The translations under genes and the position numbers were made by a program. The notes beneath the pieces are model-generated. The model was not told where the DNA came from. It was given only the letters and a program-made list of their open reading frames with translations, and searched no databases. Shown here in pieces: positions 1 to 64,000 of a stretch of 64,000 bases of DNA. The stretch is from Takakia lepidozioides (Eukaryota; Plantae; Bryophyta): contig CM060734.1 of NCBI GenBank assembly GCA_030704615.1, positions 52,452,001-52,516,000 on the forward strand, given 5' to 3'. Positions within the stretch are counted from its first letter, which is position 1, and each line of letters opens with the position of its first letter.

Positions 1-2
1 AG

Positions 3-707
3 CACTTTGGCTGCATGGTGGACCTTCTTGGACGTGCGGGGCGATTGGATGAGGCAGAGGACCTCATTAATAAAATGATAATCAAACCAGATGTTGTGGT
101 GTGGAAGGCCTTGCTTGGTGCCTGCAGAATCCATGGCAATGTGGAGATGGCTGAACGTGTGGCAACATCTATTCTCAAGTGGGATGAACAGGATTCCGCG
201 ACTTATGTGTTGCTATCTAACATCTATGCCGCAGCTGGCAGGTGGGACGATAGTGCAAAGGTGAGAAAAATGATGAATGTGAGAGGGGTTAGAAAGGAGC
301 CAGGTCGCTGCTGGATTGAGGTTGGCAACAGGGTGCACACCTTTGTTGTAGATGACAAATTGCATCCCAAAATTAGGGAAATCCATGCTGAGCTGAGAAG
401 ATTGTCTGGGCAGATGAAGGAGGCAGGGTATGTGCCTGACATGCGCTTTGTATTGCATGATGTGGGGGAGGAGCAAAAGGAATTTTCTCTGTGCCACCAC
501 AGTGAGAAGCTGGCCATTGGTTTTGGGCTGATCAGCACGGCCCCTAGGACGCCTCTGTGTCTCATCAAGAATCTTCGGGTGTGTGGTGATTGCCACACCT
601 CCACCAAGTTCATCTCAAAGATTGTTGGCCGAGCAATTGTCGTACGGGACACTAACCGCTTTCACCACTTTGAAGATGGGGTTTGTTCTTGTGGGGATTA
701 CTGGTGA
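3..707 (+). CDS. PLS-class PPR protein, E/E+/DYW C-terminus (organellar C-to-U RNA editing factor), 5' part outside window
   Basis: Open frame from window start (HFGCMVDLLGRAG), PG box KEPGRCWIEV, deaminase motifs HSEKLA and CGDCH, ends CSCGDYW-stop. Confidence 0.97.
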   Translation, partial: HFGCMVDLLGRAGRLDEAEDLINKMIIKPDVVVWKALLGACRIHGNVEMAERVATSILKWDEQDSATYVLLSNIYAAAGRWDDSAKVRKMMNVRGVRKEPGRCWIEVGNRVHTFVVDDKLHPKIREIHAELRRLSGQMKEAGYVPDMRFVLHDVGEEQKEFSLCHHSEKLAIGFGLISTAPRTPLCLIKNLRVCGDCHTSTKFISKIVGRAIVVRDTNRFHHFEDGVCSCGDYW

Positions 708-2590
708 GACAATGATTTTCTGGAAAGGTGCGAGTGTCTTGCTTCGTTCATTGATCTGTGTAGCTACTTGGTTCATCCACCAGATCCTGAGAATTTGACC
801 ATGATGTACTGTTGATGGCATTTCCGGTGGCATACCCACAGGAAATGATAGTCAGGTCAACCAGCCTAAGTGATGGACTCCATGACTTAACAAGATTACT
901 TCATAAAATACTAGGAGAAAATCTGTGTATCTAGAGCTCAGATGGCACATAAGTTCAGTTGTCAGACCAAGGCTGGCACATGAGAGTCATTACTCCTGGG
1001 TTACCTTTGGGGTCCTTTCTGTAAGGGGGAGGAAAACTGTAGGGATCTCCAGACCAGCCCGCCGCAGAGGTCAGTAAGCATTAGATAGTACATTAGATGG
1101 TAAATTTGATGCCGTGTAATGGAAGTGCCTGGGAGGTTAATTCTCTTCCACGGATGTCAAAGGTCAAAGTGCTGTTAAAAAAATGGAAAAAGAAAGAATT
1201 AAACATATGTTCCCAAATCAACCCAGCAGATTCCAGGATGGGTGGGCGGGCACTGTCAGTAAGATAACAAGGTCTGCTTAGTGGACACGGTGCTTCCCAG
1301 TGTACTTGGCATATGTTGGACATATACGCAAAGTGTTCATGTGCACTTTGTCTTACCACTCCCTAGTGTATATTTCAGTAACTGTGAATCAACTCCAAGA
1401 ATTGACCAACATACTAATTGTAGAGAAGTTAGCATCTCAGCCAGGTCTCATTGTCTGCCATCACAACGTTCTATAATGTTGACAAAAACAAAGTTCTCAA
1501 AAGATGGATACAAGGCTACAATAATGAAAAGGCCTACACAGGTCCTCGTCGCAGACAAAATTGGCTTGCACTTGGTGCTGTAGTTAAAACCAAGAACGAA
1601 CGTATCATTGGATCATGCACTTGGCTATCAATCCAAGAATAATCCCCTCGTGAAACCCCTGCAGGGACAGCACATGCCCCTTTCAGGGAGGGAAAAAAAA
1701 TATGTGCACAGCTCAACCTTGCATCGTAGCAAGTAAGGTCCCCTGCCCGCCTTTATATGTCCTCACAAAGGAACAAGTTAACTTCATCAAGGCATATGAA
1801 TCAAATAAGTTATCAAGAAATCAACCACTAGAGTAATCGAGATTCCAAGAGGCGAAATTTTTTCTTCCTCTCAATGAACGAGGCCCTGATGAACTGATGA
1901 ATCAATACCGGCACTAATTGTCACCGTTAATCTATGCCAGTCCAAATAAAGAATTTGCTGGTCTCCTTGAAGTTCCACCATTGTACATTCTGCACAAAAC
2001 CAAGCAGGATTGTCAGATCTGTCAACCCTCACACTGCTGTCTTCATCAAATACTCACCTACACACTGTGTGTAGCTGCACACACACAAGTAACCACTGGG
2101 TTACTGCACAACCAGGAATATGATTTAGTTACTAAACAACATATCGACATGTTTTGTGTTTCCAAAGGCTGTCCTCAATGTAGACACTGGTTCCTCCATA
2201 CAAGGCACGATTGCAAACTAGACACCTAAACTCCTGGTGAAATGGTCAACTGGAAGCCAGGTATGGTGGGTACTACTGTTTGCTTCGATCCGAACGCAAC
2301 ATGACAAACTACGCACAAGAAAGGTCCTTTGCTTGTTTGGAAACGTCACCAGATTACACAAAGAACTAGCTCATGCAACCGAATTCATTGGCTACATAAA
2401 TCAAGATTCTGTGAAACAAAAAGTCACCTGCAAACTTTGCATGCAGGCTTACCTTCAAAAACTCATCATTGTCCCAAAGAGCTCCTTGATGACTGTGCCT
2501 GCATATTGAAGAGGCCAAGCTATTGTATTTGAATGATGACCAAATGCAGAAATTGCCTGCGATTCGCCGCCGATTAAAGGATACAAACCC

Positions 2591-5500
2591 TCAGGAGGGG
2601 GTCAGGCTTCCATTGTGATCTTTTGTGTCAAACTTCTTTTCCTGTTGACTCAAATCTGTGTTGCTGTTGCTGGCAGCATCAACCAACTCTCTACCAATGT
2701 GGGAACTATCACTATCTAAATAGGTGGAGTCTAAGTCCTTAGATTTACTGAGAGAAAGAGGAAGCCCAACACCATGCAGCAATGACGTCCCTGTCATTTT
2801 CTTTTTCCGGCTCCAGCTAGTTGATGACGACGACTCGTAGTGCACAGGAGGCCCAACACGCAGTTTGTTGATGGTCTCCAGCTTGTGTTGTGTCTCAATG
2901 GGCAAAGTACTAAAGCAGCCACAACAGACGCAGCTACTGTCCAGCCCACATTGTCCAAAGGGCCCATGGGGCGAAATGTGGGTGTGCTTTACACAAAACA
3001 CACTCTGGCACTCTCGACAAAAATGCTTGCTGAAACTCATCCGCCAATCTGACAAGGAATGCCAACGATCAAAGCGCACATTGCACCCCTCACGATGATT
3101 GCATCTGCATTCACCCCCACGATAGCTCACTTCTTGTGAGACAATTACCATTTGTCAAGTCATACGGAACTTTAGCACTAGTAACACAATTGGCCACAAG
3201 CTCTGCTACCAGGTGACTGAGTGTACACAAACAAACATCTTTTCAGGCTTCAGTGGAGCATCTCTGTGAGCCGTATGTACATTGTACAAATCATGCTAGA
3301 GTACGAAAAGCGTACCAACTGCATCTCTATTCATAACAGAGTAAATATGAGAGGACTCAGGTAGGAGTGACATATAAAAGAGCACAAGCATTCTGCACCT
3401 CCTTCTGTATTGCTACAATTGCAGTGAAATTCACGTCTTTCAGAATGACCACCAGTATACAGTCCTGACCTGTGTTTTCTTCTCTTGATGCGTGCTGTGA
3501 GACCCTCTTCAACTTTCTGTGGAGGCTTAGATCCATGCTCTTTGCAGTCCACATCTCCGTTGTTCTTCAAATCATTATCATTACGAGTGGTCCCACTTGG
3601 ATTGTCTGACATTGAGATACTTTGACTATCTACTTGGCTAAAGGAATCTTCAGTACTGAAGTGGATGCCTGGTGGTCCTGTTAAGTCGAAGCCTCTGGTC
3701 AAATTGCTCTCAGCTGAGCATACCCCACTGCTGCTTGACCCCTCTGTACTTCCGACATGACCTTTTCCAAGTTCCTGTACTTGTAACCCACTTTGCAGCC
3801 TGCTCTCAAATAATGAAGGCGAGTTCAATCCTGCTGTGTCGAGATTGGAAGTCAAAAAAGCCTCCCTTTCCATTGCTGTGTCAATTAACATTGCTTCCAG
3901 ACTATCAGCTCCTGTGACAAAACGTGCAGAGTCACTTGCAGCTGATGGTCCAGACCTTCCGATTATAACTCCATACCTAGAGAGGATCCAGATTTTGGTG
4001 TGTATGCAGTTCCAAGTCACGAGAACCAGAACACTGAAACGGGCCAGAGTCCTCAGGACAAGATTTTGACTTTCCTGCCCTTCAACCACCTTCGACCAAA
4101 GCCAACTCAACACCTTCACTTTGAAGATTACCCAAGCTGCCATTGTGACACGGAAACAGAAGCTATTTCTTGAGACAATGGCTAGCAAGAGTAGGCCACC
4201 ATTAAAGGAATTGATCCACGCCCACGGATTACCAGCACTGCTCCTGATAATCTCCTTCTCTTGAAGTGGTGGCAGAAGTACGTGGTTGGGCTCCCCATGA
4301 TGAGGAAGAGGACTAGCATGCTCAAGCGGGGACGTATCGGCATGGGAGAGAGACTGTGTTGAACCAGGAAGAAGCACTGCCATACATCCATCCAGCACTA
4401 TCCAATCAGATGGGCCATGGCCCCCCCATGCCTGTACTCTGTAAGACAATGGCTTTCCAAGATGGACTACATTTGTGTCTAAGAAATATTCCTCGCTGGT
4501 ATCAGCAATTTGCCCCCAAGTTGAGGTAGTGAATGACCAGCGTTGAATTAAGTACTTGTGCACAGGAGGGTAGCCTCGGAAGACAGGTGCTCCCCAATGG
4601 AGTTGTATACCACCAGCACTGGAATTTTCACACTTTAAGCCTTGAGGGGGACCTGACGTGGCCCCAATGCCAAAGATCTGTCGTACTATGGCTTGCGTAA
4701 TCTTTGTGCGGTGCAGTAGACTCTTCACCCCCAACTCCTCTGCCAAAGCCCTGCTCTCATTTTCAATTAGAGCTGGGAAATCCAGACCATTTATTGCAGT
4801 CTGACGGAATGTCTCAGCATACTGTGGCAACTGAAGCCCATGAGTGACCCACTCCACTACGTGGTCAGCTGTCATCATATTTCGCAGATGGTTCTGCAAT
4901 TGTACAATATATCCTGTCAATAGAAGAACACCAAGGTACCACTTGAAGGTTGCCCACGCCATCCGACCTTTGTGTAGCGATTGACCCCTTTGATGCCCCA
5001 AATCCTCTACATGCCGTTGTTTTGGAGGTTGAAGAGTTTACTCTCATTCCGCAGAAGTCTAGGAATCGCTACAACCCTTAGGGAGTAGACTTAAGAAACT
5101 GAGATGTGCAAAAGTATCCTAAAGAGCCCACCACCAGGAATAGTTTTTCATACACAGAATGTAGAATCAAAAAGTGATTTCACAAACTTCAGCACAATTG
5201 CCTATTATACATTTGACGGAATGAACATGAGACACTTCTGGGCAAGACACATTCTTCTATACATTTGCAAAATTTGCAGAGAGGACATGCCCTTTCAGGA
5301 ACACCTATCACACCAATATGGGGAAAAAGAACACAAAAACCAAAAGCCTTCTATGTTGTTCTTACCAGCAATTCGTCTGCAGAGATGGCATTTCCCCCAT
5401 AGCTGAAGCTAAAGTCAAATTGATGAGACATTGATGAGTCGGTCATCCCCTCTACTGGTCTGCAATCATCCTCCTCCTCTGATCCATCGGCCAATACCAG

Positions 5501-7545
5501 TCTTGCATCAACTGATTTCAAAAACTGCAACCTCCAACGTCAGTGTAAGTAATGGCACGAAGACAACATGTATGTATGGAAAAGAGACGAGTGGGAGGAA
5601 TTAGACAGAAAGTACCATATCAATGTTAGAGCCTACTAAACTCTGAACTAACATTTGAGGGATTAAAAGATAGCCACATCCAAAGGTAAAGAGAAGCATG
5701 CGAGACGAAAACAACGGCATACCAAAACCTCAAGGAAAGAAACAACATGAAGGAAGGAAACCAGAAAGAATGTTATTTGTATCACTTACTGCATCAATAC
5801 AAACAGAGATGTAAATTGTTTGGTGATGTTCATAGATTGCACAACTTAAGTGTGGCACTGGTCCTGCAAGGGTTGGAAACTGTAATCTCCGCTAGTGGTT
5901 GCAGGCCACGGTGTGCGTTAACCTGTCTATCCTTGGTTGGGCTTCCCTGAAAGCTTTGGGGACTGAAAGTAATTCTGGAAAGATCTGTAGGGTTTGAAAT
6001 CAGGGGTGCACTGCTTTGGGTTCACTTCTCCCACCTCTTTGGTTGTGCCTTGGACTAGTCATGGGCCTTGCTAGAGAGAGAGCTGAAAAGAACTCCCACT
6101 TACGGCTTAAAAGTCTGTTCTTGATCATCTTGAATGTATACGTACTTAGGAGTGTGAGAACAGTTCATAATTTCTTCACAAGGAGATTCAACACAACCCT
6201 CTATCTTGAAGCAACTTCCTAAAATGAACATTTGAGACACAAACAATTCCTTGGAACTGAAAAGTCTTGAAAAAACTGTAGAACTGGCTTCTGGAAGTTG
6301 GCCATGAAATACTACACATGCAGATTGCCAAGAGGATGGCTCATAAATGCAATAAAACAAGAGGAGCCTTGATAAGAACCTTGGTGGCTTCGCCCTGCTC
6401 AATCTCTCCGTCCCCATCCTCATCAACAGAGCAAAAAAAGGTTTCCAAATTGTGCTCGAAGTCTGTGCATCACGGTACCAGGCCACATGTGTCACAGCTT
6501 GACCCCATGTGCCCCTGCCCACCATGACGTAATAAGCATGCAAAGCAGATGACACTTGAGACATCAATAGGGAAGAATTTTTGACAAGCACAATATGACG
6601 TTTTTCTCACTCTCACCTATCATCACAGAGAGGCAGATATCTGGGCGGGCAAGGCAAGCAATAACAGTCCTACAAATCACCTGCCTAATTGAAGGTTGTA
6701 ATTCGGGTACAGTGGATAGGTTAGAGGCACGACGGTATAAAACATGGAAACAGAATAGCTAGGAACGTTCCTCTTGAGCCATTTACAACAGTCCTCCCAC
6801 ACTTGTGACAGCTAGCAATGACCACCCATAGACTGTGGCAAGTCCTTCTCAGGAGCAATCTCTGGTAAGACTCCCCTTTCTTCTCCCTCCTCACAGATAC
6901 CAGCTGGTAATGATCCTTTGAAATCGAATCCCGCACCTCATAGCTACCATCACCATCACCTTACCATTAGGCTACTCGTCGCTGCAAAATACACCTAGGC
7001 GTAGTAACCCCTAGCAACCAAACCCTCGGACAGAAACGTTGAAAAACCCTTCCGTCTCTCAAGAACTACTCGAGCCTGTCCATCTCACAATGCACTTGAG
7101 GCCACAAAGATTGTGCGCGTTTTCTCTCCATTTCAAATGCAGGCAAAAGTGATCATGGATTTTCAGCGCAACGACATGGCGAACAATTTTTTCCGCTTAG
7201 GATTCAACAATGTACTTCGGTCTGAGCCTACAACGCAGAATTTTATAATGCACTCCTGCATGCAGCCCATCATTCAAGCTTTTCTGCAAAGGGGAATAAA
7301 TCCCCATTCTTGACCTTCTTTTACACATTCCTAAACATGTAGCCAGCAATAGAACTCCAACCTCTCGATTTCCAGCTGGCTGTTTTGGGGACGAGAAGCA
7401 ACAATAGCAGAAACCCTAAAGAGAGGAGGAATCTCCAAAATGCACGCTTTCCGCAGCTGAAGCTCGGTTCCCTACATCTAGACATACAGCGCCGCCCTTG
7501 TTTCATGTCGTTCCGCGGTCCTTGATTCTCACAATTGCCATCCAT
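2591..7545 (-). CDS. STIM-like membrane protein: signal peptide, EF-hand, SAM, FN3, TM, FYVE-like Zn finger (about 787 aa; exons 7545-7362, 6462-6380, 5524-5366, 4893-3470, 3104-2591)
   Basis: Manually spliced with GT-AG introns and matching phases (1,0,0,2), 2364 nt without internal stop. Hydrophobic FWRFLLSLGFLLLLLLVP; EF loop DEDGDGEIEQGE; SAM TADHVVEWVTHGLQLPQYAETFR...HRTKITQAIVRQIFG; FN3 IQLHWGAP...YRVQAWGGHGPSDW; hydrophobic segments about 3960-4230; C-terminal KHFCRECQSVFCVKH...CCGC. Start codon uncertain (7545, 7506 or 7485). Confidence 0.82.
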
Positions 7546-8155
7546 ATGCAACACCTGTATGTTATCCCACCTTGAAATGTCTTCCAGAGTAAACCCCTTT
7601 TACGATCACGCGTCAGAAGCACTACCTACAGCTGAAGAATTTTCACGTCACAAGCATTATCACGTGCCAATGTTGGCTCTCCATTGTGCGACATTCCTGC
7701 GAGCCAGAGGAAACTCATCAAATAAAAATAATATAACGAAACAGACTCGGAAATATCTTCACGAGATTTGCAGTTCGCCTTCAAACAAGAACAGGGATGT
7801 GAACGTGCAAGGCCATCGACTCTTACAGGACAGTAAATCTGGAGTGAAGGGCTACCTCATGTAGATTCCGCAGTAAGGCAGCCCAATGCTGCAATCAAAC
7901 GCGCTGGAGTTCCCTTCTTACGTAATCCTCGCTTCAGCTTTCTTCTGGTTGGAACAGCTGGAAGGACTCAACACGGCACGTGTCTCGTTGAAAAAGAGTT
8001 CCAGCGAGCAAGCAAGCCACACCTCCCCGAGTCCTACCTACCAAGTCCTAAAAAGCGTCTACCACCCAAGTTTTCTCTGCCGACATGTAGGGAATTCCAA
8101 AAAGGCCTTGATGTGAAATGCATCGCAATTCACTTGATCACCCCCTAAAAGTGCG

Positions 8156-8314
8156 CAATTCTATTGAATTGTTGGCACACGATTCAATTGAATTGCGAAT
8201 TGGCAATTCAATTGAATTGTCAACTCACAATTCAATTGAATTGCAGTCAACAATTCAATTCAATTGTCAACTCGCAATTCAATTGAATCGCTAGTTGGCA
8301 ATTCAATTGAATTG
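8156..8314. repeat. Subterminal array of the 16-bp palindrome CAATTCAATTGAATTG (7 copies, 23-24 bp period)
   Basis: Copies start at 8156, 8180, 8204, 8228, 8251, 8275, 8299. Confidence 0.9.
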
Positions 8315-10933
8315 TAATCTATAATTTTTAACTTATTTCTGTATATAATATATATGTATATATTTAAATTATACATATATACATACACAGATATAAGCTA
8401 CAAATACATGTTGCCCGTCTATTCTTGCTGTCCGTCTGTCAATCCTTTGCCCGTGGTAAGGCTTGAGCCCAAGATGAGAGAGAGAGAAGATAAAATGTCT
8501 TGTCGAGACATGGACAAGACCAAACAAGGTCTTTGTCAATTTGTATGACAAATCAGCCTCATAACGAGGCACTATCAATCACTCTTCATTCATAAACCAG
8601 TCTGATGACATGTAACAGATCTCACAGTTCATGAAATCTCTGGGAGGGGGGGTGGGATCATATAATTACCACCCATGTTCCCATTAATAAACTGGAGAAG
8701 AAGTTCCAGTTTTCATATAGCCATAATGGTCAGATTAGAGCAGTAAACAGCTTCTAAACTATTTACACATGAAGGGAAAGTCCACACATCTTGTTTTTTG
8801 TCCCAAGACCTAGTTTCAATCTGGGGCCAGTGTATAAATGGATTCAAAAGGTTTTGAGCAGTAAGTGATTACTGATAGTCACAGACTATAAAGAAATCCA
8901 GAAAAACATGTCATGGTATATGCCTTAGTAGTAAAGCCAGTCTATCCAGAGCCCGTTTTAGGTCTTGGGGCAATCTGTATCTACTCCAGTAAGGTACTTG
9001 CAAGGTCACAAACAAGTAGAGAAGGACAGGAACCCATATGGTCTGCATCAGGCAGCATACATGGCCTAAAAACAAAGGATTGTGGTTCCTTATGTCCTCT
9101 TACTTAGCTGCTTGATATCATTCAAGCCATAGCATCATACCAGTCCCATAGACCGAAATAAAAAGCTCATGTTGTGCTGTAAGACAGCAAATCCAGCATC
9201 ATCACGTAGTGTAGCAGAAATCAAAGGCAAGAGTCTTTAATAGAAAGTATGTGTTCTAATAAAGCTCATCTAATGTATTAATGCTCAACAGGAAGAGTTG
9301 GAAACATAGCCAGAAAGATCAAGAAATGGGGGCAGATTCGAATCAGCTCCCTGAAGAAACAGCTTGAGTCGACTTCACTTCATCTTGCTAGTTTTCAATC
9401 AATTGCAAGCTTCATGAATCATATTAAGTGAGGGCCCTCACCTGGTCCCATCACATGCAGTCAAAAAACAATGAAGTTAGTGAAGATGTGGAACCCCAGG
9501 TGAATATCAGGCCTCACGCTTGTTATCGCTGTACAACATGCGTTCAGAAAGCAAGAAGAGATCAAAAGCAAAGCAAAGATATTCCACAACCTGAAGTGTT
9601 TGTGGAAGAGGATTCGACATAGCTCCAAGAACTCGATAATCAACAACCCAAACAACAATGGTTTGCTGAAATCTACGAGCATTTTATCAGGTGAAGGGAC
9701 TTCCTGATGGTTTAAGAGCGGCGCTGGATCTTAATGACCATTGAACGGAACGGCAAGCAGTCACAGCTTAAAGTAAGTTGTCCGTCAAGGGAAGAGACAA
9801 CCTCATTGAGGGAATTGAAGCTCAGCCGCCTTTGTATACCCCAAGGGGATTTGAAAAGTACTGGAATCTTGCCAGAGCACTTGTAGGCTGTCATAAAGCT
9901 TCTCCATAGCCATCAGATTCACAAGATTTGTGCTTAAATGATCCCTCTGACACCATCTCTCAGCTCCATCAGAATCATAACGCACGAGTATCGTGCAGAG
10001 TTTAAGGGCGGAGGAAGAGATAGGGCAAACCTTCGCGATTTCATCCAGAATAGATGAAAAATAGATAATGTAAAGTATTTCCCTAATTCCATCATGATGT
10101 CATCCAGTAGTGATGGCATCCAAAAGTAGAATCTGGCTTTCATTAGGGTTTAGTTTTCATGACCAAACTCATCCAAAGAACCCAGTAATCAGAGAAATTG
10201 CTATAATGGAATTCCTCCATTTTCGTGATTATATCCATTGTGGATTAAAAAAGGTTTAGACAACATTAGTCCAAGCCGGCCTGGGTTTTGGAAAAAGTAC
10301 AAGCAAATTCCTTGTACAGAGGGAGAGGGAGAGGGAGAGTGAGAGAGGGAGAAAGAGCGCTTGTAAAAGCGGGATTGTCTCTCTTTGTGGATGTTGGTGC
10401 CAATATATGGCTATGTACATATACCAAACATGATACCAATGTAAGAGTATCAACGTGTAAGAGTTTGATATATTAAACTTATATAGAACGCACATCCCAA
10501 CTTCAACATGATACCTTTGTAAGGGTATCGAAATTTTTGATAATTCTCAAGATGAACATATGTTTTGTTTTCTTTGTCCTAGACTAGATACTAGTGTTAG
10601 GGGACTACATGGTGATGCAGGGGAAGCCTTTCATCAATTGTCAGGTTTGATTTTGCCTGTTTTTTTCGGAGCCAACCATGTTTCTTTTGCCAGTGAATCA
10701 CAGGAAGCTGCTGATCTGTCTCCGTCTCTGGCTCTCCCTTTCTCGCTGAGACTGAGGGTGGCTTCAAAACTCCACAATTTCCTGAAGGGTACAAGAAAGA
10801 GGGCCAGCAAGAATAGACGGGCAATATGTATTTTTAGCTTATACTCTTATATGTGTATAAATATAATTTGAATATATACATGTACATATATATTATATAT
10901 TATATACAAAAATAAGTTAAAAATTATAGATTA

Positions 10934-11047
10934 CAATTCAATTGAATTGTAGTCAGCAATTCAATTGAATTGCCAATTCGCAATTCAACTGAATCGTGTG
11001 CCGACAATTCAATTGAATTGCAAATTAGGGTTAGTTCAATTGAATTG
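10934..11047. repeat. Mirror array of the same palindrome in the right TIR (5 copies)
   Basis: Copies near 10934, 10957, 10981, 11005, 11032. Confidence 0.85.
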
Positions 11048-13689
11048 CGCACTTTTAGGGGTGATCAAGTGAATTGCGATGCATTTCACATCAAGGCCTT
11101 TTTGGAATTCCCTATCTGAACAACCCTCTCTGCCAAGCCATCGGCCTCAGGATGATCCCGAGAAGTAGTGCGGTGGTCTATCAAGGCTTTGTCACACAAT
11201 GCCTGAAACTCCTCCAAGAACTCTTTCCCTTGGTCCGTGAGTACCTCAGCTGGAGCACCGAACCGGCTAAGTACACGATCCAAGAATGCATACGCAGCCC
11301 CCTCACTAGTCTTATCAGGCAATGGAACCAATTCGATCCACTTGGAGAAGTGCTCCACCTCACCAACACGTACTTGTTGTGGCGCATGGTCAGTGGCAAC
11401 AGCCCTGCGAAATATAGACTCCACCTGTAGCCCATTCCCATGATCGGAAGAGGGTGCAATTGTGGTGTAGGGGCGTTGAATGAAGCACGCACCCTGTCAC
11501 ACACCATGCACCTAGCCACAAATTGTTGCACCTCTATCACGCCACCAATACTGCCCCTGCAGTAGACTATGAGTACGTCGCACCCCAAAATGCCCCAACT
11601 CCTTATGGGCATGTCGCACTAACCGTGCCCGCTATGTTGGGTGAGGCACAATCCTCACTCGACCATCCTCCCACACTCGGAGCAAGTGTGTCCCCTCCCA
11701 CTTGAACCTCTTGGCTCGTTGTAGGATCTGATCCCTCTCCTTGGCAGTGACAGTGGCTGTCGTGTCTCCAGTGCGGAGATAGTCCAACACAGCTGAATCC
11801 TCATGTATATCTTTAGCGCCACCTTGCCCATTGATGGCCTCAGGGTCCTCAGACACTCGGTCTACAGTCATCCCTGTTGTAGGTCCAACCTGGCCTTCTG
11901 CTGCCAAGATACACATAAATGCAGATGCATGTCATCCGGGCACCATCTCCTCGTCCGTCTTACCATGCCACCGAGCTCCAGTGTCATCATGTTGGCTCGT
12001 GCATGGATTGCGACTCAACCCACCTGCATCCCAATTGACCAAACCTGGTCGATGCACAACCTGAAAGTCATACTCTTGAAGTATGAGTGCCCACCGTGTA
12101 AGCTTCCCCGTAAGCTTGTCTGACTCCATCAACCACTTGAGTGACTGGTGATCCGTGACAAGGGTGAAGAGATTGTCGTATAGATAGCACTTGAAGTGTG
12201 TAACGGCCCACACTGCAGCTAAGTACTCTCCTTCATATGAGCTATACTTAGCCTCTGCAGCGTTGTTCGAGCGGCTAACATAAGCCACTATGAACTCTCT
12301 TCCCTCATCATCCACCTGTGTGAGCACCGCTCCAAGCCCCAGCATGCTCCAATATGTATGCAACTGAAAAGGACTCCCCCTGATAGGTCGTCTCAAGATG
12401 GGCGCCGAGATCAACCTCGCCTTGAGCTCTTGAAAAGCTCGTTCTTGCTCATGTTCCCACTGCCACTCCTGGTCCACCTTGGTCAGCTTGGTTAGAGTCT
12501 TTGCAATGGTACTAAATCCCTTGACACTCAATCTGGTTGTGGAGAAACTTGCACTTCCCCGGATGTAACTTCAATCTTTGCGCCCTCAAGCGCTCAAATA
12601 CCACCTGAAGGTGTCTCTCATGCTCCTCCACCGTAGCACTAAAGATGATGATGTCATCTATGTAGCACCGAGCAAATTCCACCCCTGCTAGAATCATGTC
12701 CATAACTCTCTGAAACTCTGCAGGAGCGTTCTTAAGCCCAAATGGTAAGAACCACCACTGGTATAGGCAATCCTTCCCGTGCTCATTGATCCCCCAGAAT
12801 GTCGTCTTTTGCTTATCCGCCTCCTTGATCGGCAACTGGTGATATCCGGATCGTAAATCCAAAGTGCTAAAGACCTTCGCATGCCCAATGGCATCAAAGA
12901 TCTCCTCTGGTGTTGGCATGACATACCTATCGGACTTGGTCTGACGATTTACAGGCCGGTAATCACCGCACATACGTCTCTCCGTCCAATTGCCATAGAC
13001 ATCATTCTTGGCTGGCATCACTGTGGCTGAAGCATACTCTCCACCAGATAGCTCCACCAAACCAGCCTCCCAGAGGTCCTGAGTCCTCATCTGAATCAAG
13101 GACCTCTCCATGTCACTATATCTATAGGGTCTCCGAAATATTAGCGTGTCAGTGGCCAATTCAATGCAAATCTCTTGACCCTTCAGTGCTCCCAAGTCCT
13201 TCAAACTAAAAGCAGTTCCTGTAAGTCCTCAAGAACCGCCGTATACGTCGTCTCTCTCCTCCGGTTACTATAGGTCCAACATCAGGCTCCCAGTTATCCT
13301 CCGTGACTGCAATCTTGAGTCTAGCAGGCTTAGAGGTAGAAGACGCGTCTCGTGGTTGCTATGCTGCAACCTCTTGAGCAGTGACCACTGTCTGCTCTGT
13401 CAGTGACAATGTCTCATCCTACCCCATCATCCCATCCTTGAGGACCTCCTCAATCCGAGAAAAATCCCCAACCTCATCCATCACCGCCGCCTTGGTTGCC
13501 AACTCCCTCTGAACCTCGAGCACCTCCCACGTGTGCCATGGATGCGGCCTGCACCTCGTGGTCATCACCTGTTCGCCCCCACTCGCTGCATGTACCGTCT
13601 CGGTAGGCAAAGAGACCATCAAGGGAAGTGTACTTCGTACTTTGCGCTGCTGAGCCATAGCCAAACTGATAATCCAGGTCAAGCAATTG

Positions 13690-14610
13690 AGATCCATTGC
13701 TTGCCCCAACACCTGACGACGTGATGCCTCAGAAAGAGATGGCACCGCCGTGGTACCAGTGGTAAAACCCATCACCCGCTCGCGCTCGTTAGCATTGGGC
13801 TCCACTAATTGCTGCAACTGGCTATCCCACAAGAGGCCAGGTCCTCCATCCCGGAAAGCATGAGATCCTGGAAAGCTGAGCAGTGTAGGCAATGTTGCTC
13901 GTGGGTGACCCACCTTATTGACCACAACCAAAGGTGATTGGTCATCGTGTCTCACACGCTGAGACTGCCTCCCTATGTCCAAAATGCTATCCACCGTCAG
14001 GTTTGGTGGCCGCTGCATCCCATCAAATGCACGCTTTGAGCAGTGCAGGTGGTATTAAGTTGGTCCACCATAGTCGTGGGCGATGAGCCCGTGACCCCAC
14101 TGCAGCTGCATCCAGCAACACTACTGACCCAAGCCAAGACCGCACTTGATGTACGTTGGCTATCACCTTGGCCCGAGAATCACCCATCAATGGCACATTC
14201 TCCAAGATATATGCCGGAGAGTCTGTCTGCTAGAGCTGTAAATAGCGCAAGACCCTCAACATCTCCCAAAACAGGCGTGATCTTGAGTCTTGTAATCCAT
14301 TCTCATGTCCGGCTGATGAATGCCCTTGGCAGGGCCATCCTGCCACTACCAAGTGAATAGGGCCAACCTGCTCCAAATCATGCGCCCCTAACAAAGAGAT
14401 GTCTGCTGGCAAGGCTTGTTGGTATCCACGAACTGCAGACACTGGCAACAAATCAGGGTACTGTTGCACCAACTGAGCAACATGGCGCAGTGAGACGCGT
14501 CGTGCAGTCTCATCCCTCTCCACATATATGTAACGTCGAACTCGTACACCTGCCTGCAGCACTGTAGCCAATCCAATGCTGATCCCGCCAAACAAGTCCA
14601 GAAGACATAT
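13690..14610 (-). pseudogene. C5 cytosine DNA methyltransferase domain inside pol of copy A
   Basis: Motif I LLDLFGGISIG, IV AGWPCQGHS, VI YILENVP, VIII AHRPRLWW, IX ERERVMGF, X RRQVLGQAMD; one stop (14230) and one frameshift (about 14035). Confidence 0.92.
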
Positions 14611-17283
14611 GTCTTTATCCGGGCACTGCCACACAAGAGGTGTGGTGTCCAATGGCGACAACTGAGATGATCGTGGTGCAATCTCCGCACTCTCCTCCTC
14701 TCCTGACGGTACAAAGGCCTCTACCCAGGCTTGTTGCACTCGTCTATCAGCAGTCTGCTGCAAATCCTTGCTCGTACCCCACAATGGAGTGTGAGCAACC
14801 ATGGCAGGCAACTCCGCCGTACCATGCATGTCATCATGCTCTGCTGGAGGTGGCACATCCTCTGCATGGGCATTGCCCTCCAGCAATTCTCCAACCCAAC
14901 TAACTGCAGCTGTGAAGGCTGCTAATGTTGGCATCTTGCCCCGCTGGGCAGCAGCAAAACCCCCAATGAATGTCACAGGGAGCTGTACACGATGACCATC
15001 CCCCGACTGCCATCCAGGCCTGTAGGATGTTGACTCCTCCCAAAAATCCAGGGTGAAGCCCATGGGATACAACACTACCCCACCAACGAGGACATCATAA
15101 GAGACCGCGTCTGTCACAATGGCCTTGGCTCGCATCAATGAGCCATCTATAGGATGATCCGGCCGTAGTCTAATGGCCAACTCACACCGTGTCATGCCCC
15201 GAGCCTGCTCTGATCCTCCCAGAGATGTCTGTATCTGGAAAGGACAAGGCTCCATATCCGCTTCCATGAGGCCCAAACCTGCAATAGCAGCTCTGCCCAA
15301 TATCAGCGGCTGAGCTCCTGAGTCCAACAAGACCCGCAATGGCCAATACCTCTTGCCTGCCGGTCCACTCAAAGAGAAAATGTCATCCTGGTTGTCTAAC
15401 AAGACAACTCCAGGTGTCACCATGGCGCACTCAAAGGCTGGCCTAGCTGGCAGCTCCATCAATCTGGCAGCTGCAGCTTGCCATGGCGCAGCCGTGGCAG
15501 TCTTGACCCTCAAATCGGAGGATCCCTCTGCCACTACACCTTCCACTAATTCCGCAGAAGATGAAGTGACCTCCCCACTGTCGCGGAGTGTTGCTGGTAG
15601 TCTGAACACTGCAGCTGGTCTTACCCCCGGCGTCGCAATCATGGTTGCCGAGAACAGTGGGGCCTGACACATAGAGGTGGCCGCCCCCAACAACACACTG
15701 GTTGCTCTAGCCTTGGCAGCAGGTGTCAGTGTTGCACGTGTAGCTCTCCCCAATGGCACAATAACAGCCTTTGCTTCGGTATCTGTCGGGCGGGAACTAG
15801 GCGCCATGGATGTCGTTGACACTGTCTCCGCCAAGATGAATGATTGAGGCAACCTAGCCTGACGGCTTGTCTCCCCACGCTGTGGATCCAACTCCACCTC
15901 TGTACCTCGTGGCTCATGAACTCGTGCTGCTCCTCGAGTGACGGCTGCAGCAGACTGCACCTGCACTAGTGGTAGTGCTGCCCCACACATAGATCTCATG
16001 TCTCCCATGTCTACTCCATTAGGATGACGTTGCTGAGGAGGAACATAAGGTGGACCCTAAGGTCTTGGAGCTGGTACCACCTGAGCTGTGGCCATGGCAG
16101 CAAGCCTTTGCTCTAGCTGCTGAAGTCGGTTGGTCATGCCTTAGTCAACGCCCTGACCTCCACGTCCTTAGCCATACTGTGCTTGCTCTCGTCCTGCACC
16201 TCGTGCCTGACCGCCTCGTCCTCTCTGAGGTGCTCCACCTCGTCCTCGGCCACCATTGTTCCCTTGGAACTGGTCTCGCCGCAACTCAGGGTGCAAGTCA
16301 TAACACTGGGCATCTCCATGTCCATACTTGTCACAATGCCCACACTGCAACTGTGCAGGCTGTGCTTGTGCCGGCCTTTTGCCACTCTCTAGGCAATCTT
16401 TCTTGACATGGGGTCCTCCACATGTCCAACATACCACCCCTGGTTGTTGTTGGCCTGCAAAAGAAGCTACTGGCCTCTGCACCTGAGGTCCCTTGTAAGC
16501 TCCATGGAATTTGGGTTGGGCAACATTGCCCCCCTGACCACGCTGTTGGGCAGTCCCTTGTGCCTGTTGGCTAGCAGTTGCGCCTCGTGCAGGCATGTCC
16601 TTGTCAAATCCAATGGTAACAACTTGCTCCTCCACCATGTTGAGCTCAATCCGCTCAGTCAGCAGAAACACATCTGCTAATGTGGGTTGGGCCGCTTGTA
16701 ACAGGGTTGCATCCCGCACCCTTCTCCTGAGCTCCTTGTCCAAAATTCCATACCAAAACTGGACTGCCTGAGCTTCAATAACCCCTTGGGTCACACTTAT
16801 CAAGCGCCATATACGAGTGTAGGCCTCTCGCAAGCTCTCACTGGATTTGCGCTGGAAGTCTTGCAAACTTTGCAGCTTCTCTGTGCGTACGCCTTGGTAG
16901 TTCATCTGCAACTCCTGGAAGAACTCCACCACCGGGCTGAATCTAGGCACATGTGTTATAGTCGTGGCAGGAGGAGTAGTAGCACCTTCTGCAGAAGTAC
17001 CGGCACTACGTGTTCCACTACTAGTGATGGCAATGGGAAATATTGGTGCTGATGCAGCTACTGGTCGCGTCGTGTCTCGAGTAATGGAGACGTAGTCAGG
17101 TGACCAATACATCCTCCACTCCTCAATCTCTATTTCATGTCCTCGCCTAAACTCGTGGTAATCGTCCATAGGCGGGCCTTCCAAATGCTGGAACAGACCC
17201 TTCCACGCCATGAATGGGGTGAACAGCTGTGGATTGCGCATCTGCTGCAAATCACACCAGCTGTCGAACTCCTGGATAAAGTA

Positions 17284-20200
17284 CTCCTGCAGAATACCCC
17301 AGCCCAAAAACCCGGACTGACTCTTGCCTCCACCTATGGAAAGGTTTAGGCCTACCGAGAGGGTGGAAAGCTATGGGAAGGAGAGACTAAAGCAATTCCT
17401 AAACCCAGCATGCCCTCATCCCGACACTCTTCATTTCCTCTCTAGCCATACACTAATGTCAAAAAGTGACAGATGTGTTACAAACAGACAGCTAAGTGAT
17501 TATCCCTGACTTGAAACAGCTTCTTCAATAGACCTCATAGATGTGGGGAGGATCTAATTTATATAAGAAAAATTCTATAGATTTTTGGTCAGGTCCAAAA
17601 AATTAAAACCAGGTTTAGGTAGGTAGATTTCCCATTTCTGTAGGTCCCTGCGCAAGTTTTGGGTCAAACGGCCTCGGTATGCCAAAGTTATGGCCAAACA
17701 AGCTCTATGTAATTTAAATTAGATCAAAGAACGAATTTCTTTAATTTGTCACACCCAAAACATTCTCGACATTAAAAGCTGTTCCTAGGTTATCTACGGG
17801 TTCGGAACATGTTCATGTAGTTCTCACATACTCCCTGGCAGCGTGGCCTATAATTCCCAGGATTCATTTGTGTTTTACAGACGCACCACCAGAGGCTTGC
17901 TCTCCTAATGAACTGCTCTGCTCCAGCCAAGATCCGTGTTCTGCTCCAGCCACGACTCCCGAGAGCTTCGATCCTTCGCCTCCTCTCACTGCCAAGTTTA
18001 TGTTCACTATTGCAGCAAACTGGTGTGGCTTTGCCTTGGGGAGTTAGGCTACACCTCAATTGTGCCTGACTCATCAATGGCCACATTAGGCACCACCTGC
18101 AAGCTCATTTCAGCAGCACCACGTTCTACATTGAGCACCAGCTTGTGCAGGTTAGGACTGCGTTTGATGGTGTCCACCAGCTCAAACATGAACACTTCCC
18201 TGCTCCCCAGCTTGAAGAAATTCCAGATTCGGCCTGATCTACAGTATCCTTTGTCGCTGAAGCCCAACACTCATTCTCATCACAAGAGCTTCTTGGAAGA
18301 GTACTGACAAGCTGGTCCAACGCCCGGGCCTCGTTTAGCTTTGCAATCGCCTTCACCTTTCAGCGCAATCGTTCCATTCCGGAAGTACTCTGATGCAGGT
18401 AATTTAGTTCTCGTACCGCCACCATGCTAAGATGCAAAATGAGTACAATCCCATGGACCTGCACCTCTTGAGTCTTCAAACTGAATTATGTGGTTCCTTA
18501 ATAGTGTCTTAATAGTGTCATTGCAATGCAAGCAGACCGAGACTCAAGGAAGCCAAGTTCATCATACCTTCCAGCACCTTCACTCAACAATCTGAACTCT
18601 GACAGTGTGTATAGGTCCCTCTCTAACCTTTCAAAGTGAGCCAGTTAGCTATTTTCTGTTTCAATATGTCGAATCACATATGCAGGCAGGCTGACTCAAT
18701 CTGCCATTACTCGGTGGCATCTCCATACCTGCGACTGCCCCGCCTTTCTTCTTCGGTCTTGCTTTTCTTTTTCTAAGAGCGAGCATCCACTCATGCATCT
18801 GCTAGTCCGAGACGAAACTGGATCATACGGGCTAAAGCGCTTGTGAAGAAAGTGGCTTATCCCTGACATATCATAGCGTTGCTGGTCAGTTGGCTCCAAC
18901 ACGGCTTGGCAGTAATGGCTACACCATTCGGAGCATTGCTGGTCATCTGGTTCCAGCCCTTACATTTTCGGTGCCCTATTGCACTTAACACCAACGGCAC
19001 CACCTGAACACCCAAAATCTGTTCATCATTGTGCGACTTCACCATTGAAGTGGCATATGATCACTCATGTGCAAATACAGATCATGCCCCTTTCAAATCG
19101 GGTCCCTTCAGCCTTGTAGAAACAAGCATTTAGAGAATATCTGTCATGAACAAGATCATGCAGCTTGTCTTTGCACTGGAGCACTAACAACACTTTCATC
19201 TCTTCTCCATAGGTGTTCAAAGGGTAGCAGGTGCAACTGCTACAAACATCTACCAGTAGCTTCCTTCCTTTTCATGCTTCAGATTTGTGCCAGAGGTCAT
19301 TCCGTTGTTGACCAACCAGTATCAAGACTCTAAGCCTTAAGGTAAAATACATAACCAAGTTGTGATCTCCACAAGCAGCCCGCCTAAATTCTATAAGCAG
19401 ATCCTCTAGCAATTGGCTCCTTTGGGCATTTCTTAGCACTTGAACACAATACACGAACCTAACTCAGTCGTTCACCACTTCCAGTTGATACGAACTCTGA
19501 CGCTCGTGAATGAGCAAGGCGCTGCTGCCCTAGATACTACCTTCTTCTTCTTCGGCAACTCGCTGGTTCATCATACGTTGTTGGTTTATCACACAACAGT
19601 ATGGCTGCCCGCAAGCCGATACAAGACAGTATGAAGTAGCCGTTGTCTACGCATACAAGGCCTCTACAAAGTAGTTAATGCCCCACGCTGCACTTTCCCA
19701 ACCTAAGAGTTGCAGGCTGCCTCATCCCTTCGCCATATGCTCACTTGTTATGGTGCAATCGATATTGGTTACATGCCATCTCTATTCAGTACTATCACTT
19801 CTGCACAGAGAAATCAGCAGCTAATCCTTCTTCTCAAAATTTCATTTTTCTCTTAACGGCAGGTTTCCTGGACACGAGTTATCCCTTCAGCTGCTAATTT
19901 TCCACTCAATCTTGCACTCACTCAACTGAGCTGACATCTTAAGGAAGCTTCAAAAAACAAAAGACTAGTGCTAACTTAAGACTCGTATCTCGCACTAAAA
20001 GACACAAGTTCATCTCTATCGAGTGATATGAAAACTAAACTTACACTGGTTGTTGACACAAAACACGAAATACAACATAATCACTCGTTAAAATAAGAGT
20101 CAAGCCAGGGGCACCCCAAGCTATGGGGACTCCACCCCACAACATCCTACTCTCCCTCCATAAGTACACTCAAATGCTAATCAACAAGGGAGCTCAGTCG

Positions 20201-20377
20201 TGCAGGCTCAACTCGTGAGAGATGAGCCGCACGACTGACGAGCTCGTGAAGATAAGATGGTTCAGGTGTCAAGCTAAACTTGACACCTGACTTAACACTT
20301 GAACTAATTCCAAGTGTTAAATACAAATAACTAGATTTATTCTAGTTAGTTTCACACTGTGTTTATTTAACTTGACA
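17284..20377 (-). repeat. Putative 5' LTR of copy A (about 3.1 kb)
   Basis: Starts TGTCA on the minus strand at 20377; reverse complement of 20090-20230 matches 30948-31080 and of 17284-17420 matches 33135-33270 of copy B. Confidence 0.65.
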
Positions 20378-23300
20378 TCTTTCGAATCTAAATGATCTGA
20401 TTAATCTTGATATAGATGGTGCATTTTTGGTATCACAAAATTATTATCATCACTTTCTTTAAGTAACAATCTATCTACGTCTCTTGATTCTTTGCATTCG
20501 TGTAACATATTGATGTGCGATATGATTTTGTTACTGAATCCGGAGATAATGTTTGTATTGAATTGTAGAGATGCTTGCCATGTCATTGGCTCTTGTATTT
20601 TTAACTCGTGAATAGAACGCCATGGAATGAATAAAATGCAAATTCCACGACTATAGTTTTTTGGGTCATTTTAAATTGAAGGGATTTTGAATTTTTGTAG
20701 AACAGGCACCTTTGGAGTTATGAATTCATAACAACTATTTGTAGTGGATTGTGGATGGGCAGCCAAAATCTATGTCCATTGAGACCTTTTGATTTTCCTA
20801 CTAGACTGGAGTACTCATAAGGAGATAAATTTTCATAGTTCGTCGGTCTCTGTTGGTAGTCAATGCGGTAATTGTGAAGTATGAATTGGTCTCCATGTTT
20901 TGATTTATCAATTTTAAATGTCTCATAATGTCCGTCTTGCTCATTCTTATCATCGGCCGTATTAAGTGGATGTTGTTATTGTTCCTATATCTAGTACGAT
21001 AGACTATACCATGGTTTGGATGAGAAGTTGTAGTCCGTAATATGATCTGATATTTCATGAGGTAGCTTATGGCTATTATGGCTGAAATTTCTTGTTGAGA
21101 CCCAATTGTATTGAGGCACCTTATAAAAGACGACGACTTCGATCTACAGAGCTTTTGTCGATCTTTCCATCGTAAGTTGTTTCAATTTTTTGGACAGCAA
21201 TTTGCAATAGCGAACACATATGGGAGGTGTAAATGGACGTTTTTGTAATGTAGTCTGTGATATAATATATTAGAGCTTTTCCATCTTTACCAGATGCAGC
21301 TATGAGTTTGAGATCGTGATTGCATCTGCATGCTATAAGTATCCATGGATTTGCATTATTTAACCATTTATCTGTGCGTTTGATTGAGAGTAGTTTTGTG
21401 TCAGGATTGAATTTTGTCTCAGCAACCAACGATGACGGATAGCCATATTGACAAAGGTTGTTTTGGGCATCTTTCTCATGTTTGTAGCATGCCGGATTGC
21501 AAACGTGTCTGTTGCAAGTGTTAAGAAGCGTATAGACGTCATGTTTGAAGTTACTATGAAAGTCTATGTTGTTGGGATCAGGAGGTCTGGTAGTGCATGG
21601 ATGGATCGTGGTTTTTTCGTTCTCGGTATTTTCAGAGCTAATGTTTTGGAATGGATATAAATTTTTAGTGATGATGGCATTGAGATATTCCAATATAGAC
21701 GTCTTGAAGAGGTGATCATTCTGCAGTTTTTCCACGAGTTCATTCAGATCAGGTGCATTTGTTAACAATATAAGAGTGTGAATGTGGAGACTTCCATTTT
21801 TTGCTGATTCATAGCAACCGTAGTGTCCTTCTATGGTGCCCAAGATTCTTGATTGGGATCTATATTTTGTCCTTCTTTTTTCTTTTGCACGTAAAAGATA
21901 TTTGAATGTTGCATTTACAATGCTTTGAACGAAAGTTCAGGTTTGTCTAGGTTCATTAGATATTGAACGTGAGACTCCAAAGTAAGTTTTCGAGGCCAAT
22001 TACTCATTTCAGGAACACCAATACCAAAAGGAAATAATGTTGGAAACATACATAAAATCAGTTGTGGATTGTTATATTCATTTGCCATATGCGAATCGTG
22101 AGTGTAAGAAAGGTACATATTATCTTCCATGTTTTTCAAAGCATATCCATCAAAGTCAACAAGGCATGAGGTCTCAGTCACTGGGCTATTAGATGTTGTC
22201 GTAGAGTTATGTGCGTTCTTGATGTTATATAAATCTGTGATATTTGTACGATGCTCATAACTGGCAAGGTCAATATCAGTCGATTTGAAAATCGTCTTAA
22301 GATTGATTGTGGAATACCATTGTCGGAGTATGTGTTTAAGGTATTTGTATCTATTATATCTTGTTTGTAGCCTACATGATTTTCTTTTAGCCAAATAATC
22401 CAAGGTGATACGACTGCCCTACGGACCCACAATAAATCACAATCATTTATCGCATCTAGTGGAGGGTAACTGCTTCCAACAAAATGGACCACCATAGTAT
22501 CAGAGAGAGTGTGCAATGGAGATGGCATGGATTTGATGAGGTTACTTGCATGAGATGGATCTTGTGCAAAACTCACCAAGTTTCCTTTCAATGCGAAGTG
22601 GCCTTGTCCACCTTTGTTTACGTAACGCAATTTTAATATTACACGACAACGATATTTTGCCACTAGTGATTGTTCTACGATTGTCACCACAGGTAGGAGG
22701 TTGCGAACATCGCCGGTCCAAAGGCCATTTACAAGGGATAATTTGGGTAGACTATTGTTTTTTAATGAAACATGACATTGTCTACATATATGTGACGTAT
22801 GATTTTGTAATGTGATACCCTTATATGATAGAAGCATTCCGTTCAAGATAGGGGAAATATGAGATGCAGAGTTCAAAAGTTGTTTTGGAACGTAGATGTC
22901 TTCTGTGTGGTTTGATGGAGTTAGTTTTAGTAATGTCTTCATAGAAGGTAATTTATGAGGTATGTCATTGATATTGTAGATCACAATGTTACAAGGTTTA
23001 TGACTTTGGCTACACACACAACATATTTGCTTGATAAATGTTTTATTTTTCATATGTTCATTGAAGTTTTGCAAACATTGCATATTGTTTTAAATATCGA
23101 TTTGGGGTGGGAATTTGTGGAGTTCATTGATATGATCGATTTACTCCGAAGGAGTTTTATCTTCAAAACATTCATCTACGATATCTCTTTTGATAACATA
23201 CGTTTATGTTTTTGTTTTTGTTTTTTTTGTTTTTTTTTTTTTTTGGATTCGTGTTCTTTTAAAGTGTTGCAGGGAGATCTTTTTGAAGGGCATATAAAAT

Positions 23301-23613
23301 TTTCCTTTTTTATTTGTTTCGGATTTTTTGGAAAGTGTGTCTGGGAGATTTTATTTAGGGCATATGCTATTCTTTTTATTTATTTGTTTCGTGGTTTTTT
23401 GAAAGTGTGTCTTGAAGGGCATACGTTATTCTTCTTTTTTTATTTGTTTGGTCGATTTTTGAAAGCATGCCTTGGAGGGCATACACTATTCTTCTTTTTT
23501 TATTTGTTTCATGTTTTTTTGAAAGGTTGGGTATTATTTGCGAGATCTCTTTGGAGGGCATAAGCTATTCTTCTTTTTTTGTTTCTTTCATTTTTTTGAG
23601 AATTTTTGTCCAT
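20378..23613 (-). mobile_element. Helitron/Helentron-like Rep pseudogene, cut by copy A, helicase absent
   Basis: Cys pairs CCVC and CRQC, LPKLSLVNGLWTG, FPTLFPFG, HUH motif NGSLHIHTL, CNHDLK, tyrosine motif YYITDYITK; frameshifts and an internal deletion near 21.9 kb. Confidence 0.8.
23270..23590. repeat. Tandem repeat of about 59 bp in the 5' part of the Rep ORF
   Basis: GGGCATA..CTATTCTTCTTTTTTTATTTGTTT recurs about five times. Confidence 0.75.
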
Positions 23614-24104
23614 GTTTGGATATTATTCTTATTAAATTGATATAATATTAACAAAATTATAAACTCATAAAATGGTCAAAAATATGATTACAATATGAAC
23701 TTTATAAAATATCTACAAACATGTGAAAAATGTCAAACATAGCATGCCACAAGGGACTTTATGAATTCATTGCCTCAAAAAACTTTTTGAAATATTTGTC
23801 ACTAGGGACTTTTAGCAATCACCTGCACAACAACCACAATGATAATATTTAACACGAGAATGTTGACTTCCAAACGATGTAGGAGTTGTAAGAATCTAAA
23901 TAAACAGTAGATCCACATGTGAACACAACAGCCAGAAAGAACAGTAGATAGATAGACAAGGTTGATAGTTTGTATATTTTGCACATAGGTCAGTCAATGC
24001 TGGAGCACAGAACAACATTGGCAAAAGTTTTATAAAGATTCTACAGTGGTGGTCATTGACAAGGTGAGCTTCCTCCATGAGTTTTTTTCATCGTTGTTTC
24101 TTCC

Positions 24105-24373
24105 TCTCTTCCCCCTTCCCCTCTCCCTCTGTGTTATGCCCTACCTTGCTCCATTCCAAGAAGGTCATACATGTCATTTCTGGGACAGCCTAGATGATGT
24201 ATTACATTAAGACAATTCTAAGTCTATGGCGCTATAGACCGTCACAACAGCCCAGTCATAAGATTATTGATTTTAATTTATATAGGCATGTGGGATGTCC
24301 CAGAAATGACATAGCTGACACTCTTTGAATGGAGCAAGGTAAGTCAAAACAGAGGGAGAGGGAGGGTGGGAGA
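24105..24373. other. Long imperfect foldback (candidate MIRNA/hpRNA precursor or MITE relic)
   Basis: Three perfect stems: 24119-24132/24349-24362 (14 bp), 24142-24156/24327-24341 (15 bp), 24171-24187/24296-24312 (17 bp). Confidence 0.7.
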
Positions 24374-25148
24374 ACTTACATAAATGCTTGCCTAACACAT
24401 ATGCTTGCTCTTTGGATTCTCAACTTTTGACTAATCCCACCTACTGGAGTGAGTTTTCCCTGGTGGCAATGACCACCAGTCTGCCTTCCAAACAACACAA
24501 AAGGGTGTATATCACAAGGATATGTCGAAGTACTTTTGAACATGACTGCTTTCCACACATTCACAATTCGGGATGGCGGGCTTCCCGACAGGCTTCAAGG
24601 GTATCAAAAGATTCAACAAGTAGAGTTCCAAGTAACATTTCGGATGATAATAAGTTGTCACATACCAGTTATAGAGATTCGAAAAAAGAAAATTGATGTT
24701 GTTTTACCAAAAAAAAAGGATCTTAATGTCCAGCAGGTCTTATCTACATATTATCAGAAGTTACAATCCTCCCCCTTTGGAGAACAGAAGGCATCATACT
24801 TTATATCAATACTAAGCCAATTAGTATGAAGAAATCTATGTGAATTCCTCTTTCAATTATGTTCTCCAGATTTATTCCACCTTGTAACTCACATGAAGGG
24901 GTTTTAATGTTAGCTGGCCTCACTCAAGATCAACCATGTTCATACAGTCAGCTTGGAAACTTCATCACGGCGCAGAGTCCACACAACCACTTAATTCACA
25001 AACCCAGACGAGGACCAAAAGCAGATTAGCACAAACAAGTAGACAACTGACATGATGCCTTCATTTCATCTGCTGACAATTTCCTCTGGTTAAAATAAGA
25101 GATTTATTTCTAATGTTTAAGGAGAGACGTCCAGGAAAAAGAGCATAC

Positions 25149-25291
25149 ATTCAAGGATGCCAGAGAGGCAAGTGAGATGCAAGAGTTCTGGAACCAAGGG
25201 CATGGGCTGGGTAGTAAAGCACAGGCAGCAATGTTACATCATGTTGCAGTAGCTGAACAATTGCATTCCTCAGCGTGCTATCTGGTCCCAC
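25149..25291 (-). pseudogene. SNF4: Isolated exon of an SNF4/KIN-beta-gamma (CBS domain) gene, frameshifted
   Basis: VGPDSTLRNAIVQLLQHDVTLLPVLY...PELLHLTCLSGILE between TTTTGCAG acceptor and GTATG donor; resembles plant SNF4 VGP.DNL...PQLLHLASLSGILK. Confidence 0.7.
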
Positions 25292-25879
25292 CTGCAAAAT
25301 GATTGGGTTGACAAGACATTACAGCTTCGAAATTGTAAAATGCCTCTATCAAAAATACGAGTCAAAGAGAGTGACTCAACATTGATTCCTGCATAGGTAT
25401 GCACCAAATACAGATGAGTGACAATAGAGGTAGCCCATTTTTCAAAGAATCAAGGATAATTAAACTGCAATACCTGCAAACTTAATATTACAATGCAATG
25501 AATGACTGAATAACTTGCAATGCCTACATAAGGAACATGCTATACATGAGCAAAAGTGGCAGTCCTAAGGCTGTCACCCCAGTGACAACCAAATGGTAAT
25601 CGTATTGAGGTAGAACCCAAATAAGGGAATAAAATTGGAAAATTTGAAAAAACAAATATGGATTCTTGCCGAAGCAAGCGTAACTTATGGTTTCATTTGA
25701 CCCAAATAGCTACTGCCAGCGGGAATGTGGACACCTTCCTATGGACACCTTCTGTGGTTTCAAACCTACAACCCATGGTAAGTTGGCTTTGTGCTCTAAA
25801 TACTGGGCTATATGTTGGATGTCAATACACCTGTATATTGAGGACCAACAATCAGGCATATGCAGTGGTAAAAGGGAGA

Positions 25880-26530
25880 ACTAAGCATGAGTTTATGCTT
25901 CAGATTTGTGAGCTCGTGCTTGTATTCTTCTTCTTTATCACTCGAGAAAGATGAGCTCGTATCTGTGAGTGCCAGATACGAGTTAGTTGTAGTACTTGTG
26001 GTTTTTGCTTGAGAATGAGAGAAACCAGGTTGTTATGCAAGGAGCACCATGGAGCTCTTGGTTGTTAGAAGCGGAGGCGATGTGGGTTACGAGGTGGTAG
26101 ACCTTGGCATTCGATCTTCAGCTTCAGAGATGAAAGCACCATACTGCAGGGCTAGAACAGGAGCTAAGAGGTGCGACAAGGCCATGGAATGTGCACCTAG
26201 GGTTTCAGAGCTTGGAAGAAGAGCTCTTGCACCACAAGAGGAGTGTCTTGTGGCTAGAAATGTAAGCCTTAGGGTTTCAGGAGCTTGGCAAAGGCTGTGG
26301 AGTGCTTAGTCTTGTCTTAGAGAGCATCAAGGAGCCAAGGAGCCAAGATAGGGGGCTGATACCTCTTGTGTGAAGAGGTTGCATGTGTGGAGCATGTATT
26401 CAGCTCATTGAAGCTTCCATCTTCAAGCTTGGAGGGCAAGCAAGGAAGAGGGAAGGACTGACTTCCCTTATGTGAGAGCAATGCATGTGTGGAGCATGCT
26501 TTCAGCCTGTTGAAGGCTTGTACTTTTAGG
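25880..26530 (+). mobile_element. LTR fragment related to the copy B LTR
   Basis: GCATGTGTGGAGCATGCTTTC at about 26483 is also at about 31860; boundaries approximate. Confidence 0.6.
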
Positions 26531-26535
26531 TTAAC

Positions 26536-26839
26536 CTTCTCTTCATAGTTGTCAAGGGTTTCTTTGATAGCATCCACATTGGTGTAGAGTCTCAGAAGCA
26601 CACATCCTCCTCGCATAACAATGTCTTCCTCCACTGCAGCCTGTGCTCCATGACACAAGCAATATTTGAGTACAAGAAGCTCTTCTGAAGATACAGAATG
26701 TGGTTCAACAAAGCATGTGAGCTTCATCAACATGGCATATAAGCGAAGTTAGTGCTGAATAGGCACACCTTGGTGCATTTAAGGCATCTTCCCCCCGTAA
26801 CTTCTTCTCCTTCAGCTTTGTTTTGATTTGGTCTCCCCT
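26536..26839 (-). pseudogene. CPN60B: Two-exon fragment of plastid chaperonin 60 beta (exons 26839-26769, 26640-26536)
   Basis: TKLKEKKLRGEDALNA, intron, then AAVEEDIVMRGGCVLLRLYTNVDAIKETLDNYEEK; matches Cpn60beta ELKEKKLRVEDALNATK/AAVEEGIVVGGGCTLLRL..KVDAIK.TL.N.EEK; splice sites retained. Confidence 0.85.
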
Positions 26840-27968
26840 CTGTAAAAATTATTAGCAACACTAAGGGGATACAACAATTTGATACCACTGACTTTGAGTA
26901 AACATACTGAGTGTATATTGCTCTAAAAAGATTATAAAGGTTTCTTTCAACATCCAACTTCAAAATTTGAAACCGATGAACACCAAAAAGTTTGATAACG
27001 GAGATGCATGCCCAGTTGCAAACACGCACTACAGTAGCAGCCAACCTAATAAATGTTAACATGAAGATTACCTTGAGCAGTTTAAGTTACACCCAAGATT
27101 GCCATCCTGCAAAAATGCGACCAACCATTATCAAGTAGGCAGACCACCTGTTCCTAAACAGTTGCACAAATCTTTCCAGAAACTTGTGCATGGACATTCC
27201 GATGCGGGTCACCGTGGAGAATTGACTCCATAGCTGCAGAGTAGGGTTTGTTTGCATGGATTGAGGTTTGAAGCTCTGCAATTGTAACCTTAGCAGAATT
27301 CCAGAGTTTAGTCTATGTTGGGCATTTTCCAACTTCCACTCCACATATTATTGTTCAGGGGTTGCTTCTTCCTGGCAGCAGAGTGGTGGATTGATGATTA
27401 GTTGATGTCCTTCTGTAAAATCAAAATCAGTCCAACAGATGGGCTGAAAGACGTAAATTTCCTACAGAGAATATATGGATGTTACAGTTACACACTCTGA
27501 ATTTGGGAATGTATCATTGGAATTTTTTTCATATTTCATAATACATCAAGGTTATGGTGTAAGGCAACATTTCACTGGCGCTCAAAGCTTCCCAGCCTGA
27601 TTGTTTGCTGGACCTTAAACACACTTCGATTAACTGTAATCTTATCCCCCTGTAAAAGATAATGAAAAATATGTATTTGGCATTAGAGTTCCACGCACAT
27701 ATATAGGCAGGCTTAATACTACCCAACAATTAATTTGGGCAACATAGGTGCCTTCAAGCTACACAGTCCTACGATCATATCAACTGAATGGGTTATTTAT
27801 GTCAAAAACCAGCTATACACGCTTAAAATAATCACAAAAGGCAGAGTGCATTGTGAGTTGGCCACATAGGGGGAAAACTGCATGCCTAAACGGATGGCAT
27901 TTCAGTAGAACACAATCCCTTATTGTAGTGGATTAGGATATTATTCAGATTGTAGTTGGCTCACAACT

Positions 27969-28076
27969 CACAAGATCACTGCCTGTGTCCACTACAACTT
28001 AGAAGATCCGTTCAGGTGTGCCTAATATTATTGTGGCCAGATACTCGACCGTAGCAGCTGCCATCGGTGCTTCAAA
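27969..28076 (-). pseudogene. Fragment of an A1-family (nepenthesin-like) aspartic protease
   Basis: FEAPMAAATVEYLATIILGTPERIF*VVVDTGSDLV, with GTP and catalytic DTGSDL motifs and an in-frame stop. Confidence 0.8.
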
Positions 28077-28367
28077 CCCACATGTATAGAAGAGTGAGCA
28101 GAAGCACTGTCCGGAAATGATAGACGAAGTATTTTTTATTAAAACCTGTCAAGGTTAAGAAGGTCCTTGCATAGTGTCAAAGCTATGGTAGGACTATGTT
28201 GCATTATGACGTATTAATCAAGGTATTTAGGGTCTTATGTCTTCACCTGTGTCAAGGTTCCCTTATTATTTCATTTGATTCCCGTTACAAGGATTTTGGC
28301 CTAAAGTTCAAGTTGTACATTCCATACTCTGAATTCATGAAATGGGAAAATGGGTGTGAAATGGTGT

Positions 28368-28539
28368 ACCGCTCTTATTGAAGAGAGCATAATCCGCTTG
28401 GTTGGGCCTGCCTTGTGCACCACGCATTCCACGTCACAACGTCTATCTAAGGGGTCCCTTGCATCCAACACTTACATAACCACATCTGCTGCTTCCACCA
28501 CTTTCTTAAACTCCTTATAGCAGCCTCTACGTGACCCAT
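28368..28539 (-). pseudogene. NSN1: Isolated exon of a nucleostemin/GNL3-like GTPase
   Basis: GSRRGCYKEFKKVVEAADVVM*VLDARDPLDRRCDVECVVHKAGPTKRI after a TGCAG acceptor; in-frame stop and small deletions. Confidence 0.8.
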
Positions 28540-29739
28540 CTGCACACACACAATACTTGGCCAATTTAGACTTCTGAGGCGAACCAGATAGCAAAAAAAA
28601 CCTTTCAGCCCAACTAAACTGGTTTCCTCATCAAAGACTCTGGTGAAAGGCTGGGTCAGGGATACTGCGGACCTTAAGAGCCAACAATGACAGCATTGCT
28701 CACGCAAGGGATTTTTTGTTTGTCGAAGTCTGAGTTCCGCTTGGCACACTCCTTGGAGAAATGGATACGCTTTACTGACGCATTTGAGTTTTCCCACGAA
28801 ACTAACATCCGGAGGCTATGGACCTCTTTGCCCCTTTCTCGCCCTTTCCGCCTTTACATCTTTCAGCATCATTTGCTCGCACATCCCCAAACCTTCCATT
28901 CCACACACCTGCCGCGCATATGATGCAAGTGCGCGGATTTGACATACATAACTCGGAAATTGACGTTGTAACAAAACGAACGACGACAAATGAGAGAAAG
29001 GGAGCCTATTCTCGCCTCTGCTAAAACCAATTCCGACTTTGTCGTCACTGGAATAACTTATGGCTCAACCAGATTGAGCCATATCTTTTGTAGACATGAT
29101 AGTATAGAAACGTATAGCACACTACTTCCATATATCATTTTAGGAGAATATGAAACCGTTTTCTCTGTTTTTATTGGGGGGACTGTATTTTTTATATAAG
29201 TGGATGATTGGGTTTAAGAGTATGGTATCATATATTATTTGAAAAATAATGAAAAATATGTAAAATTTAAAATATGGATGGATTGCACTACATTCATCCA
29301 TTTTAAAATGTCATTCATACATGTTATTGCCATGATACATATGTACCCTAACCCTAAGAGAACCTTCATTTGTCTTTGTGTCTTCTTCTTGACCTGGATG
29401 CATTTGAACTTCGATTCACAATTTGCTTTGACACATTTGTCCAACATTATCATCTCAAAGTTACATTCTTACTTAACATACTTAGACTAACAAGTTTTTT
29501 ACATCATAGAGTCCCGCTTAATTTACATGTAGTTGAATGTGGGATTTAGGGGTGTGGGGTCTGAATATGGAGGATGACGACAACTACTGAGAATATGGAA
29601 ATGTTTTTTCTGTTTTGTTTTCAAATAATCTCTAACTTAGTTATGAGGAGACATTGTGTTTTATGAGGAAACATTGTGTGACATATGTGTTCTTGCACAT
29701 TGTTACAACAATGTATATTCAACATAAGCTATTTACTTA

Positions 29740-30260
29740 TACAAATGTGTATGCATTATGAACTTATAGCTGTACACTTAACATCCACTAAACTATGTCA
29801 TATATTTTTATGATATATGTATGGAATATTGGCATCCAATGTAACGTTAACCCCACTTAGATGACATTCCTAAAGCAATTTTTTCCTACTTCCACATATG
29901 TGTATGGCTGAATGTGTAATGTGTTATACGCTTTTGACATTATGTATGAAATATCAACATGTAGTGTAATACTGCCTACTTAAATGACACTTCTAAGGCA
30001 ATTTTTGCACATTGTCTTCAATGTGGCTCAATGCTTGACAATGTGTTATATATCTTTGTCAATGTCTATGAAATATCATCATGCAATACTAGCCCACTTA
30101 CATGACACTCCCCAATCATATTTTGCATATATTTGCATATGTGTATGGATTAATGTTTGAGATGTATGAAATATGGGGATCGCCTATAGTACTAGTCCAC
30201 TTAGTACTGGTCCACTTAAATGACACTTCTAAACCCACTATTTACATATGTGCATAGCTT
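29740..30260. repeat. Degenerate AT-rich tandem repeat, period about 120 bp
   Basis: CCACTTA.ATGACA recurs near 29852, 29975, 30094, 30212. Confidence 0.65.
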
Positions 30261-30771
30261 AATATACCAAAATATATCAAAATATATCAAAATATATCAA
30301 AATATATATTTTATACTATATATTATAAAATATATATGTTGATATATTTTGATATATCAATTTTGATAGGGCTACCATCCCCTTTCTGTAAATGTTTAAG
30401 AACAAAAAAAACTATGGCTCAATCTGGCGACGTGGTGGGTAGGGAGGCCCTCACGTGGCTGGGCGTGGGCGAGGAAGGTTGGGGGCAGGCGGGTCCCAAA
30501 GCCAGGCTTGTGCCCGCGTGGCGCTGAGAAGAGTCAACGGGGAGGAGGGCGAGGGCTCTGCGCCAACGTGGCACGGAGTATGTGGCAGGGCGGACAGTTT
30601 TTGCCCGGGCATCCCCCGCACTAGGTATCCCTTTTAGTGTCTAGGAGATAGTGCCGAGGGTGGGCCACTTGCACTACCCTACACCCAATAATATAGCCAC
30701 TCGTACCCCTTTTCAAAATCCTTAAAACAAACTCTGTTCGAGACCACAAGTTACGTGAGGGGGAATGCCCG

Positions 30772-33274
30772 TGTCATGGTTTTAGTCATGGTTATCTAGA
30801 ATTACCTACTTCTAGTTAACTAGGATATTTTAGATATTTATATTTATATTTTGTGTGTTGGGACTTCATTTGGTCTCACATGCCAAGTGAGGTGTCGAGC
30901 CTCACTTGGGACATGGGGATAGGTTTTCCCCTTGTGAGGATGGAGGAGGCTCATCTTCTTGTAGTTGAGCCTCCGTGAGCCTCTCTCACCTCCATAGCTC
31001 TAGGTATTGAGAGGGAGTGTGGTGAGGGATTTGTAGGGTGGATTCCCTTAGCAAGGGTGCCCTTGGCTTGACTTACTTTATGTGATTGAGTGGATTCATG
31101 AGTGGAGGGTTTCCATTATGTTCACTTTCGTTATCACTACAAGAAGATGACCTTATGCTTGTGAGTGCGGAGTGTAAGGATTGGTTTTGTACTTGTGTTG
31201 GTGTACACCAAGGAGTGAGAGAGCTAGGAAAAGTTCAGGTATCTCACAAGGCTTGCAAGGTGTTGCAAGGGAGAGTGTGTTTGCATTGCATCAAGGAGGT
31301 GGAGAGCTCAAGGAGAGAGCTCTTGAGTTACAAGACTTTGCAAGTATTGCAGGGAGAAAGTCTTGTGTTGAAAGTTTGAGAAGAATGAGCGTCATCTCTT
31401 GTATCTTAAGTGTTGTGACAACCATTTGCCAAGGAAGTGGCTTCTATGGTGAAGAGAATGCATTGAGGGTTTGTAGAAGCATTATTGTGCACCAAGGGTT
31501 TGAGAGCTTGGAAAAGAGCTCTTGCATCACAAGAGAAGCGTCTTGTATGTGAAGAAGATAGACAGTAGGGTTTCAAGAGCAAGCTCTAGTTGTTCATGGT
31601 GTGAAAGAGAAGCCAAAAAGCGGCACATGCTTGGGTTAGAAACACCATAGAAGGAGTACAACAAGGATAGCTTGAGGAGCATTGAGTAGCTCAAGAGAAG
31701 CTAAGAAGTGGTTGTTTTATCCATGGTGAAATGAAGCCAAGTGGGGTTTCGTTTGGTTGACAAACAAGCAAGCTAAGGCGCTAGAAGGGAGTGCTTTTGC
31801 TAGTTCTATGAGTTATTGGATTGCTCTTGGTGAAGCAAGTGGTTGACCAAGCAAGTGGCGCATGTGTGGAGCATGCTTTCTAAGTGCGGCTTCCAACTTC
31901 AAGCTTGAGGAGATCTAGAAGAGAACAAGTTCATTCCTTTGTGTATGAGGTGATGCTTATGTGGAGCATGTTTTCAGCCCATTGAGGCTTCTATTTTCAA
32001 GCCTTGGAGAGCAAGAAGAAAGGAAAAGGGCTGGTTTCCACTTAGGTGAAGGAAAAGCACTTGTAGAGTACATGTTTGAGTTGGGGTTTCAACCTTAAGC
32101 TTGAGGAGAGCACGACTCTTGAGCTAGCAAGTGAATGGACTTGAATCTTCTTCTTTGCATGAGATGGAGATGTATTGATGCTTGGAGAAGCAACACATAG
32201 AAGCCAAGAATGAAGCATGTGTGTGGATGGCCAAAGGAGAGCACATGAATGAGTGCAAGACTTGGTTGTTTGTCAAATGAGGTAAAAAAAGCTTGATTCT
32301 TGAGCTCCAAAGAGAAGTGAAGCTTGTTGTGTGGCAAATGCATTGCTAGGTGAGATGGAATCAAGCTTGGTTGTGGCTTGAGGTGAAGAAGATCAAGGTA
32401 GTTTGCCTTGGTATCTCATAAAAGTCATGGATGCTTGAGGAGAGCAAGCATGAAGCTCAAGGAAGCCCAAACCCTAGCTTGGAATGCACAAACCCTAGCA
32501 TGGGATGCACAAACCCTAACATGAGATGCACATGAAACCCTAGGTTCATGGCACCAAAGTGTAGGAACCGTCACCGTAGTCTGGGAACCATCACCAAGGT
32601 GTGGGAACGGTCACTATAGGCTAGGAACATAGTGACATATAAAGACAATATAGGGCTTTTGGAGGATTTTCAAAGGCATTTTGGAGGATTGTTTGGGGGA
32701 TCTTTGGGGTCCTTTGGGGAGCTTTTGGAAGACATTCTGAGGAGCTTTTGTAAGGCTCTTTAAAGAGCTCTTGAAGAGGTATTTGGATGACTGTTTGGAG
32801 GACTATTTGCGGTCCTTGAAGGCCAAGTTTTGGCAAGTTTTTGGAGCCTTTGGAGGGCTATGTGGAGAACCATTTGGGGTCTTTGAAGGCCAATATTTGG
32901 CAAGTTTTTGGAGCCTTTGGAAGGCTATTTGAAGGACTATTTGGGATCCTTGAGGACCAAGATTTGGCAGGCTCTTGGGGCCTTGGTGTACTGTTTGGAG
33001 TACCATTGTCCAAGCTTTGGAAGTCTTAGTGAGATTGTTTGAGAGACATCTTGAGGGCTCTTAGAGAGTTATTTGAGAGATCCTTGAAAGGTCTTGTCTA
33101 TTGCTTAAGTAAAAGAGTGTGGAAATAGGGTAGTGGGATGAGAGCATGTTGTAATAGGAATTGCTTTAGTCTCTCTTCCTTGTAGTCTTCCATCCTCTCT
33201 GTAGGCCAAAACCTTTCCGTAGGTGGAGGCAAGAATCATTCCGGGTTTGGGCTGGGATGTCCTGCAGGAGTGAC
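30772..33274 (+). repeat. Putative 5' LTR of copy B (2.5 kb, TGTCA...TGACA) with internal tandem repeats of about 67 bp at 32790-32990
   Basis: 5-bp terminal inverted repeat; both end regions match the copy A LTR. Confidence 0.65.
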
Positions 33275-36200
33275 ACTGTGGAGTGTTTTTGGTGTGGGGG
33301 AGTTACTGTTTTGATTTTTTTGTTTTTGGATCCCCTCCACACCTGCATGCTTGACTGTGCGCCATGTTAGTTTTGTGTGGGCGCTTGTTTTCATAGGAGG
33401 TTGATCCAGATTTGATCACCGGTCAATCCTAGAGCGTGCTGTCGGTGGTGAGGCTGGGGTGATGACCAGTTAGACCATCATTGTTTTCTTATGATGAGGC
33501 TGGGTTGATGACCAGCAGACCATATGAGTGCTTGCGGTGGATGCGGGTGCAGATACAGGTCTACATTAGAAACCTATTATTCCTGCTTGAACTAGTAGCC
33601 ACAACAGGTTCTGTACTCGATTACCTTGTAGAAAGTGGGGATTAGAGATAGGTTGACAACCGGTTTGAGTGTGAGTTTTCATCACGGAGGTGCCACTAGT
33701 TGCTGAGGAGAGTACCGGTACGAGCACTAGCGATCCTAGTGGGTATACAAGACGAGGTGTGCGGTTTAGGCCACCTTCACCTTCAGTGTCTTCTGAGGAA
33801 GGTTCAGACTCAGAGTTAGGAGGATTCTCGCCGAGGGTGCAAGCTATTTCCGTGCCATTGTTTGTGGGATACGATGGAGGAAATGTATGGAGCTACTAAG
33901 GGGCCACGTCGGTACTCTGGAGCTGTGGGCACCATCGAGCTTGATGATTTCATACAGGAGTTTGATAGTTGGTGTGATTTGCAGCAGATGCGTAATCCAC
34001 AACTGTTTACGCCTTTTATGGCGTGGAAGGGGTTGTTTCAGCACCTTGAGGGGCCGCCTATGGATGACTATCATGAGTTTAGGCGGGGAAATGAGGTGGA
34101 GATTGATGAGTGACAACAATATTGGTCACCTACCTATGTTTCCATCACTAGAGGCACAAGGGCAGCGGCGATACCAACATCAACACCAGCATCCCCAACT
34201 GCAAGCACTAGTAGTGCGACAAGTAAAGATGGAGCTGGGAAATCCACTCAAGCTCCTGTTGCAGCACATGCACCCATGCCTGCCTTAAACCCAGTTGTGG
34301 AGTTCTTCGAGGAGTTGAGGAGAAACTACCAGGGGATAAGGACGGAGAAATTGCGGAGCTTGCAAGAGTTCCAGCGCAAGCCTACTGAGAGTTTGAGGGA
34401 GGCTTACACGCACATGAGGCGATTGATAAATGTAACCCAATGGGTTACGGAAGCTCAAGCAGTCCAATTTTGATATGGGATATTGGTCAAGGAGCTGAGG
34501 AGAAGGGTGCGGGATGCAATTCTCCTACAAGTGGACCAACCCACCTTAGCAAACGTGTTTTTGCTGGCAGAGCGGATAGAGCTCAATATGGTGGAGGAGT
34601 GAGTGGTCATGGTGGGGTTTGGTAAAGAGACACAACGAAGTGGGGCTCCTAGCCAACAACAACCACTACCCCAACGTGCTCAAGGCAACAAGGGGGCTCA
34701 GGCGAAGCCCAGGGAAGGACAGAGAGGATCTCAATTGCAGAGGTCACTTCCTTCATTCTCAGGCCAACAACAGTCGGGTGTGACATGTTGGGATTGTGGA
34801 GGATCCCATGTCAAGAAGGATTGCCCGGAGAGAGGCAAAGGGCCGGCATAGGCACAACCTACACAACTACAGTGTGGGCATTGTTGAAAGTATGGGCATG
34901 AGGAGGCCCATTGTTATGGCTTGCATCATGAGCTACGGCCAGGCTAGTTCCAAAGGAACAATGGTGGCCGATGACGAGGCAATGTAGTCCCGAGAGGTAG
35001 AGGAGGCAGAGGTTGGGGTGGAGGTCGTAACCAAAACCAAAGAGCACATGGTCAGGGTCAAGGTCATGACTAAGGCATGGTGGATAGACTTGCCCAGCTA
35101 GAGCAACGTCTTGCTGCCATGTCCACTACTCATGTTGCACCAGCTCCAAGGCTTGAGGTTCAAGCCCCACCTACACAACCTCCTATGCCTAGGGAAGACC
35201 AGATTGGTATGGGCTTCATGTGTGGAGCCGCACCTGCAGGGCCATTGCATGTATTGGACTCTGCTGCTGCTGTCACTTGAGCAGCAACGCGTGCTCCTAA
35301 GCCAAGAGGAGCGGATGTGGATTTTGATCCACAAAGGGGGGAAGCGAATCGTCAGACAAGGCTTCCACAGTCCTTTACACTGGCTGAGACAGTGCCACCT
35401 ACGCCATCAATGGCACCCGCTCGCCCAAGTGTGTCAGAGGTAGAGCCACGAATACCATTGGGGAAAGTTGGTGTGGCTCAGGAAATGCCAGTGGGTGGTG
35501 ATGTAAAACAAGGTGCAGCCAGTACATTGTTGAGGGCGGCTACGGCGGTTTGCCAAGCTCCATTATTTTCTGCAATGACCATTGCAATGCCGAGGATTCG
35601 GCCAGCTGCTGTGTTCAGACTAGCAGCTAGACTCTATGAGAGTGGTGATGCATCGGCACTATCTGCGAAGATAGCAGATAAGGTGCAGTCTATGGATGCT
35701 TTGGATTCAAGGGTGAAGTCAGCCACAGCTGCGTCATGGCAAGCGGCAGCTGCAAGGTTGCAGGAGTTGCCAGCTAGACCAGCCATTGAGCGTAGTATGG
35801 TGACTCCTGGGGTAGTTCTAGTGGACAATCAGGATGATGTGTTTCAGTTAGGTGGCCCAGCCGGGAGGAGGTATAAGCCACTACGGGTCTTGTTGGACTC
35901 GGGAGCACAACCATTGATGTTGGGGAAAGCAACAATTGTAGGCTTGGGCCTTACAGAGGCGGATTTGGAGCCTTGCCCTTTCCAAATTCAAACATCTTTG
36001 GGTGGTTCAGAGAAGGCGCGAGGGATTACACGCCATGAGCTCTTCATTCGATTGCAGCCGGATCATCCTACGGACGGCTCAGTCATGAGAGCTAAAGCCA
36101 TTGTTACGGACGCGATGTCCTATGATGTGCTTGTTGGTGGGGTTGTGTTGTACCATATGGGCTTTACTTTGGACTTTTGGGAGGAAACGACATCCTACAG

Positions 36201-36598
36201 GCCGGAATGGCAGTCAGGGGACGGTCGACGTGCACTGCCTCCAGTGCGGTTTATTGGGAATATAGCGGTGGATCATAGGAACATGATGCCCACATTGGCT
36301 GCATTCTCAGGGGTGGTGGCTTGGGGTTGGAAGAAAATAGCCATGCAGATGATAGGCCACCACCTGATGAGGACAAACAATTGGCATATAAGGCTGATTT
36401 GCTTCCTCATGTGTCTGTTCATATTCCACTGTGGGGTACAGTTGGGAATTTGCATCGAGTAGCAGACGAGTGTGTGCACCAAGCATGGCAGGAGGCCTAT
36501 CCATCGGTAGGTGAAGGGAGTTCAATTACATCACCTGGACCTCCTCAATTAGCTCCATTGGACACAGTGCCTAATATCTGGCAACAACCTGACTTAGG

Positions 36599-37520
36599 CA
36601 TTTGTTTGCTAGACATGTTTGGAGGCATGAGCACTGGGCTTGCAGGAGTGTTGCAAGCAGGAATCAAAGTACGCAAGTACTTGTATGTGGAGAAGGATGA
36701 GATTGCTCGGCGTGTCTCCATGCGCCATGTTGCCTTGCTCACACATCAATATCCTGAGTTGTTGCCTCTCTCAGCAATTCAAGGGTACCAAAAGACACCT
36801 TGCCAGCAGACATTACCATGCTGGGGGCGGAGGATTTGCGGCATGATCCCATCGACTTGGTGATAGGAGGGTGGCCTTGCCAATGACATTCACCCGCAGG
36901 TCATGGTAATGGTTTGCAAGATGCACGATCACATCTGTTTTGGGAGATGCTGCGAGTGTTGCGTGACTTGCAGGTGAGGCAAGTGCAACCTCCAGCTTAC
37001 ATCCTGGAGAACATTTCTCTCATGGGAGATTCTCGGGCCAGGGTTATGGTCAGTGTACATCAGATCCGGTCATGGATTGGACCAGTTGTATTGTTGGATG
37101 CAGCTGCAGTGGGTTCACGGGCATATAGGCCTAGGTTGTGGTGGACCAATCTTGCACCACTAGAGTTGCTCAGAGAGCATATGATTCCATTCAACGGCCA
37201 CCCAACCTCACGGTTGAGGGCATTTTGGACCAAGGGAGGCAACCACAGAGAGTGCGACATGATGATCGTCCACCTTTGGCAGTGGTCAATCGAGTGGGGC
37301 AGCCACGTGCAGCCTTGCCTACACTCATGAGCTTTCCCTCGTCTCATGCTTTGCGAGACAATGGTCCTGGGTTGATTTGGGACAGTGTGCTACAACAATT
37401 GGTGGAGCCCAATGCGGATGAGCGAGAGCGGACAATGGGATTTGCCACGGGCACTACAGCTGTGCCAGCTCTGTCAGAGGCATCACGACGTCAGGTGTTG
37501 GGTCAGGCAATGGATCTCAA
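36599..37520 (+). pseudogene. C5 cytosine DNA methyltransferase domain inside pol of copy B
   Basis: LLDMFGGMSTG, IGGWPCQ*HS, YILENIS, AYRPRLWW, ERERTMGF, RRQVLGQAMD; frameshifts near 36795 and 37172 and a stop at 36884. Confidence 0.92.
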
Positions 37521-39178
37521 TTGCTTGACATGGGTCATTGGCTTGTGTATGGCTGAGCAACGGAGATTGCAAGCATTGGTGGCTACTTCCGCTCTCCCAT
37601 TGGATATTGCATCATCTCTGCCAACCGGGACGGTGGAGGCAGTGAGTGGGGGCGAGCACAAGATCATGGGGTGCAAACACCCATGGCAGATGTGGGATGA
37701 GATGCGCAAAGAGAGAGCCATTGGATCTCTCAAGCAGCAGTATGAGGAGTCGGGAGAGCCATACACTGAGGATCAGTTGGAGGCCAAGGTGGCTAAGGTT
37801 TTTGAAGAGGTTGAAGATGTTTCTTCCCCAGAGGATATTCTTAAGGTGGCTATGGCGGAGCAAGTGGAGGCTACGCCACAGTCAGGATGGGCGAACAAGG
37901 CCCAAGAGGTTGCTATCTAGCAACCAAAAGATGCGTCTCCTACCTCCAAGCCTGGTGTACCCAAGGTTGTAGTCACTGAGGACAATTGGGAACCAGATGT
38001 TGGACCTACAGTCACCGGAGGAGAGAGACGGAAGATTCGGCGATTTCTAAGGGCTTATAGAAATTGTTTTGCCTTTGGATTGAAGGATTTGGGGAGTTTG
38101 AAGGGTCAAGAGATTCGTATTGATTTGGCAAGTGACACGCCAATCTTTCGAAGGCCCTACCGGTATAGTAACATGGAGAGGTCATTGATCCAGTCACGGA
38201 CTATGGAGTTGTTCGAAGTTGGATTGGTGGAGTTGTCAGGCGGGGAGTATGCCTCGGCAACGGTGATGCCAGCTAAGAAGGATATCTATGGCAATTGGAC
38301 AGAAAGAAAGATGTGTGGGGACTATCGTCCTGTGAACCGTCAGACTAAGTCTGATAGATATGCCATGCCAACTCCAGAGGAGATCTTTGATGCCATTGGG
38401 CATGCAAAGGTGTTTAGCACATTGGACTTGCAATTCGGTTACCACCAGTTGCCAATCAAAGAGGCTGACAAGCAAAAGACGACATTCTAGGGGATTGACC
38501 AACATGTGAAGGATTGCTTGTACCAATGGCGGTTCCTACCGTTTGGGTTGAAGAATGCTCCTACAGAGTTTCAGAGGGTCATGGATATGATTCTTGCGGG
38601 GCTAGACTTCGCCCGGTGCTACATTGATGACATCATCATCTTTAGTGCTACGATTGAGGAGCACGAGAGACACCTTCAAATGGTGTTTGAGCGCTTGAGA
38701 GCGCACGGGTTGAAACTGCACCCCGGAAAGTGCAAGTTCTTCCATAATCAGATTGAGTATCTGGGCCACATGATATACCCTAGAGGATTGGGTGTTCAAC
38801 AGACAAAGGTGGAGGGCATTGCATGCATTCCACGCCCCATGGATGTGAGCAGAGTTCGTGCTTTCATGGGATTGACAAACTATTATCGACGGTTTGTCAA
38901 GGGATTTAGCAGCATTGCAAATGCTCTTACCAAGTTGACCAAGGTGAGTCAGGAGTGGCAGTGGGGGGAGGAGCAGGAGGAAGCATTTGAGGAACTCAAG
39001 GCTCGATTGACTTCTGCACCTATTCTGAGGCGCCCTATTCGGGGCGACCTTTCCAGCTACATACGGATTGGAGTATGCTGGGGATTGGAGCAGTGCTCAC
39101 GCATGTGGATGATGAGGGAAGATAGTTCGTAGTGGCATATGTCGAGTTCTTCGAGGAGCGGTAAAATCTTGGACTTGC

Positions 39179-39727
39179 TTAGAGTTGGAGAAAATCCAGA
39201 ATCCGGCGAATGATACATGCCAAGTATTCGGCTCTTCGTTCTTGACTCAAATGATTTATAGGTCCCTCCAACCATCGATAGTGTCCAACATCTTGAACTT
39301 GGGACCACGCAGTGATTTGAGCATTCTGATTTTTTAAGTTGCCTTCAAACATGATTTCGTTGCCCTCTGGGTCCGAAGCCTCAACCTCCAACAGAATTAT
39401 CAAACTTCGAGTAGGCTCCACTTGTCGTCGTACGAGGTCCAGACGAGGAAGTACGCGTCGCATTGGTGGCCCATTGTCTCGAGAGCGTCGGCGTGATGTT
39501 GAAGGTCGTGAGAGTCGGAACGGCTGATCTGGTAGCTGGGTAAGCGACAACTCCAATGTATCTGGTTCTTGTGACTCCATGCTGCCAATACAAGATGCAA
39601 GAGTGCTGGAAGTGTAGCTATATATACTGATGTGTGGTGCTCCTCCCTCCTTAGCGTGTATCAGGTACATTGAATGTGGAGTCTTCTCCTTGAAGCTAGC
39701 TTGGCTGACATCATTGTGACGTCTCAT
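39179..39727 (-). CDS. Uncharacterised extra ORF downstream of chromovirus pol
   Basis: 182-aa open frame starting just after the chromodomain stop, same strand; no motif recognised. Confidence 0.35.
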   Translation of the reverse strand: MRRHNDVSQASFKEKTPHSMYLIHAKEGGAPHISIYSYTSSTLASCIGSMESQEPDTLELSLTQLPDQPFRLSRPSTSRRRSRDNGPPMRRVLPRLDLVRRQVEPTRSLIILLEVEASDPEGNEIMFEGNLKNQNAQITAWSQVQDVGHYRWLEGPINHLSQERRAEYLACIIRRILDFLQL

Positions 39728-42700
39728 TGACGTGTAGCTCAGGGCTTAGGTGGATATCGTTGATGAAACGCTTGGACTTTGTCAGAGGCATTGACGAGGT
39801 TGGATGAAGGTTCCTACGTTCGTTCGTTGATGTCGTAGCCTTTCCAATGTACAAAATACTCAAGTCGTTTATACTTGATGCGAGAGTCTAGGACTTCTTC
39901 GACTTCATACTCAATTTTCTGATTGACTTCAATTGGTGGAGGTGGTACGGAAACTCTCCCTGGAATATTCGATGGATGATACAACTCCAATAGTGAAACA
40001 TGAAAGACTGGATGGATGCGCATACTTCGTGGGAGTTCAAGCCGAAAACTGACCGGATTTATTTGTCGAATAATTTTGAATGGTCCCAGGCGTTGATAAT
40101 CCAACTTCTTTAATGGTCGCGAGGTTTGTATGTCTCGTCGAAGAAGCCACACACGATCTCCGACCTTGAACTGGGGTTGGAGTTGGCGACGTTGATCTGC
40201 ATACTCCTTGTATTGTTTTTGAGCTTCTGCGAGGTGGGATGTAAGCTCCTTCTGAATGGTAACAAGATGAGTAGCAAGGTTTTCTACAGCAGGGCTTCCA
40301 ACAGTTTTCATGTGGAAAGGGTTTGCTCGAGGATGATGACCATAATTGGAGAAAAATGGAGTTTGCTTGGTCGAAGAATGTATAGTGTTGTTGTAGGCAA
40401 ACTCAGCCAATGACAGAAGGTCCGTCCAATTATCTTGGTGATAATTTATCGTACAGCGAAGATACTATTCCAAAATCTGGTTTACACGTGCGGTTTGACC
40501 ATCAGTCTGTGGATGATTAGCCGTAGAGAGGTTGATCTTAGTATCCAATATGTGAAATAATCCTCTCCAGAAATTTGATATGAATTGTGGTCCTCGATCA
40601 GATACGATGTCCTTTGGGAGTCCATGAATGCGGTAGATATTATTGAGGAAGAGTCTTGCAGTTTCCTCGCCGGTAACCATCTTATTACATGGAATGAAAT
40701 GTGTCATCTTCGTAAAACGATCTACAATAACAATGATTGAATCGGTGGTCTTGGAAATTGGAAGGTTCGTAATAAAGTCCATAGACACGGACGACCATGG
40801 ACCCTTGGGAATGGGTAATGGTTGAAAAAGGCCATAAAGTTGATGTCGTGGTCCCTTCGCTCTAGCACACGTGTCGCAAGATTTTATAAATTCTTTCACG
40901 AGTTTCCACATCTGCGGCCACCAATAGTCCCTGGATATCAACTCCAATGTTTTGTTGAAGTCGAAATGTCCTGCAGCCGGAAAATCATGACATGTTTGAA
41001 GAATTCGAAGTCGTATAGGTCCTGGAGGTACATAGAGAAGTCCCTTGAAGTAAAGTAAGCCAGCTTTGAATTCGAAGTCGTTTGTAACATGTGGGTTGTC
41101 TCGAGGTTGATTTAGTTGACTTCGTAGTGTCGTAGCAAAATGGTCGCTCTTCAATGCTTCCTGAATCTCCTTTATGATCTCTACATCGTCATAGGTGGAC
41201 ATGGACAGCATATTCAATTGGAGATTTGCTGGTTTCAGGATGATGGATTTTTGTTGGTCAAAAGCTGCATCCCCATCTTTTGGCGCAAGATACGATCGTC
41301 GAGAAAGAGCATCTCGTTTTCCTTGAAGATGTCCGGGACAGTAGGTAATAACAAAATCAAACCTTGCTAGTGACATACTCCATCTCGCTTGACGTCGATT
41401 CAAAACACGAGCACTCATAAAATATTCGAGGTTTTTGTGATCGGTATAGATAATGACCTGATGTTTAGCTCCCTCCAATAAATGTCGTCACTCTTCAAAA
41501 GCAATGATAATCGCTAGAAGTTCTTTGTCATGGATTTCATAATTGATCTCCGCAGCAGAAAATTTGCGAGAACGAAAACCAACAGGGTGGAGTCGGCCAT
41601 CTGTACTGTATTGAGAGAGTACCGCGCCAAGTGCAAAGTCCGATGCATCTGCTTCTAAGAAGAATGGTTTAGATGGGTCTGCATGTACCAGTATGGGAGC
41701 CATTGTAAATGTCTGCTTCAACCTTTCAAATGTCTGGTCAGCCTTCTCGTCCCATACAAATTTGTCATTCCCTGTGAGTCGTGTCAATGGTGCAGCAATT
41801 TTGGAGTAGTCATTGATGAAGATTCTATAGAAATTTGCAAAGCCCAAAAAACATTGTACATCTTGGACCGAAGTTGGTTTAATCCACTCGATGATGGTTT
41901 GTATTTTTTTCTGATCCATAAAGACGCATTTGTCGGAAATAATGTAGCCCAGAAATTTGACCTCAGATTGATGGAAAAGACATTTCTCCAACTTGACATA
42001 TAGTTTTTTTTCTCTTAGTTTATCAAGGACAAGGCGTACATGGCGGCCATGTTCTTCTTCATTCTATGAAAATATCAAAATGTCGTCCAAATAGATGACT
42101 ACAAAGTCATCTAAAAATTCTCGAAAGATGTCATTCATCATATATTGGAAAATTGCTGGAGCATTTGTAAGACCGAAAGGCATAACACTGTATTCAAAAT
42201 GTCCATACCTTGTTCGAAAAGCTGTTTTCCATTCGTCTCATTCTTTTATCCGTACAAGGTTATAAGCTCATCTCAAGTCGATTTTAGTGAAAATCTTTGC
42301 TCGTCCCAGCTGGTCGAGAAGCCCATCAATCAGCGGCAACGGATAACGATTCTTGATTGTGACTTTGTTGAGACCGCAATAGTCGACACACATGCGTAAT
42401 GATCCGTCATTCTTTTTCACAAACAAGATAGGCGCCCCTGCGGGTGATTTTGAATATCGGATGAAGTGCTTCGACAAATTTTCATCAATGTATTCACGTA
42501 ATGCAGCCAATTCCGTCTGGGATAAGTTATAGATTGGGCCGAATGGTGGTTGGGCTCCTTCTTGTAACTTAATTGCACAGTCATAAGGTCGATGTTCTGG
42601 CAATATGTCTGCATTTTTCTTCTCGAATACATCTTTGAAATCTTGATATTGAGCGGATAATGTTGAAGTACCTTTGTCTGTTGTGGTCTTGATCGGAGTC

Positions 42701-44291
42701 GCATAAAGTGCAAATGTCGCCTCTTTTTTGGTAGCTCTCATAAAAGCTCTAGCTCCAAGGAATAGGGGTTGAATACCTTTGATATTTCTACATTTTTGTC
42801 TTGAAGAAATTTTTCGCGATCGCCAGTTGATGTCGGGATTGTGAAGTACGAACCAGGGAAGTCAAAGGATCACAGGATTTGTTGGAGACTGGATGACATT
42901 GAAAACAATATGTGATGCTTGATTTTTAAGCTTCACTTCAAGTGGTCGAGTTTCATGGTCCACATTTCCTGATGCTAATGGTCGTCCATCGATGACTTCA
43001 ACGGGGGCCGAAAGTTTTTTCTTTACGAGCGTTAAATTGTTTTGCTTCGCAAAGTTTTTGTCCATAAAACAAGCTGAAGCTCCTTAGTCCAAAAGTGCTT
43101 CTATAGTGATATCTCGATTTTGCACTCTGATTTTTACCGGAACTGTGAAGCAAGGTGCAGGGTCTGGAGGTAGAAAGAGACATTTTTTCGGTAAAGAATT
43201 TGTGGTGTCCAGCCGCATGGTCCCTACTGTGACTGGACATCTTTGTTTTCCGACCTCCTCGTATCGAACACTTGAGTTGTGCCCCGAGCTTTGAATCTTC
43301 TCTTGTTGGGGCAGTTTAATGCTATGTGATCTTCTTCTCCGCAATAGAGGCATAATCCATTCAAGTGCCGTTTTTGTTTTTCTTGTGGCGTCAATTGCTT
43401 GAATCAGACAACATGAATCTGCATAGGATCACCACTGGATGTCTGATGGATTGTTGTGTTTGGTGTCGTAGTAGCAGTGACATGATGCGTTGTAGACTAT
43501 CCAGATCGTTTCTCTTGACGTCTTTCGAACAAACGATTATCGCATGCAATGACTTGGGTGATGAATTCACTCAGTGTGCTCATGTTTGGCATTGTCAGCA
43601 ACAAATATTTTACATCATCTTTTAGTCCACATCGAAACTGACTAATGATGCTCTTCTCATTCCAGTCGAGGTCGCACGCAAGTTGTCGAAATTCGGCAGC
43701 ATAAACGGAAGCAGGACGTGCTCCTTGTCGAAGATTTCGCATATTTGTTTCTGCAACTCTCTCTCTATCATTTTCTCCAAACTTTGCAGTGAACTCGGAC
43801 ATGAATGCTTCAAAATTGTATAATAAATACGAATTTTTTTCTAATAGCGGTGCAAACCAAGATAGGGCAGTGCCTGACAGAAGGGTGCCCACGAATCCCA
43901 CTTGAATACCTTCATCGGGATAGCGTTGTGGATGTAGTCGTGGGAACAGTCGTACTTGTTGAACAAAACCGCGAAATCTTGATCTCGTCCCATCAAATTT
44001 CTCGGGCATGCTAATCTTTGGTTCTCTCGTAATCTGTTGAAGAGGAACCGTTGCAGTAGGAGCTGTTGTAGTATGGACTCGTATGGTTGAAGATCCATTG
44101 TTCGACTTCTTTAACTCTGAAATTTGTTGTTGCAAATTGTTGAGAGCGTTGCGACTGATCAGCTTGCAATTGGGCGGTAGATGTACGAAGTTGTTGCATC
44201 TGGAGCTAAAGACTCTGCAATGTGGTCACTATTTCCGCAAATGTGTCTTCTATCTTAACTAACTAAAGAACAAACTTTAGTCTCGCCAAAC

Positions 44292-44940
44292 TGTCAAGGA
44301 CGAGAACACGACAAAACACAAACAAAAGATCAGACTAGAGGTACAAGACTAGACAAGAAATCAAGGTCGGCGTGGCCAAATGTATGGTAGGTGAACATGA
44401 ATCAAGATGATCTTTATAACAATGGACAAGAGTATAAGATACTGGAACTCGACTCGGATACTGGAATGCTGGAAACTGGACTGGAATACCAGATACTGGA
44501 AACTGGACTGGATACTGGAAGCTGGATTGGAGTACTGGTCTTGGAACAAGAGTAGCTTGAACTTGTGTTGGCGAGACTGAAGAGTGTCCAGTCTTGTCTC
44601 CTATATATACTGGCTACTAAGAAGCTTCCCTAAGAAGCTTCTCCTATGGAGGTTGCTTGCTGGAGAAGTTTCCAAGATTAAACAAAGGTTTCTTGATGGA
44701 GAAGCTTTCTTAAACAAATGAGGTATCTTGATGGAGAAGTTTCCTCCAAAGGAAGTTTCCTGAGCAGTTTCCCAAGTTACTCTTGGTAATTTGGTAAACT
44801 TCCGGTAACTTGGTAAGTAATGGTAAATCATGGTATATCATGGTAAATCACGGTAAATCATGGTAACTTCCGGTAACATGATAACTTGGTAACTTCTGGT
44901 ATTTACTCCTGGTAAGTTCCTCTGGGCTATGTCCGTGATA
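44292..44940 (-). repeat. 5' LTR of the chromovirus with TATA box and self-primer
   Basis: Ends TGACA at 44292 on the minus strand; starts TATCA (inferred mutated TGTCA) at 44940; TATATATAG at about 44601-44609; 10-bp GGTAAATCAT repeats. Confidence 0.8.
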
Positions 44941-46167
44941 CATTTTGGGGTGCGGCGCACTCATAGTTTGCTGCAAGGGCAGTATTGGTGGCAGGGCATG
45001 CACACGGATGTGCAACAGTTAGTGGCACGGTGCATGGTGTGTGATAGAGTGCGGGTTTTTTTCAACGCCCCTACTCCACAATTGCATCCTTTACCCATTA
45101 TGGGTTTGGGCTATCGTTGGAGTCTTGACTTCGCAGGCCCATTGCCATTGACGATTCGCCATAACAAGCATGTGCCGGTGATGGTGGAACACTTCTCCAA
45201 ATGGATTGAACTGGTGGCATTGCCTGACAAGGCAAGTGAGGGGGCTGCGTATGCATTCTTAGATCGAGTGCTTAGTCATTTTGGTGCTCCAGCCGAGGTA
45301 CTCACGGACCAGGGGAGAGAGTTCTTGGGGGAGTTTCAGACTTTGTGTCAGCAAGCCTTGATAGATCACCGCACTACTTCTCGGGATCATCCCAAGGCTG
45401 ATGGCTTGGCCGAGAGGGTTGTGCAAACAGTCAAACGAGGCTTGTGCAAGTATGGCTTGCAGAAGGGACACTTGGGAGATTGGGACCTTCAGCTACCTTG
45501 GTTGGCCATGGGCTACAGGTTTCGCAAGCAAGCATCACTTGCCTCGTTCTCGCCTTATTTCCTTCTCTTTGGCCGAGAGCCAAATTTGCCTGTATCTATT
45601 CGCAGGGAGACTGCATTAATCCTCAACCTTGATGATCCGGATGTGTGGACACAAGCATGTGCCCAGCGGGCAGAATTGTTCAAGAGAGTCATGTCTATGG
45701 CTTTTGAGAACCTTGCTATTGCCCAACACCGAGACACATTGCGGTACACCACTATATGTGGAGGGGGATATCGGCCAGGTGTTCGGCGTTTCCATCCTGG
45801 GGACTAGATGTATCTGCAGCAGACAGTGCCTACGACCTTGGATGTCACAACAGGTCATGTGATTTTAAGGGTCCAGGAGGTGTTGCCTTCAGGAGTGTTG
45901 ATTTTGGAGGGTCGAGATGGCATAGTATGGAAGGACCATGTGCGCAATTGTGCACCATGTCACCTTCCACATGTGGATGGGAGAATAGATCCCAACCTTG
46001 CAGTGGTACCTGCAGGGTTGCGTTGCATGCTATGTGGGCATGCTGGTGGTGCCGCGACCATGTTGGTGTGTGACAAATGCTCAAGGGGGTGGCACATGGG
46101 ATGCTTGACACCGCTGCTTGAGGAGGTTCCTAATGAAGAATGGTTGTGTCCACGATGCCTTGGATAA
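44941..46167 (+). pseudogene. Integrase with C-terminal PHD finger (copy B)
   Basis: HFG...CMVC, SLDFAG, TDQG, GLAER; C4HC3 finger CMLC...CDKC...WHMGC...WLCPRC at 46024-46158. Confidence 0.92.
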
Positions 46168-46474
46168 GTTAGTGGGGCATGACAGTGGTGAGGTTGACAA
46201 GTGATCCGAGGTCTAGCTAACGGGAGTTCAATGCCATAGACACCCAATTGAAGTCATGGATTGCTGGAAGGCGAGTAACGATGGGGCTACTTTTGCACCC
46301 GACCTCTTGATCTATTGCCTTCAGATACTAGGACTTAGGCAATTGATGACCACGCGATGATCTTATTGGGATGGATACTTGTTAGCTATCCGGTGTTAGA
46401 GGGACCTAATCACCAGCTAGGGGGGCGATTGTGGTATAGTTTTCTAGGATTGTGTGCTTAGATTATGTGGTGGA

Positions 46475-47360
46475 CAGCACATCAAAAAATCATAAGATGG
46501 ACATCATTCATTGCCAGCCAGAGACCTTACGACGACCTGTCACCTCTCATATTCCTGATCTTGTTCTCACGTTCAAGACCTTCTTTGCTCATCGTCCGAA
46601 TTAGACTACATAGGAAGCAGGAGCTCATCCGCTTTGCCTTCGAGCAATTAATGGCCATTCGAAGGAAGGTCATCTAAGTACTCACATATTGCCTCAGCGT
46701 AGATTTTATAATTTTGTGTGTATTATTGCTCTCTAACTGTGATTTTTTTTGTTTGTCTGTTTGCAGTGGTATTCTTGTCAAAGGCTGGGATTGAAGACCA
46801 TTGCCAAGATGATAAAAGTCATGGCTCTGGGTGTTGGTTTGGCCACCACAGGAGTAAGCAATAAATCATTGCGTGTTAATGCGATTAACAAGTGCAACAA
46901 AATGGGGGTACCGATAGAGATTGGCATGCGGTTGTCTGGACACAAATCCCGAGAGGTATACATGCGCTATGACAAACATTTATGATGGTGCATTACAAAA
47001 CATTGTATCCTGCATACCAGGTACCGGAGGAGATATATCTTGGCAAGCTGCTTTGCAGTATGGGACTGAGAGAACAAGTCGAGCTGAACAGGTTTCTTCT
47101 GTGAGTGTAGTTCCTGGAACTTCAAGTTCTATTGTTGGACCTGATTTGATCGTACATGTTTCTCCGTCTAATCTTGAGAGAACAAATTGAGGTGAACAAG
47201 TTTCTTCTATCAGTCTAGTTCCTGGAAATTCAAGTTCCGTTGTTGGACCTGATTCGATCGTACATGTTTCTCCATCTCCTAATATCAATGTTCCAGATAG
47301 TTCCTCTTTGAAAGTGAAGGAGATTGATTCAGATGCAGAGGATAACGCCGAGGGGTGAGC
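46475..47360 (+). mobile_element. Crypton/DUF3504-like tyrosine recombinase pseudogene fragment with an intron (about 46678-46766)
   Basis: TSKNH...LTFKTFFAHRP...PLCLR, GT..AG, WYSCQRLGLKTIAKMIKVMA...SNKSLR...GVP...SGHKS...YMRY; 108-bp direct duplication at 47068/47176. Confidence 0.72.
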
Positions 47361-48526
47361 GATAATATGAAGAGAAAAACCATATATACTAGTAATACTA
47401 GTATCCATGGCCATCAGTTTACTAATTGCACTATCATATCATTTGACAAAGATAGTGTAGCTGAGTTCGAAGAACAAACATGATAAGTAGGTACAAGTGA
47501 CATCCTTTGAGACCCTTGAACTTTGTTGGGAGAGATACTGATCAACATTCTTTTGATTGAAATTTTGTATGTTGCACAACAATTTACTTCAAGTTTTGCT
47601 ATTATGAAGCAATTTGATCTTTTTATATCTTGAGCTCTATGGTATCTGCATATGTCACCAGATTATTCATGACAATGATCTCTTCATTGTACACAATCAG
47701 TCCAGGGGAATGCTAAGCCTCGCAGTTGGAGATGCTGATTGTCCATACAGAGGCATTTTATCTACAATCAACAGTGACCTCTGGCCATGGTTTCTGCACT
47801 TAAGATCAGTCATTTACTCTTCATTCTTTCTCTGAGCTCTAGTGTGCGTAAGCCCTTGACTTCAGGAATGATTAAGGCGGTCATGGCTGCCAGGCTATGG
47901 AAAGCAGAGTCTCATGAGTACATTCCTAGGAATACTCTTGAAAACTTCAATTTCTATGACATATTCTTTGCTGACTCTTAGTTTAAAGAACAGCGCATTA
48001 CGAAGCATAATCGGCACTCACCGGCGCATTATGGACCGTTATGTGCAGTCTGACGTGGACATAGGAAAATAAGCAGAATTTAATGAATATTATTAGTCCA
48101 AAAAATGATGTAATATGCCCCCAAAATCCCTAACGTTCCCTGAAACGGAATGTGTTCTTGAGCTACATGCACGTGGTGGAAGGCCACATCCTGCCAGCTC
48201 CCCCGAGAGGTGTCGTCAAAATACAAAGGGTGAAACACCAAAGGGCGTTACGTTCGTTTTGATAGTCAAACCCTTTATTAAGGATGCATTGACATTACAT
48301 CATGTGCCATGTCATCCTTGTGACCTAATCATATTGTTGCCTAATAAAAAATTCAAAATATTACAATAGTTAAAATTCGATTTGATTTTCAAGGTTTTCA
48401 CGTGGTCTTGTGTAGAGACTCTGTTTTTATAATAATAATAATAAAACTAATTACTATAGAGGTAACTAATATAAAGTGTTCATTGCATGTAGTGACCATT
48501 TGGTCTTTCCACTGCCCAACAACTGC

Positions 48527-48597
48527 TAAACCCTGAACCTCTAAACTCTAAACCTTAAACCCTGAACCCCCCTCTCTCTCTCGCTCTCTCTCTCTCC
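48527..48597 (+). promoter_or_regulatory. Telobox-like repeats plus (CT)n tract upstream of URB1
   Basis: TAAACCCTGAACCTCTAAACTCTAAACCTTAAACCCTGAAC followed by CT repeats, 110-180 bp before the ATG. Confidence 0.5.
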
Positions 48598-48708
48598 TAG
48601 GAGTAGGAGGAGTACCATGAAGCAAATTGCAGCTGGCTGCGGATTTCTCGTATAGGGTGGTCATTCTTGGATGGGCTAAATTGGGAGCATACTCCATAGT
48701 GGGATCTG

Positions 48709-51700
48709 ATGGGTGCACATCAGTACGATGAGGGTGGCAGGGACGAGGCCGAACTTGCCTTTGGAACTGATGAGGAGGTGGAGCTTCAAGATGATTCTAT
48801 GCTCGATGAAGAAGACGGCGAGGTGGAGATGAATAATTGGAAAGAGTCTTTACAAGAAGAAGCTGAAGGTATTTATGAATTGTTAATTGCAATCACCCGT
48901 TCTTTCCTCGGAAGGAACATCTCTCTTCAAACATGTAATGAATCATCCAACAGAGTTGCAGTCCTCCCTCAGCGGTCCGACCCGATGCACAGGTCTGCAG
49001 TATTTCCTATCTTGAGACTTAATGCCTTTCGTTTTCTTTATTGGTGGAATGATCCAAGATGGGGCAAGAGGTTATACCCTGAGGGGGGTTGGGGTCGATC
49101 CTCAAAAGCAGACCCAGAGGATGCTGAGTAAATATAGGGTTGCAACGCAACCACAGAAACGTACACGTACCCACTTATCTGAGGCATTGACATCATCCTT
49201 ACACGGTATACCAAGGTATCTTGGCCGAGATAAGTACCATTGGGGCGATACACCACTGACGGTTGCAAACCCATTGCTTGGACCCTGCTGTGAAGCTTCA
49301 CACACGAAAGTGTGGCCATTGTATGTGCCTCATTTGGGGCTTCTTGATTCTAATGAGCCGACTAGCATGAGCCTGGCCACTGGGTGGGTTATGTTTTATG
49401 ATTTGTTGCATCGTTGGATTAGTGTATCTTCACATACATTTAAGTTGGATAGCAATTGGAAGGAATAACTCTGCATACCGAAAACGATTCTTCTGTTGCG
49501 GCAGAGCAAGAGGACGTTGAGGTGGAGGAAGGAATGGACGGATTCATAGCCAGTGAGCAGGTGGGATGATGAGACACGCAGACTGGCAGCAGGGTTAGCT
49601 TCGAAAGACAGTGTTCAATTGATGCAAGCACTTCGAGAAATGACCAAGGTTTTGACAGGTTCCCGGGGGGGAAAGGTTCTGCTCCAGTATGTGCTGGCGT
49701 CACCACGGTGTGCAGAACTAGTATCGGTGTGGGAGGCAGGGGCAGTGGCTTCCACAGCAGTCCCTTTGATGCTTTTGCTCTCTGAAATTTTCCGGCATCA
49801 GGTGGGAAGAGGACGTGGGACACCACTAGGAGAAAAAGGGAAAGCTGTGTTGGATGCGTCAGCACACAAGAAGCGCAAGGCCATGGTTGTTGTCCAGGTG
49901 AGATCGGATGAACTGCGCATGGATGCTCTTCTTTCAAGCGCCATCGCAGCCACAGATTTCTCATTAAGAGTGTAGGTAGCAAGAAATAAATATTGATACT
50001 TTATAATGCAAATCTCAAAGAGCTTAAGGGACGAGAAAGCATGAAACAAGATAGAGAGAAGGGCCCCCCACAAGCAGCTCAACAACAACTATTGCTCAAT
50101 GGTTTGTCCTAAGGGTCAACATCTCGTGCAGATATACAGCTAAGCATTTCTGATCCTCCTGATGGAAGACGTCTGTGAGAGATTGGGTATCTTGGAATAG
50201 ACAATAGAATCTCCAACGGATCTCACAGTAGAGAGGACAGTGAAAGAAGAAATTTTCTTCACTTCTAATTTTCCCTGTTGTTTCCAGCGCAAGCAAGGCA
50301 CATGCGGTCCTCACGTTGCAGGCTGTCCCACCTACTAGTCTCTATCCGCAGAGTAATGAAGTTAGGCAGAAAGCTGGTAAGAAGGTCGGATGAAAGCCGT
50401 AACAGATGTGAAAGAAATGAAATGAAATGACATGGGGTACCATTTCTCTCAAAATAGTTCAAATCCACCAAGGTTTCTTCCTCCTGATAAAGTAAATAGA
50501 CTGAATTTAAACTCAGGGCGGGAAGCCTACCTTTGAACCTGAAGACAATAGTCACTTTCAGATTCATTGTCGTGGGTACTTTCACCAGAGAGACGCCCTC
50601 TTCAAAACCATCAAGGGATTTGATCCTGTACCTCTGTTTACCAACTTTGAAAATCTCGAGGCTGAGCCAAAAGCCCAGGCCCTTTTGGGGCCTAGTTATT
50701 GGGCAAATCACACACAGCAGATTGATGCTTTGTGTAAGGGGATTTCTAGAGGATATCTGGAAAACTCGGATCATCTGTTCCGAGGTAAGTCATACTACTG
50801 GCGTTAGCCCCTGACAAAGGTAGTTTCTGTTCCTTCCGCTCAAATTGGGCGCGGGGTCAATGGCCACAAGGCAACGGCAAACAACGTCTAATGAGTACAT
50901 TTTATCTGCAGAGTGTGGTTAGCCATTGGGCCTCAAAGATTCTATCATCACGGATGAGCAATAATGTCTCCCGATAGAACTGCAGTTTTGTCTTAACTGG
51001 CTGGTTTCCATGTTCGCCTGATGTGAGGTTCCATAAGTTCATGTCTGATGCTTCTATTGGGGTCCTGCTTGAACAAAATTTCCACCCTCTCTGGATTTTG
51101 AAAGCAATGAAGGCTGTGGCGCTCAAAAAAGTTGGAGAGCTGATCATACCGGGTCTTGAAATCAGTGTGTTTAAGTCTGATAGAGGTTGTGAGGGTCCCG
51201 GCTGTCAGCCATTTCGGAGGAAGATTGTAAGCCGGAAGATGGCCTTTGGTTTGAAGTGGAACACACGCAAATGCTACACACACAATCCGTGATGGTGCTG
51301 TAATTCTAGCCCCATCATTCCTTGGAGGAAAGACAGTTGCAGAGGTTCCAGGTTTTTCTCTCATCAGGAAACTGGGACAGCAGGGGCCCAGAAGTCATAG
51401 CCGTTAAGTGGCTGGCCAGGGTGATGATCAAGTTAAATAGCCATGTTTTGGTTGGGGGTGATGCAGGTGTATTTGTCTGTATTTAGGCTGACGATGTATG
51501 GAGGCAGCCTTTCCCTTCCTCAATCTGTTCATAGCAGTTGATGCAGACAGAAATTTGGGTGAGTTGATAACCAGACCCAGGTATGGGTATGATTTCACGA
51601 CCTCAATCTCTTGCTGGTTGAAGTGGATCTCTGATCAGCTTGGCCATAACCATGATTTTGGTTTTGTTGAGGTTGACCTGCAACCTGTAGTCTTTGGAGA

Positions 51701-54700
51701 AGTCTCTAGGATGCGAAGGTGTCATTGTAGGAAGATAGGAGATTGTGCCAATATACAACATCATTGGTGTAGAGAAGTACTGATTGTGTTGGTCCCCCAT
51801 CCAAAGGCACCTCCACTCCGTTATTCTTCGCAATGTATCCTTCCAAAGTGTCTCTTTAGATTCCAAATATGGTAGAGGGCAGCCGTGTTTGACCCCAAAA
51901 TTGCTGTGCACCTCTGCTTAGAACTCCCCTGCAACCTTGACAATGCCAACAACAGTCTCATACATAGATAAAGTGGCCCAGATGATGTCGAGGGACCCCT
52001 ATCTGTGTAATCTGTCCAGATGAAGGGCTCGAGGGACTGAATCTAAGGTCTTATGGAAGTCCACAAAGCATGCATATATCGTAGGTTGCTCGTTCTAACA
52101 TAGTTTGAAGAGTGAAATTGCGTCAAGCGGGGATCGTTTGCGCCAGTAGCTCGAAGCTGAGTTTTCAGCCCAATCAAGTTCCATGGCTACGACTGCCCCA
52201 AACAGTTTAGCCGGCAATGAAGAAATCATAAATTTGTGCAATAATTGGTTCGAGCTTGTCGTCATTCTTGAAATGACGCTTTTTGTCCACTCTGTTGGAA
52301 AGCACGCTGCACTGGTTCGTTGAAGAGATGTGCAATAAATGGAGCCAAAGCTGCTGTTTCATGCTTGATAAATTCACGCTGTAGCCCCTACAGGTCCACT
52401 GCACTGCCATTTTGCAATTTCTTGACTGCTTTACTGGCATTGGACGAGGTGAAGAAGCACATTCATGCCAAATGTGGATGTCTGTGATGGAGATCAGGGT
52501 ATGAGGTTTTGTAAGAAGGGACCAAGAGGCACAGGGAGAGGGCTTGATCTTTGCAATGAAGGTTTGACTGAAGTTTGAGTGTATGCTGGTTTCTTACATC
52601 TGATGAGAGACTTGTAGTACTTAAGGGCTAGGTGGGTAGATGCCGGAGAAGATTGGGTATCAAGGAGTAGTGATTTGACATGTCGTCTGGAAAGGAGCTT
52701 TATAAAGTCCACATCAGGCAACCACTTCATTGGAATTTCTAGTCGTAAAAGGTAGTATCGTTCATATGAATAAGTTACGATGGTGTGTTTCACAGCAGTT
52801 TCTAAAGTATGTTCCTAAATTGGTGTTGAGGGTTTTAGGGGAGACTGGACAAGCTTGCGCGGGCTATCACACGGACGAAGATGAAGGATATTTACTCTCA
52901 TCTGTCTTCATCCAAGAGTAGTAGGCAAAAGGCTGCACTACTACTCATGTCATGCATAGTGTTGCGGGGAAGACTTATAGCTATTGAGGTTGCTACGTCC
53001 TTCGATTTCACTCTTAAAGCTTTGAAAAAGCTTGCTGAGCACCCTTGGCGAGCCCCAGTTCAGAGAGATGGAGCTGAAGGTCGACAAGGGCTCCTAGCTC
53101 GGCCTTCTAGGTATGGTCTTTTAAATCTGTCTTCATGTGTTCGGGGTGGAAGGCACAACAATTTGCATGTGGATCTGAAGCAGCAAGCACGTTTTTGGGA
53201 TCCACGGAAGGGCATGGGGCATGATCATTCCTACTGGCTGGTAATGGATATTAAGAAGGCAACTTTCAGCTGGTGTTACTTGCTATGTGGCCTTGGGTCC
53301 CTCCACTGTTCCTTATAAGCAATATTTGTTAGTGTTGTCAGTAAAGCCATTCCCTTTTCTTGTAGCTAGATCCAGCCACATGAGAGGAGTGTCTAGGAAT
53401 GTGACAGTTCTATCTCTATGGATGGGACTATTCCAGCTGGACTTCGACTTATAGCTGTTGAGCCTCCCCTGAAGCTTCAGAAATGTCTTAAAGGTTTGTT
53501 AACATTTTACTTCTATTAGGTTTTTCTTCATCGAGTTTGCACTGTCATTTCTGGTTGTTGGTGATCCGGGGTTGCTACGATGGATACTTCAGAAGCGTCC
53601 CCTCTATGCGGGCGTATTGCATGGTTTGGCCAAAGATGACGAAACTACAATCATCCATGTGCTTCAAGTCATACGGGAGAAGGTGATGGGGAAGGCTGCC
53701 CTTGTGCCAGCAGGGCTCCAGAGTGCTGTCTTTGGCGATGTGGCTCTGGAACAGCTGGCGCGAATTGCTGGCAATGATCTATTTGGTGATTCAGCGGACC
53801 TAGCTTACCAAATGCTGTTGTCCCTTTGTACAGATCCCTCCCATGGCTTGTGTCCTGAAAGCACTGTGGCTTGGGGGCTACCTGGGGCAAAATCTGGGGC
53901 CTTTGGTGGAGGGCAGGGTCGGTTGCTCCGATTAATGCTGCGACTGCGGGCAACTGAAGTGGGCCGACATAGAGAGCTTCTGTTGGCCATTGCGAAAGCA
54001 AGACCAAAGCTGGCTGCTGCATACTTGGATTCTGTCCCATTTTCGTTGGAGCCTCGATCTTCTCCTTCGTGGTGAGGACTTTTTTTGAAGTCAGAGCCAA
54101 GTTTTTCTTTTCCCTAGATTGTTACTCTGGCTTACAGATAGAAGGAGCCAATGCTGATGCTATAGATGATAAGCTAATGATGTATGTTGGTTGAACATAC
54201 ACCACATTGTGTGTGTTTGTCTTAGCAGGGCCGTGTAGACATTTTTCTGCATATAACAGGAAGCAAAAACTCTGCCTGTCATTTGCACCACAGAAGCATC
54301 CAACCATAACTTTGCACAGTTGCAGACTGGCTTGCGCAATTATTGATGGCGCCAACATTTCTGTGCAGGTTTTCCGCCATGTCTCTCATTGCTGACTTGA
54401 TATGTATTGCGAGCACGCCACATTCATTCTCTTCCATGGCCTTACAGGGTCTCCCTACCCCCACGCTTGACGGACCCCTGGTTCGAAGCAGTTTGCGGCG
54501 TCTACTGCCCCGTGCTCTCCCCAGGGTGGCCCTCAACAGGGGCCTACAGCATGCAAATTTGCTGGTCAAGCATGCTTCCTTGCGAGTGTTACTTGAGGCA
54601 CTGTTGTCGGTAGAGCGATTTCTTGATGCTGCTATTTATGCAGCAGAGGCTCTTTCTATGCAGAACCCTGTGGGTGGCTTAGAAGTGGAAGGGATCTGCA

Positions 54701-57700
54701 TGCATGGCTGTGAGTTTGGACTTGCACAGGGTAAAACAGTGAGAAGTTCTAAATCTGTGCAGAGTGGGCAGGACTCTTGGAGAGGGAATCTGACAGGCGT
54801 GCAAGGGGGAAACAGCTGCATGAATAAAGTTCATAGTAAAGAAGAGACGGAATTGTATAGGCAGGACTGGTTGCAACTGGCTGAGAATATCCAGGATGTA
54901 ATGCGAGCCTCTTTACCCGATCGAAATACCTTATTGATCATTCACTCGTCTTTACGGACACCTCGAGGGGAAACAAAGACTCTTGTTGATAGTCAGAAAA
55001 GAACTTGCAGTGCCAAGGGGTACAGGGCTGGCAAAAGGAGGAGGAAAGTGAAAGGCAATAGTGGTAGGGATGGGGGTGAATCTGAAGAGGAGGATGATCT
55101 GGATAATAGGGAAGAAGGACAGATACTTGCACAAGTGTGGGGAGCAGAAATGGTTTTAAGTCAGAACAATCAGTGGGGAGGAGACACTGGGTGTTTCCTG
55201 CATGCAAAACTTCTTGAAGTGCTTGCTGCATATCAGGTCCGGAACACTCGAAGCACAGATAGAGGGATGGTTACACACATACATGCAGATTTTCTCAGAT
55301 GCCTGAAGATCACATCAGGACCCTGAAATAGCCAGACATAGATACAGAAGTGTAGAAGCTCTTCCTAGGCATAGAATGAGAGGGAGATGAAATGGACTAT
55401 GCAGCTTTATACGTTTGATGGTAGTCAGCAGATGATAACCCGCACCTCCCAAGCTTTTCATGTTAGTCTTTCCTGTGCCTGCTGCCCGACAATTACCCCA
55501 CAGCACCATATGCCACCTTTAGCCACACTGTCTGCTGCCTTCCTGCAATAGCGAGTCCCAGTTTCTTGGATCTTGGTTGGCAATGTTCTGATGCTGAATC
55601 TTTATGCTGTTTTTGTGTTTGTTGTAGAGGGTGCTGCCGTTGGCTTTTGCTGACAAAGGCTTCGACCCTTTCAGAATGCTACCACCCAATTCAACACAAC
55701 TGTCTTTTGCACAGCAAAAGGCCTTCTTGTCTCTGCTGTTAGCGTCCACAGGGGCTCCTGACTGTGGCCCCACGTCAGCACACTCTGCTTTTGGCTATGC
55801 AGACATAGCAGGGTCCGGCCAAATATACAAGCATGTGACTCCCCTTCTAAAGATGATGGTCGGTTCCAATTTTGGGGAAGTGAGAGACCAGGCCAACTTG
55901 CTTACATCTCGAATAATGGTCAGCACAGGGGCCTTTGAAAGTAACTTTCGTGAAGTCATGGTCTGGCTGGATCTCATCCGCTGGTGGGTGGGTGTAACTG
56001 ATAACAATGACAGCCCTGTGAACGGCACCCTTACGGGTCACCTAAAATGGATTGTGGAATTTATTTCTGAGGCAGTAGTGGCTGTGGGGAGGAATCTGTA
56101 CAAGTACTTGGACCAATTGCACTCCCTTCTTGCTGCGGACACTCTGGAGGAGGGCTCCTCTGGGCAGGGTGAGTTAATCAGTAGGTGTGATAAGCTCATG
56201 GCGCATGTTTATCTTTGCCATTGCAAAATTGAAGGGGTAGAATCATTAGTCAAGAAGGGGCATCATTCTTTCAGGGGTGGTGAGCATCCCCACGCATGCA
56301 TTCACCAGGGAGTTGTGGTTATGGAATCATACTCCATCAGCCAAATTGCTTCGGCACTTCCCATTCAAACTTCAAGGGAGAGGAAAGCTTTCAGCTTTTT
56401 TTGTTCTTTCAGTCAAGCTGATCCGGGGTTCTTTTTATTTCCATCTGTCTGCTATCTTGTGCGACAGGCCTGCAGGCTTCTTCTTTGAGATGCAACGTAG
56501 TTTGTAAGTTAGCTATTCACATGTGAAATGAAGGCCAATTGCAAATTGCCCAAACTGCAGGCCATAATGCTGGAATTGAGGTCTGCCACCTCAAGTTGGT
56601 CATAGAGATGTGGCTGCTTCACTTTGTGTTGTGCACATAGATGATATTTTCAACCTGTGGAGCATTCTCTTCCAGGTGTTATGGCTCCAGAGTTTGGGCC
56701 TTTTGTAGTCTGTGTTTTGGAGCACACCCTCCAAGCGCTACACGCAGATTCGAAGGGCCTGAAGCTGTCTCAAAGAGCAGAGATTTCAGTTTATGTTGCG
56801 GGTGTACTCAACCTTTTACTGCAGACACAGGTATTTCTACAACTTTGACTGCAAGTACTTGTCCGATCTAGCAGTAGATATTAGGCCCACACGGAGATCA
56901 TTACAGTGCTTTCCCAATGTACAAAGTAAGGTGTCCGTTCAAAGGTAGCTAGGAATTTGAGGTACCAGTGCTGTGCCAAAAGCTTGAGGTGGTCGCCTGC
57001 TATAATAAAGTTAGAGAGGATTAAAGTGTTACAGTGGTAAAGACATGTTGATAGATGCATATGGTTCATATTTTCTATGTGGGTGGGCGATGAGGTGGGT
57101 ATTATGCACATGCAGAACTTTGTTTGTTTTCAGGAATTTCGTGCAGTACGTAGAGTTGCTATCCAGTGTCAAAGACCTTGTCAGAGAGATTTGTTGATCC
57201 CACTTTTACCACAGGGTGTTCTATGTAAGGTTCAGTCCTTTCTCACACCTTGCAATTGGTAAGAGCCCAAGCTGATGCTAACTGGGGAGTGTCAATATGC
57301 AGGCCAATGCACGAGCTCTGGCAGTCATCATTGATGCCCTGTTGTCAGCTGATTCGGGTTTGCCCACCAGTTTGGCAGACTCTCAGTCATTTCATTGTGA
57401 GTGGGGTCCACTTCAGGTTCTCTTATTGCACGCCCACAGCATACTGAAACCCGTCAAAGATTTGTCATATTGGGAGATATGTAAGTCAGATGCCCAAAAT
57501 TGGGCCTATGCTGGGCAAATAGCTGCAGTGCTTGAAGCTTGTGAGAATAGTGAAGGTGATGCTCTGGCAGGAGAAAGGTTGGCCTTTACGTCTGCCCTGG
57601 TATGTTGCACGCCCCATGAAATTGCGCAGAACTTTTCTAGGGTTACACGGGTGTGCTTAAAGGTTTTCAAGGGAAACTTTTCATTACTGCACGTTCTCTG

Positions 57701-60700
57701 TGCAGTTCACTGTGGCCTGCTGTCCATGGTGGCGGATGCAGTGCCAGAGGAGTTTGCTAGGGCAGTAGAGTTGGCTGCATGGGGCCCTCGAAATGAGGAT
57801 TTAGCAGGAAAAGGGTTGACAACAGAGTGTTTACCTGATTCTGTTTTGCTGAAGCAAAGGGAGTCGTCTCAAAACTCTTTTCCACCATCCCCAGGGGGAG
57901 ATTTGTTTCCGTTGGCCGCATTTCTGAGAGGTCTTCCATTTTCAGTGGTGCTTCCAGCAGCTGCGCACAGCAATGAATGGAAGCTGTTAGCTTCCAAGCC
58001 TATGATTGCTGTTCTTGAGGCTGCATGCACTCAAGTGCCGATTTCGCATTGGTCATTCACTGGGCGTATCATTCTTACTTGGATTTATCGACTAGCTCCT
58101 TTATCTCGTAGGGGTTTGGATGTGACTGGACAGCTGGAAACATGTTTTGCACTTTTGCAGCGGATTGCATTTCCTCCTGAAGGTTGGCAAGTGGGCAGTG
58201 GAGAAGATAACAGACAAGGCATGGCACTTGAGAAACTTAAGGTGTACAATGTGATGATAAGCGAGTTGCTGGCCCATCCTGTCTTCAGTGACTTTTTTAT
58301 GTGTCAAAGAACACAGGCCCGCTCCTCCTTTGGTCTTGGTGTAGAAGAGAGACATTTGGAAGATAGTGGAAGAAAGAGGGAAAGGAATGCATTTGATGAA
58401 GGCACTGATATTGGAACAATGCTGGAGGTGGCTCAAGTAACTGTGCAGCCATTGGATTACCACTTAGTTACCACTCTAAGAAGAGTCCTACACATCTCTT
58501 CGTCTTTGGATGGAGATGTCAAATCCATTGCAGTGGCACAGCAGTTGAACAATCTCAAAGAAACGACTGCTACTGCTTGTCAACCTTATATTGCGCGAGC
58601 AATCACTGCATTTCGAATGGAGCTTCTTGGAAGTGCAAATGGACAGGATCCGAGGGGTGACAGTTTATTATCTGCCCTCTTTGCTGTCTCAGAGCTAGTC
58701 CCTTATGCAGACTCTGAAGTCCTCATTGAGCTTTTGCAGTCTTTGTTTTCAAAAAAGGCTGTTCCTCTCAAGCATGTTTCGCGACAAATCTCTCCACCAG
58801 TATTTGCTCACCCATCGTTTGGGCTTTATTTTGCAAAACTCTTCTATGAAGGACAGAAGGCAAAAACAGGACATTGGACATGGTCAAAGTGGAGTGGCAG
58901 TGATCTTGGTGCAGTGGAACAGCAATCATTGGTTGACATCTTCAAAACTGTCATTGAATTAGCATTGCAACAGCCTTCGGAAGCAGGAGACCTGTGCTTG
59001 CTCTCTGCCCTGCTAGCTCCCAACATGGTAGGCAAGTATTCACAGCTTGTCAGTATCACTCCTGTTGAAGTTCTCAGATATTGTGTGGTGAAACCTAGCC
59101 AAGTAACAGTAGAAATAGCAATGCTTCTAGTGCAGGCAAGTTCAGTTCACATGGCTGAGTTTGGCAATTTGATCGTGGCTGGAACTAAAGATAGGGTGGC
59201 TGATGGTATGAGTGGGTCGCATGTGGAATTGGCTGTTAAGCTATCAAGTGATAATCACCTGAGATACAAGATGAATGAGGCTCCTTTTTCAGATGAGGTT
59301 CTATTGCTTCTAATACCTCCTGCCGAAGTTTACTTGTCCAAAACTCCATTAAGACTCACCAATCATGTGGCAAGACATGTGGCACTTGTTTACTTGGGTC
59401 GACTGTCAAAGCACTTCAAGCATTGGAACACGTTCATAGACACTTATAGTGGAATTGGATCGACTGACTCAACCAAACTGGAGTTCTTGAGACTGTCAGA
59501 TTGCGGCATCAGCAATGACCTTTGGGGCGATTTCTTGCGTTCAGCAAGTGGGAGAATCATGAAACTATTGCACCATTGTCTCTCGTGGCATGCTATCAGT
59601 CTAAAGAAGCAGGACAAGCTTATTCGCCATCTGCTGCCCAAGGACGGCACGGCCCTTGCCTCGCTAGATGCACATTTCCAGCATGTTTCTGAACATGACC
59701 TGCGCTTGCAAATTTTTAAGCTGTTTAGTCAGGTTTCCATAATCAAGCAACTCTTCATGAGCTGCCATTCTCCTCAGTTGGATGATAAGCTAGTAGAGGT
59801 GCAAACAGAAGGATCCAAGGGGACAAGTGAGTTTCCTGGAATGGAGATGAAAGGGGGGAAGAAACAGTCAGGGGCCAACATGAGTTTTGCTGCTAGTCTG
59901 GTTGCTACTTTGGGAGTGCTCTTCAAACAAACCCAAGGGACCCAATTGCATACCAAGCATCTGACTCCTGGTTATATCTCGACGATTCACAGTCATCACT
60001 GGAGACCAAATGTTATAAAGTTTCTGGAAGAGTATCTGCTGGCTTGTTTGACTGACATAGCGACAGTGCTTGAAGTTGATGACCTCGATTCCCAAGCTAT
60101 TTCTCTACTCCGAATGTTTGCAATGACAGCCCTTAAATACAGGTTTGGGGATGCATCAACAATGCTGGCACTGCAAGCCCTCTCTGTGGGTCTGTTTCAT
60201 GGTGCCCATGGGCTGGCATCCATTGCTGCTGTGAGTGAGGTTGCTACAAGTGTGCTAGACCTAGTGATGGCTCACTCACAGTTTGTGCCTTCTATACTTT
60301 CTTCTGGATCAGTTCAAAGACTTCACAATCTTGGGGGTCATGCTGGGAAGGATACCATGTTGACTTCGCTTTCCTCTCTTCTCTCGTTGGTTGGGTCTCC
60401 TCTTGTCTCTCATCTGGATGGAGCCAATGGACAATTATCTCCAAAAAAGGATATGGAAGATGAGGTTGTTACCAAGTCAGTGGAAGAGGCTGGAGATGAT
60501 GAACAGGATCGAATTGAGCAGAGGCGGTTGCAGCTTGTAAAGCTTGTGCGGTTGCTCTTTTGGCTAAAGATGCGCCCGGGTAGCATAGCAATGACAGCAG
60601 AAGAGAGAGCAACATTGGAAGAGCTTATCTCCTTGCTATTGGCAGCATATGGTGCCACAATGAACAAGGTGGATCTTGAAATTTTTGAGCTGATGCATGA

Positions 60701-63700
60701 ACTGGAGGCATACGGTGGGGCAGGTAGTGTTCTATGTACTCAACCAACATGGGATGAAGATAGGATGTTGTTGCTGTGAGTTGGTGTAATAAATACATAG
60801 CTTGCTAAGCATTCAGCAGTGCTTTCGTGATTCTAACATGCTTCTGTAGATGGAAGGGGCATCTTCTCACCAGCTAGTCACTTGTAGCTTTAAGCCTTGA
60901 GCAATGACATAGTTCAGGTCATGGGAGCAAGTGAAGCTGTCACTTTCTCAAGGATATTAAGTTGCAAGAAGCTGGCCGTAATAACTCTTTTGGTCTGTGG
61001 CGTTGACTGAACTTGTTGCTCTAATGAAGAATACCTGTGCAGGATGTGTTGGTTTGGCGGGCAGGGATTATCTGTGGGGGGAGGCTGCACTTAAGAGGAG
61101 GAGAGCAAGAGCCGAAGAAATCAAGCTGACAAGTGATGAGGATATGGTGGCAGATGAGATGAAGGCAGAGGCTCGAAGGCGAACATTTAGGGAGGACCTA
61201 GCAATAGACCCACAGAGGTGTGGGTTGTCTGTGTTGCACTTTCCGGCAAATAGACAGCCATGGGAAGGACTTGAAGAGGTTGACAGGCCATTAATGAAGG
61301 TAAGCTTGGTTTGTAGTCAAAATGATTGTTTTCAGAGTGTACATACATGGGATGCGAGAGACCAGAAGCACTTCAGGGGTGAGCCTTTTGGCTGCAGCAG
61401 CAGTGTAGTACAGGGCTATTTTTTAAGTGTCTTGCAGCGCAGTAATGGAGCTTCATACTGGTGGCTGTAGGGTGGGAAGTTTTGGGTTATGCCACAGCTC
61501 ATGAATGCTCAACTGTTAGGAGTCGACAATGGAGCTCTGGTCCTTGAGCACCAAACTTATATACTTGCATACTTCATACTTTTTCTTTACACAACGTTGA
61601 ATATCTCAATTCCTCATCAAGGAACTCATCTTCATTCGTACTTCAACTAGACAAAAAGACCCGACGCGTGAGTATAAAGTCTAGACTCTAATGGGGGCTT
61701 CGTGAAAGGGTTGCCAGCACCAAGGTGCATTCCAGGTTTGTGACTATTTGGTCATCCGTTCTCCTTCCCTTATCTTCTGTCCTTGCCTCTATGGAATCCG
61801 TGGTTTCTGTTTTGCTCTTCTAGGGACAGCTACTCCTTGACTGAATTTTTCCATTACAAAGATGTTGTGTGACATTGTTACATGAGGCTCTCCACATGAT
61901 TGTCGTGGCTAGGTTGTTGGGAGCCCCATTCTGTTTTTTCTTTTCCTTGGCAGTGCTCCCTTGACTGTTGTAAGTTTCGTTCTTCGTTCTTTCTGTTTCG
62001 AGTAGATCTTTGGTGTCTGTGGTTCTACAGTCTTTTTATATTCTTGTCTCTCTTGGGCACTTTGGCCCTGTCCCGGTTGTGATAAATCCCTTGCTCTCCC
62101 TCCTCCAGTATAACACTTTGTCATCTCTCTACAGGGTTTTCATCAAAAAACTGGTGATGCTGATGAGCAAGGTTTGATGGCAGCTGCCTATGACCCAGCC
62201 TACATCCTGCCATTTGCACTGCATGGACTCTCAATAGGGTGCATTGATGCTGATGTATTTGTGCACCAAGGGTTGCTTGCTGTAGCCCTGGCTTCCATCA
62301 GCTCTGCCAACGAAATCATGCGGAAGTTGGGCTATGAAATTTTGGCCAAGTTCCTGACTGTCTTGGAGGTAAGCATAGCTGATAGCTTTGTTGAATTGGC
62401 TTAGGGTGCCTCATGATCTATTCAGTTAGTGGGGCTCTATCATATGGAGGGCTGTGGGGCCATGCTATTGCTCCCTTTGCTTGCAGGACCTCTGAGTGGC
62501 AAAACACCCCAGGTTGCTTTAATATTGGCCAAGCTCTGAATACTATTTCAAGTAGTTTCCATCGGAGAGTTTGCCTGACTGTTGCTCGTGTGCTGACATT
62601 CTGATTAGCTTCCTGATAGATGTACTCTTGCAGGAGGGCCCAAGTTTCAAGGGAAGGCCGCAGATTCGACTGCTGTTGACGTATGTTAAAAATGCAATTA
62701 CAGAGGCCTGGCAGCGGCTTCCGTTTGTTCTGACACTGTTTGCTGCAGAGGCATCATGCATTTTAATGCATCCTGAAAATGCACTCTATCTGACCATCAC
62801 TCGGTACCTTCTTCGTGGGCCTGGCATGGACCTTGAGGTGCCTTTCTCTCGTTGCCTCCCTCTGTCTCCCACCCTACTCTATGCTCTGTTTCCCCCAACT
62901 TCTCTCTCCTTGATGTATGTTTTAGTTCTTGGTATGTTCTATCTTGTCCATGGGCCCTTGTGGCCCTTTATGGATGTTAAGAAGCTTCTTTCTTTCTCTC
63001 AATACTCTATCAACAAAACTGCAATTCGATCGGGAGCCATTCTTGGTTCTCTGTGACGATAGGATTGTGCAGCCTAATTACATGTCTGCAGCTCTATCTC
63101 CCTCTCTTCTAAGGGCATTCGGAAATGTTCAGGGTGGGCTCCCACACACTGGATAGAGAATGGTAGGTGGAAAAATCTGCTATGTGAGGATTGATTACTG
63201 CTTGCGGTGGGAAATTGAAAGTGAAGAACATTTCTTCTCTCACTGCCCTCTATTCTTCCTCTTGTCCCATAAGCTCTTTGAGCTTCCTGCGGACGGTACC
63301 ATTTCATTTCTTGCTTGCTTCTACTTCACATGAGCTTGAGTGTACTGAAGCTCCTGTGTGAATTCGCTGTATACTACTGTTCACAAGTGTCCTTGAGTTG
63401 TCTCTATATACGTCTGGTTGCTTCCCTTCTTTACAGTTCCTGGTTAAGCTCAATGACTTTTTGATGGGTGTTGGGTTGCCAGTATGTTCCTCTTTTCCAC
63501 TCAATGTTTGGGAGTGGGTCACCTGGCTACCGAAGTGAGCGGCTGTGGATGCTCCGCCTGCTTGCCTTTGGTTTGGCATCATCTCACGATTTTCAGGTCT
63601 ACCGACGTCAGTTCTTGCTGGAGATCCTAATGAGCTTCTATGGCTCACCTCTAGCTGATACCATCACACGCAAATGGGTGCTGCAGGTGCGTCCTTTCTC

Positions 63701-64000
63701 AGTTTTTGATACCAAGCTGGAGACTGGATAACGCTGAAAGAGCAAATAGAAAGTGCCGTAGGTGCCAGCTGTCTGTACGTGGAGGTAGAGGTGCAAGCAA
63801 AAACTACGAACATCATGGCTTGTCCTGAATTGCCAATGAACATCATGGAGAACTCTACTGCTTGAGTAGAATGCAGTGGCTTGCATGGGTTCATGGATGT
63901 CTGTTCTTCATGCTATACAGAATGTAAAATTACTATGGCTTCCAAAAACTGCTGTTTCTAAATCTCTTACTCTTTTCTGACAGGTCCTGAGGAAAGCGGC
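48709..64000 (+). CDS. URB1: Nucleolar pre-ribosomal-associated protein 1 (URB1/Npa1), multi-exon, 3' end beyond window
   Basis: Phase-compatible GT-AG exons about 49561-49897, 52839-53110, 53520-54071, 54369-55236, 55628-56168, 56676-56830, 57303-60723, 61043-61299, 62135-62368, 62634-62837, 63483-63686, 63984-end; motifs FDFTLKAL, FIEFALSFL, AYGATM..VD, YDPAYILP, VPLF...ERLWMLRLL. First exon(s) uncertain. Confidence 0.88.
50096..52790 (-). mobile_element. Decayed, 5'-truncated LINE in a URB1 intron, antisense
   Basis: RT remnants YACFVDF, GVKHGCPL, LQVNLNKTKIMV; C-terminal LRIETSRW...CLAC...HCPLY; boundaries approximate. Confidence 0.8.

Follow-up and report, generated by a model that had tools for sequence, protein, structure and literature searches.

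The STIM proteins of animals (STIM1, STIM2 and C. elegans STIM-1; PDB 2K60, 2L5Y, 6PW7; Pfam PF25578, PF07647, PF16533) are the closest described systems to the protein family analysed here. Both share an N-terminal signal, a canonical and a hidden EF-hand, a SAM domain with particular insertions and an anchor helix, a membrane segment, a predicted N-in-lumen orientation and a long cytosolic tail. In contrast to STIM, the Takakia-type family has a longer EF-loop linker, a fibronectin type III (FN3) domain and a spacer between SAM and membrane, and a FYVE-like finger near its C-terminus, with extra amphipathic helices in land plants; it lacks CC1, SOAR/CAD and a consistent polybasic tail. The metal-ligand spacing of the finger is like that of the FYVE-finger proteins WDFY3/Alfy, Vps27/Hrs and EEA1, from which it differs by the absence of WxxD, a degenerate RRHHCR patch, an extra conserved His and Cys recalling AN1 fingers, and its coupling to a putatively lumenal Ca2+ module. 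ER-anchored FYVE tethers exist, for example Protrudin; like them, a membrane-anchored protein whose lipid-binding finger sits on a long tether would be well placed to act at a contact site.

STIM has been described as absent from plants, algae or diatoms, or as being of near-animal origin (PMC7016017, PMC11085791, PMC11894410, PMC8318260, PMC11506743). The same papers leave open how the Orai channels of those lineages are gated and whether land plants have store-operated entry.

The gene described here lies in a 64,000-nucleotide stretch of DNA (the window) of the moss Takakia lepidozioides. The layout of its product, as read from sequence, is a signal or anchor, a canonical EF-hand, a hidden EF-hand, SAM, FN3, a membrane segment, a disordered linker and a FYVE-like zinc finger (Table 1).

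Gene structure and family range

The gene is real and spliced. It runs on the minus strand from 7545 to 2591, with five coding exons of 184 + 83 + 159 + 1424 + 514 = 2364 nucleotides, in phase, giving 787 codons plus the stop at 2591. Its four introns are all GT-AG; the joints 7362/6462, 6380/5524, 5366/4893 and 3470/3104 are seen in spliced contigs of two transcript runs, which come from separate studies of the same organism. The sequence-only reading had joined three small upstream exons in phase to the long SAM/FN3 reading frame. The contigs of both studies confirm this junction and include the EF exon; the long frame does lie in exon 4, but the exon ends at 3470 and not at the stop of that frame.

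All four introns recur with identical position and phase in the Sphagnum and Selaginella orthologues, which, together with the spliced contigs, rules out a splicing artefact or a pseudogene. Sequence searches were run exon by exon or with full-length homologues, and exons 2, 3 and 5, each taken alone, match moss or lycophyte proteins (70, 47 and 70% identity, respectively). Contamination or transfer from an animal is also ruled out, since the gene nests with mosses inside the land-plant clade of the tree and adjoins a DYW-PPR gene.

The transcript extends to at least 7701 on the 5' side. A second ATG, at 7506, corresponds in the alignment to a Met of two mosses, so translation may begin there and give 774 residues. 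A 5-residue likeness between an upstream reading frame of the leader and moss N-terminal extensions is out of register in the alignment and was judged to be due to chance. Intron 2 of human STIM1 (c.270, phase 0) may interrupt the gene at the position corresponding to intron 2 here; two green algae lack intron 2 in the intron comparison, so this coincidence carries no weight.

Table 1. Coordinates of the Takakia gene and its encoded features, numbered along the window
Feature	Position	Strand	Basis or remark
Coding exon 1: basic n-region and hydrophobic stretch (about 7390-7431), signal peptide or signal anchor	7362..7545	-	contigs, hydropathy
Exon 2: first helix and canonical 12-residue EF loop	6380..6462	-	contigs, homologues
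Exon 3: EF1 exit helix, variable linker, degenerate (hidden) second EF loop at about 5372-5407	5366..5524	-	contigs, model, homologues
Exon 4 overall: SAM, FN3, membrane segment, cytosolic linker	3470..4893	-	contigs
STIM-type SAM domain	4666..4875	-	last helix hydrophobic at STIM1 L195, L199, F200 positions, then conserved Gly
FN3 domain immediately past SAM	4384..4659	-	homologue model, fold search
Predicted membrane segment with the family's conserved Arg at its end; weakly hydrophobic here	4171..4227	-	hydropathy
Two amphipathic or hydrophobic helices, kept in land plants and Zygnematophyceae	3982..4164	-	membrane-hugging, or two extra passes
Ser-rich linker, poorly conserved, without coiled coil or SOAR	3472..3981	-	sequence scans
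FYVE-like (partly AN1-like) Cys/His zinc finger, start of exon 5	2915..3103	-	PI3P basic patch degenerate
Coding exon 5 up to the stop codon; untranslated exon part runs on to 2453	2591..3104	-	contigs
3' UTR intron, GT..AG, beginning 138 nt past the stop	1990..2452	-	inferred from a contig loose end matching 1960-1989

Homologues with the same domain order are found in Physcomitrium (XP_024374730/1, LOC112281924), Selaginella (LOC9637430), Ceratodon (KC19_1G322100), Ginkgo (Gb_01581 and Gb_13753) and Chara (CBR_g40157). The sequence-only reading had overlooked the family's reach well past land plants: named members come from mosses, lycophytes, Ginkgo, green algae (chlorophytes among them), centric diatoms, oomycetes and haptophytes, and none of the named matches is an angiosperm protein. 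Annotations of the homologues are limited to hypothetical, 'Calmodulin', 'EF-hand', 'SAM' or 'FN3 domain-containing', and an ESM Atlas cluster from oomycetes that shares this domain order is automatically named 'Calmodulin'. Algal members may already have been noted in automated databases or earlier reviews. PTHR15136, which we take to be the PANTHER/InterPro family of STIM homologues, may already include these proteins.

Relationship of the EF-SAM unit to STIM

The EF loop at 6389-6424 carries D, D, D, G, I, E and E at positions 1, 3, 5, 6, 8, 9 and 12, so that the ligand positions of a canonical N-terminal Ca2+-binding loop are intact at the sequence level. This first loop is canonical in 91 of 105 family members, with Glu12 in 99%. 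The second loop of land-plant members lacks Asp at 1, 3 and 5, and in a model of the Sphagnum orthologue it forms a hidden EF-hand paired with the first through strands E18-20 and E65-67. Many algal members have acidic residues in the second loop, and 13 of the 105, algal, retain two canonical-looking loops. The anchor role of L195 and L199 has been described for STIM1 (PMC11506743); their equivalents are hydrophobic in 99-100% of the family, and both the profiles and the Sphagnum model place a STIM-type SAM, with this anchor helix, on the EF pair.

The family EF-SAM profile is collinear with STIM2, C. elegans STIM and STIM1 (E-values of 1.7e-15, 9.3e-15 and 6.9e-14) over positions 3-146 of 147, while calmodulin-like matches are confined to its EF half. 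With the SAM-only profile, the three STIMs give the top single-domain scores (42.5, 40.0 and 37.7 bits), aligned without the gaps that the Shank SAM requires. A search with the EF-SAM-FN3 model returned FN3 matches exclusively, so the EF-SAM of the Sphagnum orthologue was modelled alone (pLDDT 87). Its top Foldseek matches are three STIM structures (TM 0.55-0.62, identity 21-25%). C. elegans STIM is also the best match by VIA (Z 12.7, rmsd 3.3, 130 aligned; next non-STIM 7.8), and STIM clusters fill the top rows against the Atlas. The Atlas feature search with EF-SAM alone reached a score of just 0.81, and a word-index search with the EF-SAM alignment, limited by its length window, did not find animal STIM.

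EF-hands and SAMs are promiscuous modules, and with an identity to STIM as low as that of these structural matches and a Pfam EF-hand_STIM1 match in just 20 of the 105 members, all under cut-off, the likeness might have arisen by convergence, through the joining of an EF-hand pair and a SAM that are unrelated to those of STIM. This is very improbable in our view: the SAM alone picks STIM first and has its insertions and LFG-like C-terminal end, and order, spacing, packing and topology are the same as in STIM. From profiles and modelling, the EF-SAM unit is homologous to that of STIM, as the sequence-only reading had supposed. The EF and SAM motifs it quoted are indeed present where it placed them, and the STIM1 SAM stretch it cited agrees with the PDB chain.

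Membrane orientation and cytosolic region

The N-terminus is hydrophobic in 53 of 61 members. A segment with KD >=1.6 lies between FN3 and the finger in 60 of 75, and net charge is higher past the membrane segment than ahead of it in 49 of 60. This family-wide hydrophobic N-terminus and positive-inside charge support a predicted lumenal or extracytosolic EF-SAM, in line with the luminal side proposed earlier. N-glycosylation sequons in the presumed lumenal part show no enrichment (67 observed, 97 expected) and give no support for a lumenal location. The number of membrane passes is unsure: in the Takakia copy the segment is weak (KD about 1.4-1.5), and two further hydrophobic helices come after it.

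Where SAM is directly followed by the membrane helix in STIM, FN3 and a median of 50 residues intervene here. Of the CC1-CC3 coiled coils and SOAR/CAD (PF16533) of STIM, SOAR has no match in 57 cytosolic linkers of the family, and a simple, uncalibrated heptad score for coiled coil is positive in 2 of 60 members. Judged from its sequences, the family does not belong to the STIM family, as it has no SOAR/CAD or coiled coil.

The Cys/His finger of exon 5 had escaped the sequence-only reading. This finger resembles FYVE structures, with the two-zinc Cys-rich ligand pattern visible at family level and Pfam FYVE found in 11 of 33 members; the Takakia copy alone has no Pfam FYVE match. Among the PI3P-binding motifs WxxD, R(R/K)HHCR and RVC, the first and last are absent here and the patch reads SKHFCR. 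Some mosses and algae have basic C-terminal ends, which the Takakia copy and Selaginella do not.

FN3 is common in ectodomains and typical of cell-surface proteins (many receptors are among the fold matches), FYVE domains belong to the endosomal machinery, two tandem EF-SAM-FN3 units, as in receptor ectodomains, occur in some haptophyte and unassigned members, and no ER-retention signal was identified in the protein. These features would suit a cell-surface or endosomal/vacuolar receptor-like protein, whose EF-SAM-FN3 part would respond to Ca2+ in the apoplast or in endosomes, or act in adhesion, and whose finger would serve endosomal sorting, with no ER-store role. We consider this unlikely, since the other known occurrence of EF-SAM is in the part of STIM that lies in the ER lumen, the lack of sequon enrichment is unusual for a surface ectodomain, and the PI3P motif is degenerate in green-lineage members.

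A candidate store sensor and its possible link to Orai

Our preferred reading, held with moderate confidence, is a lumenal Ca2+ sensor that clusters upon depletion and signals via its finger. The protein would have the topology of a type I membrane protein and reside in the secretory system, with the ER as the likeliest compartment, and would sense lumenal Ca2+ through a STIM-type EF-SAM switch. By analogy with STIM biochemistry, the last SAM helix would dock in the EF-hand cleft when Ca2+ is bound, keeping the protein quiet, and EF-SAM would open and oligomerise when lumenal Ca2+ drops. Since SAM would be uncoupled from the membrane helix by FN3 and the spacer of about 50 residues, and a coiled-coil relay is absent, the output is probably clustering. 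A large number of weak FYVE-like fingers, each on its long tether, might then bind with greater avidity to an acidic membrane or to a partner protein on the far side of a contact site; an Orai channel as the most likely partner is a guess.

A Ca2+-dependent switch cannot be displayed by AlphaFold models. Ca2+ might merely stabilise the EF-SAM fold of a constitutive structural tether or scaffold, which we regard as quite improbable. The EF-SAM of STIM2 remains folded without Ca2+ (PMC11506743), FN3 could brace the unit, and the two canonical-looking loops of some algal members could mean tight, always saturated binding; however, two things recall STIM: the SAM anchor helix, which defines the switch, and, in land-plant members, the single-site design.

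A more specific proposal is that this family fills the role of the missing store sensor that activates Orai in non-flowering plants, green algae, diatoms, oomycetes and haptophytes, driving store-operated Ca2+ entry through plant, algal and stramenopile Orai by a SOAR-independent contact of the finger or juxtamembrane helices. This is a tentative possibility, somewhat less probable than not. The plant Orai partnership already suggested finds some echo in the range of named members, which loosely mirrors that published for Orai (from the basal land plants to gymnosperms, plus Chlamydomonas, centric diatoms and Emiliania, with oomycetes listed in a tree legend). This overlap is at the level of lineages, and in one paper nine oomycete genomes were found to be without Orai. 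Gating as in animals cannot hold unchanged, because SOAR/CAD and coiled coil are absent and FN3 and a flexible linker separate SAM from the membrane. Many genes, such as flagellar and sperm genes, were likewise lost near the angiosperm stem, so that a shared loss of sensor and Orai is not specific.

The family provides a concrete candidate for the control of plant Orai, a calcium channel that is so far an orphan. With a candidate that is named, single- or low-copy and present in tractable models (Physcomitrium LOC112281924), the Orai question becomes directly testable; a chlamydomonad member suggests a Chlamydomonas orthologue. If the family does activate Orai, the EF-SAM sensor, and perhaps store-operated Ca2+ entry, would date to early eukaryotes and not to the animal stem, animals would have swapped an FN3/FYVE-like output for the coiled-coil SOAR module, and angiosperms would have lost sensor and channel together. 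Even without Orai contact, the homology places the beginnings of the EF-SAM sensor much earlier and shows this sensor connected to another output.

Gene structure and transcripts

Contigs from two public runs on the same organism, produced by two studies, lack four introns with GT..AG borders (see table), and since these are cleanly removed, the runs can be taken as RNA, which was beforehand a guess. The three small upstream exons, which the sequence-only reading had joined in phase and whose confirmation by RNA it had called for, are thus established, all four junctions being seen in the contigs and the frame staying open to the stop. The gene reads in a single frame of 787 codons; a second ATG at 7506, aligned with the Met of two mosses, may be its true start. 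Single exons and full-length database homologues served as homology queries. Exons 2, 3 and 5 individually find moss or lycophyte proteins, and exon 1 gives no protein-level match in its single-exon search, as is usual for signal sequences. Position and phase of the four introns are identical in the Takakia gene, Sphagnum and Selaginella.

The canonical EF loop and the FN3 domain described from the sequence are indeed present, the latter with a titin-like fold (Z 15). That description lacked the Cys/His finger of exon 5. A profile of 33 family fingers resembles FYVE structures (WDFY3, E 2.8e-5; Vps27; EEA1), and by Pfam 11 of the members match FYVE and 6 match zf-AN1; unlike in PI3P-binding FYVE domains, the PI3P-binding motifs are degenerate.

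Two contigs represent a diverged second transcript, with 79 differences from the window over 4335-4893, which also covers 5366-5524. Its introns at 4893/5366 and 5524/6380 are those of the gene and its first exon is different. Because of these two common joints, it probably comes from an expressed paralogue elsewhere in the genome. Two family copies each are known in Sphagnum and in Ginkgo, where a second one was found.

Features of the gene and of its surroundings in the window
Feature	Position	Strand	Remarks
Coding region	7545-2591	-	ATG to stop
Exon 1 (184 nt)		-	basic n-region, 14-residue hydrophobic stretch
Exon 2 (83 nt)		-	canonical EF loop
Exon 3 (159 nt)		-	exit helix, variable linker, second loop retaining the I-S-x-x-E half alone
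Exon 4 (1424 nt)		-	SAM (Pfam SAM_1 and SAM_2 above cut-off), then FN3
Exon 4, 3' of FN3		-	weak membrane segment, two amphipathic helices, Ser-rich linker
Exon 5 (514 nt), start		-	Cys/His finger
Introns	7361-6463, 6379-5525, 5365-4894, 3469-3105	-	absent from contigs
3' UTR intron	1990-2452	-	begins 138 nt past the stop; by the usual rule, could make the mRNA a nonsense-mediated decay target
Upstream ORF, 22 codons	7626-7694	-	in the transcribed 5' leader; position not conserved in two mosses
Repeats rich in palindromic CAATTCAATTGAATTG	8160-8330		short, degenerate; ~600 nt upstream of the gene start
PPR gene 3' end	15-707	+	RNA editing factor carrying E, E+ and DYW deaminase domains; convergent with the gene, whose last exon lies near 1960-1989
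ORF ending in C-5 cytosine DNA methylase match	14230-16008	-	E 4e-8; in retrotransposon-like sequence, about 11100-17300
DUF6570 ORF	22178-23083	-	E 1e-28; domain associated with Helitron-like elements
Retrotransposon RNase H and integrase fragments	40465-41478, 44929-45807	-, +	opposite strands
1160-codon ORF	57297-60779	+	no Pfam match at E 0.001
Other ORFs	35317-36462, 54343-55326, 16168-17307		no Pfam match at E 0.001

Likeness of the EF-SAM unit to STIM

With exon 4 alone, the best SAM matches in the PDB are STIM1, C. elegans STIM and STIM2. An EF-SAM profile of 105 sequences aligns end to end with all three of these STIMs (E 1.7e-15 to 6.9e-14); calmodulins match its EF half and nothing more. 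With the SAM-only profile, STIM SAMs come top per domain (42.5, 40.0 and 37.7 bits) and align without gaps, where Shank requires gaps of one and four residues. Shank2 scores lower (35.4 bits), and liprin comes ahead only through the sum of three domains. The proposal of a STIM-type EF-SAM also agrees with the AlphaFold model of the Sphagnum unit (pLDDT 87): Foldseek ranks three STIM structures first, as the Atlas does STIM clusters, and the model superposes on C. elegans STIM with Z 12.7 over 130 residues, the next non-STIM reaching 7.8. Helical folds may reach such Z values by chance, and weight is thus put on the agreement between sequence and structure; convergence is regarded as a very improbable source of this likeness.

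The first EF loop is canonical in 91 of the 105 members. In STIM1, L195 and L199 hold SAM to the EF cleft (PMC11506743); the equivalent positions are hydrophobic in 99-100% of the family. The equivalent of L179, important for STIM1 multimerisation (PMC11127010), is hydrophobic throughout, with Leu in 83%, the numbering being deduced from the profile alignment. Since the second loop still has Asp in its first position in many algal members and looks canonical in 13, the hidden EF-hand may have degenerated independently in animals and streptophytes.

Topology and proposed mechanism

Unlike in STIM, FN3 and about 50 residues separate SAM from the membrane. SOAR gave no match in ten whole family proteins and 57 cytosolic linkers, a simple heptad score gave no coiled-coil signal, and the post-FN3 region of the Takakia protein matches nothing in the PDB. 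Because SOAR and coiled coil are absent and an FN3 spacer precedes the membrane, the family falls outside STIM proper; it may work like STIM despite this.

Most members have a hydrophobic N-terminal stretch (53 of 61) and a membrane-like segment (60 of 75). Net charge is +2.3 after this segment vs +0.1 before, and is higher after it in 49 of 60, a comparison whose p-value is optimistic since the members are related. A zinc finger requires the cytosol. Taken together, these features would put EF-SAM-FN3 on the non-cytosolic side, as proposed earlier for an ER-luminal EF-SAM; the compartment may be a lumen or the cell exterior, and N-glycosylation sequons are not enriched in this part. A receptor at the surface or in endosomes is judged rather unlikely.

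What we consider most likely is that lumenal Ca2+ would hold EF-SAM closed, that depletion would open and oligomerise it, and that, once clustered, the tethered fingers would bind a facing membrane or protein with greater avidity. The switch is suggested by STIM homology and conserved residues, and the clustering output by the architecture. A constitutive scaffold is an improbable alternative to this mechanism. Orai is a tentative candidate for the finger target because of lineage overlap: the channel is reported in land plants from basal groups to gymnosperms, and also in Chlamydomonas, in centric diatoms and in Emiliania. Oomycetes are named in the legend of one Orai tree, while an older survey detected no Orai in nine oomycete genomes.

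Family range and significance

With exon 4 as query, 21 close homologues were recovered, those named being from Ceratodon, Physcomitrium, Sphagnum, Selaginella, Diphasiastrum, Ginkgo and one haptophyte. A 50%-representative search gave 774 matches, the best 150 of which were examined. Among the matches listed, at least about a hundred proteins carry EF-SAM, FN3-repeat proteins set aside, and at least 75, near-duplicates included, the complete run from EF-hand to finger. Named members come, among others, from Closterium, Spirogloea, Chara, Chlorokybus, Picocystis, Pyramimonas, Pedinophyceae, Edaphochlamys, Pycnococcus, Ostreobium and two centric diatoms, Stephanopyxis and Ditylum; there is also a 70-member oomycete cluster. 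No angiosperm is named among the matches listed; as many are nameless, loss in angiosperms is likely, not proven. In a SAM-FN3 tree, the Takakia gene lies within the land-plant clade (97/95), grouped with mosses (94/87), which fits vertical descent.

One sub-family (database proteins P0019, P0037, P0038, P0039, P0048, P0061 and others), whose single named member is a haptophyte, carries EF-SAM-FN3 twice in tandem ahead of the membrane segment. Four further proteins, P0023, P0024, P0075 and P0036 (Closterium, Edaphochlamys, Chara), extend 1250-2160 residues past the finger and may be gene-model fusions.

No description of the family was found in the accessible literature, key subscription reviews being outside its scope. 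Such proteins may already be contained in the PANTHER STIM-homologue family, presumably by automatic assignment. STIM has been stated to be missing from plants, algae or diatoms, or to have arisen near animals (PMC7016017, PMC11085791, PMC11894410, PMC8318260, PMC11506743). The family contradicts this repeated statement, and through it a standing question could be put to the test in moss and in algae.
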